Below the pieces are notes generated by a model that had not been told where the DNA came from, did no database searches, and saw only the letters and a program-made list of their open reading frames with translations. A stretch of DNA of 64,000 nt from a virus. Of the stretch, positions 1-64,000 are shown piece after piece. The translations under genes and the position numbers were made by a program. Positions within the stretch are counted from its first letter, which is position 1; every line of letters begins with the position of its first letter. The stretch spans positions 1-64,000 of the IMG/VR virus record IMGVR_UViG_3300045391_000912, one strand, 5' to 3'.

Positions 1-106
1 CCCACTGACACCGCTTACCGTCCCGCTTGAGCTGGGCCTTGCGGCGCTTCTCCCAGTCCGGCGGCAGCGTTTCCCTACGGGTGCTTGGCCGGTTGTCCCA
101 ACCCAT
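1..106 (-). CDS. HNH endonuclease, N-terminal fragment (gene continues past left edge)
   Basis: ATG at 106. Reads MGWDNRPSTRRETLPPDWEKRRKAQLKRDGKRCQW, the usual N-terminus of phage HNH endonucleases. The catalytic core is outside the window. Confidence 0.5.
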   Translation of the reverse strand, partial: MGWDNRPSTRRETLPPDWEKRRKAQLKRDGKRCQW

Positions 107-255
107 CAGTCGCGGATTCCCTCATCCCACAGGCTTAGCGCCACCTGTAGGTCTGTCTCCAACTCAGCCCGGCTGCAACCGGCGGCGATGAGTACCTCTA
201 GCCGGACCAATCGCTCGTGGAAGGGGATGTTGGATTCACGTAGCTGTGCGGGCAT
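106..255 (-). CDS. hypothetical small protein (49 aa)
   Basis: ATG 255 behind AGGAGG. Reads MPAQLRESNIPFHERLVRLEVLIAAGCSRAELETDLQVALSLWDEGIRD. Stop overlaps the next ATG (TGATG). Below the ORF-track size cut-off. Confidence 0.45.
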   Translation of the reverse strand: MPAQLRESNIPFHERLVRLEVLIAAGCSRAELETDLQVALSLWDEGIRD

Positions 256-335
256 CGCGGGTGCCTCCTGCTCGGGGTGGATGCGCTCAGGTTAGCGCTT
301 GTCGTATCATGCCGGAATCTCGTTGGGGAGCGAGA

Positions 336-383
336 GTAAGGCCCGGCAGCCGTTGAGGATTACCTCCGGCCGCCGGGCCTTAC
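336..383 (-). terminator. stem-loop just downstream of the 386..595 gene
   Basis: Perfect 12-bp inverted repeat GTAAGGCCCGGC / GCCGGGCCTTAC, 3 nt after the stop codon. No U-tail. Confidence 0.45.
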
Positions 384-385
384 GC

Positions 386-595
386 TTACGCCACCTGCTC
401 GTACGTGAGCTTGCTGTAGATCGGCTCCAGCTTGGTCCCTGGAAAGCTGACCCGCCGGTAGCCGAAGCCGCCGTGGTGGGCGAACTCCAGCTTGACCGTG
501 TAGTCCGGGTGCCGCTTCTCCGGGATCCATTCGAGCAGCTCAGACGCCGGGAGCTGGTTCTCCTTGATGCCCTCGGACTTCCACCTCGTGATCAC
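386..595 (-). CDS. hypothetical protein (69 aa)
   Basis: ORF-track frame 386..643. Start placed at GTG 595, which overlaps the upstream stop (GTGA coupling). Confidence 0.55.
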   Translation of the reverse strand: MITRWKSEGIKENQLPASELLEWIPEKRHPDYTVKLEFAHHGGFGYRRVSFPGTKLEPIYSKLTYEQVA

Positions 596-834
596 TGTGG
601 AACCCTTTGCGTCATCACGGTGCTTAGCCACGGCTGCCCCCACCTGTCGATCACCACGTTGGGCGACTTGAGTTCTTTAGGTGCTGCTGGCCGAACTGTA
701 ACCGTTGTGTGGTCGTTTTCCTCGTCGTACTCCGCACCGGTAGCCACGCTGTAGGCCACGCCCGTGCTGTCCGGACCTAGCAGACGCCCGATGATGTCGT
801 TCAAGTGCAACCGGCCTGGAAAGGTGATCTTCAT
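592..834 (-). CDS. hypothetical protein (80 aa)
   Basis: ORF track. ATG 834 overlaps the stop of the 831..1295 gene (ATGA). Confidence 0.6.
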   Translation of the reverse strand: MKITFPGRLHLNDIIGRLLGPDSTGVAYSVATGAEYDEENDHTTVTVRPAAPKELKSPNVVIDRWGQPWLSTVMTQRVPQ

Positions 835-1295
835 GCCCCTAGCTCCTTAGCCTGCTTAGCAAGTTCACTAAGAGACCTGGGCTTACGCCCTCTGATCTCT
901 GCCACGCGCGCAAGATTTTGCTTAGCCCGATCAAGCTCCTGCTGCCCAATGCGGTCCAACTTGTCACGATCCACCGCGTTAGTGGTCGCCGCAGCACGAC
1001 CCCCCGCCCTAAGCATTTTCTTACCGCGCGCACCGGCCTTGTTCAGCATGGCGCGGTCAGTGTCGATGACTTCCCAGCCAAAGCCACGGCGGGTCTCCAC
1101 CGACTGCTGACCATTCAGCTCCAACCACTCAGCGGCCGACCGCATGGCGCCGTAGGCCGCTTCGTACGAGCAGTCACACAAATCCTGGATTTCGCTGACC
1201 GGAATCTGAGCGCCTGGCTCCAGACTCTGGATCAACTCGATGCAGTGTTGCTTGCGAGACTTGACCCCGTCCTTAGGGCCAAAGATGTCTGTCAC
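831..1295 (-). CDS. hypothetical protein, possibly winged-helix DNA-binding
   Basis: ORF-track frame 831..1439 trimmed to GTG 1295 behind GAGGAG. The longer N-terminus is only the translation of a non-coding repeat. Confidence 0.6.
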   Translation of the reverse strand: MTDIFGPKDGVKSRKQHCIELIQSLEPGAQIPVSEIQDLCDCSYEAAYGAMRSAAEWLELNGQQSVETRRGFGWEVIDTDRAMLNKAGARGKKMLRAGGRAAATTNAVDRDKLDRIGQQELDRAKQNLARVAEIRGRKPRSLSELAKQAKELGA

Positions 1296-1384
1296 TAGCC
1301 AACTCCTCTGTAGGTGAAGCCCTTGACTTGCCGTGGCATGCCGCGCCCGGCCGCGCCGTAACGAGCTGAGCTGGGACCAGCGTT

Positions 1385-1426
1385 GCCCTGCGTGAGCGCC
1401 TGGGACTCGAACACCAGGTGTATGCC
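1385..1426 (-). repeat. 42-nt repeat copy A, tRNA 3'-half-like
   Basis: Identical to 1538..1579. Minus strand reads GGCATACACCTGGTGTTCGAGTCCCAGGCGCTCACGCAGGGC, with a T-loop-like GTTCGAGTC flanked by CCTGG/CCAGG. Confidence 0.85.
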
Positions 1427-1537
1427 ATTCACCCGTCAAAACCCTTGACTTGCGTAGCCTTACCTCGCCCGGCTAGGACCGGCTTTGACTTGCCAAACTT
1501 CGCTTTCGCCAGGACTGGCTGCGACTCGCCGTACCAC

Positions 1538-1579
1538 GCCCTGCGTGAGCGCCTGGGACTCGAACACCAGGTGTATGCC
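1538..1579 (-). repeat. 42-nt repeat copy B, tRNA 3'-half-like
   Basis: Identical to 1385..1426. Each copy is followed about 15 nt later (plus-strand direction) by a CCTTGACTTGC motif. Confidence 0.85.
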
Positions 1580-1682
1580 TTCCGCTCTCCATAACCCTTG
1601 ACTTGCTGTGTCCAGCCCTACCGCGCTGTGCCAAACCGGGCCATGCCAGGTCACGCCGCGCCATGCGTTGGAAAGTCCTTAG

Positions 1683-2273
1683 TTAGGCGATCTCGACCGT
1701 GTACCTGCCGTAACCGAGTCGCCTGGCGTCGCCTACCCCCTCAGCCTTACCGGCCTTGGTGGCGTACGCATGAAACGCCGCATCATCGATCTCGTTACCG
1801 TCCAGCTCGAACTCAAACGAAGCGGCCCATTGGGGGAAGATCGGGCGACATACTGGCATCTTGCCTGAGCCGACTTTTGCGATTCGACGGTCCACGAATC
1901 GGTTGGTGTTGGGATCCCCATTCCCCCAGAGCCCGTCCAGGTCCCGTGGGCCGACGTACTCCAGGGGCGCCCGCTGGCTGACTGGCGCGAAGCCCCGTTC
2001 GATCTGCTTGCCTCCCCGGTTCTTGAACACCAGGTTGGCGGCGTTGCGTAGAGACCGGATCAGGTTTGGAAGGGGCAGGTAAGGTCCGATCTCTTCGTCG
2101 TGATAGAGCCCTCCCGCAAACTGAAGGCGATACTTCTCCAGACGGTCGTCTTCGGTCTGGTCGGTCTTCTTGTTGATCAGCTTCCGGATCTCCTTGACGT
2201 AGAAGTCGTCCGGATCAGCCAGTCGGCTGTTGTGCATGATCAGAGGGCTGGTGCCTGTGAGGGTGATGATCAC
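1683..2273 (-). CDS. conserved-looking hypothetical protein (196 aa)
   Basis: ORF track. GTG start 2273 behind AGGAG. No family recognised by eye. Confidence 0.75.
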   Translation of the reverse strand: MIITLTGTSPLIMHNSRLADPDDFYVKEIRKLINKKTDQTEDDRLEKYRLQFAGGLYHDEEIGPYLPLPNLIRSLRNAANLVFKNRGGKQIERGFAPVSQRAPLEYVGPRDLDGLWGNGDPNTNRFVDRRIAKVGSGKMPVCRPIFPQWAASFEFELDGNEIDDAAFHAYATKAGKAEGVGDARRLGYGRYTVEIA

Positions 2274-2297
2274 TCGCTACTCCTGGTTGTTGTGAAT

Positions 2298-2308
2298 CCT
2301 TGACTTGC
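2298..2308 (-). repeat. fifth copy of the GCAAGTCAAGG motif
   Basis: Lies about 25 nt upstream of the 1683..2273 start, the same position relative to the RBS as the 1321 copy has to the 831..1295 start. Confidence 0.7.
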
Positions 2309-2344
2309 CCCGCCTGGCCATACCCAACCTAGGCTTGCCGGACC

Positions 2345-2391
2345 GAGGGGGTTGACTCTAGCCACAAGCTCACGCCGGAGTCAACCCCCTC
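2345..2391 (-). terminator. 14-bp perfect hairpin 5 nt after the replicase stop
   Basis: GAGGGGGTTGACTC (2345-2358) / GAGTCAACCCCCTC (2378-2391). Confidence 0.6.
2355..2390 (-). promoter_or_regulatory. putative promoter embedded in the hairpin
   Basis: Minus strand reads GGGGGTTGACT-N18-TAGAGT upstream of the 1683..2273 gene. Confidence 0.4.
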
Positions 2392-2395
2392 TTTA

Positions 2396-5300
2396 TCAAC
2401 TGCTGTCCTGCCAGGCAAAACTCGGTGCGGAAGGCTCAGCGACGATCTCCACACCCTGGAACGTGGTAGCCATGCACTCGATCAGCGTCCACGTGGCTTG
2501 CTCCGCGTCTGCCTCCGGCACGAACACATCCAGCTCGTCGTGCACCGGCAACAGCACCGAGTTGCCCCATCGCGTCTTGCGCCACTTGACCAGCGCATCC
2601 ACCAGCAACTCCCGCGCCGTGCCCTGAATTGCGTAGTTAGGCGCCGAGTGTGGCCGCAGCGTGTCGAAGTGGATCAACCGGCCGCTGTAAGCCTGGAAGT
2701 GCGACTGCCCGTTCTTGACCGCGTTCCGGACGTTGTTCGACCAAGCGCTCAACTGCGGGGTCATGCCGTCCAGCGTGTTGATCACTGCCTGCGCCGCTTC
2801 CAGGCTGGTACCTGTCTGAGCTGCCAGAGCCTCCACACCCCCGCCGTAGAGCCTGCCGAACACCAGACGCTTAGCCACGTACCGGTGTTCCTTGGCTGGC
2901 TTGGGCCTGCCGGTCGGGTTGGACTCGGACACCTTGCTGGCCTCGGCGTTGTCACCCCACACCTGCCGGGCGATCTCCTCGTGGATGTCCCGACCGGCCG
3001 CGATGATGGCCTTCAGGTTCTCGTCCTGGCTAAGCGCCGCCGCGACCCTAAGCTCAACACCCGAGAAGTCAGCGCCGATCATGAGCTGGCCGGGATCGGC
3101 GGTGATACAGGCCCGGACACCCCCCTGGCGGCTTAGCTGCTGAAGGTTGGGTCTGACGCAGCTCATGCGGCCGGTGTTGGTTCCGAGCGTGTAGACCGTG
3201 GGTCGGGCCCTACCGTCGCCGTGTTCGCACAACACCCGATAGGGCTCCATGAACATGTTGATCACGGTGTTGTTGTGCCGGTACTCCAAGATCTTTTTGA
3301 CCAGTGGCCCAACCTCCTCGTGGAACTGAAGCGGTTCAAGCACCTCTTTAGCGGCCGAGATCTTGCCCTTCCGGTCACGAAGGTCGATTCCACGGGCTGT
3401 AAGCGCCTCTGCGACCTGTTTGGGGCTTCCGGGGTTCTCGATGCTGGGAGCCATGGAAAGTACGGCAGCGGCGGCCTCATCCCGCAAAGGGCGGTGCTTA
3501 GCCTGCATCGCCTTCACGTGCTCGTAGTCCAGCCGGACCCCGTACAAGGGCAGCTTGGCCGTCATGATCTGCACCAGGCGTTCGCGCGCCATGATCTCGT
3601 CCGGGATCCCCGGAAGCTCTTTGGCGATGGCGGCGGTGTCCAGAACGTCGCTGGAGGCGTACCGAACCATCGTTTCCGTCCCTGAGTCGGCCTGTGCCCA
3701 TCCAGAGCGCTCCACGGGGGTGGTTACCTCGGTTTCCTTCAACCAGCCGCCAGCGGCGAACATGGAGGCCCTAGCGGTGTCAGCGGGAGCCGCCGTGGCC
3801 CGTGGCCCGAGCACTTTCTCCCCGAGCTTCTTGAGACCTGGGTCGGCACCCGTGCTGGCCGGATCCGCGAGCTTGGCCTTGAGCGCGGTGTCGTGCATCC
3901 GCTCCCAGCCCGAGTCGTGGTCGATCAGGTGCGCGCTCGCCAGTGGTGCCAGGTCCGCCGTGGCCGAGTGGGCTTGCAGGTAAGCCGCCTCGCTTAGCAA
4001 CTCTCGGATCAGCTCAGCCTGGTCGGCCTTGGCCGGGTCGAACGTCACCGCGATCTGGTCGTCCCCTAGCTGGACGGTGCGGAGTTTGTAGTCCCGGTGT
4101 CCGATGGGGTAGCCGGAGGTCTCCACGTCCACGGTCAGCACACCGACGCCCGTTCGCCGCATGGCCTGCCGGACCGCCGTAGCCGCTTGCGTGAGGGTCA
4201 GCTCGATGACATTGCCGTCCCGATCGCAACCCGCCGGAAGCGCCACCTTGCGACCTTCGGCGTCGTGCAACTTGGCCAGCTTGGCTTCGCGCCTCTCCTC
4301 AAGCTTGGCCTGAGCCTTGATCGCCTTCAGCTCCGCGCGGGCATCCGTCTTGCTGATGCGCCGACGGTCTGCCCACACGGCCACTTGGTAGGCGTTGATG
4401 GGCTTTAACGGATCGTAGTCGTCCGGTAGCTCTAGGTCACCAAAAGGGGTTTTCCGTGGGTTAGTGGGTTCGGGAACTACCGGAGACGAACCCACTGGGG
4501 CCTGTTTTGGCTGCTCAGGCCCAGTTTTTTGATCAACTTCCGCTACTTCCGAGGCAACTTCCCTATTTCCTACTTCTCTACTCTCTTCTCTCTTGTGTGT
4601 TGTGTTGTTTTGTGTTGAGTAGTTTATAGTACTACTACTAACTATCTGACTATCTGAAGAAGAAGAAAAAACGGGGCCTGACCTGGTGTTTTTAGGCTCC
4701 GATTGTTCTTCACTTGAACCCACGGGAACTAGCGGGCCAACCGTCGGAGAGCTAGCGGAGTTCGGCGCCGGGGTGAACCCTGGGTTGAACAAACCACCCC
4801 CGCCGGAAATGATCAACGGGCGATAGACCTGATTTTTCTTAGGGCCAGCGTTGCGGATCGCGTCGTAACCCAACTTCCCGAGCGTTCGACCGAACATGGT
4901 TTCCGACGGGGCGGGGGACCTTTTGTACGCGGGCTGCATCTCGTGCCACGCCAGGAAAGCCCTGTGGAGCACCCGGCCGGAGGTTCCGTGCTCGTTGTGG
5001 ATGCACATCTCCGCGACCCACTCCACGATCGGATCCTGCCCCGAGACCATGTCGTCCATGGTGGTCTGGAGCGTGAACGGCGCCGAGGAGGTAAGGGCAG
5101 TGTCGGGGTTGGCCAACCAGGCGGCGCACTCGCGCATGAGCTTCGCCAGTACCCCCGGAGCCTCCTGGGTCCACACCGCCGGGGTAAGGGTCTGCCGTGC
5201 GGCGCGCACTAGGTCCCGGTCGGCTTCGCACGGGATGATCCGCATACGCGCCCGCAGCGCCGGGTCAGTGATGGGAGGCTCGTCGTTGGTGGTCATCACG

Positions 5301-7243
5301 AGGGTGTGCGTCGGGTCGAACGTGACCGGGTTGGCGCGCATGGCGTTACCGGTTAGCTGACCTCCACCGGTTAGCTGCTTGAGCCGTTCCGCCGCCAGGT
5401 GGCCCTTACGGGGACCCTCATCGATGAAACTCAACCGTCGGCCCTTGAGCGCGTACACCACCGAGGCGTGAGCGTTGTCGGCGCCAGCGAGAAGGCGGGG
5501 ATCGGCGGCGTGACCGTAAGAGCCGAGCACCTTGACCATGAGCGAGATCAGGGCCGTCTTACCGGTGCGCTCCGGCCCGTACAGCACGGGGATGGCGGCG
5601 TCCGGGTAGCCCGCTAGCGCGATGGACAGCACCCGCATGGCCCACGCCCTGACCTCCGGATCCGGGAACACCGTAGCCACGAAAGCGTCCCAAGCCGGAG
5701 TCTCGATGGGCGCCGGAAGGCATAGAGCCGACCTTAGGTGCGGAGTAGCTAGGTCGATTCGCGCCGGTACCGGAACATCACCGGAAGCCCTGAGGTCCCA
5801 CGCTTGGCCTCCGGCCCATAGAATTTCCGGGTTGGTGTCCAGCCTGCCGACCTCGATACCTCCGGGGTGGCCGGTGTCCTTGACGATGGACTTGAGCTTG
5901 CGCTCGATGGCGCCGGAAGGGCCACTGGTGAGGAACCTTGCGCGGGTCTTGGCCTGCCAGTTCTCCGCCGTGTAGTCGCTAGCGCTCTTAGGGAAGTCCG
6001 GGTCACCGGGTGGCATGAGCCTCGCTACCTGGGACGTTGCCCAGTCGGCCATGTCCTTGGTTTCACGCCATACGTTTGAGCCCCGGACCAGCCAGGTATC
6101 TGAATCGGTTCCGTAACGCAGGGCCGGGAGCATCCGAAGAGCCACCTGTTCGGCGAGTCCCTGATCGGTGCGGTCCGCCGAGGGGTCGAATGGGTGCAGG
6201 CCGATGGCCGAGTAAACGGTCCAGGTGGGGTCCTCAGGGTCCTCGCCCATGTCGCCGTCGAACTCACGCTTAGCCGCCTTAGCCCACCTAAGCTCGTCCT
6301 CGGGGGTGTAGACCGTGAACTTGCCCTTAGCTCCGTCTTTGAGCCCTTGGTCGATCCAGAGCTGGTCCTGTTCATCAGGGCCGTCCGGCCACACTTCGGT
6401 GACGGCGTCTTCCAGGCGCTCGCGGGCGTCGGTCTCGTCCAGGTACTCCCCGCCGACGTAACCACCTAGGGTGAACGCGGCCCTTAGCAGAACTTGCCGG
6501 AAGCCCGCGCCGGACTGAGGGTCGAACTCTTTGATCTCCAGGAGCTTGTTGGTGATGGCCCGCTCAGCCGATACCTGGGACTGGGGCTCGCGGTAGGAGA
6601 TGAAGTCGAACCACCACTGGTCCTTAGGGTCGTGGTCCGGTACGTCGAACTTGGAGCCGATGGATCCGCCCGCGTTGAGCCGAACCTCACGGACCTTAGC
6701 CGCCAGAGCTTCGTTGGAGGTGTCCTGAGGTCCATACTCTGCAAGTTTCACCAGGTCAGGGGCTTGCATCCAGCGGTAAGGGTAGAACTGGCCGTCTTCC
6801 TTGGACTTGCGCACGGTCGGCGCCAGGAACGCGAAGCCACGACTGGAACCGTCGGGCAGGCCGCTCTTGACGTCGATGCCGGGGAACACGTTGTCGCGGG
6901 ATCCGCAGTTCATGGACTTGACGAACGAGTGGAACCCGCCGGAGGGGGTGGACGCGACACCGTAGCTAAGGGGGATCATGCCGTCCAGGAAGGACAGATC
7001 GCCGTCGTTGCGGGGGTCCACGTCGAGCAGATCCAGGCCCTTACCCATGACCGCGCACAGGGCCATGCCGGGCTCCCAACGGTCCACGACGGCCGGGTCC
7101 GGGATTGTCTGCTGCCAGGCGGTGGGGAGGTTGAAGCCCACGGGGTGGTTGGGATTGGGCGGCGCCACGAAGATCGGAATCCCCGCCCTGGCCATCTCCC
7201 TTGCGATCTCTAGCGCTTGCTGTTGCTCTGGAGTCAAGTTCAC
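2396..7243 (-). CDS. fused replicase: prim-pol + P-loop primase/helicase (D5/P4-like) + 3'-5' exonuclease + family A DNA polymerase
   Basis: 1615-aa ORF with GTG start behind AAGGA. N-terminal prim-pol-like region. Walker A GPERTGKT. Exonuclease motif LTVDVETSGY. Pol A motifs DFSGVELRV, RYVAKRLVFGRLYGGG and LPVHDELD. Confidence 0.9.
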   Translation of the reverse strand: MNLTPEQQQALEIAREMARAGIPIFVAPPNPNHPVGFNLPTAWQQTIPDPAVVDRWEPGMALCAVMGKGLDLLDVDPRNDGDLSFLDGMIPLSYGVASTPSGGFHSFVKSMNCGSRDNVFPGIDVKSGLPDGSSRGFAFLAPTVRKSKEDGQFYPYRWMQAPDLVKLAEYGPQDTSNEALAAKVREVRLNAGGSIGSKFDVPDHDPKDQWWFDFISYREPQSQVSAERAITNKLLEIKEFDPQSGAGFRQVLLRAAFTLGGYVGGEYLDETDARERLEDAVTEVWPDGPDEQDQLWIDQGLKDGAKGKFTVYTPEDELRWAKAAKREFDGDMGEDPEDPTWTVYSAIGLHPFDPSADRTDQGLAEQVALRMLPALRYGTDSDTWLVRGSNVWRETKDMADWATSQVARLMPPGDPDFPKSASDYTAENWQAKTRARFLTSGPSGAIERKLKSIVKDTGHPGGIEVGRLDTNPEILWAGGQAWDLRASGDVPVPARIDLATPHLRSALCLPAPIETPAWDAFVATVFPDPEVRAWAMRVLSIALAGYPDAAIPVLYGPERTGKTALISLMVKVLGSYGHAADPRLLAGADNAHASVVYALKGRRLSFIDEGPRKGHLAAERLKQLTGGGQLTGNAMRANPVTFDPTHTLVMTTNDEPPITDPALRARMRIIPCEADRDLVRAARQTLTPAVWTQEAPGVLAKLMRECAAWLANPDTALTSSAPFTLQTTMDDMVSGQDPIVEWVAEMCIHNEHGTSGRVLHRAFLAWHEMQPAYKRSPAPSETMFGRTLGKLGYDAIRNAGPKKNQVYRPLIISGGGGLFNPGFTPAPNSASSPTVGPLVPVGSSEEQSEPKNTRSGPVFSSSSDSQIVSSSTINYSTQNNTTHKREESREVGNREVASEVAEVDQKTGPEQPKQAPVGSSPVVPEPTNPRKTPFGDLELPDDYDPLKPINAYQVAVWADRRRISKTDARAELKAIKAQAKLEERREAKLAKLHDAEGRKVALPAGCDRDGNVIELTLTQAATAVRQAMRRTGVGVLTVDVETSGYPIGHRDYKLRTVQLGDDQIAVTFDPAKADQAELIRELLSEAAYLQAHSATADLAPLASAHLIDHDSGWERMHDTALKAKLADPASTGADPGLKKLGEKVLGPRATAAPADTARASMFAAGGWLKETEVTTPVERSGWAQADSGTETMVRYASSDVLDTAAIAKELPGIPDEIMARERLVQIMTAKLPLYGVRLDYEHVKAMQAKHRPLRDEAAAAVLSMAPSIENPGSPKQVAEALTARGIDLRDRKGKISAAKEVLEPLQFHEEVGPLVKKILEYRHNNTVINMFMEPYRVLCEHGDGRARPTVYTLGTNTGRMSCVRPNLQQLSRQGGVRACITADPGQLMIGADFSGVELRVAAALSQDENLKAIIAAGRDIHEEIARQVWGDNAEASKVSESNPTGRPKPAKEHRYVAKRLVFGRLYGGGVEALAAQTGTSLEAAQAVINTLDGMTPQLSAWSNNVRNAVKNGQSHFQAYSGRLIHFDTLRPHSAPNYAIQGTARELLVDALVKWRKTRWGNSVLLPVHDELDVFVPEADAEQATWTLIECMATTFQGVEIVAEPSAPSFAWQDSS
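4555..4675 (-). repeat. AT-rich microsatellite-like tract inside the replicase ORF (inter-domain linker)
   Basis: Runs such as tctctt, tgtgttg, actactacta and gaagaagaagaaaaaa. Encodes SSSSDSQIVSSSTINYSTQNNTTHKREE. Composition differs sharply from the flanks. Confidence 0.8.
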
Positions 7244-7251
7244 TGTCGTCC

Positions 7252-7491
7252 TTACTTAAACAGACGGGGGTTACGCCGGACCTGACCCTTAGCCGCGAAG
7301 TGTTCAGCGTGCTCAGTGCACATGTACAGTTCGAACTCAAGCGACTTCATCTTGACGGTCTCCACGGCGGGCTTGCTGCAGCCCAGCACGAGGGGTTGGC
7401 CCACCGCGTCTGCGCTTACCCCTATCGAGGCTTCACAAAGATCATCCTCGCGGGGCTTAGCGGGCCACTTGGAACCACCGAGCTTAGTCAT
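7252..7491 (-). CDS. small Cys-containing protein, paralog of 8228..8407
   Basis: ORF track. Shares C..ETV...MC.EHAE...GQV.R with the 8228 gene and the N-terminal MTKLGGSK with the methyltransferase. Confidence 0.65.
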   Translation of the reverse strand: MTKLGGSKWPAKPREDDLCEASIGVSADAVGQPLVLGCSKPAVETVKMKSLEFELYMCTEHAEHFAAKGQVRRNPRLFK

Positions 7492-7515
7492 CGAGCCACC
7501 TGACCCGTGTCGACG
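7466..7515 (-). repeat. direct repeat flanking the methyltransferase gene (right copy in gene orientation)
   Basis: 42 of 50 nt identical to 8206..8255 by hand alignment. Spans the stop/start junction GQVAR*/MTKLGGSK. Confidence 0.75.
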
Positions 7516-8231
7516 TCCCTGACTGGGATATCAAGCTTGCGGAGAATCTGCTGACCGATGTGTCGGGTGTAAGCCGGAGGGATGGCTTGAGCCAGTTCGT
7601 CTCGTGTCATCCAGTCGATCTGCATGGCTTTCTTCCACAGCTCACTTTCGCCGGGACCTAGACCTTGACCCCGACCAAACACGCCTATCACAGGTGACAT
7701 GACTATCTCGGGTTTCCCGGAGTGGTAGCGCTTTGTGGGGTACCCAGGGCTTTTAGCGGCCTGACCCACATGATCACACGGTGGTGCTGCCAGCCGTACG
7801 TTAGACTCGAACAGTCTGTGTCTACGTACACCAAGGTCGAACGAAGACCCGCACAGCGTAATCGGGTTGATCAAACCAGGGTCCGGGGGAACGTTCTCGA
7901 TCACGTAGAGCAACCCCGAAGCTAAGCATTGCTTGCGGAAGCTGGGGATCAGGTCCGTGTGGTGCTTGCTGGAGAACGCTTTCATCGTCGTGTGCACCTT
8001 GCAGGGCGGCGAGCCTGCCAGAACCAGTGCTCGACGCTCCTGCGCGAACCCAACAAGATCAAAATTAGGTACGTCTACTTGTAGGAACTCAAAGGGATAG
8101 TTCGGCTGCGGAAATTTGTCCAGGCCGATCACTTCGAACCCCGCTTGGGAGTAACCCATGGAGGCACCACCCCCACCGCAATAGGCATCGATCAACACCG
8201 GTCGGCACTTGGATCCACCGAGTTTCGTCAT
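7488..8231 (-). CDS. DNA (cytosine-5) methyltransferase
   Basis: 247 aa. Motif I LIDAYCGGGGASMGY, motif IV GSPPC, motif VI VIENV. Confidence 0.85.
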   Translation of the reverse strand: MTKLGGSKCRPVLIDAYCGGGGASMGYSQAGFEVIGLDKFPQPNYPFEFLQVDVPNFDLVGFAQERRALVLAGSPPCKVHTTMKAFSSKHHTDLIPSFRKQCLASGLLYVIENVPPDPGLINPITLCGSSFDLGVRRHRLFESNVRLAAPPCDHVGQAAKSPGYPTKRYHSGKPEIVMSPVIGVFGRGQGLGPGESELWKKAMQIDWMTRDELAQAIPPAYTRHIGQQILRKLDIPVRDVDTGQVAR

Positions 8232-8255
8232 CGAGAGACCTGCCCCGTACCGACG
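8206..8255 (-). repeat. direct repeat flanking the methyltransferase gene (left copy in gene orientation)
   Basis: Matches 7466..7515. Spans the junction GQVSR*/MTKLGGSK. Confidence 0.75.
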
Positions 8256-8407
8256 CAGTACTCCGCGTGCTCAGCGCACATCCGCATCTTCAGCTTTTGG
8301 GAGCTGTTCGTGGTGACCGTTTCGGTGGCGGGCTCTGGGCAAGGCATGTCTACCTTGTTGCCCGGCTCAAGCTTTGAGTCCACTAGTACCCATGCATCGC
8401 AGTTCAT
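8228..8407 (-). CDS. small Cys-containing protein, paralog of 7252..7491
   Basis: ORF-track frame. Start moved to ATG 8407, which overlaps the resolvase stop (ATGA). Confidence 0.6.
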   Translation of the reverse strand: MNCDAWVLVDSKLEPGNKVDMPCPEPATETVTTNSSQKLKMRMCAEHAEYCVGTGQVSR

Positions 8408-8895
8408 GTGTTCCACGCCTTACTGAGAGGGTCTGGAATGCCGCCGTCGGAGACCGCCGCGAACAGACAGTGTCGGGCACCGTCGGTAGCGTGGGTCATA
8501 CCCTTCGGGAGCTTGAATCCTGCCTTAAGAAGCCTAGCTTCGGTAGCCCATGGTTTGACCTCGCTGGCCGAGCGGGAGGAGAACCGGATCCCCGGCCAGT
8601 CACCCACGGCCCGCAGGCTCTCGATCTGCTCCAGGGTTATGTCCACGGCCTTAGGGTCCGAGACCTTGGCCGAGCGCCTCCCCCGAACGAACCGCTCCAC
8701 GGCCAAGATCTGACGGGTGTCGAACGGCGAGTTGAAGGTGAGCAGGTGCTCTACCAGCCAGATCAGGGTGGAGGTGTCGTTGGGAGCCAGCTGGTACATG
8801 TCCGCCCCTACCAGCACCTCACGGTCATAGCGGAGGCAGCCGACGCCGGGGGTAGGGCCGGGATCCACACCTACGACGATCAGGGATTTGCTCAT
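8404..8895 (-). CDS. RuvC-like Holliday junction resolvase
   Basis: Start ATG 8895 behind AAGGAG. N-terminus MSKSLIVVGVDPGPTPGVG is typical of RuvC-fold resolvases. Confidence 0.65.
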   Translation of the reverse strand: MSKSLIVVGVDPGPTPGVGCLRYDREVLVGADMYQLAPNDTSTLIWLVEHLLTFNSPFDTRQILAVERFVRGRRSAKVSDPKAVDITLEQIESLRAVGDWPGIRFSSRSASEVKPWATEARLLKAGFKLPKGMTHATDGARHCLFAAVSDGGIPDPLSKAWNT

Positions 8896-9035
8896 ATCCC
8901 CAACTCCTTGCACTTTGCCTCCCAGGACAGCTCATCCCACCAGGCTTCCTCGCATGGGCAGGTCTCCACGGTGCAGGCACCTAAGCGGTTGTCGTGCTGG
9001 TCTTCTGTGTGGCCACAAATGCAGATGCAGGTCAT
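8892..9035 (-). CDS. Cys-rich microprotein (47 aa)
   Basis: Reads MTCICICGHTEDQHDNRLGACTVETCPCEEAWWDELSWEAKCKELGI. Start and stop both overlap the neighbouring genes. Below the ORF-track cut-off. Confidence 0.5.
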   Translation of the reverse strand: MTCICICGHTEDQHDNRLGACTVETCPCEEAWWDELSWEAKCKELGI

Positions 9036-9166
9036 CAGTGACACGGCCCTTCTCCGCAACGGCAGTCCTTACGCTTACGGAAGCAACCAGGGCAGGTGTC
9101 GGGGTGCTCTTCCTCGAACTGGGCTTTGATGATGGCGTCCTCGAACTCCTTGCTGACTCTGATCAT
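9035..9166 (-). CDS. Cys-rich microprotein (43 aa)
   Basis: Reads MIRVSKEFEDAIIKAQFEEEHPDTCPGCFRKRKDCRCGEGPCH. ATG 9166 overlaps the upstream stop (ATGA). Confidence 0.5.
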   Translation of the reverse strand: MIRVSKEFEDAIIKAQFEEEHPDTCPGCFRKRKDCRCGEGPCH

Positions 9167-9732
9167 CACTCGTTCTCCACTACATCTTCGACCCGTTCAG
9201 TGATCTCGTGGTTTAGGTACCACTGGCCTTTCTGGAGGTCTTCTACCTGCTTGAACTTGTCGCCCTTAGGCTTGAACGCCACCCGCCACACGTACTTGAA
9301 CAGGTTCCCGAGGCGGAAGTTCATGTGCTTGGTGATGTCGATGCACTCGATGGTCTTGCCGCAGCCCTGGCAGTAGCACGGGGAGCTGTAGTGCGGCGGA
9401 TGATTCACCATGTCCGGGGTCTGTTCCGCCGGTTGGCTCGTGAGCTGGTCCAAAAGCCGCTGTTGGTGCGGGGCAAGCTGAGGGATTCCACCGGGCCAGG
9501 TGAACGCCGGGATCTGGGTCATCTGCTCTTCGGTTAGCTCGATCTCCACGTCATGCTCCGAGCCGCCGTCGGTAAGCCACTGGTGGAAAGCCTCGTCCTC
9601 TCCCTCCGGCGGGGTCTCGGGCTCCTGCTCTCCGGCTAGCTTGCGTTGACGCTCCTCCCGGCGGGCCTGGGCCTTCTTGACCTCCCGGTCGGCCACGGTT
9701 TTGTTGTGCTTAGCCACCCAGTCGTTGCTCAC
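9166..9732 (-). CDS. DUF3310-type protein
   Basis: C-terminal NHPPHYS...IECIDI...GNLFKYVWR signature. Confidence 0.6.
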   Translation of the reverse strand: MSNDWVAKHNKTVADREVKKAQARREERQRKLAGEQEPETPPEGEDEAFHQWLTDGGSEHDVEIELTEEQMTQIPAFTWPGGIPQLAPHQQRLLDQLTSQPAEQTPDMVNHPPHYSSPCYCQGCGKTIECIDITKHMNFRLGNLFKYVWRVAFKPKGDKFKQVEDLQKGQWYLNHEITERVEDVVENE

Positions 9733-9974
9733 TTCTTGTCCTCCTCGACGTGTTCCAGAATGATCTTTGCGGCTTTAGCAAGGTCGTCTGTTCTTACCGC
9801 GCCCATGGACACCCACTCCCGCATGATGTCCATGGCCCACACCATGTCTTCCCGGCCGGGGCAGGTCACGTGGACGTACCCGTCGGGGGTGTAGGTGGCC
9901 ATCTGGCCGATCTTGACGGGCTTATGGCAGTTGAGGCACTTGGTACCGCCGAACCTGTTCCACATGAAGCTCAC
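9729..9974 (-). CDS. hypothetical protein (81 aa)
   Basis: ORF track. GTG 9974 overlaps the SNF2 stop (GTGA), and its stop overlaps the next start. Confidence 0.6.
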   Translation of the reverse strand: MSFMWNRFGGTKCLNCHKPVKIGQMATYTPDGYVHVTCPGREDMVWAMDIMREWVSMGAVRTDDLAKAAKIILEHVEEDKK

Positions 9975-11782
9975 GCCACCCTCTCCTTAGCTCCGATTCG
10001 GGTCACGGAAGCCCCACCGAGCAGCTCCGCGACGATGCGGGGGTCCTTGACCAGGTCAGACAGGGCGCCAGCGCGTTCCTTGAGTACGGCCCGGACCCTG
10101 GTGTCGATGGTGTTCTTAGCTACGATGTCGATGATCTCGATGGACTCGTGTTCCGCGCCGATACGGTGGAGTCGGTCTTCGGCTTGGAGCGCATCCACGA
10201 GGCTCCAAGGACGAGCGAGGAATACAGCCGTTCTTGCTGCCGTGAGAGTGATACCGACACCTCCGGCCTGCGTGACGACACACATAACATCCAGCTCCCC
10301 GGCCTGGAACGCCGCAATTTGACCGGTCCGATCCTTAGCTGATTGACCGCCCTTGACGTACCCGACGCGGTAACCGGCTTGCTTAGCAGCGTGACCAGCC
10401 AGGTCAATGAGTTGGCGGGACGGTGCGAACACGACGACTTGCTCCCCTCCGTTGGGTCCGCACCTCTCTTCCAGAACTTCAAGCATGGCGTCCACCTTCC
10501 ACGAGGGGTTCTTGAGGTGGACCTTCTGGTGAGTGTGCTCTCGTTCGATGCCATCTTCGCCCACTTTCAGTTCGGTCCAGGCCTCTACGTCGGCCGCCGC
10601 ACAGGCCAGTTGGCTAAGCCGGGTGAGTTGCGCCAGCACCCCCATAACTGACAGTTCGGTGCCGTCCGGCAGTTGCGCGAGCATGTCCGCCGCCATCTGG
10701 TCATACGCCGATCGGTAGGGGCCGGGCAGCTCCACCGTTCTGATCGAGTAGACCTTCGGAGGAAGCTCAGTAAGGACATCGGCCTTAGCCACCCTTCGGT
10801 GTTGACCCAACATGCAGTTCCAGAACTCGGGTTCGGTGTATTCGTTCATGCCGATGACCTTGTCCGCCCCGTAATCCCCTGGGATGGTCAAGCAGTACCG
10901 CTCCAGCCACCGCTCACTACTAGGCCATGCTCCTGGGGCCATAGCATCAAGGGCGGGCCAGAGATTCTTAGGCGAGTGCGTGATCGGTGTCCCCGAGAGC
11001 CCGACGAAGTTCTCCGCACGCTTAGCCAGCCGACGAACGGCCCTTGAGCGATCGGTCTGGGCGTTCTTGATGAGGTGCTGTTCGTCGCAGACAACGGTCT
11101 TAGCCCCTAGCGCTACCAGTGGAGATTGTCGCGGATTTGTGTTTTTGGCGTCCCGACGTGCCGTCTCGTAGCTGACCACGTATACGTCGTGCGTGCCGAC
11201 CAGGCGCTTACGGAAGTCCGGTGTTCCACGCCAGGCGATAGCCGTCCAGTTGGGCGCCCACTCACGGAAATGGCTAACCCATGAATCTGCGACACCGTTA
11301 GGGCACACCACCACGATCGGGGCCACGACTCCACCTTGAGCCGCACGCTCCCTAAGCCCCAAGATCGTTGTGACCGTCTTGCCGGTACCGGGCTCATCGA
11401 AGATCACCATCCGTCCTGTTGATGCGATCTTGAGGGCACCCTCTACCTGGTAGGTCCGGGGGACGAGGTTGGCGGGCAGCAAGATCGACAGTTTGTCGTT
11501 GGGGAGTGAACGCGCGAACATCTCCCGTTGGAGCCACGCGGTGAGTTTGGGCCCGACGGTCCACTTACCGGCGAAGGTCGTACTGAGCTGCACCACGGCT
11601 TGGAAGGTCAACGGGCAGACTAGAGCGCCGGGTGGGTCCGAGGGGTTGAAGAGCGGGGTCATGAGCTGGAGGAGCTTGGCCGCGTACACCACGTCCTCTT
11701 CGGGACCGTCCGCGAGGAGCACGATCTGGGTGCCGTCGGCCGAGATTTCAGCGAAGATTTTGATTTGTTTATTTTGCTGCAC
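9971..11782 (-). CDS. SNF2-family helicase
   Basis: 603 aa. Motif I DEPGTGKT, motif II VCDEQH, and a C-terminal helicase domain (QAEDRLHRIG). Confidence 0.85.
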   Translation of the reverse strand: MQQNKQIKIFAEISADGTQIVLLADGPEEDVVYAAKLLQLMTPLFNPSDPPGALVCPLTFQAVVQLSTTFAGKWTVGPKLTAWLQREMFARSLPNDKLSILLPANLVPRTYQVEGALKIASTGRMVIFDEPGTGKTVTTILGLRERAAQGGVVAPIVVVCPNGVADSWVSHFREWAPNWTAIAWRGTPDFRKRLVGTHDVYVVSYETARRDAKNTNPRQSPLVALGAKTVVCDEQHLIKNAQTDRSRAVRRLAKRAENFVGLSGTPITHSPKNLWPALDAMAPGAWPSSERWLERYCLTIPGDYGADKVIGMNEYTEPEFWNCMLGQHRRVAKADVLTELPPKVYSIRTVELPGPYRSAYDQMAADMLAQLPDGTELSVMGVLAQLTRLSQLACAAADVEAWTELKVGEDGIEREHTHQKVHLKNPSWKVDAMLEVLEERCGPNGGEQVVVFAPSRQLIDLAGHAAKQAGYRVGYVKGGQSAKDRTGQIAAFQAGELDVMCVVTQAGGVGITLTAARTAVFLARPWSLVDALQAEDRLHRIGAEHESIEIIDIVAKNTIDTRVRAVLKERAGALSDLVKDPRIVAELLGGASVTRIGAKERVA

Positions 11783-11879
11783 GCTTAGGTCCTTAGCTAA
11801 GGGCTTAGCCTGTATAAAACTCTGACCTGCGGAAACGTTTAGCTACAAGATCAAGTTTACAGGCTTTACAGACACCTAA

Positions 11880-11920
11880 GGGGCATGTCCAAAAAACTTG
11901 GAGAACATTGGACATGCCCC
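11880..11920 (-). terminator. 13-bp perfect hairpin after the 11935..12945 gene
   Basis: GGGGCATGTCCAA / TTGGACATGCCCC with a 15-nt loop, followed on the minus strand by TTAGGTG. Confidence 0.6.
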
Positions 11921-11934
11921 TTAGCCGCTAAGCC

Positions 11935-12945
11935 TTACTGCTGTGGCGCCCCGGTGAGCTGCCCGAACAGAGCCTGCTTCTCCGGCGGCAGTGACGCGAG
12001 GTCACCCGGAGGCGGGGGCTGCTGGACGGGTGGCGGGGTTGCCTGCGGCTGGGCTTGTACGGGTGCCTGTGGAACCGGCGGTGGTGCTACCGGAGGCGCG
12101 TACTGCTGCTGAACCTGCTGAGGTTGAAACTGTGCAGGCTGCTCCTGGACCGGGGCCTGGGGCGGTGCTGCCGGTGGCGGGGCCTGTGAAGGCTGCTGGG
12201 CGGCGGTTGCCTCGTTAGCCAGGGTTTGGGCCTGACCGGCGGCCGAGAGGTCCGGGTACTGGATGTTGTACTGCGCGGCGATCTCCTGGGCCGCTGGGCC
12301 TGGTCGCCAGTAGCGGTACTCCCACGTGTTGGCCTTGAAGTTACCGGCCTTGCGGGTGCCCGTCTTGCAGACGTAGATGGCCGCGCCGGGCTCCGGAGGT
12401 CCAGGAGGCGCCCCCACGAGCTGCATGGCCCTCAGGAGATCCTCACGAGCCGCGCCCTGGTTGAAGAGCTTAGCCACACCCTCGGGGTTGTCCTGCGACA
12501 CCGGGACGTTCAACGGGATCTTGAGAACCCACTTCGGGTTGCCCTTGCCGTCGACCGCAGGCTTGGTCTTGTCGTTGATGTCCGACTGCTGCTCGGTGTC
12601 GGAGTCCACGAGCGCCCGGTTGACGATGCCGATGTGCCAGGAACCGTCCGTCGAGAACTTGAGACCTCCACCGCCACCTACGGCCGGGGCCGAGTAGAAG
12701 TCATCCAGCGAACCTGTGGCGAACTGCGGCGGCGGGCCCGCTGGGGGCTGCTGGAACTGCTGGGCACCCGTAGGCGGTCCGTACCCTGGGGGCGGCTGCT
12801 GGTAACCCTGAGGGGCTCCGTAACCAGCCCCTGCGGGATTGCCGTACGGCTGCTGGTAGGGGTTGGGCTGCGGCGGGGGTGCGTACTGCGGCTGCTGCTG
12901 GGAAGGCCACTGAGGACCACCCTGCGGCGGGTAGGGCTGGGACAT
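11935..12945 (-). CDS. Pro/Gln-rich protein of unknown function
   Basis: ORF track. ATG 12945 behind AGGAG. Low-complexity P/Q tails flank a globular core. An ssDNA-binding role is only a guess from its position. Confidence 0.7.
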   Translation of the reverse strand: MSQPYPPQGGPQWPSQQQPQYAPPPQPNPYQQPYGNPAGAGYGAPQGYQQPPPGYGPPTGAQQFQQPPAGPPPQFATGSLDDFYSAPAVGGGGGLKFSTDGSWHIGIVNRALVDSDTEQQSDINDKTKPAVDGKGNPKWVLKIPLNVPVSQDNPEGVAKLFNQGAAREDLLRAMQLVGAPPGPPEPGAAIYVCKTGTRKAGNFKANTWEYRYWRPGPAAQEIAAQYNIQYPDLSAAGQAQTLANEATAAQQPSQAPPPAAPPQAPVQEQPAQFQPQQVQQQYAPPVAPPPVPQAPVQAQPQATPPPVQQPPPPGDLASLPPEKQALFGQLTGAPQQ

Positions 12946-13015
12946 TTAACCGATCTCCTGACTTCGCATCATTTAACTGAACCCAAGCACCTCGCTAGCT
13001 GGAGGGCCTGGGGGC

Positions 13016-13225
13016 TTAGTGGCGGCACACCGTCATGCACTTCTTGGCGTAACAGAAGTGGTCCTTGGTGCCCGCTACGGGGCGGTGGTCCACGGGAGGG
13101 TGCTCGCAGCTACGGGCGGGGCATTGGCCCTTGTTGTTGGCCTTCTGAAGCTCTAGTCGTCGTGGGGAGCGGGCCTTGCTGCCGGGCTTGGGGAGGGTCT
13201 CGTCGGCGGTGTTGTCCATGCTCAC
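13016..13225 (-). CDS. small Cys/His-rich protein (69 aa)
   Basis: ORF track. Weak RBS. Confidence 0.45.
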   Translation of the reverse strand: MSMDNTADETLPKPGSKARSPRRLELQKANNKGQCPARSCEHPPVDHRPVAGTKDHFCYAKKCMTVCRH

Positions 13226-13229
13226 AGGC

Positions 13230-13580
13230 TTAGTTCCCTAGGTACTGGGAGGTGGACGCGGTGAAGTGGTGCTTCCAACCCCAATCGTCCTGGATGTACT
13301 GACGGTACTCAGCGAGGTCCAGCTCGATCGTGTCCTCGACGTGCATCTTCAGCATCCCGATGGCCCGCTCGTACTCGTCGCTGTAGGACACCGGCTTAGG
13401 CAGATCAAAATCCACCTTGAACGCCTTGCGGGCCTGCGCATCACTAGCGGCGTCGGTCAGTGCCTTGATCACCTTGACCTGCCAGTTTGTAAGCGCCAGC
13501 ATGTAGGTGGCCCGGTGGCGATCTTGATTGTTCCGAAGGGCGGTGATCAACTCAGACTTGTTGACCTTGACAGTCTTCAC
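13230..13580 (-). CDS. hypothetical protein
   Basis: ORF-track frame 13230..13610. Start placed at GTG 13580, which overlaps the exonuclease stop (GTGA). Confidence 0.6.
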   Translation of the reverse strand: MKTVKVNKSELITALRNNQDRHRATYMLALTNWQVKVIKALTDAASDAQARKAFKVDFDLPKPVSYSDEYERAIGMLKMHVEDTIELDLAEYRQYIQDDWGWKHHFTASTSQYLGN

Positions 13581-14425
13581 GCTTGTACTCCGTAACGAGG
13601 ACCGGGGCATCCACCACCGGCCGGGTTCTGCCTTGCTTGGGGACGAAAGAACGGGCAGAAGTAGCAGTTCTGGTCCGTTTCACAGCTTGGCACGTCCATG
13701 AGCTGGGCGCTGCCGGTGATCAAAGCTAGTGCCCACTGCCGCCTGTACTCGGTTTCAGTGAACACCTGGTCGAGAAGCACGTCGTCGGCGGGGGTGTAAG
13801 GCCGCTCCCAACAGTACGAACCCGCTAGGGACGCCGCCGTGGCTGGGAACGCTAGCAGAGCCACCCGCTTGACCGGAAGCCCCAATCTCCGGAAGCCCCG
13901 CGCGTAGAGAAGCATCTGGACCACATACTGCCTCGGGGGCCCCTCCGGAGACTTGATCTTGGCCATGGCGGCCTCACCCAGAAACTTATGGTCCCCGACG
14001 CACTGCTCTTCGAAGTCGTAAAGGTCCCCGGTGCCGGGGTGGAGATCGTGTGGAGTGACGCGGTACTCGGTGAGCCAACGAGCTTTACCTCCACGCTGGG
14101 CCGCCTTACGTTCGTTGTCTCCGTCGAGGGCTTCAGCCGCCCAAGCGTGTAGCGCGGTCCCCCGAATGCTGGGCCAGGGATCCGCTACGTGGTTGAGCTT
14201 GGGCAACTGAGCCATCTTGCCCGCGACCTGCCGATGACACTCCACACCCAGTTCGGAGGGGCCTAGGTGTACTTGCAGCGTTCGCGGGGCCCTCCCGGCG
14301 TGCTCGTGGAAGACCTTGACGATCTCACGGGCGTAGCTGTCTGCCCATGGCGTGTTACCCCTTAGTGCGGGGGCGGCTTGGCCGAAGAAGGCGTCAAGGG
14401 AGGGTTTAGCGAACGTGCTCATCAC
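13577..14425 (-). CDS. Cas4/RecB-like PD-(D/E)xK exonuclease
   Basis: GDLYD...VGDHKF nuclease motif. One N-terminal and three C-terminal cysteines (C...CYFC), as in Fe-S Cas4 nucleases. Confidence 0.7.
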   Translation of the reverse strand: MMSTFAKPSLDAFFGQAAPALRGNTPWADSYAREIVKVFHEHAGRAPRTLQVHLGPSELGVECHRQVAGKMAQLPKLNHVADPWPSIRGTALHAWAAEALDGDNERKAAQRGGKARWLTEYRVTPHDLHPGTGDLYDFEEQCVGDHKFLGEAAMAKIKSPEGPPRQYVVQMLLYARGFRRLGLPVKRVALLAFPATAASLAGSYCWERPYTPADDVLLDQVFTETEYRRQWALALITGSAQLMDVPSCETDQNCYFCPFFRPQARQNPAGGGCPGPRYGVQA

Positions 14426-14431
14426 CTGAGC

Positions 14432-14647
14432 TTAGCCCCGAGTGCCCGTGGAATCGCGCGTCCTGTACTCGTTTTGATAGTCCAAACGCGCCGCGATGAT
14501 CCTCAAGCCGTTAAGAAGGTCCGGGTTCTCCAACAACAGACCCAGAGTGGAGGCCACCTCACGCCGATGCACCGACTCCGAACACTCCGGATGACACCGA
14601 TCTCGGCTTAGCTTACCTAGTACCCGGACCAGGTCTAGAAAGGTCAT
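14432..14647 (-). CDS. hypothetical protein (71 aa)
   Basis: ORF track. Stop/start coupled with its neighbours. Confidence 0.5.
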   Translation of the reverse strand: MTFLDLVRVLGKLSRDRCHPECSESVHRREVASTLGLLLENPDLLNGLRIIAARLDYQNEYRTRDSTGTRG

Positions 14648-14844
14648 TGCTTAGTGCCTTTCTCATGCGCGTATGTGCTGATGTGCAGGATGTGCGGCTC
14701 GAACCCCTTAGGAACCCAATCCGCGTAAGCACGGGCGGCCTCTTCGGTGGGAAACCACTCGACCGGGCTCATGGGGCACTTACCCAAGGTGCACCAACCG
14801 TCGGCCGCCCCACCGAACAGCACCACCACGTAACCAGAGATCAC
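14644..14844 (-). CDS. hypothetical protein (66 aa)
   Basis: ORF track. Overlap-coupled on both sides. Confidence 0.5.
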   Translation of the reverse strand: MISGYVVVLFGGAADGWCTLGKCPMSPVEWFPTEEAARAYADWVPKGFEPHILHISTYAHEKGTKQ

Positions 14845-15233
14845 GTCCGGGCTCCCGTCTTAGCGTCCTTGGAGGCTTCCAGGAACCAGGTGACGCGCTT
14901 GGTGGCGTACTTGACCCAGGTGAGCGGTTCCTTGGCCTTGAGCATCTTGGAGTCGAGGTTCCAGGACTCCTGCGACCGCATCACCCAGGGCTTAGCCAGG
15001 TACTTGGAGTGGATCACGATGCGTTCACGGCCGGGGGCCAGGGCGGACACCTCGGACTTGATCTGGTCCTTGAGGCCCTTGAAGCGCTCTTCGGCGGCCT
15101 TAGCTTCGGACTGGGCGTTCTCCAGCATCGCCACGAGGCCCTCTAGCTTGCTCTCGGGCTCTACCTCGATGTCGAACGGCGGAACCTCAGCGGGAGGGCC
15201 GTAACCGTTCGGCTTACCGTCGTACTGACTCAT
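14841..15233 (-). CDS. hypothetical coiled-coil protein (130 aa)
   Basis: ORF-track frame 14841..15560 trimmed to ATG 15233, which overlaps the sigma-factor stop (ATGA). Confidence 0.6.
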   Translation of the reverse strand: MSQYDGKPNGYGPPAEVPPFDIEVEPESKLEGLVAMLENAQSEAKAAEERFKGLKDQIKSEVSALAPGRERIVIHSKYLAKPWVMRSQESWNLDSKMLKAKEPLTWVKYATKRVTWFLEASKDAKTGART

Positions 15234-15751
15234 GAAACTAGCTCCTGTAGCTCGCTGGCCAGGCGTTTCTTGACCCTGGGCCAGATGGAGGGGGACATGA
15301 TCTTTTGCAGCTCCGTGGTTGACACGCCGTGCCAGAAGCGTTCGATCACGTAGTTGCGGTAACCGTCGGGCAGCTCGGATACAGCTTGAGCCACCCGGCC
15401 GTCGTGGTAGTCGCTCTCCACTTGCTCGATCGCTTCCACCTCCGCTAGTAGAGCACCGAGGTCTGACAGTTCCGGAAGGCGCGAGTTCCGTTCTCCGTGG
15501 GTTGGTGCCGACAGGTCCCGCGTGAAGTTGCGCATCCTGTTCCTGGCCACCGCCATACACCAGCCCACGATGTCATCGAACTCGGTGCAGAGAGGGGGTA
15601 GATCCGGGAGAGCCCGCCAGACCGCGATCCAAGCCTCCTGGGCAAGGTCTTCGGTGTGCCGTCGCTCATGCCTTGGGAGCCACCTGATCGCCGCGTATCT
15701 CAACAACGGCCTAAGGTGCACTAACAGGCTCTCCTGGTCTACGTACGTCAC
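15230..15751 (-). CDS. sigma-70 family (ECF-like) sigma factor
   Basis: Region 2-like EDLAQEAWIAVWRAL and a region 4 HTH-like segment (ELPDGYRNYVIERFWHGVSTTELQ). GTG 15751 overlaps the upstream stop. Confidence 0.65.
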   Translation of the reverse strand: MTYVDQESLLVHLRPLLRYAAIRWLPRHERRHTEDLAQEAWIAVWRALPDLPPLCTEFDDIVGWCMAVARNRMRNFTRDLSAPTHGERNSRLPELSDLGALLAEVEAIEQVESDYHDGRVAQAVSELPDGYRNYVIERFWHGVSTTELQKIMSPSIWPRVKKRLASELQELVS

Positions 15752-16017
15752 TGGCTTAGAGCCACCTTGACGTTCTCGCCGTAGAGCAACTGGGTCGTGG
15801 TGAAGATGTAGAGCATCGCCTCTTCCCGCCACATCTGCTTGAGGGGCTCTTTCAAGGCGTGCCATGAGATCCATTCCGAACGCTTACGGCCTGGGACGCG
15901 CTCCCGCCGGATCATGTCGGCCATCTCGTCAAGGGCCCGCTCGAACAGCGCTTGGGGAACCTTAGGGAGCTTACGCGGAGCGTCTTGGGTCGTGTAGACC
16001 TCTGCCGGGGCGCTCAC
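15748..16017 (-). CDS. hypothetical protein (89 aa)
   Basis: ORF track. Overlap-coupled. Confidence 0.55.
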   Translation of the reverse strand: MSAPAEVYTTQDAPRKLPKVPQALFERALDEMADMIRRERVPGRKRSEWISWHALKEPLKQMWREEAMLYIFTTTQLLYGENVKVALSQ

Positions 16018-16214
16018 AGGATCACGTCCTGGCTGTCACCGTAAAGCCACTCCGCGAGGGCGTCGAACAGCCGAGTAGCTTGCTCGCGGTTTAGCTGGGC
16101 GCGGCCGGGACGGTACTTACCTACGGTGATGTGGAGGTTTCCGTCTGGGCGACCTTGGGGGAGTGCCGAGTCTTGGATGATCACTTCGCCGGGGAGTTTG
16201 AGAAGGACAGCCAC
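16014..16214 (-). CDS. hypothetical protein (66 aa)
   Basis: ORF track. Confidence 0.5.
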   Translation of the reverse strand: MAVLLKLPGEVIIQDSALPQGRPDGNLHITVGKYRPGRAQLNREQATRLFDALAEWLYGDSQDVIL

Positions 16215-16220
16215 TTAACT

Positions 16221-16559
16221 CTACTTTCGTTGCTTAGGCTCCTGAGCCGGGATAGCTAGGAGGTCGAACGTCCGTCGGGCCTTGGCACCTGTGCGGGTGT
16301 TGAGGTTGACGGTTCGGTACACCCCGCCGAGCAGACCCCTGAGGGCATGATTCTCGTCGGCCTCTTTCTTGCACTCAGCGAGGACGGGGCATCGGCGGCA
16401 GTACTTGTGCGCGGTCTCGATGATGTCCTGAGGTGCGCGCCGCCTGGGACCGGTCAAAGGACGTTCCTCAAACAACTTAGGGTCGGCGGTGCCACACGCG
16501 GCTTGCTCACGCCAATTTCGCCCTAGCGGTTTCTTGAGGTGGTCGATCGTTCCGATCAT
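16221..16559 (-). CDS. whiB: WhiB-like transcription factor
   Basis: Four Cys in the WhiB pattern (AACGT...YCRRCPVLAEC) followed by a basic tail. Confidence 0.8.
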   Translation of the reverse strand: MIGTIDHLKKPLGRNWREQAACGTADPKLFEERPLTGPRRRAPQDIIETAHKYCRRCPVLAECKKEADENHALRGLLGGVYRTVNLNTRTGAKARRTFDLLAIPAQEPKQRK

Positions 16560-16655
16560 GTAATTGTCACGGTCTTTCTGTGGTAGTGGGCCCCGGTCGG
16601 GCAGCAGTCCTATCAGTCATCTGGGCTTTTAGGAACCCCGACCGGAGCTGGCACT

Positions 16656-16688
16656 ACTTTCTCAGAGCGTTCACGCCTGTGTCAACCC
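16656..16688 (-). promoter_or_regulatory. putative promoter upstream of the whiB-like gene
   Basis: Minus strand reads AGGGTTGACA-N18-GAAAGT. The -10 element is weak. Confidence 0.3.
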
Positions 16689-16758
16689 TGGGATTACTAC
16701 AGGGTTACACGTACCGCGATGTACCCGAGTAAGAAGCTGGAAATCGTTTCGTACCAGT

Positions 16759-16989
16759 TCACTCGACATCCTCCCATTCCACGACCTTCTGGATCTTGTA
16801 CTCCTTACGTGGCCCGTAGAAGTTGTTGCGGTCCAGTTGGGTCTTCACTCCACGGGCTGTGGCCAGCGAGGCGTAAGTCCTTAGCCTGCCTCCGGCGCTG
16901 GGTGCCCGTTCTGGGATCCACGGGTCATCGGAGTCCTTACGCCTGGACACGATCCGGTACAGGTCGTAGGTCTCCATCTCCACCATCAT
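16759..16989 (-). CDS. hypothetical protein (76 aa)
   Basis: ORF track. Confidence 0.55.
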   Translation of the reverse strand: MMVEMETYDLYRIVSRRKDSDDPWIPERAPSAGGRLRTYASLATARGVKTQLDRNNFYGPRKEYKIQKVVEWEDVE

Positions 16990-17003
16990 TCGATACCGCC
17001 TCC

Positions 17004-17216
17004 TTACCTACTCCGGTTGATCCGCCGGGACTTACGGGCGACCTTGTTCTTAGCCCTGCGCTTATCCAGCGCGTTAAACTGGGCTTGCGTGGTCAGGCCG
17101 CCGAACATGGGCTTACCGAGGTGGTTCATGCCGAGCAGCAGCGGAAGGCCGAGCCGGGGAGCGTACTTCTCGCTGTGCGGGTCGATCTTGACCTCTTCGC
17201 GTACAGATGTGGTCAC
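17004..17216 (-). CDS. hypothetical basic protein (70 aa)
   Basis: ORF track. Confidence 0.5.
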   Translation of the reverse strand: MTTSVREEVKIDPHSEKYAPRLGLPLLLGMNHLGKPMFGGLTTQAQFNALDKRRAKNKVARKSRRINRSR

Positions 17217-17217
17217 T

Positions 17218-17475
17218 TCACTTACCTTTCGTAGCGCAGACGATGCAGGTCTTAGGATTGTTGCCTCCGCAGTGCGGACAGTTAGTTGCCTCCGCAGTGC
17301 GGACAGTTAGCGGGCGACCTGCGATCCGGCTGAAGCTCGCTGCAAGGTGGCCAGCGGGTGTGGTCACGTCCGGTTCGTCGCCGCTGTCGTCGTCCACCAG
17401 CTCGTACCAGTAGTCGCCGACCATGACGAACCGATCGCCGTTATGCTCAGCGCCCATCGCGCAGTTGTCACTCAT
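17218..17475 (-). CDS. small zinc-ribbon protein (CPHC...CIVC)
   Basis: ORF track. Contains the 25-bp tandem duplication at 17261..17310. Confidence 0.55.
   Translation of the reverse strand: MSDNCAMGAEHNGDRFVMVGDYWYELVDDDSGDEPDVTTPAGHLAASFSRIAGRPLTVRTAEATNCPHCGGNNPKTCIVCATKGK
17261..17310. repeat. perfect 25-bp tandem duplication, each unit carrying the palindrome TCCGCAgTGCGGA
   Basis: TTGCCTCCGCAGTGCGGACAGTTAG occurs twice, head to tail. Confidence 0.95.
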
Positions 17476-18592
17476 ATTCGGTTCCGCCCTTACGGGTCAG
17501 GTACTCGGGGGACACCCACTTGGCGATCTTTCGGCCTCCGTAGACGCTCCGCTGCTCTGTGGCCGACCGGATGACGACACCCTCCCGCATGTGGTCGAGG
17601 AGCTTACGGCCGTCAGCGGAGGCAACCCAGGTGTGCCCGGAGACCTCTGCCGCAATTTCGTCCTGGATAAACCCGCCGGAGTAGACCGTCGGCACCTGAG
17701 GGATTCCATTACGGAGCATGAGCCCCTTGAAGTCCATCGCGTCCACCCATCCAGGTTCGTCGGGCGTGTCGTATTCCATCCAGCAGTCGAATGCCCGGAA
17801 ACCTAAGGTCTCGTCGCGGGCGGCTTCGTGGCCGTACTTGAGGTCTTGTACCCCGGCCCCGAAAATCTCCCCGAACAGGCCGATCTTGCACGCGCCCTCC
17901 TGCATGGCCATGCCCTGGAGCTTCATCGGCAGCAGGTTGTGCAGCACGGCCCGCCAGTAGAGATTATCGGGGTTGGGCTTGATGGCCAGGTTCTTAGCCC
18001 CGTGACCCTTAGAGCTGACGTAGACCTTAGCGTTGCCGCCATTCGCCGGGTCATGGATGTACGTGACTAAACACGCCGTCCCGTGGATCTTCTCGGTGAC
18101 GACGACGCGCTCTCCCCGATTGAACATCTTGGGGTAGCGCTGGTAGTGCTCGATGTCGATCCAGCGGACCAGGTCAGGGCACGGCTCGATCTCCCCGGAC
18201 ATGTGCACAGGGATCTCCGGCGTCCACTTCTCGATACCCAGGAACTCAGCCCAAGGCTTATACGTCGGTTCGTCATGCTTCTCCTCTGTGAACCACAGCC
18301 GATATACCGCCGTAGGTCGACACACGATGCCCTGGCTAAGCTCTCCCCGGAGGCGTACAGCCTTGACCCGGTTGGCCTGCTTACCTGCCAGCTTTCCCTC
18401 CAGGCCGAGTTCTTTGATCAACCCGGGTGGGAGGATGGCCTGTTCCGGGATGTACATGGCGTAGTCGCCGGTCTTGTACACACCCTTGGGCACGACGGCC
18501 CGGTACAGACCCACCTCAGCCAGCTCCAGCGCGTCGGCGTTCGGGTGCGGGAGGATGGTCAGCTTCTCGATCGTGCACTTGAACGTACTCAT
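17468..18592 (-). CDS. ATP-dependent RNA ligase with an N-terminal tRNA-binding-type OB domain (DraRnl/Rnl5-like architecture)
   Basis: Start ATG 18592 behind GGAG. N-terminal LPHPNADALELAEVG resembles the CsaA/EMAP-type tRNA-binding fold. Ligase motif I VTEKIHGT, plus FGEIFG and EGVVIRS...RKIAKWV. Confidence 0.7.
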   Translation of the reverse strand: MSTFKCTIEKLTILPHPNADALELAEVGLYRAVVPKGVYKTGDYAMYIPEQAILPPGLIKELGLEGKLAGKQANRVKAVRLRGELSQGIVCRPTAVYRLWFTEEKHDEPTYKPWAEFLGIEKWTPEIPVHMSGEIEPCPDLVRWIDIEHYQRYPKMFNRGERVVVTEKIHGTACLVTYIHDPANGGNAKVYVSSKGHGAKNLAIKPNPDNLYWRAVLHNLLPMKLQGMAMQEGACKIGLFGEIFGAGVQDLKYGHEAARDETLGFRAFDCWMEYDTPDEPGWVDAMDFKGLMLRNGIPQVPTVYSGGFIQDEIAAEVSGHTWVASADGRKLLDHMREGVVIRSATEQRSVYGGRKIAKWVSPEYLTRKGGTEYE

Positions 18593-18816
18593 GAGGGACT
18601 CCGTTGGTCTTGCGAGGTCAGGTGCCAGTTTTGGTGTTCGCACTGGTAGACGCGGTTTTCGTTGGTGTCGCGGTGGGATTTGTGCTTGCGCCGCACTTGC
18701 TTGAACTGAAGTTGGGACAGTGCGAACTTGGCGGCTAGCTCGTCCGCGTAGGTGAACTTCCCGCACGGACAACGCGGCACCCTAGGTTGCGGCACTCGTT
18801 GACGTCGGTTCGGCAT
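18589..18816 (-). CDS. small Cys-containing basic protein (75 aa)
   Basis: ORF track. Stop overlaps the ligase ATG (ATGA). The promoter-like element ends about 6 nt before its ATG. Confidence 0.55.
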   Translation of the reverse strand: MPNRRQRVPQPRVPRCPCGKFTYADELAAKFALSQLQFKQVRRKHKSHRDTNENRVYQCEHQNWHLTSQDQRSPS

Positions 18817-18822
18817 GTGCCC

Positions 18823-18855
18823 ACTCTGCCGTCAGGAAGCGAAGTTGTCAACCCC
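18823..18855 (-). promoter_or_regulatory. putative promoter giving a leaderless transcript
   Basis: Minus strand reads GGGGTTGACA-N17-CAGAGT, then 6 nt to ATG 18816. Confidence 0.4.
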
Positions 18856-18859
18856 TACT

Positions 18860-19561
18860 TTACTCCGGCGGGGGCACGGTGTTGTCGACAGGGCCGTAGC
18901 CGTAGTCGCGCCGTTTGAGGCTCGCCACCCAGTAGCCCCGGTTCGCCCTCATCTGCTCGTCCGTGATCTTCTTGACGTAGCAGGTCTGGTTCACCCGGCC
19001 GATGTTCCACGTTGTCTTGTGGACCCAGACCCGCTGAGCGTCGTCGTAATACACGTCCACGCGAGGTTCGAGGCTGGGCGGCTCCGGGATGGTGGTCTCA
19101 CGGGGGTAGTAGGTGGGGCTTGTGGGATCGTCATTGAACACGCGCAGGGGGTAAGCCACCTTCTCGAACAGCTCCCTAGCTTCCCTCAGGTCGTCGAATG
19201 CGTCCCGGGTATCGGCCGTTATCGTGACCTTAGGCTGCGGCTTAGGTGCGTTAGCTTCCACGTACATCGTGCCGGTGGACTCACCCAGGATCTCGATAGG
19301 CGGCTCACCGGGGACCTCCACCTCCAAGGCCACGATGGGGAGCTTGACGTTTGTCGCGTTGGGCCGCTTGGACGTGCCGGACCGCAAGGTGATCTGCCGG
19401 GGATCCTCGATCTCGATACTGACCTGGTCGCCGTTGATGTCCGTGACCACCAGGTAGTAACGAGCCTCCCGGTTCTTGAGGGTGGCCAGCACTTTCTTGG
19501 TTTGATCGCCCCACCCGAACTTCTCGACGGACTTGACCCCTTGGCTGCCGTCCACACGCAC
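18860..19561 (-). CDS. hypothetical protein (233 aa)
   Basis: ORF-track frame 18860..19702. Start placed at GTG 19561 behind AAGGAG (7-nt spacer), just after the upstream stop. Confidence 0.65.
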   Translation of the reverse strand: MRVDGSQGVKSVEKFGWGDQTKKVLATLKNREARYYLVVTDINGDQVSIEIEDPRQITLRSGTSKRPNATNVKLPIVALEVEVPGEPPIEILGESTGTMYVEANAPKPQPKVTITADTRDAFDDLREARELFEKVAYPLRVFNDDPTSPTYYPRETTIPEPPSLEPRVDVYYDDAQRVWVHKTTWNIGRVNQTCYVKKITDEQMRANRGYWVASLKRRDYGYGPVDNTVPPPE

Positions 19562-19565
19562 CGCG

Positions 19566-20024
19566 TCACTCCTTACGTAGTCGGTAGATGGCTGTGGTGA
19601 CCTTCTCGAAGTCGTTGGTCGTATCACTCCGAAGGTAGGAGCCGACAGACGATCTCGGAATCTCGTGGCCCAACCTCTTCTGGACGGCAAGGTAGATGTC
19701 ACTGATCCTCATGCCCTTCTCTCCGGCCTCGCCGAGTACGTCCACGATGGCCTTGCGGGTGGCGTCGCGCCTCTTGCGGGTGGGCTGCTTGAGCATGGTG
19801 CTGATCCGGGCCTTGCTCAATCCGGCGCCCTTGGCCAGCTCGGTGATGGTCAGCCCGTCGTCGTTCATGAGGCTGTAGAGGAACTGCTTCCGGGCCCGGG
19901 CCAGCTCCTCTACGTCTGTACGGGCGCGCTCGATCTCGTCGGACAGCCCACGGAGGCGCTTGGCCCACTCAGGTAGTTCCTGCACGTCAGTGCCGCCTAC
20001 GGTCGGTTGTGGGGTGCTGGTCAT
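19566..20024 (-). CDS. HTH DNA-binding regulator
   Basis: ORF-track frame 19566..20630 trimmed to ATG 20024. HTH segment LTITELAKGAGLSKARISTMLK. Divergent from the plus-strand early operon. Confidence 0.7.
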   Translation of the reverse strand: MTSTPQPTVGGTDVQELPEWAKRLRGLSDEIERARTDVEELARARKQFLYSLMNDDGLTITELAKGAGLSKARISTMLKQPTRKRRDATRKAIVDVLGEAGEKGMRISDIYLAVQKRLGHEIPRSSVGSYLRSDTTNDFEKVTTAIYRLRKE

Positions 20025-20066
20025 GGCTACATCCTCGCTTACTTGGACGAATTTGGAAAGTCCCTG

Positions 20067-20096
20067 TTGACATCTTCGTTCTGGCCGGGGTAGCTT
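20067..20096 (+). promoter_or_regulatory. putative early promoter (plus strand)
   Basis: TTGACA-N18-TAGCTT in the 123-bp divergent intergenic region. Confidence 0.45.
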
Positions 20097-20147
20097 TGCG
20101 TCATCACCCCGTTGACAGACACCATAACGGAGCAGGAGCGAAAACTG

Positions 20148-20600
20148 ATGGGTAAGCAGGAGCAGTCCGAACCGGACATCGAGATCACCGACATGTGGGA
20201 GCCGGGGAGTAAGCCCGAACCGGCTGAGACCGATGGCACCGTGAGTCAGGAAGAGATCGACGCCTTCGTGGCGGACCTCATGGCACAGGCCGAGAAGATG
20301 GTCAACGCGAAGGACGGATGGTCGGAACCGATCGATGGACCCCCGGCCGAGCTGGACGAGCTGGTCACGGACCGCAAGGACATTGTGGCGGACGGTTGCC
20401 ACTCGGTGAGCGTGTTCTTCGCGGAGCCCAACTGCAAGATCGGATCGCCGGAGCTTCTGGGCTTCTCGTTCCACAAGGGCCACCAGGAGCTGCGGATTCT
20501 GTTCTCCGAAGAGATGTGGATCCGGTTCAACGGCGTCATCACCGACTCGATCAAGCGGCGGAACGCGATGGGCGACAGGAAGCCCTGGGGAGGGGTCTGA
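20148..20600 (+). CDS. acidic early protein (150 aa)
   Basis: ORF-track frame. Start moved to ATG 20148 behind GGAGCAGGAG. The N-terminal half is very rich in D/E. Confidence 0.65.
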   Translation: MGKQEQSEPDIEITDMWEPGSKPEPAETDGTVSQEEIDAFVADLMAQAEKMVNAKDGWSEPIDGPPAELDELVTDRKDIVADGCHSVSVFFAEPNCKIGSPELLGFSFHKGHQELRILFSEEMWIRFNGVITDSIKRRNAMGDRKPWGGV

Positions 20601-20604
20601 AGCC

Positions 20605-20796
20605 ATGGAGGGGCACTGGGCGCTGGCCATGCTGGTGGTGTGGGTACTCGTCCTCGCATGGTCGGTCCCGTGTCACCCTTACAACACCGGCCGGAAGCTA
20701 AGAAATGACCTTGATCGATTGGGTGCTGAGCGGCGTGATCGTCGTTGTGTTCACGCTTGCGTGCTTGGCCGAGCGCCCCTAGAGGAGTGGGACTAA
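20605..20796 (+). CDS. possible small membrane protein
   Basis: ORF track, with one hydrophobic helix. An overlapping 25-codon TM ORF (20705..20782) is an alternative reading. Confidence 0.3.
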   Translation: MEGHWALAMLVVWVLVLAWSVPCHPYNTGRKLRNDLDRLGAERRDRRCVHACVLGRAPLEEWD

Positions 20797-20799
20797 ATC

Positions 20800-20892
20800 A
20801 TGAGTGACAACGCGACTTTGCTAGTGCTCTTAGGGATGTTCATGGCCACCGCGTGCTTCCTGTTCTGGTGCGCCACGCGGGAAGGACGCTAA
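20800..20892 (+). CDS. 30-aa transmembrane peptide
   Basis: Reads MSDNATLLVLLGMFMATACFLFWCATREGR behind GGAG. Below the ORF-track cut-off. Confidence 0.4.
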   Translation: MSDNATLLVLLGMFMATACFLFWCATREGR

Positions 20893-20895
20893 GCC

Positions 20896-21270
20896 ATGCA
20901 GGTAGCCGCCGGGTCTGGGGAGACCGGTGACGCAGCGCCCGCTGTGGAAACTGCACCCTCTGAAGAGCGTGTGGCTCCGAAGAGGTTCTACAGCATCGAG
21001 GCAGCAGCTAAGCACTGGGCCGCACCGATGGGGATCGTGATGCGCCCCGGCGGCTACCTGCACTCCAGTTCAGCAGACACCTACCAAGACCTGCCCGAGT
21101 GGCTTAAGGGGGTTAAGGGTGGGCTGTCGGAACAGATCCATAGGCTGTATTGGCGGGGTTCCGGCTCTGTGTGCGGGTGGGCGCAACTGGGCATGATTTT
21201 GCTGGACAAAGACCTGATCTACACGACGATGGGCCCACGAGGGGCAAGACAGTTCTACGTGAGGAGCTAA
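20896..21270 (+). CDS. hypothetical protein (124 aa)
   Basis: ORF track. Confidence 0.6.
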   Translation: MQVAAGSGETGDAAPAVETAPSEERVAPKRFYSIEAAAKHWAAPMGIVMRPGGYLHSSSADTYQDLPEWLKGVKGGLSEQIHRLYWRGSGSVCGWAQLGMILLDKDLIYTTMGPRGARQFYVRS

Positions 21271-21272
21271 GA

Positions 21273-21557
21273 GTGGACAAGCCGCTGTTCGAGCTGGGGC
21301 GCGTGGTCGCTACGCCGGGTGCCCTGGACGCGATGGATGAGATCGACGCCTGGGAAGCCACCGTGCACGTTCTCCTGACCCGGCACGTCACGGGCGACTG
21401 GGGTGATGTGGACGAACACGATCAGGGTGTGAACCGGCAGGCCGTGCAGTCGGGCCAGCGGATTCTGTCGCAGTACACGTTCGGTGAGCGTCGGATCTGG
21501 ATCATCACCGAAGCCGACCGGTCCGCGACCACCATCCTGCTACCGGAGGAGTACTGA
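21273..21557 (+). CDS. hypothetical protein (94 aa) with a GDWG...ITEADRSATTILLPEEY motif
   Basis: ORF-track frame 21150..21557. Start placed at GTG 21273 behind GAGGAG. Confidence 0.6.
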   Translation: MDKPLFELGRVVATPGALDAMDEIDAWEATVHVLLTRHVTGDWGDVDEHDQGVNRQAVQSGQRILSQYTFGERRIWIITEADRSATTILLPEEY

Positions 21558-21559
21558 GC

Positions 21560-21667
21560 ATGGGCAAGTGGGAGCTGTTGGAGCGCGGGGTTAGGGCCCT
21601 GGAGCGCATCGCGGCCGAGCTGGAAGACATCAACGAACGTCAACGAGATCAGGAGAACGAACGATGA
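21560..21667 (+). CDS. 35-aa coiled-coil peptide
   Basis: Reads MGKWELLERGVRALERIAAELEDINERQRDQENER. Stop overlaps the next ATG (ATGA). Confidence 0.4.
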   Translation: MGKWELLERGVRALERIAAELEDINERQRDQENER

Positions 21668-22017
21668 AGCTGGTAGTGGTAAGTGCGCTGGTACTGGGGC
21701 TTAGCGCGTGTAGTAGCGAGCCACCCCCACCGCCACCGCTGACACCGACGCAGCAGTACTTGAAGGACGTCCACGTGGCCCTGAACGGGACGGGGCTGGT
21801 GGTCAACGAGCAGGCCATGATCGAGGCCGGGAAGCTTGCCTGCAATCTCATCCCGGAGCCCGGCGTCACACACTCTCGGATCGTCGCGGCGGCGGCTAAA
21901 GGCTTGGAGGGTAAGGGGCTTGCGGACACCTACGGCGTGGCGGATTCGATCGTGACGGCCGCCGAACGAGACCTGTGCCCGACCATCCACTACGCATCGA
22001 ACGGGACATCCGCGTAA
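21664..22017 (+). CDS. secreted lipoprotein (DUF732-like by eye)
   Basis: Signal peptide plus lipobox (LGLSAC), a Pro-rich linker, and two conserved Cys. Confidence 0.65.
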   Translation: MKLVVVSALVLGLSACSSEPPPPPPLTPTQQYLKDVHVALNGTGLVVNEQAMIEAGKLACNLIPEPGVTHSRIVAAAAKGLEGKGLADTYGVADSIVTAAERDLCPTIHYASNGTSA

Positions 22018-22253
22018 TGCCTACCGCGCGTGTGAATGTTAAGGATGCCGTAGAACCTAAGAAGTACAAGGTCGGGGATGTCGTCAAGCTTAAGGGTAGC
22101 GCGGACGTAGACATAGCCTACAAGGTCGGGACTGTCACGCGGGATGAGGACGAGGACGGCATTATCAAGATCGACATCGTGCTCACCACCTACGTGCACA
22201 AGTCTCGCGTGGAGACCTGGGCTGGGTGTGAAGAGACGAGGAACCTAGTCTGA
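22017..22253 (+). CDS. hypothetical protein (78 aa)
   Basis: ORF-track frame. ATG 22017 overlaps the upstream TAA. Confidence 0.55.
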   Translation: MPTARVNVKDAVEPKKYKVGDVVKLKGSADVDIAYKVGTVTRDEDEDGIIKIDIVLTTYVHKSRVETWAGCEETRNLV

Positions 22254-22417
22254 TGGGCACGTTGTACGAGAACGCGACGCAGCGTCGGAAGCGGATCAAG
22301 CAGCAGGACCGTATCGCGCTGGCCAAGATGTGGGCCTGGTTTGCGTTCTGTGTGCTGTGCTTCGCATCGTTTGTGCTGGTCATCAACGTGTACACGAAGG
22401 TGTGTGTAGGGGGTTGA
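22253..22417 (+). CDS. 54-aa membrane protein
   Basis: Reads MGTLYENATQRRKRIKQQDRIALAKMWAWFAFCVLCFASFVLVINVYTKVCVGG. Its stop lies within the next promoter's TTGACA. Confidence 0.45.
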   Translation: MGTLYENATQRRKRIKQQDRIALAKMWAWFAFCVLCFASFVLVINVYTKVCVGG

Positions 22418-22443
22418 CAATCGCGTCAGCAGGGGGTTAACTA
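22409..22443 (+). promoter_or_regulatory. putative promoter giving a leaderless transcript
   Basis: GGGGGTTGACA-N18-TAACTA, then 5 nt to ATG 22449. Confidence 0.45.
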
Positions 22444-22448
22444 CTCAC

Positions 22449-22859
22449 ATGGACACAGGAATCCCCACCCCCAACACTGACCAGCTCATCGCGGCCAAGA
22501 AGGCTATCGCGGAGTTCGAGGAGATCACCGAGGTGGCTAAGCCCACCGCCCCGAAGAGCAAGCACAAGATCATCCAGGTCAAGGATGTGCGGGTGGGTGA
22601 TTTGATCTTCCTGCACACCCTGGGTACCGGCCCGTATCTGGTGGACCGTATCGATGTTCCGAACCATCCGGCCGTGCGCAAGACCGCTAAGACGATCTGG
22701 GTCAAGTACTGGTGCAACGCCGCTGACCAGGACATCCGGGGTTGGTACACCCGCGACTTTCCGCTGAGCTACCAGTTCACGCAGAACCACATGGACGTGG
22801 AGCTGTGGGACGAGCCCGAGACCCGTAAAGCGCACAACCTGAGCGAGGTGAATCCGTGA
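22449..22859 (+). CDS. hypothetical protein (136 aa)
   Basis: ORF track. Confidence 0.7.
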   Translation: MDTGIPTPNTDQLIAAKKAIAEFEEITEVAKPTAPKSKHKIIQVKDVRVGDLIFLHTLGTGPYLVDRIDVPNHPAVRKTAKTIWVKYWCNAADQDIRGWYTRDFPLSYQFTQNHMDVELWDEPETRKAHNLSEVNP

Positions 22860-23062
22860 AGCGCGCCATGCAGGAGGTACGTTATTGGGTCTGGGACACG
22901 CCTATCTACTACCTGACCTGGCCAAGACGCTGGTGGCGCCGTCGACAGGAGATCAAGCTTATCCGCGAGCTTAAGCGTAAGGGCCTGTACGAAAAGTGCG
23001 GCTACACCTACGAAGGTCGCTGGGTCAAGTGCGGCTGCGACGATTGGGCTGATGACTTGTGA
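22856..23062 (+). CDS. hypothetical Trp/Arg-rich protein (68 aa)
   Basis: ORF track. GTGA overlap with the upstream gene. Confidence 0.55.
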   Translation: MKRAMQEVRYWVWDTPIYYLTWPRRWWRRRQEIKLIRELKRKGLYEKCGYTYEGRWVKCGCDDWADDL

Positions 23063-23183
23063 AAGCTTGGTTCCACGAGAAGGTGCTTAAGCACAGGCTT
23101 AGGTACGTGCCCTCCGGCCTTAGGTCCAGCTCTAAGGTCGGAGGGTTGATGGTGGAGTGTTCCTGCGGACAGAGGTGGTTGGG

Positions 23184-23375
23184 ATGAAGGTGCACTTCGT
23201 AGGTGGGCCGCACGACGGGTTGGTGATCGACCTGGACAAGAAGACCAGCCCACCGCAGCTTTGGAAGGTCCCCATCGATCAGGACCCCCCGCAGCTAATC
23301 CCCAAGTGCTGGTTGTATGACTTCAGCTCGGAGAACAAGACCTACTACATGAGGAAAGGCGTACACGATGGATGA
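23184..23375 (+). CDS. hypothetical protein (63 aa, GGPHDG motif)
   Basis: ORF-track frame 23157..23375. ATG 23184 behind GAGGTGG. Confidence 0.55.
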   Translation: MKVHFVGGPHDGLVIDLDKKTSPPQLWKVPIDQDPPQLIPKCWLYDFSSENKTYYMRKGVHDG

Positions 23376-23616
23376 GTACGACATGGAGCCGTCGAAAGAG
23401 AGCCCGATGCCGTCTCCAGAGGCTCCACGGCTCGTGCAAGAGGCAGCGGAGCAGATGATGCGGTTCCGCAAGCGGTTGACGGAGCAGATCCTTCACCACG
23501 AAGAACTCACTGATTTCTACCGCAATGAGCTGCGCACTATCGATGAGTTCCTGTCAGAGAACTATCTCGATCGCCCGGCTCCGATGCCGCTACAGCAGCT
23601 TAAGAGGCCGTGGTAG
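23368..23616 (+). CDS. hypothetical protein (82 aa)
   Basis: ORF track. Confidence 0.6.
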   Translation: MDEYDMEPSKESPMPSPEAPRLVQEAAEQMMRFRKRLTEQILHHEELTDFYRNELRTIDEFLSENYLDRPAPMPLQQLKRPW

Positions 23617-23767
23617 GCGATGATTGAGATCAACTGTCGGCAGTGTGGCAAGTCGGCCGATGAGTGCGGATGTGACTACGAATGAGCACCGTGCTTGCCG
23701 TGGCCGGGGTGCTGTGGGTACTGGGGTGCATAGTCATCGTCGTGACCCAGTAAAGCCCTGGTAAATA

Positions 23768-23802
23768 GGGGGTTGACAACCTCTCAGCACACTGCTTGAC
23801 TA
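23768..23802 (+). promoter_or_regulatory. putative promoter
   Basis: GGGGGTTGACA-N18-TGACTA. Confidence 0.3.
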
Positions 23803-23878
23803 GGCACCTCAGAGATTGACCCCCTCCCATCAGGATCACCCGAAGTTCCCGAAGCATCCCCAACAGATAGGTAGAACA

Positions 23879-24184
23879 GTGGCAAACGTTCGTGGTCAGG
23901 TTCAGCAGACGGGCGAGATCGTGGAGCTGACGCAGGAAGAGACCATCCAGGCTGTCATCCAGGCCATTCCGACGGTCCTGGCGAACTGGCTCGTCGTGCA
24001 CGCTCCGGGTGACGACAAGTACGTGGACGCCCCGGACGGAACACCGCAGGTCCTGGTGACACCCGACGCTCTCATGGACCTCGTAGGCGCGGCGATGATG
24101 GTTGCTCCGGACATCCTGGAGGGCGCGTTCGTCCGCAAGCTCAAGGCGGCTGATGCCGCAGCAAAGGAGAAATCCTGCAAGTGA
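23879..24184 (+). CDS. hypothetical protein (101 aa)
   Basis: ORF-track frame 23816..24184. GTG 23879 is preferred over the TTG. The start remains uncertain. Confidence 0.55.
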   Translation: MANVRGQVQQTGEIVELTQEETIQAVIQAIPTVLANWLVVHAPGDDKYVDAPDGTPQVLVTPDALMDLVGAAMMVAPDILEGAFVRKLKAADAAAKEKSCK

Positions 24185-24378
24185 CAGTGGAGATCGTCCC
24201 TCCGGGTCAGCGTGAAGAACCTGACCCGGAGGTGACTCTTGAAGAGGCTGTGAGAGCGCTGGTAGCTAACGCTAAGGCCGCCGCCCGTCACATTGCTGTG
24301 TATCCGCCCCGTAAGGCCTTGGTGGACGCAGCCGAAGTAGCGCACGAAGCACTGGCACGTCACGAAGCTAAGGGGTAG
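24181..24378 (+). CDS. hypothetical protein (65 aa)
   Basis: ORF track. GTGA overlap. Confidence 0.55.
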   Translation: MTVEIVPPGQREEPDPEVTLEEAVRALVANAKAAARHIAVYPPRKALVDAAEVAHEALARHEAKG

Positions 24379-24384
24379 CTAAGC

Positions 24385-24615
24385 ATGTCCAGCAAGAGCG
24401 AACGGGCAAACCGGATCAACGCGGTGCAGGTGATCATGGCTTCGGCGATGATCGCCAGTAGTCACCACCCGGACAAGCGAGACATGATCTTGGACAAGAC
24501 GATGGCAGCTATGCACATCCTGGGGGCCTCTGAGCAGGAGATCCTGTCCGGGGTCATCACCGCCGACTTCATCAAGCTTCCGCCGGAGATCGTAGAGCAG
24601 TTGGTGCGGCTGTGA
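24385..24615 (+). CDS. hypothetical protein (76 aa)
   Basis: ORF track. Confidence 0.55.
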   Translation: MSSKSERANRINAVQVIMASAMIASSHHPDKRDMILDKTMAAMHILGASEQEILSGVITADFIKLPPEIVEQLVRL

Positions 24616-24731
24616 CGTTCCTTCAGTTCGTAGACGAACACTTCACCGGGCTGGCGGTGCTTACGTTCCTGATCGTGGCCACCGTCTGCGAATCCATCAA
24701 CCGTCGCGCGAAGGGTAGGAACCCAGAATGA
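24612..24731 (+). CDS. 39-aa membrane peptide
   Basis: Reads [39 protein letters not shown]. Overlap-coupled at both ends. Confidence 0.4.
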
Positions 24732-25492
24732 AGGTTCAGCTAACGGGCAGGATGGTCTTTTTGCCGCCGGAGGACGTGCCTTGGGAGCCGGATGAGCTAA
24801 ACGATCTGGAGCTTCCGGTGGACCGGGGGGCTTACGACGCTAGTGCTCAGGCCGAGTTCGCGGGTCGGGCGTGCTACCAGTCGTGGCAGCGGCCTAACCC
24901 CAAGACGGCCACCAACGAGGGCTACCTCCGGAACATCATCTCCGTGGGCCACTTCTCGGTGCTAGAGCATTCGGCGGTCACGTTCTACATCACGGGCGTG
25001 TCCAGGAGCTTCACCCACGAGCTTGTCCGGCACAGGCACCTTAGCTACAGCCAGCTAAGCCAGCGTTACGTGGACGAGTCCGACACCGAGTTCGTAACGC
25101 CACCACTGGTCAGGGAAGCGCCTGGCCCGCACCAGATCATGTTCGACGTTGCTATGGCCAATGCACTCAATTCTTACGTCGAGTTGGTATCAGCCCTTAC
25201 CGCGCAGTTCCCCGACAAGCCGCGCAAGGAGATCCGGCAGGCGGCTAGGGCTGTGTTGCCGAACGCCACGGAGACCAAGATCGTGGTCACGGGTAACTAT
25301 CGGGCGTGGTGGGAGGCCATCCAGCTTAGGGCCACTATTCACGCCGACGTGGAGATCCGGGCGGTGTTTGTGGAGATCCTGCGCCTGCTTCAGGTCGAGG
25401 CTCCGCACATCTTCAACCACTTCGTGATCCGGCAGCTCAAGGACGGCTCTGAGATCGCTTACCTACAACAGGACATGGTGATCTCGGGATGA
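24728..25492 (+). CDS. thyX: FAD-dependent thymidylate synthase ThyX
   Basis: ThyX signature [14 protein letters not shown] (RHRxxSxxxxSxR). Confidence 0.9.
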
Positions 25493-25692
25493 AGCGCCCT
25501 GACGACATCGGCTGGCCCATGCTCAACCTGTTCCTGGCCTTAACACAGGTGGTCGTGATGGCCCTCGCTCACAACGCTTTCATTCTTTTCAACGCTCTGG
25601 TGGCCGTGTGGTGTGTGCTCATGGCCATCGTCAATGCCAACCGTTACCACGACAAGATGGAGAAGCTCCATGCGCAGGCCAGACTCGTTTGA
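25489..25692 (+). CDS. membrane protein (67 aa, 2 TM)
   Basis: ORF track. ATGA overlap with thyX. Confidence 0.6.
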
Positions 25693-25819
25693 CACCCCTC
25701 GAAGCGTCGGTGTCAGCTTCGTGGTCATGTGGGTGTTGGGGATCATCGCGTCGCTTAGCCTCAGTGCCGCCGCCATCTACCTGATCTACGAGGTAGCGCA
25801 GTACCTAAGCCGTCACTGA
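25670..25819 (+). CDS. membrane protein (49 aa)
   Basis: ORF-track frame 25613..25819. ATG 25670 behind GGAG. Confidence 0.45.
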   Translation: MRRPDSFDTPRSVGVSFVVMWVLGIIASLSLSAAAIYLIYEVAQYLSRH

Positions 25820-25823
25820 GCTG

Positions 25824-26249
25824 ATGGACCTCTGGGACTTGGTCTTCGTCGCCTTCGCCCTGGTGGGCGTGTACGTCATGCTCTACGCGGTCTTCTTCAA
25901 CCCGTACGCACCTAAGCGACCTAAGGCCATCGAGAACGTCGAGCCTGAGAAGCTGATTCTGATCGAGCCCTACGACGAGTTCGACATGTTCTGCTCGTGT
26001 CCGGCCTGCTACTGGTTGGGAAACCACGCGGTGGAGGTCAAGCCGTACAAGAAGGATCTGGCCGTGTGCTACGTGCCGATGGACGAGGTGACCGTCGGTA
26101 CCTGGCAGAACCCGAGGATCCGCACGGTCATGGACGACATGAAGCGCCGCACGGTAATGGACGACGCGTGGCACAGAGCTGGCTGGACGGCCCACCGAAC
26201 GTGCATACGCTGCGGCAACACCTGGACAACCCACGCCGACCCACCATAG
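25824..26249 (+). CDS. membrane-anchored Cys-rich protein (141 aa)
   Basis: ORF track. N-terminal TM helix. Confidence 0.65.
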   Translation: MDLWDLVFVAFALVGVYVMLYAVFFNPYAPKRPKAIENVEPEKLILIEPYDEFDMFCSCPACYWLGNHAVEVKPYKKDLAVCYVPMDEVTVGTWQNPRIRTVMDDMKRRTVMDDAWHRAGWTAHRTCIRCGNTWTTHADPP

Positions 26250-26258
26250 GAGGAATCA

Positions 26259-26801
26259 GTGAAGACTTACATGAGCCCGAACCGCGTAGACCGTGCGGGT
26301 TGGCCGGAAGGCCCTTGGGACGACGAACCCGACAAGATTTCCTGGACGGATGAGCTGACCGGCTACCCGTGCCTGATCGTCCGTAACCACCTGGGCGGTC
26401 TCTGCGGGTACGTGGCGGTGAACTCGGACCACCCGCTCTACGGCCTCGACTACGACTCGGTGGACGTAGATGTGCATGGTGGTCTCACCTACGCCGACAA
26501 GTGCCAGGAGACCAGCAGTGAAGCCGAAGGAATCTGCCACGTTCCGGAGCCGGGCCAGCCGGAGGACGTGTGGTGGTTCGGGTTCGACTGCGTGCACGGC
26601 GGCGATGTCGCGCCCTACATGCTGAAATTCGACCTTCCCCGTTACGCGTCCGAGACCGAGACCTACAAGGACGTCGCGTACGTGGCCGGGGAAGTGTGGC
26701 GGCTGGCTAAGCAGCTAAGGGACCTGGGTGAGGCTAAGGAGATTGAAGTTGGTCAGGAAGAAGAACCGGAAGGCTGTACGGGTGGCCCGAGCGCGCAATA
26801 A
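26259..26801 (+). CDS. conserved-looking phage protein (GPWDDEPDK motif)
   Basis: ORF track. GTG behind AGGAGG. Confidence 0.7.
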   Translation: MKTYMSPNRVDRAGWPEGPWDDEPDKISWTDELTGYPCLIVRNHLGGLCGYVAVNSDHPLYGLDYDSVDVDVHGGLTYADKCQETSSEAEGICHVPEPGQPEDVWWFGFDCVHGGDVAPYMLKFDLPRYASETETYKDVAYVAGEVWRLAKQLRDLGEAKEIEVGQEEEPEGCTGGPSAQ

Positions 26802-26922
26802 GACCCGGATCTGTCGGCCAACCAACCCCCGAGCCGTTGTGTTGGAGCAGGACGACGGTACGTGGCTCGTGGAGGAAAGCAGCAAGTACCCAGCCCGACG
26901 ACAGGCTAAGGAACCTAAGCCG

Positions 26923-27417
26923 ATGGCAACGATTGAGGAGAAGCTGACCCCCGTGGCAGTGGACGCGGCAACCCGTAAGACCTTGGCCAGCAAGCAGGAC
27001 GTGGACAACCTCTACGACCTGTTCCGCAAGCTGGAAGCCCGAGTGGACGACGTGATCGAGAACAACCTCCGACACGAGTCCCAGCTAGATCACCTCCGGG
27101 ATACCGTGACGCGGTTCGGCTCTAAGCTCCAGAGCTTGGTCGGAGACATCCAGAGTGGGCCCCGCTACAGCAAGCCGCGCATCAACAAGCGGAGCCTGAA
27201 GACAGAGGCGACCATCCGCGAGTGGTTCGAGAACAACCCGCTGCTCCAGAGTTCCAAGGGCATCTGCGCGAACCTGGGCATCACCGAGAAGGGCGACCAG
27301 ATCCACTACGCCGCCCGACTCAAGTGCATGTCGGAAGCTGGAGAGCTAGAGGTCATCCATGTGGGTCGGGAAGCTTTCTACCGGCCGATCCCCGACGAGG
27401 TTGAAGAGGAGTCTTAG
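26923..27417 (+). CDS. coiled-coil / winged-helix-like protein (164 aa)
   Basis: ORF-track frame 26728..27417. ATG 26923 chosen to avoid overlap with the upstream gene. The start remains uncertain. Confidence 0.55.
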   Translation: MATIEEKLTPVAVDAATRKTLASKQDVDNLYDLFRKLEARVDDVIENNLRHESQLDHLRDTVTRFGSKLQSLVGDIQSGPRYSKPRINKRSLKTEATIREWFENNPLLQSSKGICANLGITEKGDQIHYAARLKCMSEAGELEVIHVGREAFYRPIPDEVEEES

Positions 27418-27870
27418 GTGCACTACCCCGAAGAGCTATTGGATGAAGGCTTCGATAACGGGACCATGCCGGACAACGTGGAAAGGCTGCGTCAGGCCGT
27501 GGTCGGGCATCGAATCGTCCGGGCTGAACGCAGAGAGATCACGATGGAGTCCTGGCCCGGCTCTACGCTTCTGGAGACCTTCAACGGCCTTGTGATCACG
27601 CTGGATGACGGTACCGAGGTCGCGCTTGTCGACTCTTACGACTGTTGCGCGTTCACCGAATTGCAGTCGTTTCTCCTACACCCTGATCGGGTCGAGCACG
27701 TCATCACGGGGGTAGGCACCACGGACGGTTACGACACCTGGCACATCTTCGCGGACATGGGGGACGTGCTGGCGCTGAACCTGACCTGGTCGTCCGGTAA
27801 CCCGTTCTACTACGGCTACGGGTTCACCATCAAGGTCATCCCGCTGCGGCCCGAACCGGACGAAATCTGA
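27418..27870 (+). CDS. hypothetical protein (150 aa)
   Basis: ORF track. GTG behind GAGGAG. Confidence 0.7.
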   Translation: MHYPEELLDEGFDNGTMPDNVERLRQAVVGHRIVRAERREITMESWPGSTLLETFNGLVITLDDGTEVALVDSYDCCAFTELQSFLLHPDRVEHVITGVGTTDGYDTWHIFADMGDVLALNLTWSSGNPFYYGYGFTIKVIPLRPEPDEI

Positions 27871-28013
27871 TGTGGGCCGCGTTGAAAGCCGCGTGGCGTG
27901 ACTGGTGGGACCGTGACGTCTGTGGCCTGTGTGGCACGACGGGCTGCCTGGAAGAGAACGAGATTCTGTGCTGGTGGGCCGGACTACCGGAGAGTGAGGG
28001 GCCGCGTGTCTGA
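27870..28013 (+). CDS. 47-aa Cys/Trp-rich peptide
   Basis: Reads MWAALKAAWRDWWDRDVCGLCGTTGCLEENEILCWWAGLPESEGPRV. Overlap-coupled. Confidence 0.4.
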   Translation: MWAALKAAWRDWWDRDVCGLCGTTGCLEENEILCWWAGLPESEGPRV

Positions 28014-28467
28014 CCGGCCGAGTGTCAACCGGATGCTCCTGGACATGGCCCGTGTGACCGCGTCCAGGAGCACGTGTTCTAGGCTTGCCGTCGGGGCTGT
28101 AATCGCCTACGACGGCCGAGTGCTGAGTACCGGGTACAACGGGGCTCCCAGCGGTCTGACTCACTGTAGACACGATCCTGGGGACGATTCTCGATGCACG
28201 ATCTCGGTACACGCGGAGGCCAATGCGATAGTCCAGGCGGCGAGGCACGGCGTTCGGACCGCTGGCAGCTCCCTCTACGTAACACATGCACCCTGCCTGG
28301 CCTGCTCAGGTTTGATCTTGAATGCTGGCATCCGGGCTGTGTGGTTCGAGGAGTACTACCGCAGCGACGCTGGAGTAGCGCGGCTAAGGCAGGCCAAGGT
28401 CTCGTGTAACTACGTCTCCGACCAGGACGAGACTTCCACGAAATCAGCGCCCTGGAAGTGGTGGTAG
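28006..28467 (+). CDS. dCMP deaminase
   Basis: Motifs HAEANAI and PCLACSGLI (zinc ligands) after RSTCSRLAVGAV. Start placed at GTG 28006. Confidence 0.85.
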   Translation: MSDRPSVNRMLLDMARVTASRSTCSRLAVGAVIAYDGRVLSTGYNGAPSGLTHCRHDPGDDSRCTISVHAEANAIVQAARHGVRTAGSSLYVTHAPCLACSGLILNAGIRAVWFEEYYRSDAGVARLRQAKVSCNYVSDQDETSTKSAPWKWW

Positions 28468-28592
28468 GGACCGAAGTCCTTAGGTTTACAGGGGCCTCAA
28501 GCATCACTTTCGCTGAGGAAAGTCCCTGGTGACACAGGGTTTTCTCATCGATCTCGAACTTTCAATCGACCAAACGAGTGACTTAATTAACT

Positions 28593-28627
28593 ATGGGTTG
28601 ACAAGTAGGCGGGGTGGACGGACCGTT
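28593..28627 (+). promoter_or_regulatory. putative promoter
   Basis: GGGTTGACA after an AT-rich stretch (TTAATTAACTAT). The -10 element is unclear. Confidence 0.3.
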
Positions 28628-28668
28628 AGTTGTGCACGACACATCCACCCAACAAGGGAGTACCGCAA

Positions 28669-29472
28669 GTGAGTATTCAAGCCGAAGTCGAGGTCATCAC
28701 CCCTGAGAGGGCGCAAACCCTCCTGGAGAAGATGGACGTGAACCGCGCCGTCCGGGAGGGCCGTGTCAAGTCCTACGCTTCTGACCTCAAGTCGGGGAAC
28801 TGGTTGCTGACCGGGGAATCGATCAAGCTGGACAACGCGGGCGTGCTCATCGATGGGCAGCACCGGTTGCTAGCGGTCATCGAGTCCGGAATGGACCTGG
28901 AGACCGTAGTCGTCTACGGAATCGACCCCGACGCACAGATCGCCATGGACGCGGGAGCCGTAAGGTCCCTGGCCGACCACCTGAAGTTCGCGGGAGAGGC
29001 CCACTATCGAACGTTGGCCGCCGCCCTGATCGTGAGGCACAACCGCCTACAGGGCACTCCCACGAAGCACGACGCACCCACCCACCAGCGGGCTTTGGCC
29101 ATCCTTAGGGAGTCTCCGGGCCTGCGTGACAGCGTCGAGGCAACCCTAGGCGTCGCTAGAAGCCCGCTAAGACTTCCTGGGGGCTTCGTGGCCGCACTGC
29201 ACTACGAAATGAGCGACATCAACTCCGACGACGCGGAGCGGTTCTGGGACCAGGTCATTCGAGGGGTCGGCCTGGAAGAGGACAGCGCCATCATGCGGCT
29301 TAGGGAACGACTCCTGGCCAACGCCGCGTCCAAGAACGTCAAGCTAGATCGGGTGATGGTGTGGGCTCTCGTAATCAAGGCATGGAACGCATTCCGCGAA
29401 GGTACGCCGGTCAAGCAGCTCCGGTGGCGTCGCGGAGGTTCCGACCCGGAGCCCTTCCCCACCCTGAAGTAG
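28669..29472 (+). CDS. ParB-like nuclease-domain protein
   Basis: GTG 28669 behind AAGGGAG. ParB N-terminal-type motif LIDGQHRLLAV. Confidence 0.7.
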   Translation: MSIQAEVEVITPERAQTLLEKMDVNRAVREGRVKSYASDLKSGNWLLTGESIKLDNAGVLIDGQHRLLAVIESGMDLETVVVYGIDPDAQIAMDAGAVRSLADHLKFAGEAHYRTLAAALIVRHNRLQGTPTKHDAPTHQRALAILRESPGLRDSVEATLGVARSPLRLPGGFVAALHYEMSDINSDDAERFWDQVIRGVGLEEDSAIMRLRERLLANAASKNVKLDRVMVWALVIKAWNAFREGTPVKQLRWRRGGSDPEPFPTLK

Positions 29473-29480
29473 TCGGCAGC

Positions 29481-29525
29481 ACGTAAAGAGCCCCAACTCT
29501 AGACCTAGGTTGGGGCTCTTTACGT
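29481..29525. terminator. bidirectional terminator between convergent genes
   Basis: 17-bp perfect stem ACGTAAAGAGCCCCAAC / GTTGGGGCTCTTTACGT. Confidence 0.8.
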
Positions 29526-29534
29526 TGCGGGGGC

Positions 29535-31631
29535 TTACTTGATCGGCGTGGCCTTGTCGCCCGGCAGTAGCAGCTGCGGAACCTGCGTGAAGGTCCAGTT
29601 CTTACCGTCGTCCGACGTGAACACCCAGTACATGTCGAACCGCTTGCCGTCCCAAGCCGTAGGTAGGCCGGGGCTGATCTTGCCGAAGAGCTTGCACGTG
29701 TTCACGATCGCCGTGTGCTCCAGGCAGACCATCGTGACATCGAGCCGCTGGGCCAACCACGGGCCGAGAGTCTTGTAGTCCTTCTCAGCGTCGTAGCGGG
29801 TGTTCATCGGGAGCCCGGCGGCCTGCTGGTACGGCTGGATCGTCTTAAGCGGCCTGTTCGAGGCTGTGGTGCCCTTGGAGGCGATGCAGCGGTCCGGCTT
29901 AGGTAGACCGGCCGGTTGCTTCCCCGCGAGCCACTGGGCCTTGAAAGCCTCCGCGCGCTGCCTCCCCTTGGCCGACAGCTCGTGCAGGGTGTCATCCTTC
30001 CCGTCAGCGTTGTCGTCCTTCTCGCCGTGCCTTAGCACGATGATCGTCCGCTTAGCCTTAGGAATTGTCTGCGGGATGGGCTGCGTGGGAGGCGGCTCGG
30101 ACACTAGGGAATCAGGCCCCTTACCTGGAGTTACATCCAGACCGATGGATCCGTACTTGCCGGTCACCACATTGTCTTCGTAGAACTTGATCCCGACGCT
30201 TAGGTCACCGGTCTCAACGATCTTGTCGGCCTCACCGGCGAAGGTGTTCCGCGTGATGTGCACGTTGTCGATGTCATCGAACTTCAAGCACTGGTAGCCG
30301 TACGTCTTGAAGTAGTTCCCGTCGACCAGCCAGTTCTTGGAATCGCCGGTACCGCCACCGCCGCCGTCCGTGCTGGCCCGGCCTTCCGCCATGACGCCCT
30401 GGTGCAGGTAGCCAGGATCCGACTTGGGCGGCCCGTTGATTCGGTTGCCCCGGATGATCACGTTGGAGCTAGGCAGCTTAGAAGGCGTATTCCAGGTCTG
30501 GATGCCGTCCGTATGGGAGCCGCCTGGATCGCCCTTGACGAGGTTGTCGATGTTGTTGTTAAGGATCTGCGTGCCATCGCCGAAGAAGCTGATGCCGTTG
30601 ATGTCGTCAGGATCCGACACCTCCGAGACATCGTTGCTGCGGATGACGTTGTTCTTGCCGATCGAGTAGATTCCCGCGTTACCGGCGCCCTTGACCCTGA
30701 AGTTCTGGACGGTCACGTTATCCGCGTTGATCGTGATCTTCCTGACCGTGTTGCCCTGGCCGTCGTAGACCTTACCGCTGGCCGAGGGGCCGAGGGTCAG
30801 CTCAACCGGCTGGGCGGGCGTGAAGAGCACCGCGTTAGGCCCGGAAGCCGTCGGGGTGCTGCCGACGCCTACCTTGGAGTCCACTGGCGACGGTACTGTC
30901 CCACCCGGAGGTACCTGGGCCTGAAACGTGACCCGACCGGGCTTAGCTCCGTGGGTGATCTCCAGGCCGTAGTACCTGGTGGATCCGGTGTTGTACGAGG
31001 TGACCGGGTCGGCGTTCGACTTGTTGGCCTGGGTGTAGGCGCCCGCCTTGAAGTAAGCCCCGGTGAGCTTAGATGCGTCCAGGGTGGCGACGAGTGTGCC
31101 GTTGAAGTAGGCCAGGCACTTACCGCCGCCCACCACGAACGCGAGGTCCACGGCGGTTCCGAGCACGTACTTGTCCGTGACCAGCTTGTAGTGCGTGTTG
31201 TCGCCCGAGGTCACCCAGAGGCTCGACCCCTCAAGCCGGAACACCGAGTAGTCGTCTGCGGCGTCGTGGATCTGGCCGCCGACGACGTGAGGCTTACCGG
31301 TCGGAAGGCTTGTCCAGGCGATCCGCTGGAGCATGGTGTGGTACTTGCCGTCGCTACCACTCCAGGCGGCCTTGTCGGCGCCGAGCATTTCCCGAAGCTC
31401 CGAGCGGGGGTAGCCGGAGCCGGACGTGGTGAGGCCGGTAACCGGGGCCAAGAACGCTACGTATGATCCGTTGGCATCTACGCCCTGTGTGAAGTAAGGC
31501 GCGTAGGTGTTCTTGACCAGGGCGTCCGCAAGCTTGGACCCGGCCACCTCTCCCGGACCCTTAGACCCATCCACGGAGATGGGCAGGGTGATCTTCCAGT
31601 TGGTGAAGTCGATAACTGGCGCGGCAGTCAT
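29535..31631 (-). CDS. three-module enzyme: PL7 (alginate-lyase-2-like) domain + right-handed beta-helix + C-terminal histidine phosphatase
   Basis: ATG 31631 behind GAAGGGG. PL7 motifs WKITLPI, YPRSELREM, GGQIHD and YFKAGAYTQ. Beta-helix repeats (NNIDNLV, HTDGIQTW). The RHGE motif (IIVLRHGEKDD) plus a later CLEH histidine. Confidence 0.75.
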   Translation of the reverse strand: MTAAPVIDFTNWKITLPISVDGSKGPGEVAGSKLADALVKNTYAPYFTQGVDANGSYVAFLAPVTGLTTSGSGYPRSELREMLGADKAAWSGSDGKYHTMLQRIAWTSLPTGKPHVVGGQIHDAADDYSVFRLEGSSLWVTSGDNTHYKLVTDKYVLGTAVDLAFVVGGGKCLAYFNGTLVATLDASKLTGAYFKAGAYTQANKSNADPVTSYNTGSTRYYGLEITHGAKPGRVTFQAQVPPGGTVPSPVDSKVGVGSTPTASGPNAVLFTPAQPVELTLGPSASGKVYDGQGNTVRKITINADNVTVQNFRVKGAGNAGIYSIGKNNVIRSNDVSEVSDPDDINGISFFGDGTQILNNNIDNLVKGDPGGSHTDGIQTWNTPSKLPSSNVIIRGNRINGPPKSDPGYLHQGVMAEGRASTDGGGGGTGDSKNWLVDGNYFKTYGYQCLKFDDIDNVHITRNTFAGEADKIVETGDLSVGIKFYEDNVVTGKYGSIGLDVTPGKGPDSLVSEPPPTQPIPQTIPKAKRTIIVLRHGEKDDNADGKDDTLHELSAKGRQRAEAFKAQWLAGKQPAGLPKPDRCIASKGTTASNRPLKTIQPYQQAAGLPMNTRYDAEKDYKTLGPWLAQRLDVTMVCLEHTAIVNTCKLFGKISPGLPTAWDGKRFDMYWVFTSDDGKNWTFTQVPQLLLPGDKATPIK

Positions 31632-31641
31632 GATGCCCCTT

Positions 31642-31800
31642 CTAGTACCAGTACCTACGGCCGCCGACCGGGTGTCCCACACCACCCAGGACGAGCAGAA
31701 CCAGACCGAGGACGATCAAGATCCAGCCGAGGGTGGCTACGAACGCCGGAACAGGCAGGAGGTAGCCGAGGATGAGCAGGAGAACTCCGAGAATAATCAT
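31642..31800 (-). CDS. 52-aa two-TM membrane protein (holin-like)
   Basis: Reads MIILGVLLLILGYLLPVPAFVATLGWILIVLGLVLLVLGGVGHPVGGRRYWY. Below the ORF-track cut-off. Confidence 0.5.
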   Translation of the reverse strand: MIILGVLLLILGYLLPVPAFVATLGWILIVLGLVLLVLGGVGHPVGGRRYWY

Positions 31801-31803
31801 GAC

Positions 31804-32217
31804 TTAGATTACCCCGCCGGAGCCGTCGTCATACCCGAGCTTGGAAGCCGGAGGAGTCGTGTTAGCGACCGGCACCTCATCGCCGTAGATGTTGATCGGT
31901 GCCTCGACCTGCCCACGCAGCCAGAACGCCACGCCAACGGTGATCGCGGTCATGATGCCGACCTGCTCGTCCGAGGACAGGTGCAGGCCGAATGCGCTAG
32001 CCAGCGACAGGAGGGCTCCAGCGACTCCGGAGAGCCCCGCGAGCGCCTTCTCGCCCACTACCTTCCAGGCCACCACGAAGCCCGCTACGGCCAGCACAGC
32101 GGCGTCTACGATGCCCTGAGTACCGGGCGACCAGTGGGTGAAGTACGCCGAGACCAACATGATCAGCGCGGCGGACAGCTTGGCGAACAGCGCGGGCTCG
32201 CGGCCGAAAATCTTCAT
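31804..32217 (-). CDS. multi-TM membrane protein (holin candidate)
   Basis: ORF track. About 4 hydrophobic helices, in the lysis-cassette position. Confidence 0.65.
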   Translation of the reverse strand: MKIFGREPALFAKLSAALIMLVSAYFTHWSPGTQGIVDAAVLAVAGFVVAWKVVGEKALAGLSGVAGALLSLASAFGLHLSSDEQVGIMTAITVGVAFWLRGQVEAPINIYGDEVPVANTTPPASKLGYDDGSGGVI

Positions 32218-32435
32218 CGTTGTGCATCCTTGTCAGGGAGGGGGTAATTGTGTACGTGCCAGCCCAAGATAAGCCCGCCGACAGCGATCGGAATGCCTAA
32301 CCGCAGTACGGCCAGGGTCTCGCTGAGAGGCGGGTGACACTTGTGCTTGATCGACGGGTATTCCATGATCCCGAAGGACCCCACGAGCGCACCTAGCCAG
32401 TACTGCCACAGCCTAGGGTGCTTGAGGCGGCACAT
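32214..32435 (-). CDS. 73-aa two-TM membrane protein (holin candidate)
   Basis: ORF-track frame 32214..32726 trimmed to ATG 32435, just after the endolysin stop. Confidence 0.55.
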   Translation of the reverse strand: MCRLKHPRLWQYWLGALVGSFGIMEYPSIKHKCHPPLSETLAVLRLGIPIAVGGLILGWHVHNYPLPDKDAQR

Positions 32436-32439
32436 GGGC

Positions 32440-33213
32440 TTACGGAAGCTTAGCCAGCAACTGCTGGAGCAGGGCGTTGGTCTCTGCCTGCCCCTTGACC
32501 AGCTTGTCCAAGGCGTCCCGCTCGACTTCGGAACTCCACCTGACGTCCCGATCGAGCGCGGCGTACTTGCCCGCGAAGCCGTTGATGAAGTTGTTGATGT
32601 TGGCCAGTTGCCCGGCCTGGTTGGCGTCCAAGTCAGGAACCTCCTGTGCGATGGGTAGAAGCCGGGCCCCGAGAGGCTTAGCCCTGTTGTACCTAAGCGT
32701 GCGGTCCGCCAGCCCGTTATATCCACCGTTGATCAATCGGGTGGCTTCACGGACGTTGCCCTGATCGGAGGCCGCGTTAAGAGTCGTTCGGGCGACGGTC
32801 CAGTACCAGCTAGCCGCTAGGAAGCCCCACTTAGGGGTGGCCACGAGCGCTGGGCTGTAGATGAAGGTGTTCGCGTCGCTCACGTAGCCCCTGGCAAGGC
32901 ACCAGGCACCGAACTTGCCGTAGTTGAATCGACCGGTGAGCTGGATGGGCCCGCGACCCTTGAAAAGCTTGCCATCGCCTGGATGCGTGTTCCCGAGATC
33001 CCGGCGGCCTTCGTACGCGGCTCCGGAGGCGATCTCCTGCATGTAGAACAGACCCATGCTCTCGTGTCCGAGCTGGGCGCACCACATGGCTGCTCGGTTC
33101 ACGGTGGTGATACCGGCCGCGACCATGGCATTGTTCATCGGGCCGACGTAAGCCTGGTAAGCGGCCATGGAGAGCTGGCCGCCCATCGCGGTGGAGAGCG
33201 TAGCTGCATCCAT
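32440..33213 (-). CDS. endolysin, glycoside hydrolase family 19 type
   Basis: Motifs QLGHESMGLFYMQE and FKGRGPIQLTGRFNY are typical of GH19. Confidence 0.8.
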   Translation of the reverse strand: MDAATLSTAMGGQLSMAAYQAYVGPMNNAMVAAGITTVNRAAMWCAQLGHESMGLFYMQEIASGAAYEGRRDLGNTHPGDGKLFKGRGPIQLTGRFNYGKFGAWCLARGYVSDANTFIYSPALVATPKWGFLAASWYWTVARTTLNAASDQGNVREATRLINGGYNGLADRTLRYNRAKPLGARLLPIAQEVPDLDANQAGQLANINNFINGFAGKYAALDRDVRWSSEVERDALDKLVKGQAETNALLQQLLAKLP

Positions 33214-33226
33214 GGTCCAGCCCTCC

Positions 33227-34183
33227 TTAGCTTGTAACGCCGCTGCTGGTAACTACCTTAGTCCACGGACCAGGCGGGGGAGCGTCAACGAACTGCCAGC
33301 TCACTTGATCGTTTTCTCCGTCAAGCTCCTTGAAGCCCAGGCATCCGTTGAGCGCGGGAGATACGTCCAGTCCGGCGTTGTTGAAGTCCTTGTGCGCGGG
33401 CTTAGCGTTGTTAGCTCCGAACACGTAAGCGGTGTCGTGGTAGGCCGAGCCGCTGCTGGGCCCGGCGTCCTCGATCTGGCCATAGCACGTGTTGCCATTA
33501 GGCCCGACGAGCTTGACCCACCTGTTCTTCATGTAGCTGAAATTGGGATCCGAGCACTTACCGGCGTAACCGGGGTCGTTGGCCCACGGGATCACCTGAC
33601 AGCGGGTCTTGAAGCCGGTCGAGTCGTTGATGTCATCGAACGGCAGGTCCAAGTAGAACGGGTTCTCCTTAGGGGCCACCGAGGCGCTGCGAGGGAAGTA
33701 CCCGTTGTCGGGCTTACGGGCTTCGGTGTCGCACTTGTTCTTAGCCGGTACGCCATCACAGCCACCGATCGGCGACCCGGCGCAGTCAGTACCGCTACCA
33801 GCCACGCCGGTCTTAACTCCGGACCAGTGAAGAGCCCACTGGGAGTCGTAGGTGGAGCAGACCTGGGAGCCGTCTGGGAGCTTAGGGTCGAAGATTTCGC
33901 CCACCCAAAATGTGGTGGAGAAGATCCCGGTGTGTAGCGGGTAGGCCCGACCTTGGGGCTGTGGTGCCGAGGTGGGTGGTGGCGCGGGTGTGGTTACCAC
34001 GGTGGTCGGCTGCGGTGTGATCGTCGGGGTGACAGTGACCGGGGCCACGGTGGTTGACGCGGGAGCTGCGGAGGTGGGCTGTACCGACGCTGAGGGGCTC
34101 GTGGACGGCGTGGTGGGCGCTGCTACAGGGTCACACCCCACGAGAGCGAGCCAGGCGCTGAGAACGACGAAGAGACGCTTCAC
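33227..34183 (-). CDS. secreted lipoprotein, possible cell-wall-active accessory protein (RlpA/DPBB-like C-terminus by eye)
   Basis: Lipobox LALVGC, a Thr/Pro-rich linker, and a Cys-rich C-terminal domain with CYGQIEDAGP...LDVSPAL. Confidence 0.6.
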   Translation of the reverse strand: MKRLFVVLSAWLALVGCDPVAAPTTPSTSPSASVQPTSAAPASTTVAPVTVTPTITPQPTTVVTTPAPPPTSAPQPQGRAYPLHTGIFSTTFWVGEIFDPKLPDGSQVCSTYDSQWALHWSGVKTGVAGSGTDCAGSPIGGCDGVPAKNKCDTEARKPDNGYFPRSASVAPKENPFYLDLPFDDINDSTGFKTRCQVIPWANDPGYAGKCSDPNFSYMKNRWVKLVGPNGNTCYGQIEDAGPSSGSAYHDTAYVFGANNAKPAHKDFNNAGLDVSPALNGCLGFKELDGENDQVSWQFVDAPPPGPWTKVVTSSGVTS

Positions 34184-34214
34184 GCGGGTTCTCCACAGTG
34201 ATCTTTTTGAGGGT

Positions 34215-34289
34215 TGGGAGCGGGACCCGGACTTGAACCGGGATCGTACGGCTTATGAGGCCGCCAGGTTACCGTTACAACATCCCGCT
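34215..34289 (-). tRNA. tRNA-Met/Ile2 (CAT)
   Basis: Acceptor AGCGGGA/TCCCGCT, T arm CCCGG-TTCAAGT-CCGGG, anticodon loop CTCATAA. CCA is encoded. The D arm is irregular. Confidence 0.55.
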
Positions 34290-34309
34290 ACGTCAGCGTA
34301 CTACCTAGG

Positions 34310-34380
34310 CTAGGGCGATAGGACTCGAACCTATATTCAGGGAACCAAAATCCCTTGTCCTGCCATTGAACGACGCCCCA
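34310..34380 (-). tRNA. tRNA-Gln (TTG)
   Basis: Acceptor TGGGGCG/CGCCCTA, T arm ATAGG-TTCGAGT-CCTAT, anticodon loop TTTTGGT. Confidence 0.7.
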
Positions 34381-34388
34381 ATAAGCAA

Positions 34389-34422
34389 GGGTGCAGGGAC
34401 GCCTTGACCTCGCCCTGCACCC
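34389..34422 (-). terminator. 10-bp perfect hairpin inside the tRNA array
   Basis: GGGTGCAGGG / CCCTGCACCC, followed on the minus strand by TTGCTTATT. Either a terminator or a processing hairpin. Confidence 0.4.
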
Positions 34423-34470
34423 CCAGTGTCGGTGGCTAGTAGGTCAAGACTTCACCGTTGACACTGTTTG

Positions 34471-34545
34471 CTGCCGCCCCAGGGCTCGAACCTGGAAAGC
34501 TCCTGATTCAGAGTCAGGCGGGTCTGCCAGTTCCCCCATGCGGCA
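34471..34545 (-). tRNA. tRNA-Gln (CTG)
   Basis: Acceptor TGCCGCA/GGCGGCA (one mismatch), T arm CCAGG-TTCGAGC-CCTGG, anticodon loop CTCTGAA. Confidence 0.65.
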
Positions 34546-34558
34546 TTGATCTTGAACG

Positions 34559-34630
34559 TACTCCATACCGGATTTGAACCGGTACCCTCCTGATCGAGAG
34601 TCAGGCGTTCTGCCGTTGAACTAATGGAGC
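34559..34630 (-). tRNA. tRNA-Glu (CTC)
   Basis: Acceptor GCTCCAT/ATGGAGT, T arm ACCGG-TTCAAAT-CCGGT, anticodon loop CTCTCGA. Confidence 0.7.
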
Positions 34631-34631
34631 T

Positions 34632-34703
34632 TGGAGGCGATGACCGGGCTTGATCCGGTGTGCGTCAGCTTTGCAGGCCGCGCCGACACCTTGTCGCATC
34701 GCC
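34632..34703 (-). tRNA. tRNA-Cys (GCA)
   Basis: Acceptor GGCGATG/CATCGCC, T arm ACCGG-ATCAAGC-CCGGT, anticodon loop CTGCAAA. CCA is encoded. The D loop is very short. Confidence 0.55.
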
Positions 34704-34704
34704 T

Positions 34705-34778
34705 TGGTACCCCCGGTAGGAATCGAACCCACGTCTCAGGATTAAAAGTCCCGAGCTAAACCACTCAGCTACGGAGGC
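34705..34778 (-). tRNA. tRNA-Lys (TTT)
   Basis: Acceptor GCCTCCG/CGGGGGT, T arm GTGGG-TTCGATT-CCTAC, anticodon loop CTTTTAA. CCA is encoded. Confidence 0.75.
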
Positions 34779-34779
34779 T

Positions 34780-34855
34780 TGGTGCTCACGGAGAGAGTTG
34801 AACTCACACTGGCCGGGGTTTGAATCCGGTGCCTCTGCCGTTGGGCTACGTGAGC
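34780..34855 (-). tRNA. tRNA with Leu anticodon CAA but a short (5-nt) variable region
   Basis: Acceptor GCTCACG/CGTGAGC, T arm GTGAG-TTCAACT-CTCTC, anticodon loop TTCAAAC. A73 and CCA are encoded. Confidence 0.55.
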
Positions 34856-34861
34856 AAGAAG

Positions 34862-34944
34862 TCCCGCGCCGAGGAGTCGAACCTCGTGCCCCTAAGGGTG
34901 CTGGTTTACAGCCAGCCGGATGCGTCCACACGCCCACGCTCGGG
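34862..34944 (-). tRNA. tRNA-Tyr (GTA), long variable arm
   Basis: Anticodon arm GCTGG-CTGTAAA-CCAGC, T arm CGAGG-TTCGACT-CCTCG, acceptor CCCGAGC/GCGCGGG (one mismatch). Confidence 0.65.
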
Positions 34945-34998
34945 TTTGGGTCCACGCTTTTAGTTGGGAGCAGAGCCCGGACGCAGTAACTGCTCAGA

Positions 34999-35080
34999 GG
35001 CGGGTAAAAGAATCGAACTTTCAGGTTTCACCCTGGCCGGGGATTCGACGCCCGTTTGTGGACACACCACGCTACCCGCC
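34999..35080 (-). tRNA. tRNA-Ser (CGA), long variable arm
   Basis: Perfect acceptor GGCGGGT/ACCCGCC, T arm GAAAG-TTCGATT-CTTTT, anticodon loop GTCGAAT on a 4-bp stem. Confidence 0.55.
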
Positions 35081-35088
35081 ATTTAGAA

Positions 35089-35135
35089 GCCAGGTGGTGC
35101 TGGGATTTCGGGTCCCAAGACGCTGCACTCCTGGC
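35089..35135 (-). ncRNA. tRNA minihelix-like element (acceptor-like helix plus T-arm-like hairpin only)
   Basis: GCCAGG-A-GUGC ... GCAC-CA-CCUGGC encloses the hairpin UGGGA-CCCGAAA-UCCCA. There is no D or anticodon arm. Confidence 0.35.
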
Positions 35136-35184
35136 GACGCTACGGCATACACTCCCCCGTCTAAGGGCCGTCCGTAACGCGATG

Positions 35185-35267
35185 CGGAAAGCCGAGGTCC
35201 CGACCCCCAGGGTGTTACCCCCGTACGCGCTAGCAACGCGCCCCTGTCCCCGACAGGTTGACCTTCC
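35185..35267 (-). tRNA. tRNA-Ser (GCT), long variable arm, non-canonical T loop
   Basis: Acceptor GGAAGGT/GCTTTCC, anticodon arm GCGCG-TTGCTAG-CGCGT, variable arm GGG-TAACA-CCC, T arm TGGGG-GTCGGGA-CCTCG, G73. Confidence 0.55.
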
Positions 35268-35270
35268 CTG

Positions 35271-35344
35271 TACCACCGACCGGATTCGAACCGGTGTCTT
35301 CCGACTTGAAAGGCCGGAGGCTTAGACCACTAGCCGACGATGGC
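35271..35344 (-). tRNA. tRNA-Glu (TTC)
   Basis: Acceptor GCCATCG/CGGTGGT, T arm ACCGG-TTCGAAT-CCGGT, anticodon loop CTTTCAA. Confidence 0.7.
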
Positions 35345-35345
35345 T

Positions 35346-35440
35346 TGGTGAAGAGCTTGCCCTACTCCGACGATCTTCCTGGATGATCAGTCCAGTAGTT
35401 GCTTTCGTCGCCACCGATATCCTACCCAGGCAAGCCCCAC
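35346..35440 (-). ncRNA. 95-nt tRNA-like RNA ending in ACCA, closed by a 12-bp terminal helix, not a cloverleaf (E1)
   Basis: Sits 1 nt from each neighbouring tRNA. Terminal helix GUGGGGCUUGCC/GGCAAGCUCUUC. Internal hairpin CUGGA-CUGAUCA-UCCAG. No T arm. Confidence 0.4.
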
Positions 35441-35441
35441 G

Positions 35442-35513
35442 AGCCCCTTCGAGGAATCGAACCCCGGACCACCCGCTTACAAGGCGGAGGTTCTACCACT
35501 GAACTAAAGAGGC
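35442..35513 (-). tRNA. tRNA-Thr (TGT)
   Basis: Acceptor GCCTCTT/AAGGGGC, T arm CGGGG-TTCGATT-CCTCG, anticodon loop CTTGTAA. Confidence 0.7.
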
Positions 35514-35549
35514 AAGGTAGGCAGTATTAGAAAGCTTGCCCAGAGCTAG

Positions 35550-35622
35550 AGTCCCCACTCGGATTCGAACCGAGCCTCTCAGTTTGGAAGACTGATGTGC
35601 TATCCGCTGACACTACGGAGAC
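35550..35622 (-). tRNA. tRNA-Gly (TCC)
   Basis: Acceptor GTCTCCG/TGGGGAC, T arm CTCGG-TTCGAAT-CCGAG, anticodon loop CTTCCAA. Confidence 0.7.
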
Positions 35623-35679
35623 AGACGGTCGAGGTTTTTAGATTTTTAGCAGCAGAAACTCGACCAGAAAACTACTTCG

Positions 35680-35753
35680 TGGAGTCTAGGGGAATCGAAC
35701 CCCTCTAATCTTGCTTGCAAGGCAAGCGCCTTCCCCAGATGAGCTAAGACCCC
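35680..35753 (-). tRNA. tRNA-Ala (TGC)
   Basis: Acceptor GGGGTCT/AGACTCC with the G3:U70 identity pair, T arm AGGGG-TTCGATT-CCCCT, anticodon loop CTTGCAA. Confidence 0.8.
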
Positions 35754-35754
35754 A

Positions 35755-35831
35755 TGGGGTGGATGACCGGACTTGAACCGGCTTGGAACAGGTTCACAAC
35801 CTGCCGCCTCGACCACTTCAGCCTCATCCAC
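35755..35831 (-). tRNA. tRNA-His (GTG)
   Basis: Acceptor GTGGATG/CATCCAC, C73, CCA encoded, anticodon loop TTGTGAA. The base at -1 is U, not G. Confidence 0.7.
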
Positions 35832-35833
35832 AG

Positions 35834-35906
35834 CCGGTTAGGGAGGAGTCGAACCCCCGACGCTCGGTTCCGAAGACCGACGCTCTGTCCACTGAGCTAC
35901 TAACCG
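35834..35906 (-). tRNA. tRNA-Arg (TCG)
   Basis: Perfect acceptor CGGTTAG/CTAACCG, T arm GGGGG-TTCGACT-CCTCC, anticodon loop CTTCGGA. Confidence 0.7.
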
Positions 35907-35907
35907 A

Positions 35908-35982
35908 TGGTCGGTCCGGAGGGAGTCGAACCCCCGCGCGCCAGTTTAGGAAACTGCTGCTCTTCCTCTGAGCTACGAACCG
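35908..35982 (-). tRNA. tRNA-Arg (CCT)
   Basis: Acceptor CGGTTCG/CGGACCG, T arm GGGGG-TTCGACT-CCCTC, anticodon loop TTCCTAA. CCA is encoded. Confidence 0.65.
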
Positions 35983-35992
35983 ATCAATCACG

Positions 35993-36065
35993 CGATGACG
36001 AAGGGATTCGAACCCTCATAGCCCACCCTGACAAGGTGGTTCACTAACCGTTGTGATACGTCACC
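35993..36065 (-). tRNA. tRNA-Asp (GTC)
   Basis: Acceptor GGTGACG/CGTCATC, T arm GAGGG-TTCGAAT-CCCTT, anticodon loop TTGTCAG. Confidence 0.7.
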
Positions 36066-36075
36066 AAGACTTATG

Positions 36076-36146
36076 TACCCCCGGCTGGAATCGAACCAGC
36101 GTCTCAGGATTAAGAGTCCCGAGCTAAACCACTCAGCTACGGAGGC
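36076..36146 (-). tRNA. tRNA-Lys (CTT)
   Basis: Near-duplicate of the TTT isoacceptor. T arm GCTGG-TTCGATT-CCAGC, anticodon loop CTCTTAA. Confidence 0.75.
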
Positions 36147-36147
36147 T

Positions 36148-36225
36148 TGGTCCCCGCCCCAGGATTTGAACCTGGCACCTTCACTTCATCAGAGTGCTGC
36201 TCTACCAAGAATGAGCTAGACGGGG
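36148..36225 (-). tRNA. tRNA-Ile (GAT)
   Basis: Acceptor CCCCGTC/GGCGGGG, T arm CCAGG-TTCAAAT-CCTGG, anticodon loop CTGATGA. CCA is encoded. Confidence 0.65.
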
Positions 36226-36229
36226 AAAG

Positions 36230-36303
36230 TGCTTTCGGAGGGATTCGAACCCACACTGCCTAGTTCCTAAGACTAGTGCCTCTGCCAATTGGGCTACGAA
36301 AGC
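36230..36303 (-). tRNA. tRNA with Leu anticodon TAG but a short (5-nt) variable region
   Basis: Perfect acceptor GCTTTCG/CGAAAGC, anticodon arm CTAGT-CTTAGGA-ACTAG, T arm GTGGG-TTCGAAT-CCCTC, A73. Confidence 0.55.
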
Positions 36304-36304
36304 T

Positions 36305-36404
36305 TGGTGCGACATCATCAGTCTGCTGCGGGGCCGTGCCGACAACACACGGCTTTACGCCTTCAGTCCAGGTATCCGCAGGTCTAAGAGTCCGCAGACG
36401 TCAC
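36305..36404 (-). ncRNA. 100-nt tRNA-like RNA ending in ACCA, not a cloverleaf (E2)
   Basis: 7-bp acceptor-like helix GUGACGU/AUGUCGC plus A-CCA. Sits 1 nt from both tRNA-Phe and tRNA-Leu(TAG). Internal 6-bp hairpin GCCGUG/CACGGC. Direct repeat CUGCGGA occurs twice. No T or anticodon arm found. Confidence 0.4.
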
Positions 36405-36405
36405 G

Positions 36406-36480
36406 CCGCCACGCCTGGAGTCGAACCAGGGACCTCCGGGGTTTCAATCCGGCGCTCTTACCAAACTGAGCTACGAAGCG
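36406..36480 (-). tRNA. tRNA-Phe (GAA)
   Basis: Acceptor CGCTTCG/CGTGGCG (one mismatch), T arm CCTGG-TTCGACT-CCAGG, anticodon loop TTGAAAC. Confidence 0.6.
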
Positions 36481-36485
36481 TTGAA

Positions 36486-36578
36486 AGGCGCAGACTCGGA
36501 AGGTGAGGACTTTCGAGTTGGACCCGAGCACACAGAGCAAGACTGCCACTAATGTTTCTCAAGGTTTTGTCTGCGCCT
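36486..36578 (-). ncRNA. 93-nt structured element closed by a 10-bp helix, not a cloverleaf (E3)
   Basis: AGGCGCAGAC / GUCUGCGCCU closes the element. Inner helix CUCGG/CCGAG. Sits 2 nt after tRNA-Trp and 5 nt before tRNA-Phe. No CCA. Confidence 0.35.
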
Positions 36579-36580
36579 AG

Positions 36581-36652
36581 CACGCACTCAAGGAATCGAA
36601 CCTTGTCATCGCGGAGTTGGAAGCCGCTGCCGTCCCATTGGGCTAAGTGCGT
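36581..36652 (-). tRNA. tRNA-Trp (CCA)
   Basis: Perfect acceptor ACGCACT/AGTGCGT, T arm CAAGG-TTCGATT-CCTTG, anticodon loop TTCCAAC. Confidence 0.7.
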
Positions 36653-36658
36653 AAGTTT

Positions 36659-36735
36659 TGGTGCGGCCTTTTACCGACATGCCGAGGTCGTATATCGCGT
36701 TAACGGCGGGTGCTCTTCCACTGAGCTACCGGGGT
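36659..36735 (-). pseudogene. degenerate tRNA: intact 5' half joined to an unrelated 3' part that ends in ACCA
   Basis: Reads ACCCCGG-TA-GCTC-AGTGGAA-GAGC-A-CCCGC-CGTTAAC..., but no matching T arm or 3' acceptor strand follows. Confidence 0.45.
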
Positions 36736-36756
36736 GTATGGGCGCCTTATAACACT

Positions 36757-36790
36757 CACCCGTGTGGGATTCGAACCCACGGCCTCCCGC
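36757..36790 (-). pseudogene. tRNA 3'-half fragment
   Basis: Reads GCGGG-AGGCC-GTGGG-TTCGAAT-CCCAC-ACGGGTG. It starts at the 3' strand of the anticodon stem and lies directly after tRNA-Val. Confidence 0.55.
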
Positions 36791-36794
36791 CTCG

Positions 36795-36866
36795 TACCCC
36801 CAGATGGATTCGAACCACCGGCCCGCTGTTTGTAGGACAGCCGCTCTCCCGCTGAGCTATAGGGGT
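36795..36866 (-). tRNA. tRNA-Val (TAC)
   Basis: Acceptor ACCCCTA/TGGGGGT, T arm GGTGG-TTCGAAT-CCATC, anticodon arm GCTGT-CCTACAA-ACAGC (C rather than U at position 33). Confidence 0.6.
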
Positions 36867-36911
36867 ATAAAAGTCCCGCTCTACCAGCCATTACGCCTCG
36901 AACGGGACTAG
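36867..36911 (-). pseudogene. scrambled tRNA remnant
   Basis: 7-bp stem AGTCCCG/CGGGACT. Contains a D-arm-like TGGTAGAGC and an anticodon-stem-like GGGACTTTTA fused to the start of tRNA-Val. Confidence 0.4.
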
Positions 36912-36984
36912 CTGGTCTGGCAGGGTTCGAACCTACACCTGACTCCTTAACAGGGAGCAGCTCTGCCAATTGAGCTACAGACCA
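36912..36984 (-). tRNA. tRNA-Asn (GTT)
   Basis: Perfect acceptor TGGTCTG/CAGACCA, T arm GTAGG-TTCGAAC-CCTGC, anticodon loop CTGTTAA. Confidence 0.7.
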
Positions 36985-37035
36985 AAGATCACTGTGGAGT
37001 TTTCACTGCTACACGCGGCGCGTAGGACCGCAAAG

Positions 37036-37109
37036 TCGGGATAGCACGACTCGAACGTGCGGCCTCCAGCTCCCAAAGCAGGCGCTCTAACCAACTGAGC
37101 TACATCCCG
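37036..37109 (-). tRNA. tRNA-Pro (TGG)
   Basis: Acceptor CGGGATG/TATCCCG, T arm GCACG-TTCGAGT-CGTGC, anticodon loop TTTGGGA. Confidence 0.65.
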
Positions 37110-37179
37110 ATGTATGGAGTTATGTGCCCCTGGATCGGTGACTCCGTTGCGACCGGACCGCCAGGGGCAGATGGAACGA

Positions 37180-37210
37180 TACACCTACCCCCGACGGACC
37201 TGTCAACCCC
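37180..37210 (-). promoter_or_regulatory. putative promoter of the tRNA array
   Basis: Minus strand GGGGTTGACA (37210-37201), with TATCGT 19 nt downstream. Followed by an 8-bp hairpin (37136-37179) and then the first tRNA. Confidence 0.4.
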
Positions 37211-37213
37211 TAA

Positions 37214-37822
37214 TTACTGTGAAGCGTTGCCGCTCTCGGAGCTGGAAGCGTCCCCGGCGTCCTGACCAGCGGGTGCGGGCACGTCGCTGCTGGTGTCAGG
37301 GGCCTGGTCGGCTCCACTGTCGCTCTCGTCCGGGAAGTGAGTCACCGGAAGCGGGTCCGCGCCTGCGACCGGGAAGGTCTGCGGGTCACCCGAGTTAACG
37401 GGCTCACCATCGGCGGGAGGCTCTGTCGACTCAACCTCGGGGTACTTGTTGGCCACGGCCCGAAGCTTCTCGCTGTGGGCCCGGATCTTGTCGGCGACAG
37501 ACTGGTCTCGACCCTTGAGCTGCGAGGCCAGATCGTCAAGATCCTGAGCGATCTCGTTGGTGATCTGGTCTGCCTCGGCCAGAGCGTCATCTACGGCGGA
37601 CATATGTTCCTCCATGTTGGTGATCGAGTCCCAGATGGGACGGTTTGCTGCCTGGATCGCGCGGCCCACCAGATCCTTGACGTACCTGCGGCTCACCAGC
37701 ACGAAGCTGTCAAACCACTCGGGGGATAGAGGATCCGCGCACTGGGCTTCGTACCTGAGTTCGTCCAGGTGCCAACCCAATGGGTCGTTGGGATCTCCGT
37801 GAGACCAGCGGTTCTCTGCCAC
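37214..37822 (-). CDS. hypothetical protein with an acidic disordered C-terminus (202 aa)
   Basis: ORF track. GTG start. Confidence 0.65.
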   Translation of the reverse strand: MAENRWSHGDPNDPLGWHLDELRYEAQCADPLSPEWFDSFVLVSRRYVKDLVGRAIQAANRPIWDSITNMEEHMSAVDDALAEADQITNEIAQDLDDLASQLKGRDQSVADKIRAHSEKLRAVANKYPEVESTEPPADGEPVNSGDPQTFPVAGADPLPVTHFPDESDSGADQAPDTSSDVPAPAGQDAGDASSSESGNASQ

Positions 37823-37851
37823 AGGCTTAGCGTACCCACTAAGTAAGATCC

Positions 37852-38364
37852 TTAGGCTTGCAGACGGCAGTTGCTTGCCTGCGGAACCGGGTTGTTCTGC
37901 TGGGCTTCCGCCAAGTTCCGAAGTGTCTCGTAGTAACGCGCCCGAGCAGCGTTGATCTGCTCCGGTGTGGAGGTCGGATCATTACGCACAGCACCGTAAG
38001 CAAGCGTCGCGGTCGTCCACTGGCTAGACGCCGCCGACCGAATCGCGGTAGCCCGGTTCACCGTGTCGTTGAAGGCCGTTTGGCACGCTACGAAGTTCTC
38101 CAAGCGAACGGAGGTCTTGTGGGTCCCCCAAGCGACCCCAGCCAGAGCTAGCAACACCAGGCCGACGGCCGCGAGGGCCACCTTGAAGCGAGTTGCCCGC
38201 CTGCCGTATTCAGCCTTGTCGGCTTCCGCCATCTTCCTGAAGTCCGCGAATTCATCGAGGATGTCGTCCAGCCGTTGAAGCAGGAGGTCACGGTGGGCCT
38301 TAACGGCGTCCATTTCGTCGTGGACCTGATGGGCGTCCGGGTAGCCCTCATCCAGTTCGCTCAT
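37852..38364 (-). CDS. membrane-anchored coiled-coil protein (170 aa)
   Basis: ORF track. One central TM helix. Confidence 0.65.
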   Translation of the reverse strand: MSELDEGYPDAHQVHDEMDAVKAHRDLLLQRLDDILDEFADFRKMAEADKAEYGRRATRFKVALAAVGLVLLALAGVAWGTHKTSVRLENFVACQTAFNDTVNRATAIRSAASSQWTTATLAYGAVRNDPTSTPEQINAARARYYETLRNLAEAQQNNPVPQASNCRLQA

Positions 38365-38548
38365 CTTGGGCCCTTTCTCGGGTGGAAACCTCAGCGCGGA
38401 GCAGATCGGTGTGCACCCTGAGTTCCGCGATGAACGCCGTCATAAGGTTATCAATTTGATCAGCACGTTCCAAGATCGCCCGCTCACGATCACGTGCGGT
38501 CTTAGCTCGGACTTCATCGGTCGTCATGGCTGCCCCGAGTGATCTCAA
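38348..38548 (-). CDS. small coiled-coil protein
   Basis: ORF track. The true start may be ATG 38527. Confidence 0.5.
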   Translation of the reverse strand: MRSLGAAMTTDEVRAKTARDRERAILERADQIDNLMTAFIAELRVHTDLLRAEVSTRERAQDERTG

Positions 38549-38897
38549 GTGCCCGGCGTGTGGTGCTGGTGGCCTCGCCTAGAACTCGAAGCACCTCGGT
38601 CTGCATACGCTGCTGCTGTTCCTCCAGCTTTGTCTCATACCGAGATGCCCGCTCTTCAGCCGCTTTAACCCGATCTGTAGCCGAAGCTTCCGCGACCTTG
38701 ACCTGGTCCTTCAAGTTGCTGATCTGCTCATCCTTAGCCTTCATGGCCAGGTTGAACACCGCCCGAAGGGCCACCAAACACATGAACAAGAGTCCAACCA
38801 GTACACCAGCTTGTGTAAGGGGGCTCAACTGCTCAAGCGCGCCACTTTCCGCCGCCAGCCACACAGCGGGCACAGTGACTAGCAGCATCGTGATCAC
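38514..38897 (-). CDS. membrane protein with a coiled-coil tail (127 aa)
   Basis: ORF track. Two N-terminal TM helices. Confidence 0.65.
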   Translation of the reverse strand: MITMLLVTVPAVWLAAESGALEQLSPLTQAGVLVGLLFMCLVALRAVFNLAMKAKDEQISNLKDQVKVAEASATDRVKAAEERASRYETKLEEQQQRMQTEVLRVLGEATSTTRRALEITRGSHDDR

Positions 38898-39532
38898 ATC
38901 GGCTCCACAAGAATTTCACGCTGACTCCAGGTGTTGTCTCCACCCGAGTCTTTGTACTTAGCGGTGAAGGTCGTAGAGCCTGCGTTTAGACCCGTATAGA
39001 AAATGACCCTGCTGTAACAGGCGTAAGCCCCCGTGACCTTGGGGAAGAACGCCAGCGACTTGGAGTCGTCGGCCGCGATGGTGTTGGCCCCGGACACAGC
39101 GACACCCATCCGACCGCCGTCGTTGCTGTCCGCCTCGGACATGTTCGCGGTGATGGTGACCCTCGCCCGACCAGAAGGTTTGATCGTGACGGTCACGGAG
39201 GGGCCGACGGTGGCGCAGTCCACGTAAGCCGAGCCGTTGGTGCCCGGCTCCGCTGTGACGACACTGGCCCACTGCACCCCGGCGTAAGGATCCCCGGAAC
39301 CGCCCACCACAACCTCTGTGTCGGTGACCCGGAGGTCTACAACATCGTCCATCCGCAGCCCAGCCGGGGCGTAAGCCGGAACCACAGGTGTCGGGTCATC
39401 TCCGATGGTCACCTTGAGTGGGCTGGTGCTTACGACCTTGCCCCGACGGAAGGTGGGCTGTGGGATCTCCGAGACTTTGGGGGTCTTACCGGCGAGAGCA
39501 CGGCTTAGCTTGATGGTGTTGCCCGTAGCCAT
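38894..39532 (-). CDS. minor tail / structural protein (212 aa)
   Basis: ORF track. Assigned from its position after the large tail fibre gene. Confidence 0.6.
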   Translation of the reverse strand: MATGNTIKLSRALAGKTPKVSEIPQPTFRRGKVVSTSPLKVTIGDDPTPVVPAYAPAGLRMDDVVDLRVTDTEVVVGGSGDPYAGVQWASVVTAEPGTNGSAYVDCATVGPSVTVTIKPSGRARVTITANMSEADSNDGGRMGVAVSGANTIAADDSKSLAFFPKVTGAYACYSRVIFYTGLNAGSTTFTAKYKDSGGDNTWSQREILVEPM

Positions 39533-39544
39533 GGCTAAGCCTCC

Positions 39545-42500
39545 TTAGGTGCTGATCGTATCGGTGATGCGGACTTCCGTGCCTTCGTAACCCTTGTAGG
39601 TGGCCGTGATCGAGCTGCCGGTGTCGGTGAACTCCACGATGGCGTAAAGCTCGCTGACCACGGTGTCCGACTCGTGGGCGTTGTCGGGGTACTGCTGCTC
39701 GTAGCCCGCTCCACCGGCCTTGACCTTGGTCGTGTTGTGGAGTGGTGCACTCTGCCAAACCTTGTCGTAGCCGTACTGGTTCGAGCCGGTGGCCAGCGAG
39801 TGCGTGTCACCGTTGAGGTACAACACGGTGGCCGAGGAGGCGCTAAGGGCGCTCGCAAGCTCGTTCCGCTCGGTGTCGTAGCCCCGCCATTCGTCCTGTC
39901 CGGCCTCCTTGGGACCAGGGATCTGCCCGTCTCCGAAGACGACGATCATCGGCTCCGAAGCGGTGGACAGGATGTTCTTGAACCAAGCCTTCTGGGTGCT
40001 GCCCAGCATGGTCTTGGAGCTGTTGTCCGTGGCGGTAAGGCTGGACTTGAAGCTAAGCATGTCGAGCAGGACGAACCTGACGCGCCCGACCACCCATGTT
40101 CGGTAGATGCCCGTGGTCGGTAGCGTCGCGTTCTGCACACCCGGCCCGCTGGATCCCCACTTGGTGCGGTAGGCCGTGTTGAAGTTGTTGACGAACGTGG
40201 AGCCCTTCTCCACACCGGTCGCGTTGTTTGCGTAACCGAAGTCGTGGTCCGACACACCGACGATGATCGGGTTGGGTAGGGCTGCGATGAGCGCCGCGAA
40301 GTTGCTGTAGCCCGTCTGCCGGTTCCAGTCCGCGACCCAGTCAGGTGTGGCGCCGTCCTTGTACCAGAAGTCTCCGAGGATGGCGAAGTAGTCGGGCCCG
40401 GCGTTCTTGATGTGCGTAAGCGACCCGGCCGCCGAGGCGTTGGCGTTGATGCAGGCGCCGAAGGCCACCGTGAACGAGGTGGTGTCCCCGCCGCCGATGG
40501 TGTCCGAGTCGTAGACGGGATCCGGGCCGCCGGGGTAGTAGCTGCCGAGCTTCTTGAACTCAGCCGCCGCGTAGTCCGAGCTGGATTCCGAACCGGTGCT
40601 CTGCGGGTACGTACCGACCTTGAAGTAGCCGTTACCCGAGTGCGTTACCCCGGTGACGGAGGTAGTAGTGGCCCCCGCAAGCGTCGGATCAGTGCCCGCC
40701 TTGTGGATGATGTTCAGCGTGCTCGACCCGGTCACCATGATCCGGACCGTCAGCCAGTCCCCCTCGGTGTAATTACCAAGAGCGACGAAGGATCCGCCGT
40801 TCTTGTTGTAGCCGTACTTAAGCGTGCCGCTGACGACTTCCGTCTTGATCTGGAGCACGTCGTCGGAAGCGTCGTGGATCTGCATTCCCGAGCAGCGCTT
40901 GAGCGAGTTCGGCAACTTCGTCCAGCGGAGGCAGACCTGGACCCCGTAACCGCTGGTGAACGGCCACCCGGTAGTTCCGGTGCCGTTGGTGTCCATCTGC
41001 CGAAGCTCGGTACGCGGGTTGGAGCTTCCCGAGGTTGTAGGCGCGTCCAGGGAGATCCGCATCTGCACAGCGGTGTTGTCGCTGGTCATGCAGAACTCGG
41101 GCGACTGGGTGTAGCCACCACCGATCTGCGCCTGAGACTTCTCGATGATGGACGAACCACCCGAGATACCGGTCTGGACCTTGAAATGATTCAAGTTGCC
41201 ATTCGTGCCGATCTTCAGGCACTCACCGGGCGTGGAGTAGGTCCGTGGGATCGTTCCACCCGAACCGCCGCCTGTGTCCCCGTCCAGGCCACCGACACCG
41301 CCGCCTGTGGGTTGCGACTGGTCGAGCTTCTGTCGTCGCCCAGCGTAAGGAACGTCCTGGTCGACCCCGAAGTTGATCTGGAACGAGTCCAGGAGGTAGT
41401 TGGCGTTGAGCCCGGCCGCCTGTCGGTCGACGGTGTAGATGTCGCCCTCGACCAAGGCCGGGTTCTGGACCGCGCTGATCTCTACGGTCTCTCCGGCGCC
41501 CTTGAGCTTGAGCAGGTAGCCCTGCGCCATGGTCAGAGCATCGCCCGTGGAGGTTACGAGCTTGGAGACGAACCGCTTGACCCGCTTACCGCCTGTGCCG
41601 AGGTAGTAGGTGGGCGAGCGTGGGTCGTTGTCGGCCGCCGAGGCGCTTACCGGGACGATCGGGGTTCCGTCGGGGTTGGTGGCGCTGGACTCGCCCGACA
41701 CGACGATGTAGTTGAAGCTCTCCGACCGAGTCAGCTTGCGCATGACCCTGGTCATGACCGGCCGCTGCTTGTCCGAGAAGGTGAAGACCGACGGCTGGAT
41801 CGAAGGGTCCGGGAGCGGCTGAAGGACGTAGATCCCCCGCCAGTCCATGAACAGTTCCATGCCGCAGAAGGCCGCGCACTGTTGAACGTCCGCTAGCGGG
41901 TTGTTCTGCGCGTTAGCCCCGAAGGTAAGCGTGGCCGGAGCGACCATCTGCGTCGAGGCGAAGTCGAACTGGGCCGAGGGGTCGCGGTCCAGGATGACTT
42001 GCTTGATGACATCGCCCATGTTGGTGCCGGACGGGAAGGTCCGTACCGATTCCCAGGCGTTCTCCTGGAGCCGGAGGCTTAGATCCTGGCCCTCAAGCTC
42101 GATCTGGACGCCGTCAGGCCCGTCCGTGATGGTTGTGTCCGTGATCAGGAAGACCCCGGCCTGCACCATCTCGTCGTAGCTCTTGTCGGTGTCGATGTTG
42201 ATGTTGAGCTTGTCGACAACCGGCGATTCAGCCGTTCCGGACGCCTTCCTCAGCAGGATCCGGTAGTTAAGGGCCTTAGCGACGCTCGTACGCGGCACCA
42301 GGTTCGGGATCGACTCGCCGTTGGAGGCGTCTTCCCAGGTCGCCCCGTTGTTCACCGAGGTCTGCACCGTCACCGACGAGCCCGGCGGAAGCGACGTCAC
42401 CTCCCACGAGATCGTGGACCAGATGACCGGCTGCCCGCTTGGGATCGGCTTAGGGTCTCCCAGCCATGTGGCGGTGGCCGACAGGCGGTGCGGTACGACG

Positions 42501-43726
42501 AGACCCGACGGCGCCAACGAGCTGCTTAGCAGGTACGTGACGCTCTTAGGCTTCAGGACCCCGGTCGGCGTGATCGAACCCTTGCCGGTCGCGTTCTTGA
42601 TGACCGTCTTGGAGATCGAGCCCGAAGGGGCGCTGGATCCGGCCGCTGGGCGGTTGACGATGTGCGCGGGCGGCGCCGAGCCGGTTGGTGTGGTGGATCC
42701 GGTGAACTTCGCCTTGGTGATGGCCTTAGCCACCGTGCCCGATGGTGTGGACGAGCCCTTGACGCTGTTCTTGACCGCGCTGAACGGCTTGATCGTGCCG
42801 CTGGATGTGGTCGAACCGGTCCGCGTCGGCAGCAACACGACCTTGGTAGGTGTGACGGTGCCGCTAGGCGTGCTGGATCCGGTCCGCTTGTCCTTGGTAA
42901 CGGCCTTGGTGATCGCACCCGTAGGTGTGCTGGAGCCTAGCTGCGTGTTCTTGACCGAGGTCTTAGCCGCGATCGTCGCACCGGGCGTTGTGGAGCCTGT
43001 GCGGGCGCTCTTTTGAACTTGCTTGCCTGCGATGGAGCCTGCGGGCGTGCTGGAACCGGCCGTGTTCTGAACGGACTGGTTTTTAGCAAAGATTTCGGCG
43101 GTTACCCAGTTGTTGGCGGGCGTGCCTGTGCTGGAAACGCTGAAAGTGGCACTACCACCAGCGGAACCAAGGGTCTTGTAACCCACGATTCCATTTGTGC
43201 CGTTGCTGGTGTCGTGATTGCTGAAGTTAGTGGTACCCGTAGCTCCAAGGGTGCCGCCGTTGTTGTCTTCCGCGACGACGACACCGAGCGAGCCTGTACG
43301 CCCGATCGTGAAGCCGGTTGTAGTGAACGAAGTCGAGTTGTTGCTGCCATCGGTGTGGCCACCGGTCTGCGTGGCCGTGTCGGCACCTGTGAGCACTAGC
43401 AGCTTAAGCCCGACGCCGGAGCTGCTGGCGCCGCCGACCGTCGTGCTTACGGTCAGTCCCGTACGTCCGTGCGCTCCTGGCAGCTTGGCGACCCAGATAG
43501 CGCAGGCGCCCTTCTTGCCTGCTACGGAGTTAATGAACTCCAACTGGGTCCAGATAAGGGCTGTTCCGTTGTTACTGATGGACAGTGTTGTGCCTGATTG
43601 CGCGGTCGAGCTGAAGGCGCACGCAACCAGTACAACGTCGTCGGGAGGTGTGAAACTGGCGGTAGTCGCCGTAAAAAAGAGATTGGTGACTAGCGCCGGA
43701 GAGGACGCATCTACGGCAATGGCCAT
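39545..43726 (-). CDS. large tail fibre / minor tail protein with a PL7-like lyase module and a C-terminal PhoD-like phosphoesterase
   Basis: 1393 aa. About nine 20-aa GSSTPSG repeats. PL7-like TELRQM, MQIHD and YFKVGTYPQS. PhoD-like FAILGDFWY, VSDHDFGYANN, RFVLLDMLSFKS, DEWRGYDTERNEL and YLNGDTHS. Confidence 0.8.
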   Translation of the reverse strand: MAIAVDASSPALVTNLFFTATTASFTPPDDVVLVACAFSSTAQSGTTLSISNNGTALIWTQLEFINSVAGKKGACAIWVAKLPGAHGRTGLTVSTTVGGASSSGVGLKLLVLTGADTATQTGGHTDGSNNSTSFTTTGFTIGRTGSLGVVVAEDNNGGTLGATGTTNFSNHDTSNGTNGIVGYKTLGSAGGSATFSVSSTGTPANNWVTAEIFAKNQSVQNTAGSSTPAGSIAGKQVQKSARTGSTTPGATIAAKTSVKNTQLGSSTPTGAITKAVTKDKRTGSSTPSGTVTPTKVVLLPTRTGSTTSSGTIKPFSAVKNSVKGSSTPSGTVAKAITKAKFTGSTTPTGSAPPAHIVNRPAAGSSAPSGSISKTVIKNATGKGSITPTGVLKPKSVTYLLSSSLAPSGLVVPHRLSATATWLGDPKPIPSGQPVIWSTISWEVTSLPPGSSVTVQTSVNNGATWEDASNGESIPNLVPRTSVAKALNYRILLRKASGTAESPVVDKLNINIDTDKSYDEMVQAGVFLITDTTITDGPDGVQIELEGQDLSLRLQENAWESVRTFPSGTNMGDVIKQVILDRDPSAQFDFASTQMVAPATLTFGANAQNNPLADVQQCAAFCGMELFMDWRGIYVLQPLPDPSIQPSVFTFSDKQRPVMTRVMRKLTRSESFNYIVVSGESSATNPDGTPIVPVSASAADNDPRSPTYYLGTGGKRVKRFVSKLVTSTGDALTMAQGYLLKLKGAGETVEISAVQNPALVEGDIYTVDRQAAGLNANYLLDSFQINFGVDQDVPYAGRRQKLDQSQPTGGGVGGLDGDTGGGSGGTIPRTYSTPGECLKIGTNGNLNHFKVQTGISGGSSIIEKSQAQIGGGYTQSPEFCMTSDNTAVQMRISLDAPTTSGSSNPRTELRQMDTNGTGTTGWPFTSGYGVQVCLRWTKLPNSLKRCSGMQIHDASDDVLQIKTEVVSGTLKYGYNKNGGSFVALGNYTEGDWLTVRIMVTGSSTLNIIHKAGTDPTLAGATTTSVTGVTHSGNGYFKVGTYPQSTGSESSSDYAAAEFKKLGSYYPGGPDPVYDSDTIGGGDTTSFTVAFGACINANASAAGSLTHIKNAGPDYFAILGDFWYKDGATPDWVADWNRQTGYSNFAALIAALPNPIIVGVSDHDFGYANNATGVEKGSTFVNNFNTAYRTKWGSSGPGVQNATLPTTGIYRTWVVGRVRFVLLDMLSFKSSLTATDNSSKTMLGSTQKAWFKNILSTASEPMIVVFGDGQIPGPKEAGQDEWRGYDTERNELASALSASSATVLYLNGDTHSLATGSNQYGYDKVWQSAPLHNTTKVKAGGAGYEQQYPDNAHESDTVVSELYAIVEFTDTGSSITATYKGYEGTEVRITDTIST
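42530..43057 (-). repeat. about 9 tandem ~60-nt (20-aa) coding repeats in the tail fibre
   Basis: Units of the form GSSTPSGT(I/V)xKxVxKxxxT. Confidence 0.8.
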
Positions 43727-43780
43727 CAGACAGCGTCCTCTCCGTACAAACTACTGAAAACGATCACACCCTTACGGGGG

Positions 43781-44524
43781 TTAGCTGCCAGCGGGGATCG
43801 TCAGCTCGTAAGGGACCTGAAGCGAGTCGGACGCCGCTAGACCTACCGATGTGAACACCGAACGGTCCAGGAGCACACCGCCGCCGGTAGCCGCCTGGGA
43901 GAAGACGCCATGCTCGGTGATCGAGGCGGAAGCGTCCACGGTGATCGTGCCGACGGTCCGGTAGATGTTGGCGGAAGCGCCCTCACCCTGCGTACCCGTG
44001 GCCCGAGTCGAGTCCGGGTTGTACTGAGTGGTCAGCTCAGTCTGTAGCGCGGTGTCGGAGCTGGCCTCAGCGTTCGTGCCAGTGCCGATGCCGTGATACT
44101 TGAAGTTCTCCAGCTCCGTGAGGTTCTGGAAGGCATCGACCATGTACCCGACACCGGCTGTAGTGACTACGCGTAGTGACGCTAGGCCGTAGTCCGTGAT
44201 GTCCCCGGTCTGCCCGTCGATCTTCCGCAGCCACACAGCGCCGTAGAAGGTCGGAAGTTTAAGGACACGAGCCGCAAGCACGGTCCGAGCGCCTCGCCAC
44301 AGGTTCTTGGCGTTCTTAGCACGCCATACGTTGACCTCGCGGCTAAGACCCCGCTGTGGGAGCCCGTGGCGGATGATCTCCCGGAACTCCGGGTCTCCGC
44401 ACTTCACGATGTCGTCGCCAGGCCGGAAAGCCAGAATGTCGGCGACGGATAGACCGTTTCCGGTACCGCGAACGAAGGTGGCCCCCCGCCCGTCAGTTAC
44501 GGTTTGGATCGCTGCTGCGTTCAC
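43781..44524 (-). CDS. minor tail / structural protein (247 aa)
   Basis: ORF-track frame 43781..44653 trimmed to GTG 44524, which overlaps the upstream stop (GTGA). Confidence 0.6.
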   Translation of the reverse strand: MNAAAIQTVTDGRGATFVRGTGNGLSVADILAFRPGDDIVKCGDPEFREIIRHGLPQRGLSREVNVWRAKNAKNLWRGARTVLAARVLKLPTFYGAVWLRKIDGQTGDITDYGLASLRVVTTAGVGYMVDAFQNLTELENFKYHGIGTGTNAEASSDTALQTELTTQYNPDSTRATGTQGEGASANIYRTVGTITVDASASITEHGVFSQAATGGGVLLDRSVFTSVGLAASDSLQVPYELTIPAGS

Positions 44525-44742
44525 TGGGAATCTGCCTCTCGGACGATGGCGGTCCGCGAACCGCAGTTTGTGCACTTGAATACGACTCGCCAGCCGGTGA
44601 TCTTCTGCTGTCGGCCGGGCAGGGTCAGGTCCGGTTCCGTGATCGCGTCCCACGCATCATCTGCGGGTTCCCCGATCCTGTTGTCGAAGTTGCACTTAGC
44701 GCAAACGACGCTGCGAGTGCCCTCTTCTGCTGGAACTGTCAC
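44521..44742 (-). CDS. small zinc-ribbon protein (CAKC...CTNC)
   Basis: ORF track. Confidence 0.55.
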   Translation of the reverse strand: MTVPAEEGTRSVVCAKCNFDNRIGEPADDAWDAITEPDLTLPGRQQKITGWRVVFKCTNCGSRTAIVREADSQ

Positions 44743-44786
44743 GGTGTGGCTCCTATACGGTTTAGCGCGCGGGTAACAGGCTTAGC

Positions 44787-45161
44787 TTAAGCGATGGAGA
44801 TAGAACCATCCTCGTTAACCGCGATATCCGTAAGCGTCCCTTCGTTCCACTGGTCCGCCGTGTCCACCGCGATGACGATTTGCTCCGTACCGACGTGCTC
44901 AACACCCGTTTCCGGGATCAGCAAAGTCCCCGAAGTCGGGTTGAAAAGGTCCGCCGCACCCTGAGGGGTGTACTTACCTTCCTCATCGATGATCGTGAAC
45001 GTGCACCGTCGCCGAATGGACTGTGCGCTGTCCACCGTGACCGTGCCCGACACCGGGACTAGCTCATCAACGATCACGCCGTTGACCTGGACCTTAAGCT
45101 TCCGCTTAGCCTTGTGAGGCCCTGAAACCACATCCAGGAACTCCGGCGTCACCGGGATCAT
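44787..45161 (-). CDS. minor tail protein (124 aa)
   Basis: ORF track. ATGA-type overlap with the upstream gene. Confidence 0.6.
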   Translation of the reverse strand: MIPVTPEFLDVVSGPHKAKRKLKVQVNGVIVDELVPVSGTVTVDSAQSIRRRCTFTIIDEEGKYTPQGAADLFNPTSGTLLIPETGVEHVGTEQIVIAVDTADQWNEGTLTDIAVNEDGSISIA

Positions 45162-47053
45162 TGGGTCACCGCCGCGAGAGGTACGGAGGGGTCACGTGGT
45201 GGCTTCACCTCGATGTAGCCCCACGACAGGATCCGGAAGTCAACACCTGTGTCCCCGTCGGTGTGCCACGACCACTTAGCCTCGCCCTTAAGCCGCACCC
45301 AGTACTGCTCCCCGTTCGGGTACTGGAGAAGCAGAGTGTGCCGTTGGGCCCGGATTGCCTTCCATTTCTTCCACGATTCGTCATCGGGGTCGATGAACAG
45401 AAGCTTGCTGTCTCCGGTAATGCCCTGGAGCGGACCGTCCACCACGATCGGATAAGCCTTGTCTCCGTTGGCCACGAGCGGAATGTGGATGCCCTGCGCA
45501 CCCTCTTCGCTGGGATCGTCGTCCATCCAGCCGATGGGTTGGTTCAACGAAGGTGCGTACGGATCCTTGAGCGCGAACTCGTGATACGTAGGCACGGCCT
45601 TGGCGATGTTGGACTCGTCCGAAGCCACCTTGATGAGCCCGACGGTGGCGTACGCAAGCGCCTTGTACCAGCGGTTCTGGTTAAGCGGCGCCAGGTAGTC
45701 CACACGCACGGCGGAACCGTCGATAGCGCTCGCTGGGACCTGCCATCCACCCCAGATGAGCTGCCACGAGTTGCCCGAGTCGTCTGAGCTGTAGATGTTG
45801 TAGGTCTCCACAGCCGGAGCGCCTGGTGTGGCGGTCGGGATCAGGTCCAACTGCACCGAGTTGAGCGCCGGGTTCGGTGTGGCCATCAAGATCGGCACCG
45901 GTGGCCCTTGCACGGCGATGGTGAAGTTGTAGGCGTCCCACTGGCTAAGCAGCTCCGGCCCATCCCACTGCTGCTTAGCGCGCGAGTAGACAACATAGTC
46001 ACCGTTAGGCAGGTCGCGGTTGCAGAGCCACTGGTTGCTGGTCCCGAGGATCCAGTTCAGGTCTCCAGGGCTCGCGGCGTACGGCGGTGTGGTGTCCACG
46101 TTGAACGAAGGTGCGGCGGCCTGCGCGGCGGTGAACACGCGGAACGCCACGGCCGCCTGTGGGTCGCTCTCGGTGTCGGTGTAGCTGATCGTGAAGATCG
46201 GCCGGGTCGTTGTGGTGATGACCGCCCGCGTCAGGGTCACAGAAACGCCGCTTGCCGAGGCTGTAGTGGCCGCAGACAGCGTTACGTTGGTCGCGCTGTT
46301 CACCGTAAGGATGGTGGTGTTCGCGGGGATCCCGGCGCCTGTGACGGTCGCGCCTACGTCCTTGGAGGTGAAGGCGGCGGTCGCGGAGGTCAGCGTCGTG
46401 TTGGTCGCGGTGACACCGTCAGCGAAAACCCGCGTCTCGGTGGGCCCCAGGATGGTCAAGACCGGGGCGTGGTTGAACTCCACGTCGATGTAGAACTCCG
46501 ACAGCTTGCTTAGCTGCGCGCTAAGGTCCGAGCGGCCGATGCGCCACGTCTGGGAGTTGACCAGGTCCCGCGTCCAGTTCGAGCCCGCCGGGGATCCGGT
46601 GTAGGTCTTGATCGTGACGGTCTGCCACGTAGCCGACGCTCCACCGGGAGGTGTGGGACACGGGAAGCTGAACAGGTGCCGGAAGAACTCGCTCAGGAAG
46701 TCTCCCAAGCCCTGAAGCGGGTCGGTGATGACCGTTTCCACGATCTCGCCCGTGAACCTGATGATATCGGTCAAGAATGAGCTGCCGCCGGACGGTGCGA
46801 CCTGGAGAACCTTAGCCCTTAGGGTCACCGCCTTGATGGCGCAGTCGTCCGGGATGTCCGAACTGGTCAGGTTGGCGATGTCGAACGTGGCGAAGTCGCC
46901 CGGTAGCTGAGACCGGGATGTGGTCGACAGGAACGTGAGGTCCGAGTCGTCGCTAAGGATCTGTGCGACCGTGGCCCCGGAGCTTGGGGTCAGAGCCCAG
47001 TTCCCCTTGGAGGATGGCGCTGTGGTGTCAGGCCGCCGTGTCACGATGCCCAT
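45158..47053 (-). CDS. minor tail protein (631 aa)
   Basis: ORF track. Immediately follows the tape measure gene. Confidence 0.75.
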   Translation of the reverse strand: MGIVTRRPDTTAPSSKGNWALTPSSGATVAQILSDDSDLTFLSTTSRSQLPGDFATFDIANLTSSDIPDDCAIKAVTLRAKVLQVAPSGGSSFLTDIIRFTGEIVETVITDPLQGLGDFLSEFFRHLFSFPCPTPPGGASATWQTVTIKTYTGSPAGSNWTRDLVNSQTWRIGRSDLSAQLSKLSEFYIDVEFNHAPVLTILGPTETRVFADGVTATNTTLTSATAAFTSKDVGATVTGAGIPANTTILTVNSATNVTLSAATTASASGVSVTLTRAVITTTTRPIFTISYTDTESDPQAAVAFRVFTAAQAAAPSFNVDTTPPYAASPGDLNWILGTSNQWLCNRDLPNGDYVVYSRAKQQWDGPELLSQWDAYNFTIAVQGPPVPILMATPNPALNSVQLDLIPTATPGAPAVETYNIYSSDDSGNSWQLIWGGWQVPASAIDGSAVRVDYLAPLNQNRWYKALAYATVGLIKVASDESNIAKAVPTYHEFALKDPYAPSLNQPIGWMDDDPSEEGAQGIHIPLVANGDKAYPIVVDGPLQGITGDSKLLFIDPDDESWKKWKAIRAQRHTLLLQYPNGEQYWVRLKGEAKWSWHTDGDTGVDFRILSWGYIEVKPPRDPSVPLAAVTQ

Positions 47054-50000
47054 CAGGCGCTCCTCTGTCCCGCAAGAAGTTCCTTCTCCCAGACACCGAC
47101 CACGGTCTCCACCGAGGACTCGATCGCCTTACCATCCAAGATCGTCTGGTGGGTGAAGTTCGCTACGGGAGGCTTAGCCGTGTCCGCATTGATGATCGCA
47201 TTAACCTGGGTGCTCAGCGCGCTCAAGCTATCCGACAGGGCGGCCTGTAGCTGAAGCACGTCGAACCCGGTGGATGCGTCAACCTGGCTCTGCGCTGCGG
47301 CGATAGCGGCCTGAACCGCCTTACGAGCCGCGTCCTCCACCGTGTGGATCCTGTCCAGGATTCCGACCGCGATACCTTCAGAGATCGGCTTACCCGTGCC
47401 GTCCCGGAACAGACGCGAAGGCGAGTTGACGTTAGCGGCCTGGTCGGCGGCCTTCTTAGCATCCGCCACGACCTTACGGACCGCGTCCTGCACGATGCTG
47501 GAGCCCTCGTTGATACCGGCCGCTAGACCCTGCATCAGCGCCAGACCAGTGGACTTCAGAATGTTGACGTCGATGGCCGCCTTCATGTCTTGCGTGACCT
47601 TCTTGACCGCATCGACAGCGGCCTTACCCCCATCGGTCACGGCCTTGGCGAAGTTGGTCATCATCGTGGTGACCGCCTCAACCACAGGCCCCGCCCCTTG
47701 GGTCACGGCGGCGGCGATGTCGGCCATGCCCTGATCGCAAGCGGCCTTAGCCTGCACGAACCCGGCGGTGAAGGCAGCGGTTACCTGGCCGAAGCCTGCT
47801 GTAACCGCAGCGGCGATGGACGCCATACCCGGAGCCACGTTGGCCGCTAGCGCGACGAAGCCAGCCTGGAAGACGGTTCCCAGAGCCAAGAAGGCTTGCC
47901 CGATGGCCGGGCTGATGACCGTGGCGAAGCCTGTAGTGAACGCAAGGCCCATCGCGGCAAGGCCGGGCGTGATCGCGGTGGCGTTCAGGGAAATGAACCC
48001 GGCCTGGAAGACGGTCGCCAAGCCGAGGAACGCGGTACCGATGGCAGGCCCGATCACAGTGGCGAAGCCGGTCTGGAACGCGAGCCCCATTGCCGCCAAG
48101 CCGGGTGTGATCGCCGTTGTGGTCAGCGAGATGAACCCAGCCTGGAAGACCGGCGCCAGCGCCAGGAAGGCTGTACCGATCGCCGGAGCGATGACCGTGG
48201 CGAAGCCGGTGGTGAAGGCAAGTCCTAGTGCCGCAAGCCCCGGTGTGACCGCTGTAGTCGTGAGCCCGATGAAGCCCGCTTGGAAGACGGTGTTCAGCCC
48301 GAGGAACGCGGTCCCGATGGCCGTGCTGATGTTGGTCCCGAAGCCTGTAGTGATCGCTGTGCCGATGGCTGCGAGCCCCGTGGTCACCGGCCCTGTGGCT
48401 AGCGCCTGGAACGCGGTGGAGACCAGCGGCCCTAGGTTCGTGAAGCCGGTAGCGAAAGCTGTACCCAGGCCAGGGATCGCGGCATCGACGGCGGCGGCCA
48501 TGTTCTGCACACCGGTCTGCGCGTTCTGCTGGAGCGGTACGAAGCCTTGCTGTGTTGTGGTCCCCAGGGTCGCCATAGCGTCCGCGAACGACAGGTTAGC
48601 GGCGTTACCGAAGCCTTCACCGACCCGCTGCCCGACCGGCGGAATGTCGCCGACCAGCGCCCTAAGCGGGTTAAGGACGGCCTCAGGTACCTTGCCGCTC
48701 TCCTGCGCCGCACCAGTGACCAGGCTGCGGAACCCTTCCACACCCTTGGTGGCCAGGTCGGTGACCGCGCCCTTAACCTGTGGGATGAGCCGCTGGATCG
48801 GAGGCAGCAACGCGGGCCCGACGGCCTCACCGACGAGCTTGGAGTTAGACGCTACCGGAGGCGCCGCACCCTTGATGCTCTCCGGGATCTTGTTCATTTC
48901 GGTGCGGACTTCGGACTCGATCGGCCGGATGTTCGGCACGATGCCCTTGTGGATACCCCTGGCCAGTTCAGACGCGGCCTGCTCAGCCTTGGTCCCCACG
49001 TCCTGGATGTCCTTGGGTACCAGCCCCAGGGAGTTCTGCACCTTGAGCCTGAACCGCGCGAACGCCTCACCGGCCGCAAGCAGCTTGTCGTTGATCGCCC
49101 CAGCGAATTCAATCGCGTTAGCCGCCGCCTCCGTGAAGCCGATCGCTAGGTTGCCCAGCAATTGGATGAAGCCCGGAAGCGCGGCGGCAATCTTCTGGAT
49201 CGACTGCTGGAAGGCGGGGCTGTTCAACTGCGTCCCTAGGCCCTCGAACGCGGTTGTGATTCCGTCAACCGTGCTCTGCGGGATGCCGTCTAGCGCACTA
49301 CCAATGCCGTGAAGCGCGTCACCGACCGCACCGCCGATGCGGGTCCAGTCAAACTTGTTGAAGAAACTACCGAGACCGTCGATGGCTGCCTGAGCGCCGG
49401 GGGCAGCCGCCGAGAAGGTATCGATACCGTTGTTGACCAGGTCGGCAAAAGCCTTCTCCAGCGAGGACACCACACCGCTTAGCCCGCTGAAGGCGGATTC
49501 CAAGTTGGTGTTCTTGCTGATGTCCTCCAACGCCTTGCCGAGACCGTTTACGGTAGTCACCAACAGGTCCAGCGCGCCCTTGCTACCCGCCAGTGTGAGG
49601 AAGCCGCGCTCCAGCGGAACAAGATCGATCTTGTTAACCGCTTCCGCAACGTTGTTGAAGACGGTCTCGATCTGCTTAAGCCCGCCGCCTTGCGTGATGA
49701 AGTTAGCGGTCTGTCGTGCTAGCCCGACGAGCGAGTTCGCCACAGTTTGGATGGACGGCGTCAGAGCTGTGAGGGTGCCCTTGAGCTGATTGAATACCGG
49801 CGTAAGCCCCGTGGTGAACGTTGCGGAGATCGCCGTCTTCAGCTTGTTGAACTCGGGGGCAAGTACCTGTGCGGCTTTCTTGATGCCGGCCATGCCCAAC
49901 GCAATGGTGGCCAGCGGCGCCCCGATAAGTCCGATCGCTGCCGGAACCGCCGCAATGGCTGTTGATACCGCACCCCAGGCCGCTGTTACCGCCGCGCCCG

Positions 50001-50646
50001 CCTCCGCGAATACAAGTGCTGTAGCACCAGCCCTGAGTAGGCCCTGTACCAGCGTGGAGACGGCCCCGATCACGCCCGCGCCCGCACCGGAAGTGAACTC
50101 ACTCGCGGAACCTGTGATGGTCGAGAAGGCGCTAGCGCCAGAGGCCTTGACCTGGTCGAAAGCAGCAACGATGTCCGAGAGGATCGAGCCGAACGCCAGC
50201 CCGGCCAAACCCTTACTCGTGTCGAACTCAACGGGAACGTGGATCGGACGCCCCGCTAGCGCCTTTTCCGCCGCCAGCGCCCCCTTGTCCACGTCGAAGT
50301 TGACGGGGACCTTAACGGGCTTAGCCGCTAGGGCCTTCTCCGCGTCGAGCTTGCCCTTGTCGACCTCAAAGTTGACCGGGACCGTGATCGGGTCCTTGGC
50401 AGCGGCTTCCTGAGCAGCCAGGGCGGCCTTGTCCACGTCGAAATTGACCGTGACGGTGATCGACTCTTTGATCTCGTCAAGCTTGGCGCGAAGCTCTTCC
50501 CGATTGACGTCCCAGTCGATACTGACTTGGATTTTCTCGTCGGGAAGGCTCTTAAGTTCAGCCTCGACGGCCGATTTGAAGCCACTGGTGTCCGGAACAA
50601 CGCGAACGCTGACCCGAGCGATAGTCCGCCCTCCGGGACCACTCAC
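47053..50646 (-). CDS. tape measure protein
   Basis: 1197 aa, Ala/Gly-rich, with internal 46-aa repeats. Positioned after the G/T chaperone genes. Confidence 0.9.
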   Translation of the reverse strand: MSGPGGRTIARVSVRVVPDTSGFKSAVEAELKSLPDEKIQVSIDWDVNREELRAKLDEIKESITVTVNFDVDKAALAAQEAAAKDPITVPVNFEVDKGKLDAEKALAAKPVKVPVNFDVDKGALAAEKALAGRPIHVPVEFDTSKGLAGLAFGSILSDIVAAFDQVKASGASAFSTITGSASEFTSGAGAGVIGAVSTLVQGLLRAGATALVFAEAGAAVTAAWGAVSTAIAAVPAAIGLIGAPLATIALGMAGIKKAAQVLAPEFNKLKTAISATFTTGLTPVFNQLKGTLTALTPSIQTVANSLVGLARQTANFITQGGGLKQIETVFNNVAEAVNKIDLVPLERGFLTLAGSKGALDLLVTTVNGLGKALEDISKNTNLESAFSGLSGVVSSLEKAFADLVNNGIDTFSAAAPGAQAAIDGLGSFFNKFDWTRIGGAVGDALHGIGSALDGIPQSTVDGITTAFEGLGTQLNSPAFQQSIQKIAAALPGFIQLLGNLAIGFTEAAANAIEFAGAINDKLLAAGEAFARFRLKVQNSLGLVPKDIQDVGTKAEQAASELARGIHKGIVPNIRPIESEVRTEMNKIPESIKGAAPPVASNSKLVGEAVGPALLPPIQRLIPQVKGAVTDLATKGVEGFRSLVTGAAQESGKVPEAVLNPLRALVGDIPPVGQRVGEGFGNAANLSFADAMATLGTTTQQGFVPLQQNAQTGVQNMAAAVDAAIPGLGTAFATGFTNLGPLVSTAFQALATGPVTTGLAAIGTAITTGFGTNISTAIGTAFLGLNTVFQAGFIGLTTTAVTPGLAALGLAFTTGFATVIAPAIGTAFLALAPVFQAGFISLTTTAITPGLAAMGLAFQTGFATVIGPAIGTAFLGLATVFQAGFISLNATAITPGLAAMGLAFTTGFATVISPAIGQAFLALGTVFQAGFVALAANVAPGMASIAAAVTAGFGQVTAAFTAGFVQAKAACDQGMADIAAAVTQGAGPVVEAVTTMMTNFAKAVTDGGKAAVDAVKKVTQDMKAAIDVNILKSTGLALMQGLAAGINEGSSIVQDAVRKVVADAKKAADQAANVNSPSRLFRDGTGKPISEGIAVGILDRIHTVEDAARKAVQAAIAAAQSQVDASTGFDVLQLQAALSDSLSALSTQVNAIINADTAKPPVANFTHQTILDGKAIESSVETVVGVWEKELLAGQRSA
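47800..48400 (-). repeat. 4-5 tandem 138-nt (46-aa) coding repeats in the tape measure gene
   Basis: Units of the form TPGLAAMGLAFTTGFATVIxPAIGTAFLxLxxVFQAGFIxLxxTAI. CCTGGAAGAC recurs every about 138 nt. Confidence 0.8.
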
Positions 50647-50669
50647 TGACGGACACCCCCTTGGAGGAC

Positions 50670-51089
50670 TTAATCGCTCTTAGCTTGCGCAGCCTTACGG
50701 TGCAGCTCTTGGGACTTGAGTCTAGCCCTAACCTGCTTCAAATCGAGTGTCCGCTTGACTTCACGCTTCTTAGGCACAGGCGGCTTGATGATCGGCGAAC
50801 GGGTCGCCTTTCCGCCTCGCTGCCTATTCGCCGCGTACAACATGTTGACCATGGCGGCAAACAGATGCGTATCGGTGGTCCACGCCCGGAATTCACGACC
50901 TCCACGCATGGCAGCAAACGTGGCGGAATCGTCAGGAAGGTGCTCAACGAGCCAAAGTAGGGTGCGAGCTGTCATCGGAGGGTCCGGGCGGAACATATCC
51001 AGCAAATCGAACTGGTAGTACCGCCGGAGATCCGACAACAGCTCCCCACCATACTTGTTGATTAGCTCGATGAGCTGGAGCGTTCCCCC
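50670..51089 (-). CDS. tail assembly chaperone, -1 frameshift extension (T part)
   Basis: The frame is open from the slippery run through ELINKYGGELLSDLRRYYQFDLLDMF. It sits at -1 relative to the 51062..51634 frame and is translated only as a fusion. Confidence 0.7.
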   Translation of the reverse strand, partial: GGTLQLIELINKYGGELLSDLRRYYQFDLLDMFRPDPPMTARTLLWLVEHLPDDSATFAAMRGGREFRAWTTDTHLFAAMVNMLYAANRQRGGKATRSPIIKPPVPKKREVKRTLDLKQVRARLKSQELHRKAAQAKSD

Positions 51090-51634
51090 AGGCCGACCCG
51101 CGTAACGTAGGCAAAGAACAGGTCCGCGAATACGGCGTCCTCGACGTTCTCAACCCAGTTCCGGTAAGCCTGCGGGTTCGCCGCGACGCACTCCAGGAAG
51201 TTGTCGATGGCGACGAGACCGTTGAAGTAGCGCTCAAGCTTGTCCGCTGTATCCAGAAGCCCAGTGGTCGGCATCTTCTGCCAGGTGTCAATGGCTTCCT
51301 GGTACAGCCGCATAGCCTTGGCCCGCTTGGCGAACGGCAGCCGCAGCACACTCAACAGGTCAGGTGATCCGGCCGGGTACGCAACGGCGGTCCTGGTGGC
51401 TTCGGACGCCATTTCGGCCGTAACGTCCTGCTTGGGTGGCTTCGGGGCGGGCTTATCTTCCGCCTTGGGCAGCTCCACGACAGTCGCGGGCTTGTTCGGC
51501 GTGCCAAAGGGGGACTCTCGCGGACCATCCTTCGGCGCGCTGTCCGCCGACCCCTCAGTCCAGCTTTCACCCGTGTTCGGATCTACGACCAGCACCGAGC
51601 CGTCCGGCTTTGGAAAACGCTGTACATCAGACAT
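51062..51634 (-). CDS. tail assembly chaperone (G part)
   Basis: ATG 51634 behind GAAGGAG. Lies between the major tail and tape measure genes. Confidence 0.75.
   Translation of the reverse strand: MSDVQRFPKPDGSVLVVDPNTGESWTEGSADSAPKDGPRESPFGTPNKPATVVELPKAEDKPAPKPPKQDVTAEMASEATRTAVAYPAGSPDLLSVLRLPFAKRAKAMRLYQEAIDTWQKMPTTGLLDTADKLERYFNGLVAIDNFLECVAANPQAYRNWVENVEDAVFADLFFAYVTRVGLGERSSSSS
51083..51089 (-). promoter_or_regulatory. candidate -1 ribosomal slippery site
   Basis: Minus strand C-TGG-GGG-AA run (G GGG GAA), 20 nt before the G stop. The -1 frame continues open. Confidence 0.55.
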
Positions 51635-51750
51635 TGCGCGGGTTCTCCTTCGTGTTGCGCGGGTGTTCATAGCTTACTAACGCAGAAGGCTAAGGGGAGT
51701 CCCAACCCGCGCGCTGGGACTCCCCTTGCCGTTCGTGTAAGCCCTAAGGC

Positions 51751-52611
51751 TTAGGCGCCACCTTCAACGCCAGTTGTGACCGCGATGGCCGGAGTAGTAC
51801 CACCAGTGAAGCTGCCGGTAGCAGTCATCTGCGGCACGTTGACGCCTTCAAGGTCTCCCTGGAAGGTGACAACCCACGGCGTACCAGGCCCAGGACCACC
51901 GGTAACGGCCACGTTGCCCGCTCCCACGCTGTCCAGAGCCTCCAGCGCCGACTGCACCGCGCTGGCGATCGCGTTGTAAGCGATTCCCGCTGTGGTCGAG
52001 CCCGCGAAGGTAAGCGTGAAGGTTCCGCCGGTAGGTGTGCCGGTGATGGTTACGGTCTGCGACTCCGAGGTGTGCAGGCCAAGACCATCGCCCAGCCACT
52101 CCATCAGGTTCGAGCCCGTCACACCCAGGATGGTGCAGCGAACCGGGAACTGAAGGAACTTCTCCACGTCGGCTTCAACGTCGTCGTCCGACGCGACCGA
52201 AGCCTTAGGCACGTAGAGCGGCACCTCAACGTCGCCGTCCACGATCCGCATGAAGATCGCGCGCTCCTGAGGCTTCGGGTTAAGCGCGACACCGAACTGA
52301 CCGGAAATGGAGTCGTCGCCGCCACCGAAGTACAGGGCCAGCGTCTCGTTGCTGATCTGGAGCAGGTTGAACACAAGCGCGTAGACAACCGGGTCACGCC
52401 GCTCCCTAAGGGCGGGGTTTTGCCAAGTCCCGAGGATGTTGGAGTCTCCACCATCCTTGGTGATCTTGAAGTTGTCATCCGAGCTGGTGTGCCCGATGTC
52501 AACCCATGGGTAACCAGGGTCGGTCAGGTCAGTTGGCTGCGGAGTCCCGACCGGCGCGAAGTACACGTGCCCCTGGCCGGGGATGATTACAGCGTTGTCG
52601 TCAAGAGCCAT
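51751..52611 (-). CDS. major tail protein with a C-terminal decoration domain
   Basis: ATG 52611 behind AGAGGAGG. The C-terminal ~90 aa resemble the capsid C-terminus (TGGTFTLTF...IAYNA...VQSALEAL). Confidence 0.75.
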   Translation of the reverse strand: MALDDNAVIIPGQGHVYFAPVGTPQPTDLTDPGYPWVDIGHTSSDDNFKITKDGGDSNILGTWQNPALRERRDPVVYALVFNLLQISNETLALYFGGGDDSISGQFGVALNPKPQERAIFMRIVDGDVEVPLYVPKASVASDDDVEADVEKFLQFPVRCTILGVTGSNLMEWLGDGLGLHTSESQTVTITGTPTGGTFTLTFAGSTTAGIAYNAIASAVQSALEALDSVGAGNVAVTGGPGPGTPWVVTFQGDLEGVNVPQMTATGSFTGGTTPAIAVTTGVEGGA

Positions 52612-52710
52612 GGTGGCTCGACCTCCTCTACGGTGACGACAGAGCACATCCCCTGCGCGGGTGGGGCGGCTATGCGGGTGTGTTTCAGTTGTTCGTGCTT
52701 AGCTTAAGGC

Positions 52711-53190
52711 TTAGACGGAGTTAGGGCGCCTGTTGCGGATTTTAAGATCGTAAGTGGCGACATAACGCCCGACGTCGGGAAGGTCCACGTCAGTGGCGTC
52801 CTGGAATCCCGAGGACTCCCGCCAATGACTAATCCAGCCCAAAACGTGCCCGTTACCGTCATACGCCACAGTTTGGTTCTTGCAAGCCTCGTAGAGAACC
52901 TTTGCGACCCGCTGCGACAGATCAAACGCTGCCCCGAATGGGTCGTTAGGGAACGCCGGAGACTCCCCGGACCAAACCTGTAGGTGAGTGAAGTAGTCGG
53001 ACACGAATTCAGGCCGATCGGACGAGCCCCCGGTCCGCTCCACGATCAGAGCAGGTAGGTGCCCGTCCATTCCATCCTGGAGCTTGGTGAAGACATGGTC
53101 CGCATCCAGCTCAGGAAGCTCTGTGGAGGCGATGAAGATCGACGTGAGTACCTGGAGACCCTTAACGAAGGGCGGGGTGGCGATAGGCAT
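52711..53190 (-). CDS. neck / tail terminator-like protein
   Basis: ORF track. Assigned from gene order. Confidence 0.5.
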   Translation of the reverse strand: MPIATPPFVKGLQVLTSIFIASTELPELDADHVFTKLQDGMDGHLPALIVERTGGSSDRPEFVSDYFTHLQVWSGESPAFPNDPFGAAFDLSQRVAKVLYEACKNQTVAYDGNGHVLGWISHWRESSGFQDATDVDLPDVGRYVATYDLKIRNRRPNSV

Positions 53191-53510
53191 CAGAACGCCC
53201 CCGTAATGGCATGAACGCCCCGCGTAGCGACACCGCCAGGGCCCCCGGAGCGGCCGAACTCAATCGCCATCGCGGCGCCATCCGGGTCATCCAGATTCAC
53301 GAACCAGTCGAGCTTGTCGCCCTTGGTAACCGTGATCCGGGAGTGCGGAGAAGGCCCTCCACTCGGCTTGTGGCGGGCAAGAATGGCCTTGGCCTTAGCG
53401 CCACCCTTGTACGCATTCAACCGAATCTCGGCCTTCACCTCCGGCAGGTGGGCGATGTACTTGTCCACGTTCCGGCCGCCACCGCCGACGAGCCAAACGA
53501 CCCTAGCCAT
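53190..53510 (-). CDS. head-tail joining protein (HK97 gp10-like by position)
   Basis: ORF track. Assigned from gene order. Confidence 0.5.
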   Translation of the reverse strand: MARVVWLVGGGGRNVDKYIAHLPEVKAEIRLNAYKGGAKAKAILARHKPSGGPSPHSRITVTKGDKLDWFVNLDDPDGAAMAIEFGRSGGPGGVATRGVHAITGAF

Positions 53511-53872
53511 CAGCGTTCCTCCCTAAGCGTGACACTGATGTGCCGTGTCGCCTCAGAGAATTCCCGCCTCAGCGGCCCACCCAGGATTCCGAACTTCCGA
53601 AGATTGCCCTGGCCATCGACCCATTCGACCCGCGACCACCATCCGACGGGTGCTTCCTTGCAGATCAGCTTGTAGGCTGCTAGAACGTGCTGCCCACCGT
53701 CGACCTTGGTAGCTCCGAAGGCACCACGAGCGGACGCGACAGGCTGCATGAACACGTTCTCCACGACCACGCCTGTATCGCTCGGCCGCCGGACGTTGTT
53801 CCCCTCGAAATCCTTAACGATCTCTTCCAGGAACACCGTGACTGTGTGGGGCCCTTGCTCCAAGAGAGACAT
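53510..53872 (-). CDS. head-tail adaptor
   Basis: ORF-track frame 53510..53944 trimmed to ATG 53872, which overlaps the upstream stop. Confidence 0.55.
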   Translation of the reverse strand: MSLLEQGPHTVTVFLEEIVKDFEGNNVRRPSDTGVVVENVFMQPVASARGAFGATKVDGGQHVLAAYKLICKEAPVGWWSRVEWVDGQGNLRKFGILGGPLRREFSEATRHISVTLREER

Positions 53873-54390
53873 CAGAGACTCCCGAAGTAGCCGTAAGGTC
53901 CATTCCAGTCGCCCGGCCCGTCTCCGTACAAGATCGGGTCGCAACCGTACTGATCATTGAGGAACAGGCCGCAGTGATCCCAGACATCTCCCCGATAGGT
54001 GCCCTGCGTCCACAACGCCCCGTTAAGGGTGCCGTTGGCCTGCTTAAGGTCGGCGATCTCCCGATCCGTGAGGAACAGGGAGCCTTCTCCGACCGTGCCG
54101 TTGCGCTGATACGAGTAGTCCGCAGCCGATTCCGCCGAAGTGTTGGAAGGGTTACGGACTGCTCGCTCAGCGCAACGGCGGGCGATCAGGTAAACGATCT
54201 CTGGAGCCTTGGTCTGCGTCGGGTCGTCCGGATCGAGCCAGTTGTTACCCGACTCGAACCGGACGAGCACCGAAGCGTCCTCGCACACACCCTGGACACG
54301 GGCCAGCTCCGCACCGGAGAACGGCGAGGGTCGCTGAAGTCGCGCCTGCAACTGCTCAGGCGTAACCAGGTCAGGGTATGCGGAGGTCAT
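53872..54390 (-). CDS. head-tail connector protein
   Basis: ORF track. Immediately follows the capsid gene. Confidence 0.55.
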   Translation of the reverse strand: MTSAYPDLVTPEQLQARLQRPSPFSGAELARVQGVCEDASVLVRFESGNNWLDPDDPTQTKAPEIVYLIARRCAERAVRNPSNTSAESAADYSYQRNGTVGEGSLFLTDREIADLKQANGTLNGALWTQGTYRGDVWDHCGLFLNDQYGCDPILYGDGPGDWNGPYGYFGSL

Positions 54391-54394
54391 GGCC

Positions 54395-55654
54395 TTACGC
54401 CGCTAGCTGTAGCTTGACCGCGCGAACCAGAGTGCCGTTTCCAGCACCCGGAGTCGTCGTAGCCGGAGTTACGGCCGGGCTGGAGCCACCGGTAAGGCTG
54501 GAGGTGGCGGTTAGCTGGGCGACGTTACCGACAGGCTCACGGAAGGTGACCGTGTAGACGTTGGTCGCAAGCGACACAGTCACGTTCACACCGTCGAGCT
54601 TGTTCAGCGCGGTCTGGACTGCCGCCGCCGTCGCGTTGTAAGCGATAGCGCCAGTGGTCTGTCCAGCGATCGTCAGGGTGAAGGTTCCACCTGTAGGCGA
54701 TCCCGAGATGGTGACGGTCTGGACCTCGGCGGTCTTACCGTCGGCGATGACTCCGGTACCCGCGTAGCAGTCCAGCACCGAACGGTCCTGGAGGTTACGG
54801 AAGTCGTAGTCCATCAGCCAACGCATGGAGAGTCCGGTGCCCGGAAGGCTCTTCATCGCGCTCATGACCGCACCCTTGGGGTTGTCAGGAGCAACAAGGC
54901 TCATGACGAACGCCGACCGGTGGTAAGCCACGCCGAAGCCTGGAGGCAGGGCGTTCGAGACCACGATGTTCCGGAAACCGGCCATGTCGCCGATTACCGC
55001 GTCCCGCAGAGCCGAAGCCTGCGAGTCACCGCTCTGGTTGTAGCGGTTCAGGTGCGGGTCGTTCAGGAACGCCGCCTCCATGTCGCTACCACACACGATG
55101 ATCCGGTCGTTCTGCGGCACGTTGGCCACGTTAAGCAGCCGTCGAGCGTCGACCAGGCCACGGAACATGTCCCAGTCCTGCGTCGAGTTGGTGCTGCCGT
55201 CGGCCAGCTTCGCCCGTGGGATGGTCACGGTGTTGAGGTAGTTAGCGTTGACCATCGTCGCCGCTAGCTTGTTCTCAAGACCCTCGGCGACCGCCCGAAC
55301 CTGCGGCGTAAGGATCTGCTGACCGAAGTCGCTGATGTCCAGCGTCAGCTCTTCGTCGGTGATCCCGATCGCGTGGTAAATGTCCTCGTCCAGCACGACA
55401 TCCACCGAAGTCTCGGTGAACTCGTCTAGCTGGATGATTCCTTCACCCTCGGACGCGGTGGGGCGAGTACCCCGAAGCGGACGGCTACGTGCAACGCCTC
55501 GCGCGGGAACGCGAATGGTCACGGTGTCGCCAGCTACGCCCGTGATGGGCCCAACCGGGTTCATCCAGACGAGCCGGGGAAGGACGATCTCCCTCTCCAG
55601 CACACCCAGGGCGGTGGCCGCGATGCGGTTCGCCTTTAGATATGTGTTAGCCAC
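54395..55654 (-). CDS. major capsid protein with a C-terminal decoration domain
   Basis: 419 aa, after the scaffold gene. C-terminal TGGTFTLTIAGQTTGAIAYNATAAAVQTALNKL resembles the tail-tube C-terminus. Confidence 0.8.
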   Translation of the reverse strand: MANTYLKANRIAATALGVLEREIVLPRLVWMNPVGPITGVAGDTVTIRVPARGVARSRPLRGTRPTASEGEGIIQLDEFTETSVDVVLDEDIYHAIGITDEELTLDISDFGQQILTPQVRAVAEGLENKLAATMVNANYLNTVTIPRAKLADGSTNSTQDWDMFRGLVDARRLLNVANVPQNDRIIVCGSDMEAAFLNDPHLNRYNQSGDSQASALRDAVIGDMAGFRNIVVSNALPPGFGVAYHRSAFVMSLVAPDNPKGAVMSAMKSLPGTGLSMRWLMDYDFRNLQDRSVLDCYAGTGVIADGKTAEVQTVTISGSPTGGTFTLTIAGQTTGAIAYNATAAAVQTALNKLDGVNVTVSLATNVYTVTFREPVGNVAQLTATSSLTGGSSPAVTPATTTPGAGNGTLVRAVKLQLAA

Positions 55655-55723
55655 GACAGAAACCTCCTTCTAAGGTTCTAGTCCTAACCGCTGGTTCCTG
55701 CCGTGGCTCGGCGAGGGCGGTTG

Positions 55724-56359
55724 CTATAGGGGCCGTGGAATGCGTGCGGCGAGCTTGCGGGGGTCGTCCTCGTCGTCATCGTCATCAGACGACTGGCCTC
55801 CTCCACGTAGCTTCGCCTTAGGCTTCCCCGGCGGTAGGTCTCGCTTGGGTCCCGCTGAAGAGCCGCTGACCGTGGAGAAGAGCGAGTAGAACTCTTCCGC
55901 GCTGGCCTTAAGCTCTTCATCTGTCGATCCGTTGATCCACTTGGCTGCGGCTCGGATGAGCTTGTTGTCAGCATCGTCGGGCGCGTATTCCTCCGCTGCT
56001 TCGCGCTTTTGACGAGACGACCGCTCCTTACCAAGTTCGGCCTTAGCATCCTCAAGCTCCTTCTGGAGGCGCTCCTGGACACTTTTGTCCTTACCTTCGT
56101 ATTCGGCGATCTTCTTCCTCGCGTCCGCAAGCTCCTTCTCGGCAGCCTTGCTTCGTGCGAGTGCTTCTCGGCGCCCTTCCTTGATGCGCTGCAACGCACG
56201 CTCACCAGCCGGTGTTAGCGGCTTGTCATCGTCGTTGTCATCGTCATCGTTGTTGTCGTTCTGACCCTGCGCCGCCGCTAGCAGCCTGGCTGCCTCGTCG
56301 TCATCGTCCGAATCGTCAACATCGTGGTCGGGCTTGGTGTTCTCATCCTGTGCAGCCAT
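55724..56359 (-). CDS. scaffolding protein
   Basis: Acidic and Lys-rich, with a coiled-coil character and poly-D tracts. Lies between the portal and capsid genes. Confidence 0.7.
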   Translation of the reverse strand: MAAQDENTKPDHDVDDSDDDDEAARLLAAAQGQNDNNDDDDNDDDKPLTPAGERALQRIKEGRREALARSKAAEKELADARKKIAEYEGKDKSVQERLQKELEDAKAELGKERSSRQKREAAEEYAPDDADNKLIRAAAKWINGSTDEELKASAEEFYSLFSTVSGSSAGPKRDLPPGKPKAKLRGGGQSSDDDDDEDDPRKLAARIPRPL

Positions 56360-56438
56360 GGGCTGTTCATCTCCCTATGAGGGCGGTGTCCGCTTGCCTT
56401 GGGCTAACGGGCACGTATTTGTAAGTCGTGGGGTTATC

Positions 56439-56678
56439 TTAACTCCACGACGACGGAATAAGCGCGCTTAGGTTAAGAGCCGCCGCGCGCCGCTTGATGA
56501 AGGCGATTACCTTAGGCCGATCTCCCGCCTTAACACGGCCGATCGACTGGATAGCCTTCTTCAAGTCAGCTTCGTTCCGAATCGGGAAGCGTCCGCCGGA
56601 TCCGGTGCCACCATCGGGCAGCGCCTTACCCTGCTTAGCCAGATTCTTACGCACTGGCATCGATGGACCAGCCATCAC
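56439..56678 (-). CDS. hypothetical head-module protein (79 aa)
   Basis: ORF track. Confidence 0.5.
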   Translation of the reverse strand: MMAGPSMPVRKNLAKQGKALPDGGTGSGGRFPIRNEADLKKAIQSIGRVKAGDRPKVIAFIKRRAAALNLSALIPSSWS

Positions 56679-56691
56679 GAATCCTCCATCG

Positions 56692-58251
56692 TCACTTCTT
56701 GGGCGGTGCGGGCTTCGGTGGTGCCGGGGGCTTAGCGATAGCAGGCTGCTTAGGCGCCTGTGTCACACCCTTAGGCGTCTGCTTAGCCGCTTGACCTGCG
56801 GGAGTAGTCGGCGCGGGGGCCCCTGGGACCGCTGGACCCGCCATCTGCATACCCGCCGTAGCGTCCGCGATGAGCTTCTGTTGCGCGTACAGCTCATCCC
56901 GCTTCTGCTTAGCCAGCTTGATCCACTCCATGACGTCTGGCTTCTCGACGCCTGGGATCCGAGCCCACAGAACCTCTTCGGGGATTCCGAGCAGCGTGGC
57001 GGCCTTACCCAGCGCGTCCACGGCCGCCGAAAGCGACTGCACGCTGGTGTCCTGCCAGGTAACCCGGCCCGTGATGTCCTTGACGTACTTCTGAAGCTCC
57101 GGGCGCTTGCTTTGCTTGCAGGCAAGCTTAAGGAGCTGGTTGTGGGACCTGCCGGTCGGCTTCTGAATCTCGTGGACCTTCTGCGACTGGCTGGCACGGG
57201 CGGCGGCAAGAGCTTCAGCCGACAGGTTCACCATCTGGCCTGTTAGCTCGTGCGTCGGGGTCTGGCTAACCGCCGCCAGGGTCTCAATGTCGTCCCGGTG
57301 GCCGTCGATGAAGCCACCCATACCGGTTTCGGCCAGAGTTCCGAACTTGGTGTCGGCGTCGGCGGCGATCAGGAAGTCGTCCTGCGCGAGCTTGAGCTTG
57401 GCCCGGATCGCGCCCTCTTCGGTGTCCGGCTCCGACAGACCGGCGATCCAGCGGATCTTCCACGAGTTCCAGTGCTGAACCAGCATCCGGTCGTAAGAAG
57501 TCTTGTTGATCTTCTGCGCCAGGGCGATGTACGGCTCAACCTCACCCTTGGTCCGACCGTCGAGGTCAAGCTCCTTGCAGTACCGCACGACGGGTACCAC
57601 ACCGGAGTCGTGCCGCTTGATGTCAATGACCGTGAAGCCGTCGCTACCGTCGGGCCGGGTGCTGGAGTCGAGGACCACCGTGTACTCGTAGGTGTCGTCG
57701 TAGACCCGGACGTTCTTGATCGAGCCCTTGACGTAGTCGACCCGCATCGCAAACTCGGGCCAGTCATCTTCGGCCGGGTCCTCGTAGAGGGCAACCATCT
57801 TGCGGGGGCTTACACCTCGCATGATCGGCATCGACTCGCCCGTGGTGGGGTCCTCGCCCGGTAGGCAGATCGCGTAGGCGTATCCGTAAGCCAGCATGGC
57901 CCGGTGCACGGCGATCTGTCGATCATCCCAACCGTTGGCCAACCAGATGCCGTAAGGCCCCTTGGTCATGTCGTAGTCGGCTTCGCTGTCCGGATCCGGC
58001 TCGTCCAACTGCGAGCGGTAACCGTCCACGAACATGCACTGGGCGGTTGCGGTAACGACCTGGCTTAGCCATGGAGCCTTAGACATGTCCCGCAGCGCGC
58101 GGTGCTCGGACGTCGCCTTACGGGGCAGTCGGAAGTTCTCGGGCTCCCACCGATACCAGTTGTCGATTCGCTTAAGACGGATTGACTCACGGTCGTACTC
58201 CGGCATAAGTTGATCTTGAATAATCGACTTCAGCTCGGACGGGCTTAGCAC
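56692..58251 (-). CDS. portal protein
   Basis: ORF-track frame 56692..58338. GTG 58251, 7 nt after the terminase stop, is preferred; ATG 58302 is also possible. Confidence 0.8.
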   Translation of the reverse strand: MLSPSELKSIIQDQLMPEYDRESIRLKRIDNWYRWEPENFRLPRKATSEHRALRDMSKAPWLSQVVTATAQCMFVDGYRSQLDEPDPDSEADYDMTKGPYGIWLANGWDDRQIAVHRAMLAYGYAYAICLPGEDPTTGESMPIMRGVSPRKMVALYEDPAEDDWPEFAMRVDYVKGSIKNVRVYDDTYEYTVVLDSSTRPDGSDGFTVIDIKRHDSGVVPVVRYCKELDLDGRTKGEVEPYIALAQKINKTSYDRMLVQHWNSWKIRWIAGLSEPDTEEGAIRAKLKLAQDDFLIAADADTKFGTLAETGMGGFIDGHRDDIETLAAVSQTPTHELTGQMVNLSAEALAAARASQSQKVHEIQKPTGRSHNQLLKLACKQSKRPELQKYVKDITGRVTWQDTSVQSLSAAVDALGKAATLLGIPEEVLWARIPGVEKPDVMEWIKLAKQKRDELYAQQKLIADATAGMQMAGPAVPGAPAPTTPAGQAAKQTPKGVTQAPKQPAIAKPPAPPKPAPPKK

Positions 58252-58258
58252 GGGCGTC

Positions 58259-59935
58259 TCACCAAACCCTTCCGGAACGCGGTGGTTTCTGACGGCTCTC
58301 ATCCGAAAGATACAGGCGCCGTACCATCCGCGCGCCAATCATCGCCACCGCGAGGTCAATCTTCTTAGGGCTATCCGGCGATTCTTTGGTCACCGAGACA
58401 CCCCAGCGGTTCAAATCGTCCCGGCAGTTCGCCACATGCCGAGCCAACCGGGAATCTCCGTCGTGCGTGAAGGTCTGTTCCTTGATCTCGGTGTGCACAA
58501 GCTCGCAAGCGAACGTGAACGGGGCGACCTTGGTCCGCATATCCCACGCGATGGCCTGCGGATCCTTGCCGTCCTTCATCGCCCACATCTTGAGCCTGTC
58601 GGCATAAGCCTCGGGCCACGACACCTTGGCGAAGCTCTCCCACTCCCGCACGTCCGCAAAGAACGCCACCGGGCTGTACTCCCGAAACGCCCTGGCCACT
58701 GTGGCGTCTACTTCGTGCACCGGAACGCGGTAGCGCTTACCGTCCTCGTCCGATGCGTGGTCCGGATGGGGCTCCCAGGCGCCGATAACGAACACATGGC
58801 CGTCCGAAACGCAACAACCGACGAGTGCGGTGGCATCTCGGGTGGTCGAGCCGTCGAAGAACATCACGATCTCTTCGCCAAGCTCCACAACCCGCTCCGA
58901 ATGCCGCAAAAGCGACCAAGCCTGCGGTGTGGTCCACGAATTGGTGGAAACCGTCGGCCAGTTGAGGTACTTCCGTTTGGAAGCGTCCACACTCGACCGT
59001 GGATCCCAGATTTTCTGCTTGATCGGCTCCAAATCAGCCCAAAAACAGTCCCCGTAGCAGTGCGCGAGGGCCTTATGGAGCGATTCGGGGCTGTTCAGGT
59101 CCGTATCCGGGGGTGCAATCAGCGCGTCGTACAGAATTTTGGACGTTCCGCGCGTTTTGCCCTCTTCTTGGAGGATCCAAGCCTCCCAAGCCGCCTCCGC
59201 GACGCTCTCAACCCCCGGAACCCAGGCGTTACAGGTCTCCATCGACCGAGATCCGGACTTAGTGAGGTTGTCATCGAGCGTCGCGGCCAGCGCGGGCCCA
59301 CCCTTGTTCGGCGTCCAGTGCTCCGTCTCGTCCCAGACGTTGAAACTGGACTCCGCGCCTTCAGCGGCACCCGCCGACGACGTGATGATCTCCAAAGTGC
59401 CCTCTGGAGCCTTGTAATACCGGGTCAAACCGACGTCCAAGCCGTACCTAAGCGCCACCTTGGAGCCCTTAGGCGCCATCGCGCGCACCATACGCATCGT
59501 GTTAGCGGTCTGAGACTCCGCTGTGGCCGCGATTTGGACCAGCGGCATGTCCACAGGCTTCCCCTTGCACCCACCGGGGAGCTTAGGGTCGAAATCCTTA
59601 AGCCGAACCGGGCCCAAGAACTCCATCAGAGCCAATACGGCGGCGAACGGGGACTTTCCGGAACCCTTAACGAGCCGACGGACCCCATGGTGGTACAGCC
59701 AGCGGCCGTTTTCATCGACCGCGTACCACCACAGCAGGAACTTGAGCTGCGAGTCGACGGGTCGCCAGAACTGTTGCGCCTTAGGTCCGTTCGGCTGCCG
59801 GAGGTACTCCATGGCCCACGCTGCGGCTTCCCACCCCAAAGTCAGGTCCGGGAGCCCCTCGGGCATGGTTGAGAGCCGATCGCCGGGCGGAATCGGTGGG
59901 GGTGTCCAGATTCGAGGCCGTTCGAGCGTCGTCAT
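58259..59935 (-). CDS. terminase large subunit
   Basis: 558 aa. Walker A-like KGSGKS. Assigned from gene order. Confidence 0.85.
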   Translation of the reverse strand: MTTLERPRIWTPPPIPPGDRLSTMPEGLPDLTLGWEAAAWAMEYLRQPNGPKAQQFWRPVDSQLKFLLWWYAVDENGRWLYHHGVRRLVKGSGKSPFAAVLALMEFLGPVRLKDFDPKLPGGCKGKPVDMPLVQIAATAESQTANTMRMVRAMAPKGSKVALRYGLDVGLTRYYKAPEGTLEIITSSAGAAEGAESSFNVWDETEHWTPNKGGPALAATLDDNLTKSGSRSMETCNAWVPGVESVAEAAWEAWILQEEGKTRGTSKILYDALIAPPDTDLNSPESLHKALAHCYGDCFWADLEPIKQKIWDPRSSVDASKRKYLNWPTVSTNSWTTPQAWSLLRHSERVVELGEEIVMFFDGSTTRDATALVGCCVSDGHVFVIGAWEPHPDHASDEDGKRYRVPVHEVDATVARAFREYSPVAFFADVREWESFAKVSWPEAYADRLKMWAMKDGKDPQAIAWDMRTKVAPFTFACELVHTEIKEQTFTHDGDSRLARHVANCRDDLNRWGVSVTKESPDSPKKIDLAVAMIGARMVRRLYLSDESRQKPPRSGRVW

Positions 59936-60366
59936 TACTTCGCCAAGCGATTGCGGAACGCCTCAAGGTCCGAAACGGCGGCATCCTTCTCCGGATCCTC
60001 GACACCCGCCTTCGCAAGCTCGATCCGCATCCGCCGCCGAGCGCCTTCCGTGGTCAGAAGCTCCGAGGCTCCGGCCAACCACGAGTTGAACATCATCGCG
60101 TTGGGCTTAGTGCTGCACAGCACGCGGTCCAGCATCTCCGCGAGGATCCACGCTTGCGCCCAGTCCGACGGTTCGTACCAGTGACACTGCCCCGACTTAG
60201 CCAGGGACTCGTACCAGTCCGACGCCGCCTTAGTCCAATCCTCACTAGCTTCCGGAATCTCGACATCCTGGGTGCCAGGAGCGGTCTCCGTCTCGATATC
60301 GTCCTTATTCCTGCGTCGGCGTTGATCCGAGCGCTTAGGAACAGGGCCCGTAGTGCCTCCAGCCAT
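59935..60366 (-). CDS. terminase small subunit
   Basis: 143 aa with a basic N-terminus (PKRSDQRRRRNKD). ATG behind GGAAGGAGG. Stop overlaps the terL start. Confidence 0.7.
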   Translation of the reverse strand: MAGGTTGPVPKRSDQRRRRNKDDIETETAPGTQDVEIPEASEDWTKAASDWYESLAKSGQCHWYEPSDWAQAWILAEMLDRVLCSTKPNAMMFNSWLAGASELLTTEGARRRMRIELAKAGVEDPEKDAAVSDLEAFRNRLAK

Positions 60367-60630
60367 GGGCTTAGCACCTCCTTCCGGGGTCAGATTAGCG
60401 TCAACCGGGGGTTTTGGGCTAGCTTAGCGTGTTAATAAGGGGTTTAGCCCCGTTTTTAGGGCTAAAAAGTCAACAGCTAGCTGATTTTAGCGTTTTAACC
60501 CGTACAAAATTTTTGGCGGGATGACAGGGCGGTCGGATGATCTTGATGCTAAGGGGGACCTCCCCACCCCTCTTAGCCTATTAGGTCGCAATTCGGGCGC
60601 GCATTGCTAGCTAAGCCCTTAGCTAAGCCT

Positions 60631-60700
60631 TAAATTGTCGCAAAAATTAATTTTTTCCCATTTTTTCATTTTTTCGCGCGCTTATTAAACCATTAGCAAT
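60631..60700. other. AT-rich segment with phased T-tracts (probable bent DNA)
   Basis: A5 at 60642. T6 at 60651, 60661 and 60669, spaced 8-10 nt apart. Confidence 0.7.
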
Positions 60701-60714
60701 GTGTTAGCTCGTTG

Positions 60715-60785
60715 CTTAGTGCATGGCACATACCTAGTGCACACCATGCCATGCCTAGTGCTTGTGCCCTTGTGCCCTAGTGCTA
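60715..60785. repeat. four direct repeats of (C)CTAGTGC
   Basis: TAGTGC at 60717, 60735, 60756 and 60778, spaced 18-22 nt apart. Confidence 0.8.
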
Positions 60786-60811
60786 TGGCTTAGGCCTTTA
60801 GCTCTTATGTG

Positions 60812-60870
60812 TGTAGGTGTGTGGTGCAGTAGGCAGTAGGTGTGCGGTGCATAGGTGTGTGGCATGGGTG
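60812..60870. repeat. three direct repeats of TAGGTGTGYGG
   Basis: Copies at 60814, 60837 and 60852. Confidence 0.8.
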
Positions 60871-60940
60871 GGCTATGGGTGGAAGGGAAGCCCGGATATA
60901 TGGGCCCCGTATTAGCTCCTGCCTAGCGCTAGGTACAGGG

Positions 60941-61037
60941 GTAGGGGCTTACGGCTAGGGCACTAGCTAAGGGTCTAGGTAGGGGCTTACAGAGGCCACT
61001 AGGTAGGGGCTTAGCTAAGGGTCTAGGTAGGGGCTTA
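60941..61037. repeat. four direct repeats of GTAGGGGCTTA, including a perfect 24-nt duplicate
   Basis: Copies at 60941, 60979, 61003 and 61027. GCTAAGGGTCTAGGTAGGGGCTTA occurs at 60966 and 61014. Confidence 0.85.
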
Positions 61038-61189
61038 GGCCGGCCTGCGCCATATGTCCAAGCTTAGACATAAGCTACATAGGCTAGGGCTAGGGGCTCA
61101 TGTCCGGACAACGGTGCAGCTAGAGGTACATTGTCCGGTCATCTTAGTGATCTTGTGAAGATCGACTTGTGGAACGGCTACCGAACGGT

Positions 61190-61226
61190 AATCCCCTAAC
61201 GCAATCCCCTAGGGGGTTAGGGGATT
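61190..61226. repeat. nested palindromes
   Basis: AATCCCCTAAC / GTTAGGGGATT enclose CCCCTAGGGG. Nearby palindromes are GATCTTgtgAAGATC (61149-61163) and TGTCCGGACA (61101-61110). Confidence 0.8.
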
Positions 61227-61239
61227 AGCCCCTAATTTG

Positions 61240-61261
61240 GGCGTGTCGCACGGCGTGTCGC
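61240..61261. repeat. tandem GGCGTGTCGC x2
   Basis: Copies at 61240-61249 and 61252-61261. Confidence 0.8.
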
Positions 61262-61339
61262 CCCTAAAGGTTGGTCAACGGCGCCCGAATCGGGCAGGGT
61301 CACGAGCGTCCCCATCACCCGCTAGTCCGGAGGTCACTC

Positions 61340-61549
61340 GTGCACATGTTCCGCCACCTCATCGCCGCTGTCGCATCGTTCGTGTGGCTCATGCTGTTCA
61401 TCAAAGGTGTGGCGCTCATCCTGCTAGCGCTCATCGGCGCGGCGGCCGTGTGGTTCGTCGTGGCGTTCGGCATTGCGTTCGTGCAGTGCCGTAAGCAGCG
61501 GCTCGCGCGTGAGCGTGCTCGTGCCGCGTACTCCAGCCGTAACCGCTAA
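61340..61549 (+). CDS. two-TM membrane protein (69 aa)
   Basis: ORF-track frame 61271..61549. GTG 61340 behind GGAGG. Confidence 0.55.
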   Translation: MHMFRHLIAAVASFVWLMLFIKGVALILLALIGAAAVWFVVAFGIAFVQCRKQRLARERARAAYSSRNR

Positions 61550-61577
61550 CCCAACCAACACAGGAGGAGCACCTGAC

Positions 61578-61853
61578 ATGAGCATCCGTACCGAAATCAT
61601 CATGAACGCGAGCGGTGACATGCTCACGCTCGTTGTCACGCCTGCCACGGATGATTTCGTCCCTAGCCCCTGCCGTAGCGATGTCATGGTTATGGCTCAC
61701 GTTGTGTGCAACGAGCGTGGCCTTAAGGCGACTGGTGTAGTCGGTATCGCTTGCGACCCACACGGCAACGGCGACCACCGCTGCCCTAACCACTGGTCCG
61801 CCATTGGTGCATTTGACGTTGAACCCCTTACCGCCGATAACGCAGCGCTCTAA
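61578..61853 (+). CDS. hypothetical protein (91 aa)
   Basis: ORF-track frame 61473..61853. ATG 61578 behind AGGAGG. Confidence 0.6.
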   Translation: MSIRTEIIMNASGDMLTLVVTPATDDFVPSPCRSDVMVMAHVVCNERGLKATGVVGIACDPHGNGDHRCPNHWSAIGAFDVEPLTADNAAL

Positions 61854-61877
61854 CCAACCAACACAGAGGAGAAACCA

Positions 61878-63125
61878 ATGTCCAGCACTCTCGTCAAGCA
61901 TGGTGACCGCACCGTCCGTAAGGCGTGCAACGTATGCGGCCGCAAAGACCTCTATTGGGGTCACGACACCACTAAGGACAAGGGTGAGTTCTGCTCTAAG
62001 TGCCACGTCTCCGGCGCATGGGTGCTCATCGAGCGTGACGGTTCCGCTCACTCGCTCGTCTGTGGCCCTAAGGGCGACGCTACGGGCCCGGCGCCTGTCA
62101 CCCTGGCTGATGAGCGCACAAGCCCGTTCGTGGCGCCTAGCGAGCCTGTGACGGTTCCGGCGGCTACTCCTGCGCCTACGGTCCCCCCGACGATGCCTAG
62201 CGACGCGGCGGCGCTCATGGCGCAATTGTTCGCCACGCTCGCACCGAAGGTGGACGAATCGCAGGTTCGCGCCATTGTCGAAGAGATGGTCAACGGGCTG
62301 GTATTCCCTACGCACACGGTAGTTGTCGACTCCTCGAAGGACGCGCCGGTTGTCATTGAGGGTGCCCATTCAATGCTGAAGTGGGTCATTAAGGGGCTTA
62401 GCTCCGGCCTACACGTGATGATGGTTGGCCCGGCGGGTACGGGTAAGTCGACGCTTGCCGAATCGGCGGCCGAAGCGGTGGAGCTTCCCTACTCCGCTAT
62501 CTCCCTATCGCCCACCACACCTAACTCTCAAATTCTGGGTTATATGAATGCAGCGGGTGAGTACGTGCGCACGCCATTCCGTGAGGCTTACGAGAACGGC
62601 GGTGTATTCAATTTCGATGAAATCGACAACAGTAACCCCTCAACCCTGGCCGTAATCAACTCTGGCCTAGCTAACGGCGTAATGGCGTTCCCCGACGGCA
62701 TGGTCAAGCGGAGCGAGAACTTTAGGTGTGTCGCAACCGCCAACACCTACGGCCGCGGTGCAGACCGTATGTACGTGGGCAGGCAGCAACTCGATGCCGC
62801 GACGCTTGACCGTTTCATCGTCCTTGACGTCCACGTAGACGAAGCGCTTGAAATGGCCGTATGCGCCTCTACCGGCCTTGAAGTCTCGCGCGTCAAGGAC
62901 GTCCTGGTCTACGTGCGCAAGCTGCGTAAGTCTGCCGACAGTCAGGGTATGCGCGTAATGGTGTCCCCTCGCGCCTCTATCGGCCTATGTAAGTGGCTTG
63001 CGAACGAAGACACCCCCGAAGACTGGAAAATGGGCGTCGAAGCGCTCGTATTCAAGGGCATGAGCGCGCAAGACAGGTCCAAGCTTCTGTCCGGCGCCGG
63101 TATGTCCTCCGCTTACAGCAACTAA
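61878..63125 (+). CDS. AAA+ ATPase (MoxR / CobS / AAA_5-like) with an N-terminal zinc-ribbon
   Basis: Walker A GPAGTGKS, Walker B FNFDEID, ATANTYGRG...LDRF, and an N-terminal CNVCG...CSKCH. Confidence 0.8.
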   Translation: MSSTLVKHGDRTVRKACNVCGRKDLYWGHDTTKDKGEFCSKCHVSGAWVLIERDGSAHSLVCGPKGDATGPAPVTLADERTSPFVAPSEPVTVPAATPAPTVPPTMPSDAAALMAQLFATLAPKVDESQVRAIVEEMVNGLVFPTHTVVVDSSKDAPVVIEGAHSMLKWVIKGLSSGLHVMMVGPAGTGKSTLAESAAEAVELPYSAISLSPTTPNSQILGYMNAAGEYVRTPFREAYENGGVFNFDEIDNSNPSTLAVINSGLANGVMAFPDGMVKRSENFRCVATANTYGRGADRMYVGRQQLDAATLDRFIVLDVHVDEALEMAVCASTGLEVSRVKDVLVYVRKLRKSADSQGMRVMVSPRASIGLCKWLANEDTPEDWKMGVEALVFKGMSAQDRSKLLSGAGMSSAYSN

Positions 63126-63136
63126 GGGGTAGAGCC

Positions 63137-63976
63137 ATGGCACGCAAGATTATGCAGACCCTCACCTACGACTCGTTGGAGGATATGGCCGATAGCGCGT
63201 ACCGCCACTCAAAGGATGACAGCGGAGCGTTCGTCTACTCCGGCTCATCGTGGCAGAAGAGGTGGTGCGGCACTGCCTCTCCCCAATCGGCCCGTAAGTT
63301 GGCTATTGAAGGGTGGCATGAGCCGGAGGTTGAAGCTCTCACCATTGTTGATTCCGCCATTGAAGCGGTAGAGGCCGAACACGAAATGGATGGTTTCAGC
63401 CACTACCACGACGTGAGCGGTTGTGAGGTTGACGTGGCCCGGTATCTGTCCGGTGAGCCGGAGTCGATGATTGAATACGAGCCGATTCCTACTCCTAGGG
63501 TCGGCCGTGTGATCACTCTGTGCGCTTCGGTGAGCATGAGCGCGTCGATTAGCAACGACGTCATCAAGCGTCGTGGTTTCGGCATTAGCGCGCTGGCTTT
63601 CGCTCTTACCCGTCTCGGGTTCGCGGTGGAGCTATGGGCAGATTGGACCTCCGGTAGCTACTCCGGTGACAAAGTCGGCCAGATGCGCGTGTTGGTCAAG
63701 GGGCTTAACGACGAGCTGGACTATGCAAAAATCCTATTCGCCTACGCTCACCCGACAATGCTGCGGGGGCTAGTTCACGCGGCCGCCCATGATTTCAACG
63801 CGAGCACCCGCGACGCTATCGGTATCGGCAAGTACTACGGCGTTCCCGCTCACCCAGAGCAGGACCTACCCGAGGGCACGATTTACCTACCGGAGCTGAA
63901 GTCCTCACGCAACGTGCCCACGGCGCCCGAAATGCTCCTAGCCCACCTGCGTGAGCTAGGCATCGTGTCGGACTAG
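63137..63976 (+). CDS. partner of the AAA+ ATPase, possibly a vWA/CobT-like protein with a degenerate MIDAS motif
   Basis: ORF-track frame 62993..63976. ATG 63137 behind AAGGGG. The segment VITLCASVSMSAS sits where a DxSxS motif would be. The functional call is weak. Confidence 0.6.
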   Translation: MARKIMQTLTYDSLEDMADSAYRHSKDDSGAFVYSGSSWQKRWCGTASPQSARKLAIEGWHEPEVEALTIVDSAIEAVEAEHEMDGFSHYHDVSGCEVDVARYLSGEPESMIEYEPIPTPRVGRVITLCASVSMSASISNDVIKRRGFGISALAFALTRLGFAVELWADWTSGSYSGDKVGQMRVLVKGLNDELDYAKILFAYAHPTMLRGLVHAAAHDFNASTRDAIGIGKYYGVPAHPEQDLPEGTIYLPELKSSRNVPTAPEMLLAHLRELGIVSD

Positions 63977-64000
63977 ATGGAGAGGGTGTGCGCGTGATGA

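Follow-up and report, generated by a model that had tools for sequence, protein, structure and literature searches.

In the tRNA array of a high-GC tailed phage we found a 95-nt element, E1, that combines tRNA-like ends with a body that is not a cloverleaf. We cautiously favour reading it as a lineage-specific, non-tRNA passenger RNA gene that would be released from the array transcript by RNase P. E1 appears to carry only the processing signals of the 'top half' of a tRNA: a 12-layer terminal helix closed by a G1-C72-like pair, an A73-like discriminator, and an encoded CCA. A first-pass annotation had proposed a processed non-coding RNA that mimics tRNA termini. Its tRNA-like termini on a non-cloverleaf RNA are there in the sequence; processing is what we infer from them, and it is the best reading because the element is non-cloverleaf, ends like a tRNA and is packed like the tRNAs that encode their CCA.

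E1 is packed like a CCA-encoding tRNA gene

The stretch of DNA analysed here (64,000 nucleotides, henceforth the window) comes from a high-GC tailed phage with genes for terminase, portal, capsid, tape measure and tail proteins, endolysin, a primase-polymerase and an RNA ligase. Its nearest isolated relatives, Gordonia phage Octobien14 and mycobacteriophages such as Tourach, Archie, Rumpelstiltskin and Faith1, share only ~45% portal identity with it. The tRNA array spans 2.9 kb on the minus strand (34215-37109), between the tail and the lysis genes, and contains 23 tRNAs according to ARAGORN or 21-22 according to Rfam, with single-nucleotide gaps between many of the genes. Its interior holds neither a sigma-70-type promoter-like site nor a convincing terminator (2 terminator-like matches vs 2.7 expected from shuffles). 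Besides the tRNAs, the array holds at least four tRNA-sized elements that are not tRNAs: E1, E2, E3 and a YrlA-like module.

On the minus strand E1 reads GUGGGGCUUGCCUGGGUAGGAUAUCGGUGGCGACGAAAGCAACUACUGGACUGAUCAUCCAGGAAGAUCGUCGGAGUAGGGCAAGCUCUUCACCA, with ends 5'-GUGGGGCUUGCC...GGCAAGCUCUUCACCA-3' (Table 1). The packing described earlier, one nucleotide from tRNA-Thr on one side and one from tRNA-Glu on the other, agrees with the sequence and with the gene ends given by ARAGORN and Rfam, and the ACCA at the 3' end is likewise confirmed by the sequence. Nine elements of the array encode their CCA: tRNA-Met, Lys(UUU), Leu(CAA), His, Arg(CCU), Ile, a non-canonical tRNA-Cys, E1 and E2. Exactly one A or U follows the CCA in 9/9 of them, and the next tRNA gene then starts in 8/9; tRNA-Met, the last element, has its one nucleotide and then the array-ending spacer. 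Trailers of the array tRNAs without an encoded CCA are variable. Since the CCA of E1 is followed by one A and then by tRNA-Glu, just as in the other CCA elements, E1 is laid out as a CCA-type tRNA gene. Its acceptor-type features run from G1-C91 to C7-G85, with one U-U mismatch, and continue with A92 and C93-C94-A95.

Table 1. Position of E1, its parts and its neighbours in the window
Feature	Position	Strand	Evidence or remark
tRNA-Thr(UGU), upstream neighbour of E1	35442-35513	minus	ARAGORN (35441-35513), Rfam (end at 35442)
1-nt spacer C, between tRNA-Thr discriminator U73 and E1 G1	35441	minus	Sequence, ARAGORN/Rfam ends; tRNA-Thr has no encoded CCA
E1, whole element, 95 nt (G1 = 35440, A95 = 35346)	35346-35440	minus	Sequence; neither tRNA nor tmRNA; 94/95 copy in L168
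P1 5' strand (GUGGGGCUUGCC)	35429-35440	minus	Pair probabilities 0.59-1.0; anchored shuffle p=1.5e-4
5' side of internal loop/junction, 18 nt (UGGGUAGGAUAUCGGUGG)	35411-35428	minus	Has the sole position varying in the relative, A21 (35420) to G
Candidate P2 5' strand CGACGA, overlapping GACGAAAG (35402-35409)	35405-35410	minus	Pair probability 0.09
Candidate hairpin P3 CUGGA-CUGAUCA-UCCAG, 5 bp + 7-nt loop	35379-35395	minus	In MFE; pair probability 0.24
Candidate P2 3' strand UCGUCG	35368-35373	minus	Fold analysis
P1 3' strand (GGCAAGCUCUUC)	35350-35361	minus	Carries U89 and U87 of the G3.U and G5.U wobbles
Single-stranded 3' tail ACCA (discriminator-like A92 + encoded CCA)	35346-35349	minus	Layout as in CCA-encoding array elements
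1-nt spacer A, between E1 CCA and G1 of tRNA-Glu(UUC)	35345	minus	Sequence, ARAGORN
tRNA-Glu(UUC), downstream neighbour of E1	35270-35344	minus	ARAGORN, Rfam
9-nt direct repeat of P1 3' strand (GGGCAAGCU), in spacer upstream of tRNA-Thr	35533-35541	minus	Kept in L168; may be a chance match

The terminal helix has the length of a stacked acceptor and T stem

The two ends of E1 (nucleotides 1-12 and 80-91) come together in a helix, P1, that is as long as an acceptor stem and a T stem stacked on each other. From the end inwards its 12 layers are G1-C91, U2xU90, G3.U89, G4-C88, G5.U87, G6-C86, C7-G85, U8-A84, U9-A83, G10-C82, C11-G81 and C12-G80, i.e. nine Watson-Crick pairs, two G-U pairs and one U-U. 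The helix and the U-U had been correctly noticed from the start; the number of G-U pairs, given as three, has to be corrected to two. P1 is part of the MFE structure; its inner ten pairs have probabilities of 0.92-1.0, and those of G1-C91 and G3.U89 are 0.59-0.70. There is also a minor register in which G1-G6 pair with C88-C93 and only CA is left unpaired. We count it against processing that U2xU90 and the two wobbles weaken the end of P1, and that the minor register sequesters part of the ACCA.

To find at least 11 of 12 terminal pairs and a 4-nt tail between two fixed ends is improbable by chance (p=1.5e-4; 200,000 shuffles, ACCA not counted), and remains so if any tail of 0-6 nt is allowed (p=1.2e-3; 200,000 shuffles). 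The ACCA itself represents a further chance factor of roughly 1/256. P1 is significant only because the flanking tRNAs fix both ends: with free ends, the descriptor (at least 11/12 pairs and NCCA) occurs 0.63 times per kb in this GC-rich DNA. Terminal hairpins are also fairly common in the inter-tRNA spacers of actinophage arrays, so that part of the E1 pattern may reflect general array architecture. P1 is specific to the tRNA-coding minus strand, since both G-U pairs become A-C mismatches on the plus strand. With its coaxial helix of ~12 layers, a G+1 paired to a C72-like nucleotide and a single-stranded RCCA, E1 has the hallmarks of minihelix and 4.5S-type RNAs.

In the MFE structure of the full precursor, the 5' strand of E1 is paired instead to the 9-nt repeat in the upstream spacer, an arrangement that brackets tRNA-Thr. 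This pairing is a point against processing of E1.

The interior of E1 is weakly determined

Inside P1, the first-pass annotation had drawn a 6-bp helix (P2) and a hairpin (P3). Both complementarities exist but are thermodynamically unfavoured (Table 1): the structure containing them has a free energy of -27.2 kcal/mol vs -30.6 for the MFE, and the preferred interior alternative pairs GAUAUC to GAUCGUC. The likeness of P3 to an anticodon arm does not hold up well either, given its low pair probability and a loop with U at position '33' but a pyrimidine, C, at '37'. The specific roles listed in that annotation, such as a decoy for an anticodon nuclease or the RNA ligase, would be candidates only. 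As a whole, E1 is no more stable than its shuffles (z-score -1.08). As the fold is weakly determined, the body (nt 13-79) may serve as a surface for protein binding or as a decoy, or may be of little consequence. No antisense target for E1 emerged within the window: the longest complementarity there, 11 nt, is what chance predicts.

E1 does not belong to the tRNA, tmRNA or Y-RNA families

ARAGORN detected no tRNA or tmRNA in E1 in its standard, relaxed (-ps80), intron or tmRNA (-m) modes. Its metazoan-mitochondrial mode at the 80% threshold gave two low-threshold calls, an mtRNA-Ala and an mtRNA-Ser on the opposite strand, and both were treated as noise. Within a 116-nt stretch, Rfam 15 gave no match to tRNA (RF00005), tRNA-Sec (RF01852), tmRNA, Y-RNA or another member of the clan at E<=10. 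An ordinary or odd tRNA is ruled out by ARAGORN and by Rfam (gathering threshold and E<=10), and both tools agree with the initial observation that E1 has neither a T arm nor a cloverleaf. We also rejected a tmRNA: E1 has no T arm, its internal frames encode no tmRNA-like tag, and ARAGORN -m and Rfam were negative.

The other identity suggested at the outset, a heavily decayed tRNA-Ile, found no support in local alignments compared with shuffles (z=-0.7). The same measure discards a decayed copy of any tRNA of its own array (z<=1.9). A set of 171 tRNAs from related and other actinophage arrays yielded a top z of 3.5, within multiple-testing noise; it comes from an alignment of the P3 hairpin to the anticodon arm of a tRNA-Phe (16/20 identical).

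We then considered E1 as a Y-RNA-like (YrlB-type) molecule, in which a Ro60/Rsr-binding stem, CGACGA/UCGUCG with GACGAAAG, would sit inside a tRNA-like outer helix and partner the YrlA-like module. The octamer does fit the published motif GNCGAAN0-1G (PMC4201824), but background DNA has 0.34 instances per kb of the loose motif with a 6-bp stem, which puts p for E1 at ~0.03-0.05. It also forms the 5' strand of a 6-bp stem entering a loop, in a way that resembles the Rfam YrlA consensus, but the pair probability of this stem, P2, is just 0.09. The context is suggestive too: a YrlA-like permuted tRNA module lies 1.3 kb upstream in the same array (36653-36793; Rfam 33 bits), and in the Ro-encoding actinophages Sixama and Phabba Y RNAs are interleaved with tRNAs. 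However, no TROVE/Ro gene was found among the 27 ORFs of the 64-kb window scanned with Pfam or PHROGs (17 vs Pfam), a scan in which every minus-strand ORF of at least 400 aa was covered by at least one library. From the Ro-like protein of Gordonia phage Sixama we retrieved Rsr homologs, 80 genomic Rsr loci and, upstream of Rsr, 60 actinobacterial YrlA RNAs, whose Rsr-binding module has the consensus GGGCCGRAG-N4-5-UCGGUUAYC. This actinobacterial signature (GGGCCGRAG...UCGGUUAYC) is absent from E1, and HMMs of the 5' and 3' Rsr-binding modules gave no match on it at E<=100. A covariance model built from 57 YrlA recovered the phage YrlAs of Phabba (94 bits) and Sixama (85 bits) and nothing on E1 at E<=10. 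There is no T-loop or D-loop sequence in E1, so the tRNA-like module of YrlA (T arm, stem-loop, D arm) has no counterpart either. With neither the purpose-built HMMs nor the covariance model matching E1, we rejected a Y RNA as highly improbable.

E1 is retained in one relative, in a variable slot

Nucleotide searches with E1 (megablast, and blastn with word 11, E<=10) against 50,697 phage records returned only 29-nt chance matches, in mycobacteriophage coding regions. No homolog of E1 was found in plasmids, no exact E1 20-22-mers in IMG/VR or GTDB genomes, and no E1 in 82 protein-anchored IMG/VR and metagenome loci, a set of 80 metagenome loci included. A 15-nt match in another contig (L001) was discarded, as it sits within tail-fibre coding sequence.

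Searching for exact copies of the protein encoded immediately upstream of the array (37214-37822) led to Logan contigs. One of them, L168, spans the array at ~93% identity and carries a copy of E1 at 3049-3143 that is identical at 94/95 positions; the sole change, A21 to G, falls in the 5' internal region and is uninformative for structure. Between L168 and the window, tRNA-Thr differs at ~20/73 positions and tRNA-Gly at ~26/74 (27-35%), and one spacer is deleted, while E1, tRNA-Glu and the 400 nt that follow hardly differ. That E1 stayed near-identical while neighbouring alleles diverged means that it behaves as a discrete, retained module. A covariance model of E1, run with filters off on 83 kb of related and other actinophage arrays, hit the L168 copy only. 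Conservation or covariation in relatives, which had been proposed as a check, speaks neither for nor against E1, because the only homolog in the searchable data is near-identical.

More distant homologs of the upstream-gene protein (62-67% identity) led to syntenic arrays of 21 tRNAs (L177-L181), which do not contain E1. Upstream of tRNA-Glu(UUC) they have a tRNA-Gly(GCC), and L178/L179 have in addition an unrelated non-tRNA element of 132 nt, with a 7-bp terminal stem and UCCA+A. These different occupants indicate that the slot is variable and that non-tRNA RNAs with tRNA-like termini have come to occupy it on more than one occasion.

Within the array of the window, E2 (36304-36404) follows the same design as E1: a GUG... 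start, a helix of 8 bp + 2x2 + 3 bp, and ACCA+A. Its G6.U pair is A-U in the relative, and its position 3 is G3-C70. The string CUGGACUGA, common to E1 and E2, is out of structural register and probably a chance match.

Proposed processing and alternative explanations

RNase P, the CCA-adding enzyme and 3' exonucleases read the 'top half' of a tRNA. If the whole array is transcribed as a single precursor, a cut by RNase P 5' of G1 of E1 would also generate the 3' end of tRNA-Thr (...U73-C), to be completed by the CCA-adding enzyme. A cut by RNase P at the 5' end of tRNA-Glu would leave E1-ACCA-A, and a 3' exonuclease would then remove the extra A. The product would be a 95-nt RNA with a tRNA-like end, resistant to exonucleases and repairable by CCA addition. 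We infer each of these enzymatic steps, and the accumulation of a stable E1 RNA, from the layout described above. The T loop normally contributes to binding by bacterial RNase P; the absence of a T loop in E1 is to be counted against processing by this enzyme.

A simpler explanation is that E1 is a relic serving as processing punctuation, either the remnant of a former tRNA or a hairpin arisen de novo, kept for the maturation of the tRNA-Thr 3' end and the register of the array, with an excised RNA that has no function in trans. We find this credible, albeit unlikely on balance. It would account for only the termini being statistically exceptional, the interior being no better than random, and for tRNA-Thr lacking an encoded CCA and having only a 1-nt trailer before E1. 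It also fits the related arrays, where the slot holds a real tRNA-Gly(GCC) (L177) or another tRNA-ended element (L178), and the faint tRNA-like fragments of E1, namely the D-arm-like GCCUGGGUAGGAUAUC and the hairpin with 16/20 identity to the anticodon arm of a tRNA-Phe. Yet no tRNA similarity is significant after multiple testing, and five extra pairs, between positions 8-12 and what used to be the T-stem 3' strand, would not arise spontaneously in a tRNA undergoing decay. Moreover, other tRNAs of the array mature without such an element, even across unstructured spacers. At the opposite extreme, E1 could be a chance spacer, or a feature acting at the DNA or antisense level (e.g. a plus-strand terminator), with no RNA role on the tRNA strand. 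The plus-strand P3 hairpin was indeed flagged as terminator-like, and unanchored descriptors of a terminal helix with NCCA are common in this DNA. Nonetheless, terminator-like matches in the array are at or below shuffle expectation, the anchored helix before the ACCA has the low p value given above, the helix does not survive on the plus strand because of its G-U pairs, and the layout is identical to that of CCA-type tRNAs, all of which make this explanation scarcely credible.

The remaining alternatives assign E1 a function at its acceptor end. G3:U70 minihelices are substrates of AlaRS, and tmRNA uses the same identity, so E1 could in principle be a natural alanine-accepting minihelix or acceptor-end decoy, titrating AlaRS or acceptor-end toxins or enzymes during infection. 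In its favoured register it has G3.U89 (equivalent to G3.U70), A92 (equivalent to A73), CCA and 12 layers, and among the 23 tRNAs of the array G3.U70 is otherwise found only in tRNA-Ala. The RNA ligase gene of the phage also suggests that tRNA integrity is contested. But position 2:71 is a U-U mismatch rather than G-C, two G-U pairs in 12 positions make one at position 3 not improbable, and E2, with the same design, has G3-C70. As E1 further lacks a T arm for EF-Tu or SmpB-type partners, and an ORF ending like a tmRNA tag, we deem this role quite improbable. A broader version would have E1 and E2 represent a previously undescribed phage class of 'acceptor-arm-only' tRNA mimics, RNase P-cut minihelix decoys or sponges that would protect the phage tRNA pool, E1 bearing a G3.U70/A73 alanine-identity end. 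It is a speculative and rather improbable proposal, for which candidate targets would be AlaRS, the CCA-adding enzyme and acceptor-end toxins such as MenT-type nucleotidyltransferases.

Discussion

Taken as a passenger RNA gene, E1 appears to have its closest counterparts in the RNAs that ride in phage tRNA clusters (T4 RNAC/RNAD) and in the hairpin-type substrates of RNase P, and would fall in no known family. It is placed outside the tRNA, tmRNA and YrlA families because defining features of each were looked for and are absent. Synthetic acceptor-T-stem minihelices are hairpin-type non-tRNA substrates of RNase P with a long terminal helix and RCCA. The natural substrates of bacterial RNase P include 4.5S RNA, tmRNA and phage-induced RNAs (PMC4919922), and E1 shares with the hairpin-type ones (pre-4.5S and phage-induced RNAs) a long terminal helix, a 3' RCCA, a G+1 and the lack of a cloverleaf (PMC4919922). 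Unlike E1, these substrates are not embedded between tRNAs; and where minihelix-type substrates are closed by a T loop or a short loop, the helix of E1, whose cleavage is predicted, is closed by a body of ~67 nt.

The RNAC and RNAD of T4 (species 1 and 2 RNAs) are small non-tRNA RNAs from the tRNA region of this phage, transcribed together with the tRNA genes, and their biological role is still open (PMC3014915). Like them, E1 is a non-tRNA RNA gene located inside a phage tRNA cluster and co-oriented with it. It has no sequence similarity to them (blastn, 50,697 phage records), the host phylum and the lengths differ, and the T4 RNAs have been detected experimentally, whereas E1 is predicted from sequence. 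[quoted passage not shown] In contrast to YrlA, E1 has neither a T-arm/D-arm module nor the actinobacterial GGGCCGRAG...UCGGUUAYC Rsr module, and mimics the acceptor/T-stem stack only. With the tRNA-like domain of tmRNA, a molecule that actinophage arrays often carry (Rey, Sixama, Phabba), E1 shares a G-rich 5' end, a G3.U70-type wobble, A73 and CCA, but not the T arm, the pseudoknots or a tag frame with a hydrophobic tail.

Annotations of phage tRNA arrays usually list the tRNAs and pass over what lies between them. E1 is the cleanest case in this array of an RNA in which the acceptor/T-stem processing signals alone are kept. A processed and stable E1 would be a new type among the few phage small RNAs that mature through the tRNA machinery (T4 RNAC/RNAD, YrlA), provide a simple natural substrate with which to study the minimal determinants for RNase P and CCA maintenance in vivo, and help ask whether phages deploy mimics of the acceptor end where tRNA integrity is contested. 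Were E1 no more than a relic of processing, it would still show how the packing of an array constrains the evolution of its spacers.

Further non-tRNA elements in the array

The design of E1, the 95-nt non-tRNA element with tRNA-like ends that lies between tRNA-Thr and tRNA-Glu, recurs in a second element, E2, which likewise starts with GUG and ends in ACCA followed by A. Its terminal helix consists of 8 bp, a 2x2 mismatch and 3 bp. Conservation of E2 is 97-99% in L168 (a related phage contig, Logan SRR24786891), L169 and L170, and the G6.U pair is replaced by A6-U in L168. A third element, E3, is 100% identical in L168. Its terminal helix is 10 bp long (AGGCGCAGAC/GUCUGCGCCU), and its tail, UUCAA, lacks CCA. 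Y-RNA-like spacers in the arrays of phages Phabba and Rey end in ...UUCAA(U), similar to this tail.

Features of the tRNA array and the RNA ligase gene
Feature	Position	Strand	Remarks
RNA ligase gene	17468-18772	-	Pfam RNA_ligase PF09414 + PHA02142 OB-fold; PHROG 968
89-nt spacer	34381-34469	-	between two tRNA-Gln genes
Non-canonical tRNA-Cys(GCA), probable	34632-34703	-	called by neither ARAGORN nor Rfam
325-nt "gap"	34945-35269	-	highly structured; 100% conserved in L168
9-nt direct repeat AGCTTGCCC (plus-strand reading)	35354-35362 and 35533-35541		first copy is the E1 3' strand; second lies within the 35-nt spacer upstream of tRNA-Thr
E2, 101-nt non-tRNA element	36304-36404	-	between tRNA-Phe and tRNA-Leu(UAG)
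E3, 99-nt element	36481-36579	-	between tRNA-Trp and tRNA-Phe
Permuted tRNA-like module, YrlA-like	36653-36793	-	order: T arm GUGGGUUCGAAUCCCAC, stem-loop, D arm UAGCUCAGUGGAAGAGC

The permuted module is closed by GGCGGG/CCCGCC and is similar to the domain of YrlA Y RNAs that mimics tRNA. It scores 33 bits with the Rfam YrlA model, under the gathering threshold, and 30.8 bits with our custom model built from 57 actinobacterial YrlA RNAs; the latter score is weak on its own, because junctions between adjacent tRNAs reach up to 28 bits. Mycobacteriophage Rey carries a homologue (L083:1137-1230), and in the L168 version (L168:1603-1722) the T stem shows a compensatory change, from GUGGG/CCCAC to CUGGG/CCCAG. 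No obvious Rsr-binding module was found in the window's copy, and no Ro gene was seen among the ORFs tested in the 64-kb window.

Probable non-canonical tRNAs and structured spacers

In the probable tRNA-Cys(GCA), the acceptor stem is 7 bp long (GGCGAUG/CAUCGCC) and the D arm is tiny; a bulged stem carries the anticodon loop CUGCAAA, and a T-like arm (CCGGAUCAAGCCCGG) is followed by U73-CCA and A. The array holds no other tRNA-Cys. Two parts of the 325-nt gap also look like tRNAs. About 85 nt at its 5' end resemble a non-canonical tRNA-Ser(GCU), their homologue in the more distant syntenic array L178 (9339-9422) being called tRNA-Ser(gct). Positions 34999-35083 resemble a tRNA-Ser(CGA) whose variable arm is long, and score 24.6 bits with the Rfam tRNA-Sec model. 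Between the two lie ~100 nt of further stem-loops.

In the predicted fold of a 288-nt precursor, the upstream copy of the 9-nt repeat pairs with the E1 5' strand, bracketing tRNA-Thr. Both copies of the repeat are kept in L168; it could be accidental, a scar left by a duplication, or part of an alternative fold of the precursor. The spacer between the tRNA-Gln genes is predicted to fold into two strong hairpins (-39 kcal/mol), with CUUGCUUAU after the second, and could be an internal attenuator or a processing site; it is mostly missing from L168, where the two genes are just 13 nt apart.

Non-tRNA RNAs in other actinophage arrays

Large or small non-tRNA RNAs also lie between tRNAs in the arrays of Mycobacterium phage Rey (L083, 1577-2000), Gordonia phage Sixama (L084, 2167-2541 and 2599-2678) and Phabba (L086, 5830-6003). 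The Rey array contains a GOLLD RNA (182 bits), and the custom YrlA model finds strong matches in Phabba (94 bits) and Sixama (85 bits). In Sixama, a GGCCGAAG...CGGUUAUC module occurs four times next to a Ro-like gene. Of 53 inter-tRNA gaps, 4 contain terminal hairpins that are anchored at tRNA borders and score at least 11/12, against ~0.2 expected from a back-of-envelope estimate.

Mosaicism of the array and possible RNA repair

The arrays of the window (34756-36225) and L168 are mosaic down to single genes: most tRNAs are identical, tRNA-Gly(UCC) and tRNA-Thr(UGU) are swapped for alleles 27-35% diverged, and one 56-nt spacer is deleted. An HNH endonuclease gene adjoins the L168 array. This pattern fits an exchange of single genes within tRNA arrays. 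The RNA ligase gene suggests that tRNA or RNA is repaired during infection.

Follow-up and report, generated by a model that had tools for sequence, protein, structure and literature searches.

The tRNA array of an actinophage-type phage carries, between the co-directional genes for tRNA-Phe(GAA) and tRNA-Leu(UAG), a 100-nt unit, E2 (positions 36305-36404 of the window, minus strand), whose termini resemble the acceptor end of a tRNA and which has no T arm and no anticodon arm. Judged by its sequence and by model searches, E2 is not a tRNA. Its ends are arranged non-randomly and in register with both neighbours, and its interior is unremarkable. Probably, though by no means certainly, E2 decodes nothing and is cut out of the transcript by RNase P and 3' trimming, which its tRNA-like end makes possible; its excision would also mature tRNA-Phe. 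We chose this reading because the tRNA-like end in perfect junction register is the only feature of E2 that looks selected.

The window, the 64,000-nt stretch of DNA that was analysed, covers the first 64 kb of an IMG/VR virus record that is complete, 69,607 bp long and carries direct terminal repeats. The phage has a GC content of about 0.61 and possesses siphovirus-type terminase, portal and major head genes as well as an RNA ligase; it has no tyrosine integrase, and a Ro60/TROVE gene (PF05731) is absent from the complete 69.6-kb record. The tRNA array is located on the minus strand at 34215-37109, between the tail genes and the lysis region, and comprises 23 tRNAs according to ARAGORN, 22 of which were confirmed by Rfam. 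In blastn comparisons with GenBank phages, the array tRNAs resembled those of Mycobacterium, Gordonia, Streptomyces and Rhodococcus phages, and homologues of the gene for a 318-aa protein downstream of the array were found mostly in Actinomycetota genomes and MAGs (Arthrobacter, Cryobacterium, Gaiellaceae, Acidimicrobiales). Because of these resemblances, the host is most likely a soil actinobacterium. Both neighbours of E2 were recognized by ARAGORN and by Rfam: the upstream tRNA-Phe(GAA) (36406-36480, minus strand), which has no encoded CCA, and the downstream tRNA-Leu(UAG) (36230-36303, minus strand), which has a class I body and is 90% identical to the tRNA-Leu of the Gordonia phage Phendrix.

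Read on the minus strand from 36404 to 36305, E2 has the sequence GUGACGUCUGCGGACUCUUAGACCUGCGGAUACCUGGACUGAAGGCGUAAAGCCGUGUGUUGUCGGCACGGCCCCGCAGCAGACUGAUGAUGUCGCACCA. Its positions 1-8, GUGACGUC (36397-36404), pair with positions 89-96, GAUGUCGC (36309-36316), in the minimum-energy fold, with pairing probabilities of 0.94-1.0. This terminal helix had been drawn in the preliminary description as a 7-bp acceptor-like stem (GUGACGU/AUGUCGC) with two G-U pairs, followed by A-CCA. Indeed, both wobbles are present (U2-G at 2:95 and G6-U at 6:91), and with an additional C8-G89 pair the helix reaches 8 bp. The discriminator-like A and the CCA are encoded at E2 positions 97-100 (36305-36308), as read directly from the sequence. 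A spacing of 1 nt to each neighbour had also been described. On the downstream side this is correct, with a single A (36304) preceding +1 of tRNA-Leu(UAG) at 36303. On the upstream side it needs refinement: Rfam ends tRNA-Phe at its discriminator (36406), and a C follows the discriminator directly in all 22 Rfam-delimited tRNAs of the array, against a background C frequency of 0.27. The best reading of position 36405 is thus that it is C74 of tRNA-Phe and abuts E2 position 1, and E2 starts without a spacer. In addition, the CCA is followed by exactly 1 nt in every CCA-encoding unit of the array (tRNA-Ile, tRNA-Leu(CAA), tRNA-Lys(UUU), tRNA-Arg(CCU), tRNA-His, E1 and the unit at 34631-34704). 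E2 follows both of these junction rules, as it abuts a C74 and has CCA plus 1 nt.

Of the features of a canonical tRNA (RF00005), E2 has the 7-bp acceptor stem, the discriminator and the CCA (GUGACGU(C)/(G)AUGUCGC, A-CCA). Directly 5' of the 3' acceptor strand, the 15 nt ...GCAGCAGACUGAU form no T-loop, and neither an anticodon arm nor a D arm can be drawn, as there is no 7-nt U33 loop on a 5-bp stem. ARAGORN returned nothing for E2 at the default setting, at thresholds of 60-80%, with introns allowed or in the tmRNA mode, and its mitochondrial mode at low threshold gave only meaningless calls. In Rfam, no family was placed on E2 at E <= 1 in a search over 4.5 kb, and the tRNA and tRNA-Sec models did not match it at E <= 10; when E2 was submitted alone, the sole match (12 bits, E = 5.4) was at the level of chance. 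Both programs thus agree with the preliminary description, which had found neither a T arm nor an anticodon arm, and neither of them reveals the type II tRNA that might have been mis-folded there. An 8-bp acceptor helix is a property of tRNA-Sec and allo-tRNAs, but the T arm is absent from E2 and RF01852 did not match it. As for tmRNA, position 3:70 of E2 is a G-C pair and not the G3:U70 of the tmRNA tRNA-like domain, and the ARAGORN tmRNA mode and Rfam were negative. The YrlA model (RF02553) had no match on E2 either. Other identities that we considered were rejected: a C/D-box or hammerhead-like CUGAUGA found no support in Rfam, an attP-like tRNA 3' fragment is at odds with a phage that has no tyrosine integrase, and a Y RNA identity or partner is at odds with a phage that has no TROVE gene.

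We then compared the ends and the interior of E2 with what is expected by chance. The end architecture was defined as a terminal helix of at least 7 bp that is followed by NCCA and fills the gap to within 2 nt. Shuffling the E2 gap 200,000 times produced it in 44 cases, and 31 of 127,796 phage genome windows contained it, corresponding to p ~2e-4 per gap and ~2e-3 over the roughly ten gaps of the array. The control set consisted of 13 other IMG/VR arrays with 207 tRNAs, gathered via a shared tRNA-Leu T-arm pattern, and not one of their 76 gaps (40-260 nt) was filled by such an architecture. The array of E2 itself has two more instances, the 74-nt unit at 34631-34704 and E1, the latter with one U-U mismatch. 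We conclude that the end architecture of E2 is non-random.

The interior gave a different result. The fold of the whole unit was not significantly more stable than that of shuffled sequences (z = -1.25), and the interior without the terminal helix folded like the shuffles (z = -0.03), values that derive from nearest-neighbour energies, which cannot exclude alternative folds stabilized by tertiary contacts. Above the 8-bp helix, internal loops break the stack, and there is no clean 12-bp mimic of a stacked acceptor and T stem. The GCCGUG...CACGGC hairpin noticed earlier is present as GCCGUGU-GUUGUCG-GCACGGC (E2 positions 52-72, 36333-36353) with a probability of 0.90-0.99; it is unexceptional, since the interior as a whole is no more stable than shuffles. 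Also present is the direct repeat CUGCGGA (36391-36397 and 36375-36381), either copy of which can pair with the downstream CCGCAG (E2 positions 74-79, 36326-36331), as had been pointed out. With ~0.27 pairs of repeated 7-mers expected per random 100-mer, this repeat does not exceed chance, and the window shows no enrichment of CTGCGGA (19 occurrences versus 14 expected). The string reported to be common to E1 and E2 is the 9-mer CUGGACUGA (36363-36371 in E2, 35387-35395 in E1), whose three copies per 64-kb window, against 0.66 expected, are borderline. A search for antisense targets of at least 11 nt in the window found none, compared with an average of 4.5 for shuffled E2, and a role as antisense regulator of phage transcripts was rejected on this ground. 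We also noticed, post hoc, that three GACU heptads in E2 (GACU-CUU-AG, GACU-GAA-GG and GACU-GAU-GA) resemble anticodon loops; some 4-mer is present three or more times in 86% of E2 shuffles. Altogether, the interior of E2 is unremarkable and bears no sign of selected structure.

RNase P of bacteria cleaves hairpin and minihelix substrates with a 3' RCCA, for example the 4.5S RNA precursor, and the 3' RCCA strengthens the binding of hairpin substrates to the enzyme. With its 8-bp helix, A73-like A and CCA, E2 would present an imitation of the tRNA acceptor end. The host RNase P would then cut 5' of G36404, and the same cut would leave tRNA-Phe at ...G73-C74, ready for the CCA-adding enzyme. A further RNase P cut at tRNA-Leu would leave E2 ending in ACCA plus A, and a 3' exonuclease could strip this extra A. 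The expected product is an RNA of ~100 nt with a 5' G at 36404 and the 3' end ...GUCGCACCA(A). E2 does not have the elbow of T-loop and D-loop, a usual contact site for RNase P and the CCA-adding enzyme, and the efficiency of RNase P cleavage is therefore uncertain. After release, the CCA-type end should shield E2 from 3' exonucleases, following the proposal that a tRNA-like CCA end protects against these enzymes (Chen et al. 2014, PMC4201824). That E2 is transcribed, cut by RNase P and stable, and which role it has after release, we infer. Since the interior has no selected structure, homologue or antisense target, this role is most likely a modest one: E2 may be an insert that is compatible with processing and leaves tRNA-Phe maturation intact, or a passenger small RNA resembling the 'stable RNAs' of T4 and T5.

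Homologues of E2 were sought in several ways. Megablast and blastn searches of GenBank phages, for which E2 by itself, a 551-nt piece and the 3-kb array served as queries, revealed no E2 homologue; the 3-kb query matched only single tRNAs, covering at most 11% of the array. IMG/VR scans with patterns (exact or degenerate) for three E2 segments and with a 31-nt tRNA-Leu pattern revealed no E2 homologue either, and 21-mer scans for E2 in metagenomes and GTDB genomes gave no match; such pattern scans require exact matches. E2 was likewise not found by blastn and nhmmer in ~2 Mb around homologues of the gene for the 318-aa protein (80 metagenome, 75 genome and 2 IMG/VR loci), in five genomes with homologues of this gene, in the full-length records of the two closest IMG/VR relatives, or in the 13 IMG/VR arrays sharing the tRNA-Leu T arm, and 401 Actinomycetota genomes contained only chance matches of up to 38 nt. 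A covariance model built from the single E2 sequence and its minimum-energy structure, run against 25 sources (the window and 24 loci, including the tRNA regions of T4, Rey and Phendrix), detected only E2 itself. The nearest relatives of the phage share 56-81% protein identity with it, and they either have no such array at all or carry 4-6 unrelated tRNAs; the collections searched contain no close relative. Because there are no close relatives and the distant ones do not have the array, the absence of E2 from the latter is not evidence against a function.

The relation of E2 to the two other units highlighted earlier, E1 and E3, was addressed by alignment, a check that the preliminary description had proposed as a test of homology. 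In MAFFT only the first and last few bases of the three units could be aligned, so that no homology beyond the ends was found. E1 and E3 are closed by helices of 12 and 10 bp, respectively, and E3 has no CCA. Assignment of E2 to the same class as E1 holds for the architecture, as both fill a slot, have a terminal helix, end in ACCA plus A and start after a C74, but it does not hold for homology. From these comparisons, E1, E2 and E3 appear to share only a common architecture, namely a helix-closed unit in a tRNA slot, and not a common ancestry.

The main alternatives deny E2 a function as an RNA. E2 could be a decayed or rearranged tRNA pseudogene that gives rise to a functionless RNA and, after its D, anticodon and T arms were replaced or scrambled, has kept only its acceptor end, because loss of this end would spoil the processing of the neighbouring tRNAs. 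An interior that folds no better than shuffles and a unit without homologues in a tRNA-sized slot are in line with such an origin, and two other units of the array, at 34631-34704 and 36653-36793, are clearly degenerate or permuted relatives of tRNAs (both p < 0.003 in a similarity test against shuffled controls). In the same test, the best similarities of E2 to array tRNAs were those of positions 75-93 to tRNA-Ile 25-43 and of positions 11-26 to tRNA-Lys(CUU) 27-42, i.e. to anticodon arms; they are weak, indistinguishable from chance (p = 0.17) and placed in a way that does not fit the proportions of a tRNA, and we regard a descent of E2 from these arms as unproven. Furthermore, E2 shows no remnant of a T-loop or D-loop and no Rfam tRNA signal, and an acceptor stem like that of E2 was not present in any of the 322 tRNAs of the loci examined. 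Because the similarities to tRNAs are at chance level and none of these stems is similar, E2 does not appear to be a recently decayed tRNA, and we consider the pseudogene explanation rather unlikely. Clearly less probable still is that E2 is a plain spacer with a coincidental helix and ACCA, which would be degraded once the neighbouring tRNAs are freed. The insignificant overall fold, the missing evidence for conservation and the unstructured state of some other gaps of the array would suit a spacer; against it stand the low probability of the end architecture, even when all gaps of the array are taken into account, its absence from the gaps of the other arrays and its recurrence elsewhere in the same array, in two units with an identical CCA plus A junction.

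Three further explanations were considered. It is very doubtful that E2 serves as a processing or insulating hairpin of the RNase III type, an imperfect rod whose cleavage as double-stranded RNA would divide the array transcript into segments. RNase III sites between genes of T7 and an RNase III step in T4 tRNA synthesis provide parallels. A rod of ~20-27 bp with internal loops is predicted (8+3+3+6 bp, perhaps with the 7-bp hairpin stacked on it), long helices also close E1 and E3, and E3, which has no CCA, demonstrates that not every helix-closed unit of the array imitates a tRNA end. This explanation leaves unaccounted for the ACCA, the exact 0-nt and 1-nt junctions and the pairing of G+1 with C, and beyond the terminal 8 bp the rod has only short helices, with a stability at chance level. 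The conformational switch, raised as speculation in the preliminary description, fared worse. Among copy 1 and copy 2 of CUGCGGA and the CCGCAG, three mutually exclusive pairings are possible. In the minimum-energy fold, CCGCAG forms the 3' strand of the inner 6-bp helix with copy 2 (probability 0.90-0.95, ~94% occupancy), whereas its pairing with copy 1 costs +3.0 kcal/mol (probability 0.01-0.03, ~3% occupancy), and mutual pairing of the two copies costs 3.2 kcal/mol. Given a repeat that does not exceed chance and an interior with no more structure than shuffled sequence, a designed switch is not supported; antisense targets of at least 11 nt are also missing from the window. We therefore consider a structured riboregulator unlikely in general, and one that switches between the two CUGCGGA copies highly improbable. 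Finally, a decoding tRNA of an unusual kind that escapes the standard tools (type II, an 8/4 or 9/3 allo-tRNA, Sec-like, intron-bearing or arm-less) would agree with the 8-bp acceptor helix, the length of 100 nt and the encoded ACCA. Given that ARAGORN was negative even with lowered thresholds, with introns and in the tmRNA mode, that the tRNA and tRNA-Sec models of Rfam were negative as well, and that E2 offers neither a T arm before its 3' strand nor a U33 loop on a 5-bp stem, this is extremely improbable.

One can speculate, with very little confidence, that E2 and E1 are T-arm-less RNAs consisting of an acceptor end only, which the phage produces in bulk via the tRNA operon and which serve as decoys or sponges for host factors acting on the 3' acceptor end of tRNAs. 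Candidate targets are the CCA-adding or repair machinery, MenT/AbiEii-type nucleotidyltransferase toxins of Actinomycetota, and further defence systems that act by damaging the CCA end. For a decoy the interior would be irrelevant, and hence unstructured and fast-evolving. The three GACU heptads, a pattern recognized post hoc, could instead be bait for an anticodon nuclease.

It has been known since the T4/T5 era that phage tRNA clusters carry non-tRNA 'stable RNAs', and to our knowledge nobody has explained them. E2 would be an extreme case, in which the acceptor end alone is tRNA-like and the rest looks unconstrained. If RNase P excises E2, an 8-bp helix and ACCA would suffice to release an arbitrary RNA with defined ends from a tRNA operon. 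This would bear on how tRNA arrays tolerate and evolve inserts and would provide a natural template for the expression of small RNAs from tRNA scaffolds. By itself E2 opens no new question, because it is an isolated orphan. The array-wide rule, i.e. that C74 is always encoded, that CCA is followed by 1 nt and that the E units abut C74, is probably the more useful lead for studying operon processing.

Compared with a canonical tRNA, E2 is alike in its 7-8 bp acceptor helix, discriminator-like A, CCA, and position and spacing in the array, and unlike it in that the D arm, the T arm and an anticodon arm with U33 are all missing. It also resembles the minihelix substrates of RNase P, such as the 4.5S RNA precursor, in combining a closed helix with a 3' RCCA, which in such substrates suffices for cleavage at the helix's 5' base, although these represent a type of substrate and not a gene family. 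YrlA-type Y RNAs (RF02553) are, like E2, non-coding RNAs of ~100 nt that display tRNA mimicry, and YrlA of M. smegmatis is cut by RNase P via a 7-bp acceptor stem, after which CCA is added (Chen et al. 2014, PMC4201824). In contrast to E2, YrlA contains a permuted module of T arm and D arm and a Ro-binding stem motif, and the phage has no Ro60/TROVE protein. Separately, Rfam placed a weak YrlA-like match in the array ~300 nt upstream of E2.

The closest parallels are found in other phage tRNA clusters. In the tRNA island of T5, tRNA-sized, non-decoding stable RNAs with acceptor-like ends and encoded CCA lie among real tRNAs. In T4, the 'small, stable RNA' genes rnaC and rnaD adjoin tRNA-Arg in the tRNA cluster. 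Like E2, they are co-oriented non-tRNA genes (119-139 nt) next to tRNA genes of a phage cluster, and E2 is in the corresponding situation, being a non-tRNA unit on the same strand between tRNA-Phe and tRNA-Leu with junctions of 0 nt and 1 nt. T4 rnaD runs into ...GCGCACC|A, a CCA-type end as in E2, but its minimum-energy fold has no clean terminal helix; rnaC keeps a canonical T arm (CCGGGUUCGAAUCCCGG), of which E2 has none. The covariance model of E2 detected no sequence or structure homology to rnaC/rnaD in the T4 locus (L089), and the hosts differ as well, T4 infecting E. coli and E2 residing in an actinophage-type phage. Set apart by the absence of a T arm and of relatives, E2 may be regarded, on the basis of this analogy, as an addition to the small stable RNAs of phage tRNA clusters.

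All 22 Rfam-delimited tRNAs of the array (34215-37109, minus strand) have a C directly 3' of the discriminator base; this first C of the CCA tail, C74, is therefore encoded in every one of them, and the full CCA is encoded in only six. The spacer after each CCA-encoding unit of the array is exactly 1 nt long, either A or U, and is followed by the next unit. The two ACCA-ended non-tRNA units, E1 (35346-35440, minus strand) and E2 (36305-36404, minus strand), start immediately after C74 of tRNA-Thr and of tRNA-Phe, respectively. Judging from these junctions, the array appears to be arranged so that RNase P cuts alone would set nearly all 3' ends. Between tRNA-Asn and tRNA-Val (36867-36910, minus strand) lies a GC-rich hairpin with a 10-bp stem (GUCCCGUUCG...AGAGCGGGAC) and UUUUAU on its 3' side; from its sequence it looks like an intrinsic terminator or attenuator within the array.

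The terminal helix of E1 contains G1-C72, a U2-U71 mismatch and a G3-U70 wobble, and ends in A73-CCA. This combination is the minimal identity set of alanyl-tRNA synthetase on minihelices. The hairpin loop of E1, CUGAUCA, resembles the anticodon loop of tRNA-Ile(GAU).

Between tRNA-Val and tRNA-Trp, a gap of 141 nt (36653-36793, minus strand) holds a permuted tRNA-like module, in which the T arm GUGGGUUCGAAUCCCAC precedes the D arm GUAGCUCAGUGGAAGAGCAC. The gap is significantly similar to tRNAs of the same array. Its match to the Rfam YrlA model was below threshold (33.3 bits versus a gathering score of 69), and a Ro60/TROVE gene is absent from the phage carrying the module. Another unit, 74 nt long and not called by ARAGORN (34631-34704, minus strand), adopts a cloverleaf-like fold with the acceptor helix GGCGAU/AUCGCC and a T-arm-like hairpin, CCGGAUCAAGCCCGG, and terminates in U-CCA followed by A. 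Its likeness to tRNAs is significant (p < 0.003), with tRNA-His as the best match, and its folding z is -2.1. We read it as a probable tRNA, either degenerate or non-canonical.

The 325-nt gap at 34945-35269 contains a weak match to the tRNA-Sec model (34999-35080, minus strand; 24.6 bits), and a 53-nt stretch at about 35004-35056 (minus strand) shares 75% identity with a tRNA-Ser of the IMG/VR locus L185. On sequence grounds, the gap is likely to harbour a type II tRNA, probably for Ser, that ARAGORN overlooked. The tRNA-Leu(CAA) and tRNA-Leu(UAG) genes (34780-34855 and 36229-36303, minus strand) are 75-76 nt long and have a class I body without a long variable arm. A 22-nt string from the T arm and acceptor of tRNA-Leu(UAG) recurs as exact copies in 13 IMG/VR contigs (L175-L187), all of which bear large tRNA arrays, and the counterpart of this tRNA in Gordonia phage Phendrix is 90% identical.

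Unannotated tRNA-like units are also found in two other phages. In Phendrix (MN096369.1; locus L005, about 4080-4480, minus strand), upstream of tRNA-Leu(CUA), an unannotated stretch of 500 nt contains a T arm, 3' acceptor strand and ACCA (GCUGGUUCGAAUCCAGCCCCCUGCACCA), after which come the matching 5' acceptor strand and D arm (GCGGGGGUAGCCCAACGGUAGAGGCA). This arrangement is a permuted tRNA-like module, and additional tRNA-like pieces lie close to it. Mycobacterium phage Rey (NC_041971.1; locus L088, 1559-1637, minus strand) carries, directly 3' of tRNA-Thr, an unannotated CCA-ended tRNA-like unit of 79 nt. An acceptor helix is present in it, as are a T arm and a D-like arm, but the 'anticodon' hairpin is atypical, its 8-bp stem closing a loop of 5 nt.

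Follow-up and report, generated by a model that had tools for sequence, protein, structure and literature searches.

Domain organization of a putative tail-tip protein

Why a phage would carry a predicted polysaccharide lyase and a predicted phosphodiesterase on one tail protein is the question raised by the gene at 39545..43726 (minus strand) of a 64,000-nucleotide stretch of viral DNA (positions 1 to 64,000 of IMG/VR record IMGVR_UViG_3300045391_000912; the window hereafter means this whole stretch). The initial annotation described the 1393-amino acid product as a tail fibre combining a PL7-like module with a PhoD-like domain; together with a second PL7-phosphoesterase pairing on a soluble protein, this would point to a receptor or barrier polymer requiring both glycosidic and phosphodiester cleavage. 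According to the open reading frame list and domain searches, the gene starts with ATG, lies in the tail block, and encodes, from N- to C-terminus, an N-terminal domain, repeats, a hub region, a Gly-rich linker, a PL7 module, a second linker, and a PhoD-like module. As two independent metagenome contigs encode an identical protein (P0001 and, as a fragment, P0002), this arrangement is not an assembly chimera.

The genes for terminase, portal, capsid, connectors, major tail protein, and tape measure (47053..50646, minus; phrog_305, E=5.5e-69) lie upstream on the same strand. Between the tape measure gene and 39545..43726, the open reading frame list and profile searches place a block of three tail genes (43781..47053, minus), encoding proteins of 631 (45158-47053), 124 (44787-45161), and 290 amino acids (43781-44653), whose synteny is kept in the related contigs L007 and L003. 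Downstream lies the gene for a 212-amino acid minor tail protein (38894..39532, minus; phrog_7565, E=1.5e-26), a possible receptor-binding candidate that is 45% identical to the product of the gene following the homologue in L007. The source is a lytic-looking, actinophage-like siphovirus. Similarities of its portal and endolysin include Gordonia, Mycobacterium, and Corynebacterium phages; the hosts of such phages are without classical teichoic acids, an observation that counts against the explanation we favour below. No prophage relative that would point to a host was found among 185,579 species genomes, which likewise counts against it.

Residues 430-800 (41327..42439, minus) comprise a small beta-sandwich followed by a region resembling the gp27/Mu gp44 hubs. 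This region matched phrog_1887 'tail protein' (E=1e-42), its homologues carry Phage-tail_3 (PF13550) or DUF5047, and an AlphaFold2 (AF2) model of moderate confidence (pLDDT 66, pTM 0.35) gave as top Foldseek matches Mu gp44, MuSo2 3cdd, VgrG, the lambda gpJ tip, T5 pb3, and NF5 Tal, with E-values reaching 1e-12. It is followed by a linker containing 32% Gly (residues 801-837; 41216..41326, minus), recognised from its composition and from the low pLDDT of the last part of the model. Given the modelled hub fold of residues 430-800 and the location of the gene downstream of that for the tape measure, we interpret the product as a Tal-type tail-tip protein and not as a side fibre, so that the label of tail fibre does not strictly hold. 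Siphophage Tal and hub proteins (NF5 Tal, 9M7N; T5 pb3; the lambda gpJ tip; the Mu gp44/T4 gp27 fold) have in common with it the hub-like fold, the position downstream of the tape measure, and a C-terminal enzyme extension after a Gly-rich linker. It differs from them in that its enzymes are not peptidoglycan hydrolases but a polysaccharide lyase and a metallophosphoesterase, and in the N-terminal domain and repeats, about 430 residues in all, ahead of the hub. An N-terminal extension of this size is atypical for Tal proteins and, like the moderate confidence of the hub model, is a further observation that counts against our main explanation.

The N-terminal domain (residues 1-217; 43076..43726, minus) belongs to no recognised family, having no match in Pfam or the PDB, and is a mobile module: it is absent from the relatives P0003-P0007, yet shares 54% identity over 270 amino acids with the N-terminal part of a PhoD-PL7 protein in contig L005, whose tail module is otherwise unrelated to that of this phage. 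This similarity shows that modules of enzyme-pair proteins move between otherwise unrelated tail modules. The claim of about nine 20-residue GSSTPSG repeats was borne out by a motif scan, which placed nine Thr/Ser/Pro-rich units of the form GS(S/T)TP(S/T)G at residues 218-410 (42497..43075, minus), with Gly at positions 224, 244, 264, 283, 304, 324, 343, 363, and 383 (spacing 19-21) and a degenerate tenth unit near residue 403. Seven units matched the strict pattern G[ST][STIA][TSA]P[STG][GA], a number reached in none of 5000 composition-preserving shuffles of residues 221-415 (mean 0.014 matches). The repeats are conserved in relatives, and as no tandem repeat was found at the DNA level in this region, the units are old and diverged.

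Both enzyme modules retain catalytic residues

The module at residues 838-1062 (40541..41215, minus) belongs to polysaccharide lyase family 7 (PL7), as Pfam Alginate_lyase2 (PF08787) matched residues 844-1060 (E=8.4e-23; 81.8 bits, cutoff 29.7) and the polyguluronate lyase 1UAI was matched with E=1.8e-12. All of the motifs quoted in the initial annotation are present (TELRQM at 906, MQIHD at 948, and YFKVGTYPQS at 1034), and the catalytic motifs are intact (R905-x-E-x-R909, Q949-I-H951, and Y1034-FKVGTY-P-Q1042). The module has in common with the alginate and polyguluronate lyases of Corynebacterium sp. ALY-1 (1UAI) and A1-II' (2CWS) the full-length PF08787 domain and the RxELR, QIH, and YFKxGxYxQ motifs, but differs from them in being fused to a hub and a phosphodiesterase. 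Its substrate is probably not alginate; the sequence of a PL7 enzyme does not reveal its specificity. No homologue of the module was detectable in 50,697 deposited phage genomes.

A short Gly/Asp-rich linker, defined by composition (residues 1063-1081; 40484..40540, minus), leads to the PhoD-like metallophosphoesterase module (residues 1082-1393; 39548..40483, minus). Pfam PhoD (PF09423) matched residues 1203-1322 (E=1.5e-11; 44.4 bits, cutoff 27), and a family profile matched Bacillus subtilis PhoD (2YEQ) with E=1.4e-11, aligning Cys-180 of the latter with the invariant C1092. An AF2 model of the domain (pLDDT 87.3, pTM 0.90) had 2yeq_A as its best Foldseek match (E=1.7e-15), followed by purple acid phosphatases. 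The proposed motifs were all found, namely FAILGDFWY (1114), VSDHDFGYANN (1158), RFVLLDMLSFKS (1217), LGSTQKAWF (1241), DEWRGYDTERNEL (1278), and YLNGDTHS (1303), together with an additional motif, FGACINA (1089), that bears the Cys ligand. The equivalents of the PhoD ligands are C1092, D1119, Y1122, S1159 (in place of Asp), D1160, H1161, N1167, N1168, D1278, D1307, and H1309. Eight of nine PhoD metal-ligand positions are kept; the Fe3+ ligands and the CaA Asp ligands of PhoD, the loss of which would have spoken against the assignment, are all retained, but the equivalent of D265 is Ser.

The phage domain shares with PhoD, an Fe3+/2Ca2+ phosphodiesterase, the fold, the Cys/Asp/Tyr/His iron site, the Asp equivalents of D207, D266, and D436, and the Asn pair. 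At about 18% identity, it differs in lacking the Tat signal, the PhoD_N domain, and the C-terminal cap helix, in having the Asn pair one residue further from the DH motif, in the D265 to Ser exchange, and in forming the C-terminus of a tail protein rather than a secreted enzyme. PhoD has been proposed to free phosphate from teichoic acid, and naturally acquires its iron in the cytoplasm, ahead of export by the Tat pathway (PMC4223295), which makes a PhoD-like module compatible with intracellular virion assembly.

One or both modules might be catalytically dead and serve as lectin-like receptor binders, PL7 for a uronic-acid polymer and the PhoD-like domain for phosphate. Jelly-roll folds are common receptor-binding domains, some tandem PhoD-like proteins have clearly degenerate second copies (e.g. 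P0097 and P0101), and substitution of D265, a metal-coordinating residue that we infer to belong to the CaB site, with Ala abolished the activity of B. subtilis PhoD. With Ser at the D265 position, the phage domain may have a different third metal site and therefore a different chemistry. However, a large PhoD-like clade, making up 148 of 208 copies, has this Ser without exception, so that it is a subfamily trait rather than decay and looks like a functional variant, and the domain is unlike the decayed second copies. The ligands C/D/Y/-/D/H/N/N/D/D/H are conserved in 11 of 11 close relatives, the signature CDYSDHNNDDH dominates among the 208 copies, and four of four PL7 catalytic residues and 10 of 11 scored PhoD columns are kept across lineages that are 30-45% identical. 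Judged by invariant columns, no other part of the protein is as conserved as the PhoD domain, which is what would be expected of a working enzyme, and we consider the loss of catalysis very unlikely.

The lyase-phosphodiesterase pair recurs in phage proteins

Thirty-one representative proteins contain a PL7 and a PhoD-like module together, in either order, some with a hub and some lacking one, the inter-module linker measuring 17-35 amino acids in 25 of them. The paired PL7 modules belong to at least three divergent lineages that are about 30-35% identical to each other, each retaining the R/Q/H/Y catalytic motifs. Relatives are encoded on phage contigs, two of which are IMG/VR UViGs. The architecture is absent from deposited phages. 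For the PhoD-like enzyme, the proposed pairing of PL7 with a phosphoesterase is therefore non-accidental. The description of such an enzyme on the virion as unusual applies to characterised phages, none of which has been described with a lyase and a PhoD-type phosphodiesterase in combination, but not to nature at large, because PhoD-like domains are not rare in phage structural regions when metagenomes are included.

This recurrence bears on whether the PhoD-like module instead acts at the membrane, cleaving the head groups of phospholipids or the anchors of lipoteichoic acid or lipoglycan, and so helps the tail tip to open the membrane while PL7 clears an outer polysaccharide. Streptomyces chromofuscus has a PhoD-family phospholipase D with the same Cys Fe3+ ligand (PMC4223295), the fold matches of the model include acid sphingomyelinase and SMPDL3A, and the module lies at the extreme C-terminal end of a tail-tip hub protein, which should penetrate furthest. 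Against this, the repeated tight pairing with PL7 in either order, over a linker of about 20 residues, points to one polymer rather than to layers tens of nanometres apart; PL7 and not PhoD is the terminal module in five hub-containing relatives; and domains of this PhoD-like clade are also found in the products of genes close to capsid genes. A lipid target therefore seems distinctly unlikely.

The window encodes a second PL7 protein of 716 amino acids (29535..31685, minus), located after the lysis genes and recognised by Pfam and motifs, in which PL7 (residues 25-245) precedes a right-handed beta-helix (319-486) and a small histidine-phosphatase-like domain (548-716; IIVLRHGEK). It matched PF08787 with E=1.8e-31 and contains RSELR, QIHD, and YFKAGAYTQ, so that the PL7 triad is indeed common to both proteins. 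Since the two PL7 modules are only 34% identical over 95 amino acids, the suggestion that they were combined independently is reasonable. The PL7 module of the 716-amino acid protein is orthologous (46% identity) to a free 439-amino acid PL7 protein of L003. The second phosphoesterase fold proposed for this protein is weakly supported: the RHGE motif is present and a 37%-identical homologue from a Ralstonia phage passes the His_Phos_1 cutoff, but the protein itself scores 18.2 bits, below the cutoff of 21.7. Members of the histidine-phosphatase superfamily are phosphomonoesterases and mutases, not diesterases. The initial annotation took the protein to be soluble, but a beta-helix, as found here, is present in many tailspikes. 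The protein probably attacks the same polymer as the tail-tip protein or a related one.

The PhoD-like clade also includes free-standing actinobacteriophage genes (Microbacterium phage Pioneer3 gp38, A3Wally gp238, and Streptomyces phage Tomas gp123; phrog_13624), annotated as 'phosphoesterase / purple acid phosphatase / hydrolase', whose products are 30-35% identical to the module and are its best viral structural matches (TMq 0.71-0.82). Unlike the module, these proteins of about 650 residues have a PhoD_N domain and are fused neither to a hub nor to PL7; the S-D-H signature also occurs in 650-residue representatives (e.g. P0114). Some Tal proteins are proteolysed at Gly-rich linkers, PhoD functions in phosphate starvation, and free-standing homologues lie among the non-structural genes of Streptomyces BE-cluster phages, all of which would suit enzymes that are cleaved off at the Gly-rich linker or released at lysis for progeny release or, as auxiliary metabolic functions, for phosphate scavenging. 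However, both modules are fused in frame to a structural hub in 14 representatives, the gene lies in the tail block, and the separate 716-amino acid enzyme already adjoins the lysis genes, making such a role extremely unlikely. The function of the free-standing proteins has been stated as unknown (PMC13560708).

Proposed role in host entry

If, like known hubs, the protein forms a trimer where the tail tube ends, it would turn three copies of the lyase and three of the phosphodiesterase towards the cell surface on adsorption. The lyase would cut 4-linked uronic-acid bonds by beta-elimination, and the PhoD-like module would hydrolyse phosphodiesters in a poly(polyol/sugar-phosphate) chain or in its linkage unit to peptidoglycan, so that an anionic glycopolymer with both bond types could be stripped locally and the tail tip could reach the peptidoglycan and membrane. 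Candidate polymers would be teichuronic/teichoic hybrids, such as teichuronic acid appended to wall teichoic acid. Streptomyces makes hybrids with 4-linked uronic acid on ribitol-phosphate wall teichoic acid, and in Micrococcus teichuronic acid is joined to MurNAc by a phosphodiester (bioRxiv 10.1101/2025.04.24.650519). Phosphodiesterases on virions have a precedent in enterococcal and staphylococcal phages, whose tail proteins with a GDPD domain (PF03009) have been proposed to cleave teichoic acid as the phage enters (PMC10194240), although these have a TIM-barrel rather than a PhoD/purple-acid-phosphatase sandwich and belong to phages with hosts of a different phylum; Pfam gave no PF03009 match in the 1393-amino acid protein.

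The modules could alternatively degrade a loose matrix or capsule, the lyase acting on acidic exopolysaccharide and the phosphodiesterase on extracellular DNA or phosphorylated exopolysaccharide, so that the protein would be a depolymerase for penetrating biofilm or capsule. The best-known substrates of PL7 enzymes are alginate-type exopolysaccharides, a variety of diesters is hydrolysed by PhoD-type enzymes, and Mycolata, suggested as hosts by some portal and endolysin matches, make acidic exopolysaccharides. Virion depolymerases against capsule or exopolysaccharide are the commonest known class (PMC5380687), but they are usually carried on side spikes and not on a central hub. We regard a matrix target as unlikely, and as a variant of the wall-polymer explanation more than a true alternative to it, since the data do not separate capsule from wall polymer.

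Taken together, our analysis favours, with some confidence, a tail-tip hub whose lyase and PhoD-type phosphodiesterase would cleave an anionic wall glycopolymer locally. Because the lyase-PhoD pair recurs in some 30 related phage proteins, this virus probably cuts an acidic, phosphate-linked wall polymer.

Results

Domain architecture of the tail protein

The tail protein is encoded by a 1393-aa ORF on the minus strand (39545..43726) with an ATG start, and two contigs yield a protein of identical sequence. The initial annotation had credited it with about nine 20-aa repeats, and nine units were found, with glycines at aa 224, 244, 264, 283, 304, 324, 343, 363, and 383, together with a degenerate tenth unit; all of the motifs quoted for the protein were likewise present where they had been placed. 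Seven units fit a strict repeat pattern, for which composition-matched shuffles gave a mean of 0.014 and none of 5000 reached seven. Tandem Repeats Finder detected no tandem repeat in the DNA coding for this region, and the repeats are visible at the protein level only. In PHROGs, aa 502-800 matched a ‘tail protein’ family and aa 1082-1388 a phage ‘hydrolase’ family, and NCBIfam contained no match for the protein or for the neighbouring gene products.

The N-terminal domain, aa 1-217 (43076-43726, minus strand), had no match in Pfam or the PDB. It shares 54% identity with part of a PhoD-PL7 protein at L005, a locus from a related phage whose tail module is otherwise unrelated and includes a separate 1385-aa Sipho_Gp37-like protein; the PhoD and PL7 domains of the L005 protein are 44% and 29% identical to those of the tail protein. 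The same domain lies downstream of the PhoD domain in the homologue P0013 and is missing from the close relatives P0003-P0007, which nevertheless carry repeats in front of the hub. By these comparisons aa 1-217 behave as a mobile module.

Homologues of aa 430-830 carry Phage-tail_3 (PF13550) or DUF5047 domains. An AlphaFold model of this hub region was of moderate confidence (pLDDT 66, pTM 0.35), and Foldseek comparison of the model, with a probability of 1.00 and E-values of 1e-12 to 1e-8 that are to be read with its large RMSDs and the pLDDT and pTM of the model, returned a coherent series of matches: Mu gp44, the MuSo2 43-kDa tail protein (3cdd), T4 gp27, VgrG, Listeria prophage gp18, the tail-associated lysin of phage NF5, the lambda gpJ tip, and T5 pb3. 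The coherence of these matches indicates that the modelled protein is a hub or Tal-type tail-tip protein, and we have dropped both the label of tail fibre under which it was first described and its interpretation as a side fibre. It agrees with gp27-like hub and Tal proteins in its hub fold and in a gene position following the tape measure and distal tail genes. It differs from them in that an N-terminal Tal/hub domain marks membership of that group, whereas here the hub starts near aa 430, after the N-terminal domain and the repeats.

Genome context and probable host

The window covers the greater part of a phage genome. Upstream of the tail protein, with the same orientation, are genes for the large terminase, portal, scaffold, major capsid protein, connectors, major tail protein, and a 1197-aa tape measure, the last followed by genes for proteins of 631, 124, and 290 aa, the tail protein itself, and a 212-aa minor tail protein. 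The order from tape measure through these three genes to the tail protein is also found in L003 and L007, two loci of related phages; at L007 the 631-, 124-, 290-, 1393-, and 212-aa products correspond to proteins of 575, 125, 243, 1095, and 226 aa, respectively. Beyond the tail genes lie a tRNA array and a GH19-type endolysin gene, with a 716-aa PL7 protein encoded after both, and the other arm codes for a primase-helicase-polymerase fusion, a helicase, an exonuclease, an RNA ligase, ThyX, and a methyltransferase. The window ORFs tested included no integrase. Megablast with 20 kb of the window found no nucleotide-level relative in 50,697 deposited phages, and a search of 185,579 species, with one genome per species, gave no confirmed match to a prophage relative of the tail protein family. 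Identity of the portal to its counterparts in Gordonia and Mycobacterium phages does not exceed 45% and, as every match was to an actinobacteriophage, the host is probably an actinobacterium.

Several further features of the genome were recorded. ARAGORN predicted 23 tRNA genes on the minus strand (34215-37109), 21 of them confirmed by Rfam, which cover 19 amino acids, with Gln, Glu, Lys, Leu, and Arg represented by two genes apiece; this array separates the tail genes from the lysis block and accounts for a 2.9-kb stretch without long ORFs. A single 1615-aa ORF (2396-7243, minus strand) joins a primase/helicase-like region (aa 11-806) to a family-A-type DNA polymerase (aa 1012-1611). The C-terminal ~100 aa of the major capsid protein (54395-55654, minus strand; aa ~301-406) match the major-tail-protein families phrog_10909 and phrog_117, as does the C-terminus (aa ~193-290) of the major tail protein (51751-52647, minus strand), which suggests that head and tail share a decoration domain, probably Ig-like. 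The 124-aa ORF (44787-45161, minus strand) aligns with positions 285-371 of phrog_1887, a ‘tail protein’ profile of 670 positions, and aa 502-800 of the tail protein (41327-42220, minus strand) match positions 365-656; the phrog_1887 protein, single in phages such as VWB, thus seems to be split here, with the 290-aa gene in between.

The PL7 module and the 716-aa companion protein

The region spanning aa 844-1060 matched Pfam Alginate_lyase2 (PF08787, PL7) across profile positions 2-221 of 225 (E = 8.4e-23; 81.8 bits versus a cutoff of 29.7) and aligned with the polyguluronate lyase 1UAI (E = 1.8e-12) and with A1-II’. The catalytic residues R905/R909, Q949, H951, and Y1034, located in the motifs RxELR, QIH, and YFKxGxYxQ, are kept in all lineages of the family. 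These lineages, within which identity is 45-72% and between which it is about 30-35%, comprise the tail protein with its homologues P0073 and P0078; P0008, P0009, and P0075; P0010 and P0084; and free PL7 proteins, namely the 716-aa companion and a 439-aa protein of L003. No tblastn match to the PL7 module was obtained in deposited phages.

The companion (29535-31685, minus strand), encoded after the endolysin, may be a free enzyme or a virion spike. It had been said to have the same PL7 triad as the tail protein, and its PL7 module matches PF08787 with E = 1.8e-31. The two modules are only 34% identical, over 95 aa, and are not recent duplicates. A right-handed beta-helix in the companion was matched below threshold (E = 5e-4), and IMG/VR relatives matched the companion by its PL7 part only. 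The further proposal, that a second phosphoesterase fold accompanies this PL7 module, fared less well. The C-terminal ~170 aa begin IIVLRHGEKDD and score 18.2 bits against His_Phos_1 (PF00300), under the cutoff of 21.7. A 170-aa ORF of Ralstonia phage YO102_1, the sole relative of this domain in the phage database, is 37% identical to it and matches His_Phos_1 with 25.6 bits (E = 1.1e-5), and the two sequences have RHGEK and a later His in common. A PDB profile search with the domain returned spurious matches only (DARPin). A histidine phosphatase is a plausible, not a secure, assignment for the companion C-terminus; members of that superfamily are monoesterases and mutases.

The PhoD-like domain and its metal ligands

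Pfam PhoD (PF09423) matched aa 1203-1322 of the tail protein (E = 1.5e-11; 44.4 bits versus a cutoff of 27) over profile positions 140-277 of 343 only. A single-sequence phmmer search of the PDB with the C-terminal domain yielded nothing relevant; a profile generated from eight family members matched residues 115-388 of B. subtilis PhoD (2YEQ) with E = 1.4e-11 and reached purple acid phosphatase at E = 0.4 only. An AF2 model of the domain from a 40-sequence alignment (pLDDT 87.3, pTM 0.90) had 2yeq_A as its best PDB fold match (E = 1.7e-15), with purple acid phosphatases, Rv0805, and acid sphingomyelinase-type enzymes ranking next. The C-terminal domain is thus predicted to have the PhoD/purple-acid-phosphatase beta-sandwich fold.

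According to a published account of PhoD, C180, D207, D265, D266, N271, N272, and D436 coordinate metal and their substitution abolishes or strongly reduces activity, with D265A abolishing it; the Fe3+ site is tyrosinate-ligated, its Cys being the sole difference from purple acid phosphatases, and N272 is named as a CaB ligand, no other residue being so named in that text (PMC4223295). We mapped these residues onto the tail protein by alignment, using PDB chain index + 56, and the CaA and CaB assignments of residues other than N272 are inferred here. The Fe3+ ligand C180 corresponds to C1092, the Fe3+ and presumed CaA ligand D207 to D1119, and the presumed CaA ligands D266 and D436 to D1160 and D1307. 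Tyr (Y210) and His (H438), which we take to be Fe3+ ligands from the known purple acid phosphatase ligand set and the alignment numbering, correspond to Y1122 and H1309. The pair N271/N272 probably corresponds to N1167/N1168 with a one-residue shift: relative to 2YEQ, this invariant pair is set one residue farther away from the DH motif, the HMM alignment pairs G1164 with N272, and the spacing seen here is common to the wider homologues. D265, a presumed CaB ligand, is replaced by S1159. Loss of the metal-ligand residues, which the initial annotation had named as grounds for rejecting the PhoD fold, is therefore not what the alignment shows: C180, D207, Tyr, D266, D436, and His are all kept, and the one real departure is the change of D265 to Ser.

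Apart from the Ser, the mapped columns are invariant or nearly so in 11 close relatives and in wider homologues; C1092, D1119, Y1122, and H1309 are invariant in the 11 relatives and near-invariant in 208 copies recovered by exhaustive search, and D1307 is Asn in the homologues P0010-P0012. The dominant signature among the 208 copies is C-D-Y-S-D-H-N-N-D-D-H. At the D265 column Ser is invariant in the tail family and occupies 148 of the 208 copies, among them 31/31 linked to PL7 and 117/177 without PL7, and Asp occupies 37 of 39 more distant homologues. Neither decay of this one gene nor a peculiarity of PL7-linked copies accounts for S1159, as Ser is clade-wide and is also found where PL7 is absent. 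Its clade-wide occurrence marks the domain as a variant subfamily, which we term S-D-H for Ser-Asp-His at the ligand columns, rather than canonical PhoD, and the third metal site of this subfamily may differ. The domain also lacks the PhoD_N domain of its stand-alone homologues. The modules of the tail protein might alternatively, though improbably, bind their target without catalysis; the Ser at a position essential in PhoD can be set on the side of this reading, and the kept PL7 catalytic residues and remaining PhoD ligands on the side of active enzymes.

Tandem PhoD-like domains occur in the long relatives P0097, P0101, and P0200, in which at least one copy is stripped of several metal ligands (for example, signatures SDHSDRESDNH, CDGSDVNSDDH, and CDLSDCANNDH). 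These copies illustrate how degeneration looks in the PhoD-like clade.

Recurrence of the PL7-PhoD pair

A word-indexed search identified 11 further proteins with both Pfam domains. Searching aa 835-1393 by phmmer against 1.84 billion representatives gave 2173 matches at E≤1e-3, 111 of them at E≤1e-30, and mapping of module HMMs onto the proteins returned placed both modules in 31. PL7 precedes PhoD in 16 of these and follows it in 15, 14 have the hub and 17 lack it, and the linker between the modules is 17-35 aa long in 25/31. We considered whether the two orders reflect one recently flipped cassette and rejected this: between hub-bearing proteins of opposite order PhoD identity stays at 52-64%, while PL7 identity falls to ~30-35% across the order classes. 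The pairing is thus modular and has recurred, and this speaks for a functional link between the two activities.

Two of the relatives come from IMG/VR. At L009 a PKD-PhoD protein is encoded among Mtd_N-type fibre genes, and at L008 a PL7-PhoD protein (8001-12167) lies between capsid and tail-terminator genes. Pioneer3 gp38 (Microbacterium phage locus L001, 7765-9717) is PhoD-like without PL7 and is encoded between capsid and head-tail connector genes. The position of these last two genes, next to the capsid genes, hints that heads or necks may also bear the PhoD-like enzyme.

Discussion

Virion-associated depolymerases and tail-associated lysins form a familiar class. Virion phosphodiesterases are known from Firmicutes phages and have a GDPD fold (PMC10194240); the tail protein had no match to that family (PF03009) at E≤1, and any resemblance in working would be at most by analogy. 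No deposited phage has the fused PL7-PhoD architecture or covers at least 80% of the protein, and the literature searched for PhoD or PL7 on phage tails contained nothing relevant. The protein is new in its enzyme pair, which is undescribed, and in its variant PhoD active site. In deposited phages its PhoD-like clade occurs only as stand-alone ~650-aa proteins, annotated as phosphoesterase, hydrolase, or purple acid phosphatase and encoded between capsid and connector genes in Microbacterium phages and among tRNA genes in Streptomyces BE-cluster phages; a 2026 genome announcement states that the function of such genes is unknown (PMC13560708). A role of the modules in lysis or phosphate scavenging is an unlikely alternative, with the stand-alone homologues among non-structural genes of the BE-cluster phages on its side and the tail-tip position of the two-module protein against it.

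We regard the domain identities, active-site conservation, tail-tip context, and recurrent pairing as established, and the finding as real and coherent and as providing testable hypotheses in which activity and substrate are predicted. In the mechanism that we propose, a putatively trimeric hub would display the lyase and phosphodiesterase modules where the tail meets the wall, and the polymer cut would be an anionic glycopolymer with both 4-linked uronic acids and phosphodiester bonds. Such polymers have precedents: a hybrid recently described in Streptomyces carries a GalNAc-α(1→4)-ManNAc3NAcA teichuronic chain on ribitol-phosphate teichoic acid, and in Micrococcus teichuronic acid is joined to MurNAc by a phosphodiester (bioRxiv 10.1101/2025.04.24.650519). 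The enzymes might instead act on capsule or matrix; the alignment of PL7 with polyguluronate lyase is compatible with that reading, and against it capsule depolymerases usually sit on side spikes rather than on a central hub. The PhoD account gives teichoic acid as the proposed substrate and notes that a related S. chromofuscus enzyme acts on phospholipids (PMC4223295), and the latter activity lends itself to a phospholipase-D-like role at the membrane, against which stands the recurrent linkage to a uronate lyase. It is conceivable, though on balance we doubt it, that S-D-H-clade PhoD-type metallophosphoesterases are a widespread class of virion-borne enzyme in phages of actinobacteria and that, with PL7, they form a two-enzyme cutter for hybrid teichuronic/teichoic-type wall polymers.

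How phages get through the thick, polymer-rich walls of actinobacteria is, to our knowledge, poorly understood, and we know of almost no receptor or wall-degrading activity defined for actinobacteriophages. A uronate lyase and a PhoD-type module on one tail tip point to anionic polymers with uronic-acid and phosphodiester bonds as receptor or barrier. The occurrence of a large PhoD subfamily with Ser in place of a metal-coordinating Asp (D265) that B. subtilis PhoD needs for activity puts the metal site and chemistry of this subfamily in question, and the enzymes, if active, would be useful for dissecting and typing actinobacterial wall glycopolymers. If S-D-H enzymes do cut wall polymers, the tail protein would carry the first phage-borne receptor-destroying enzyme of the metallophosphoesterase type, and this would account for the ‘purple acid phosphatase-like’ genes found in actinobacteriophages, giving a testable function to the purple acid phosphatase- and PhoD-like ‘phosphoesterase’ genes scattered in Microbacterium and Streptomyces phages.
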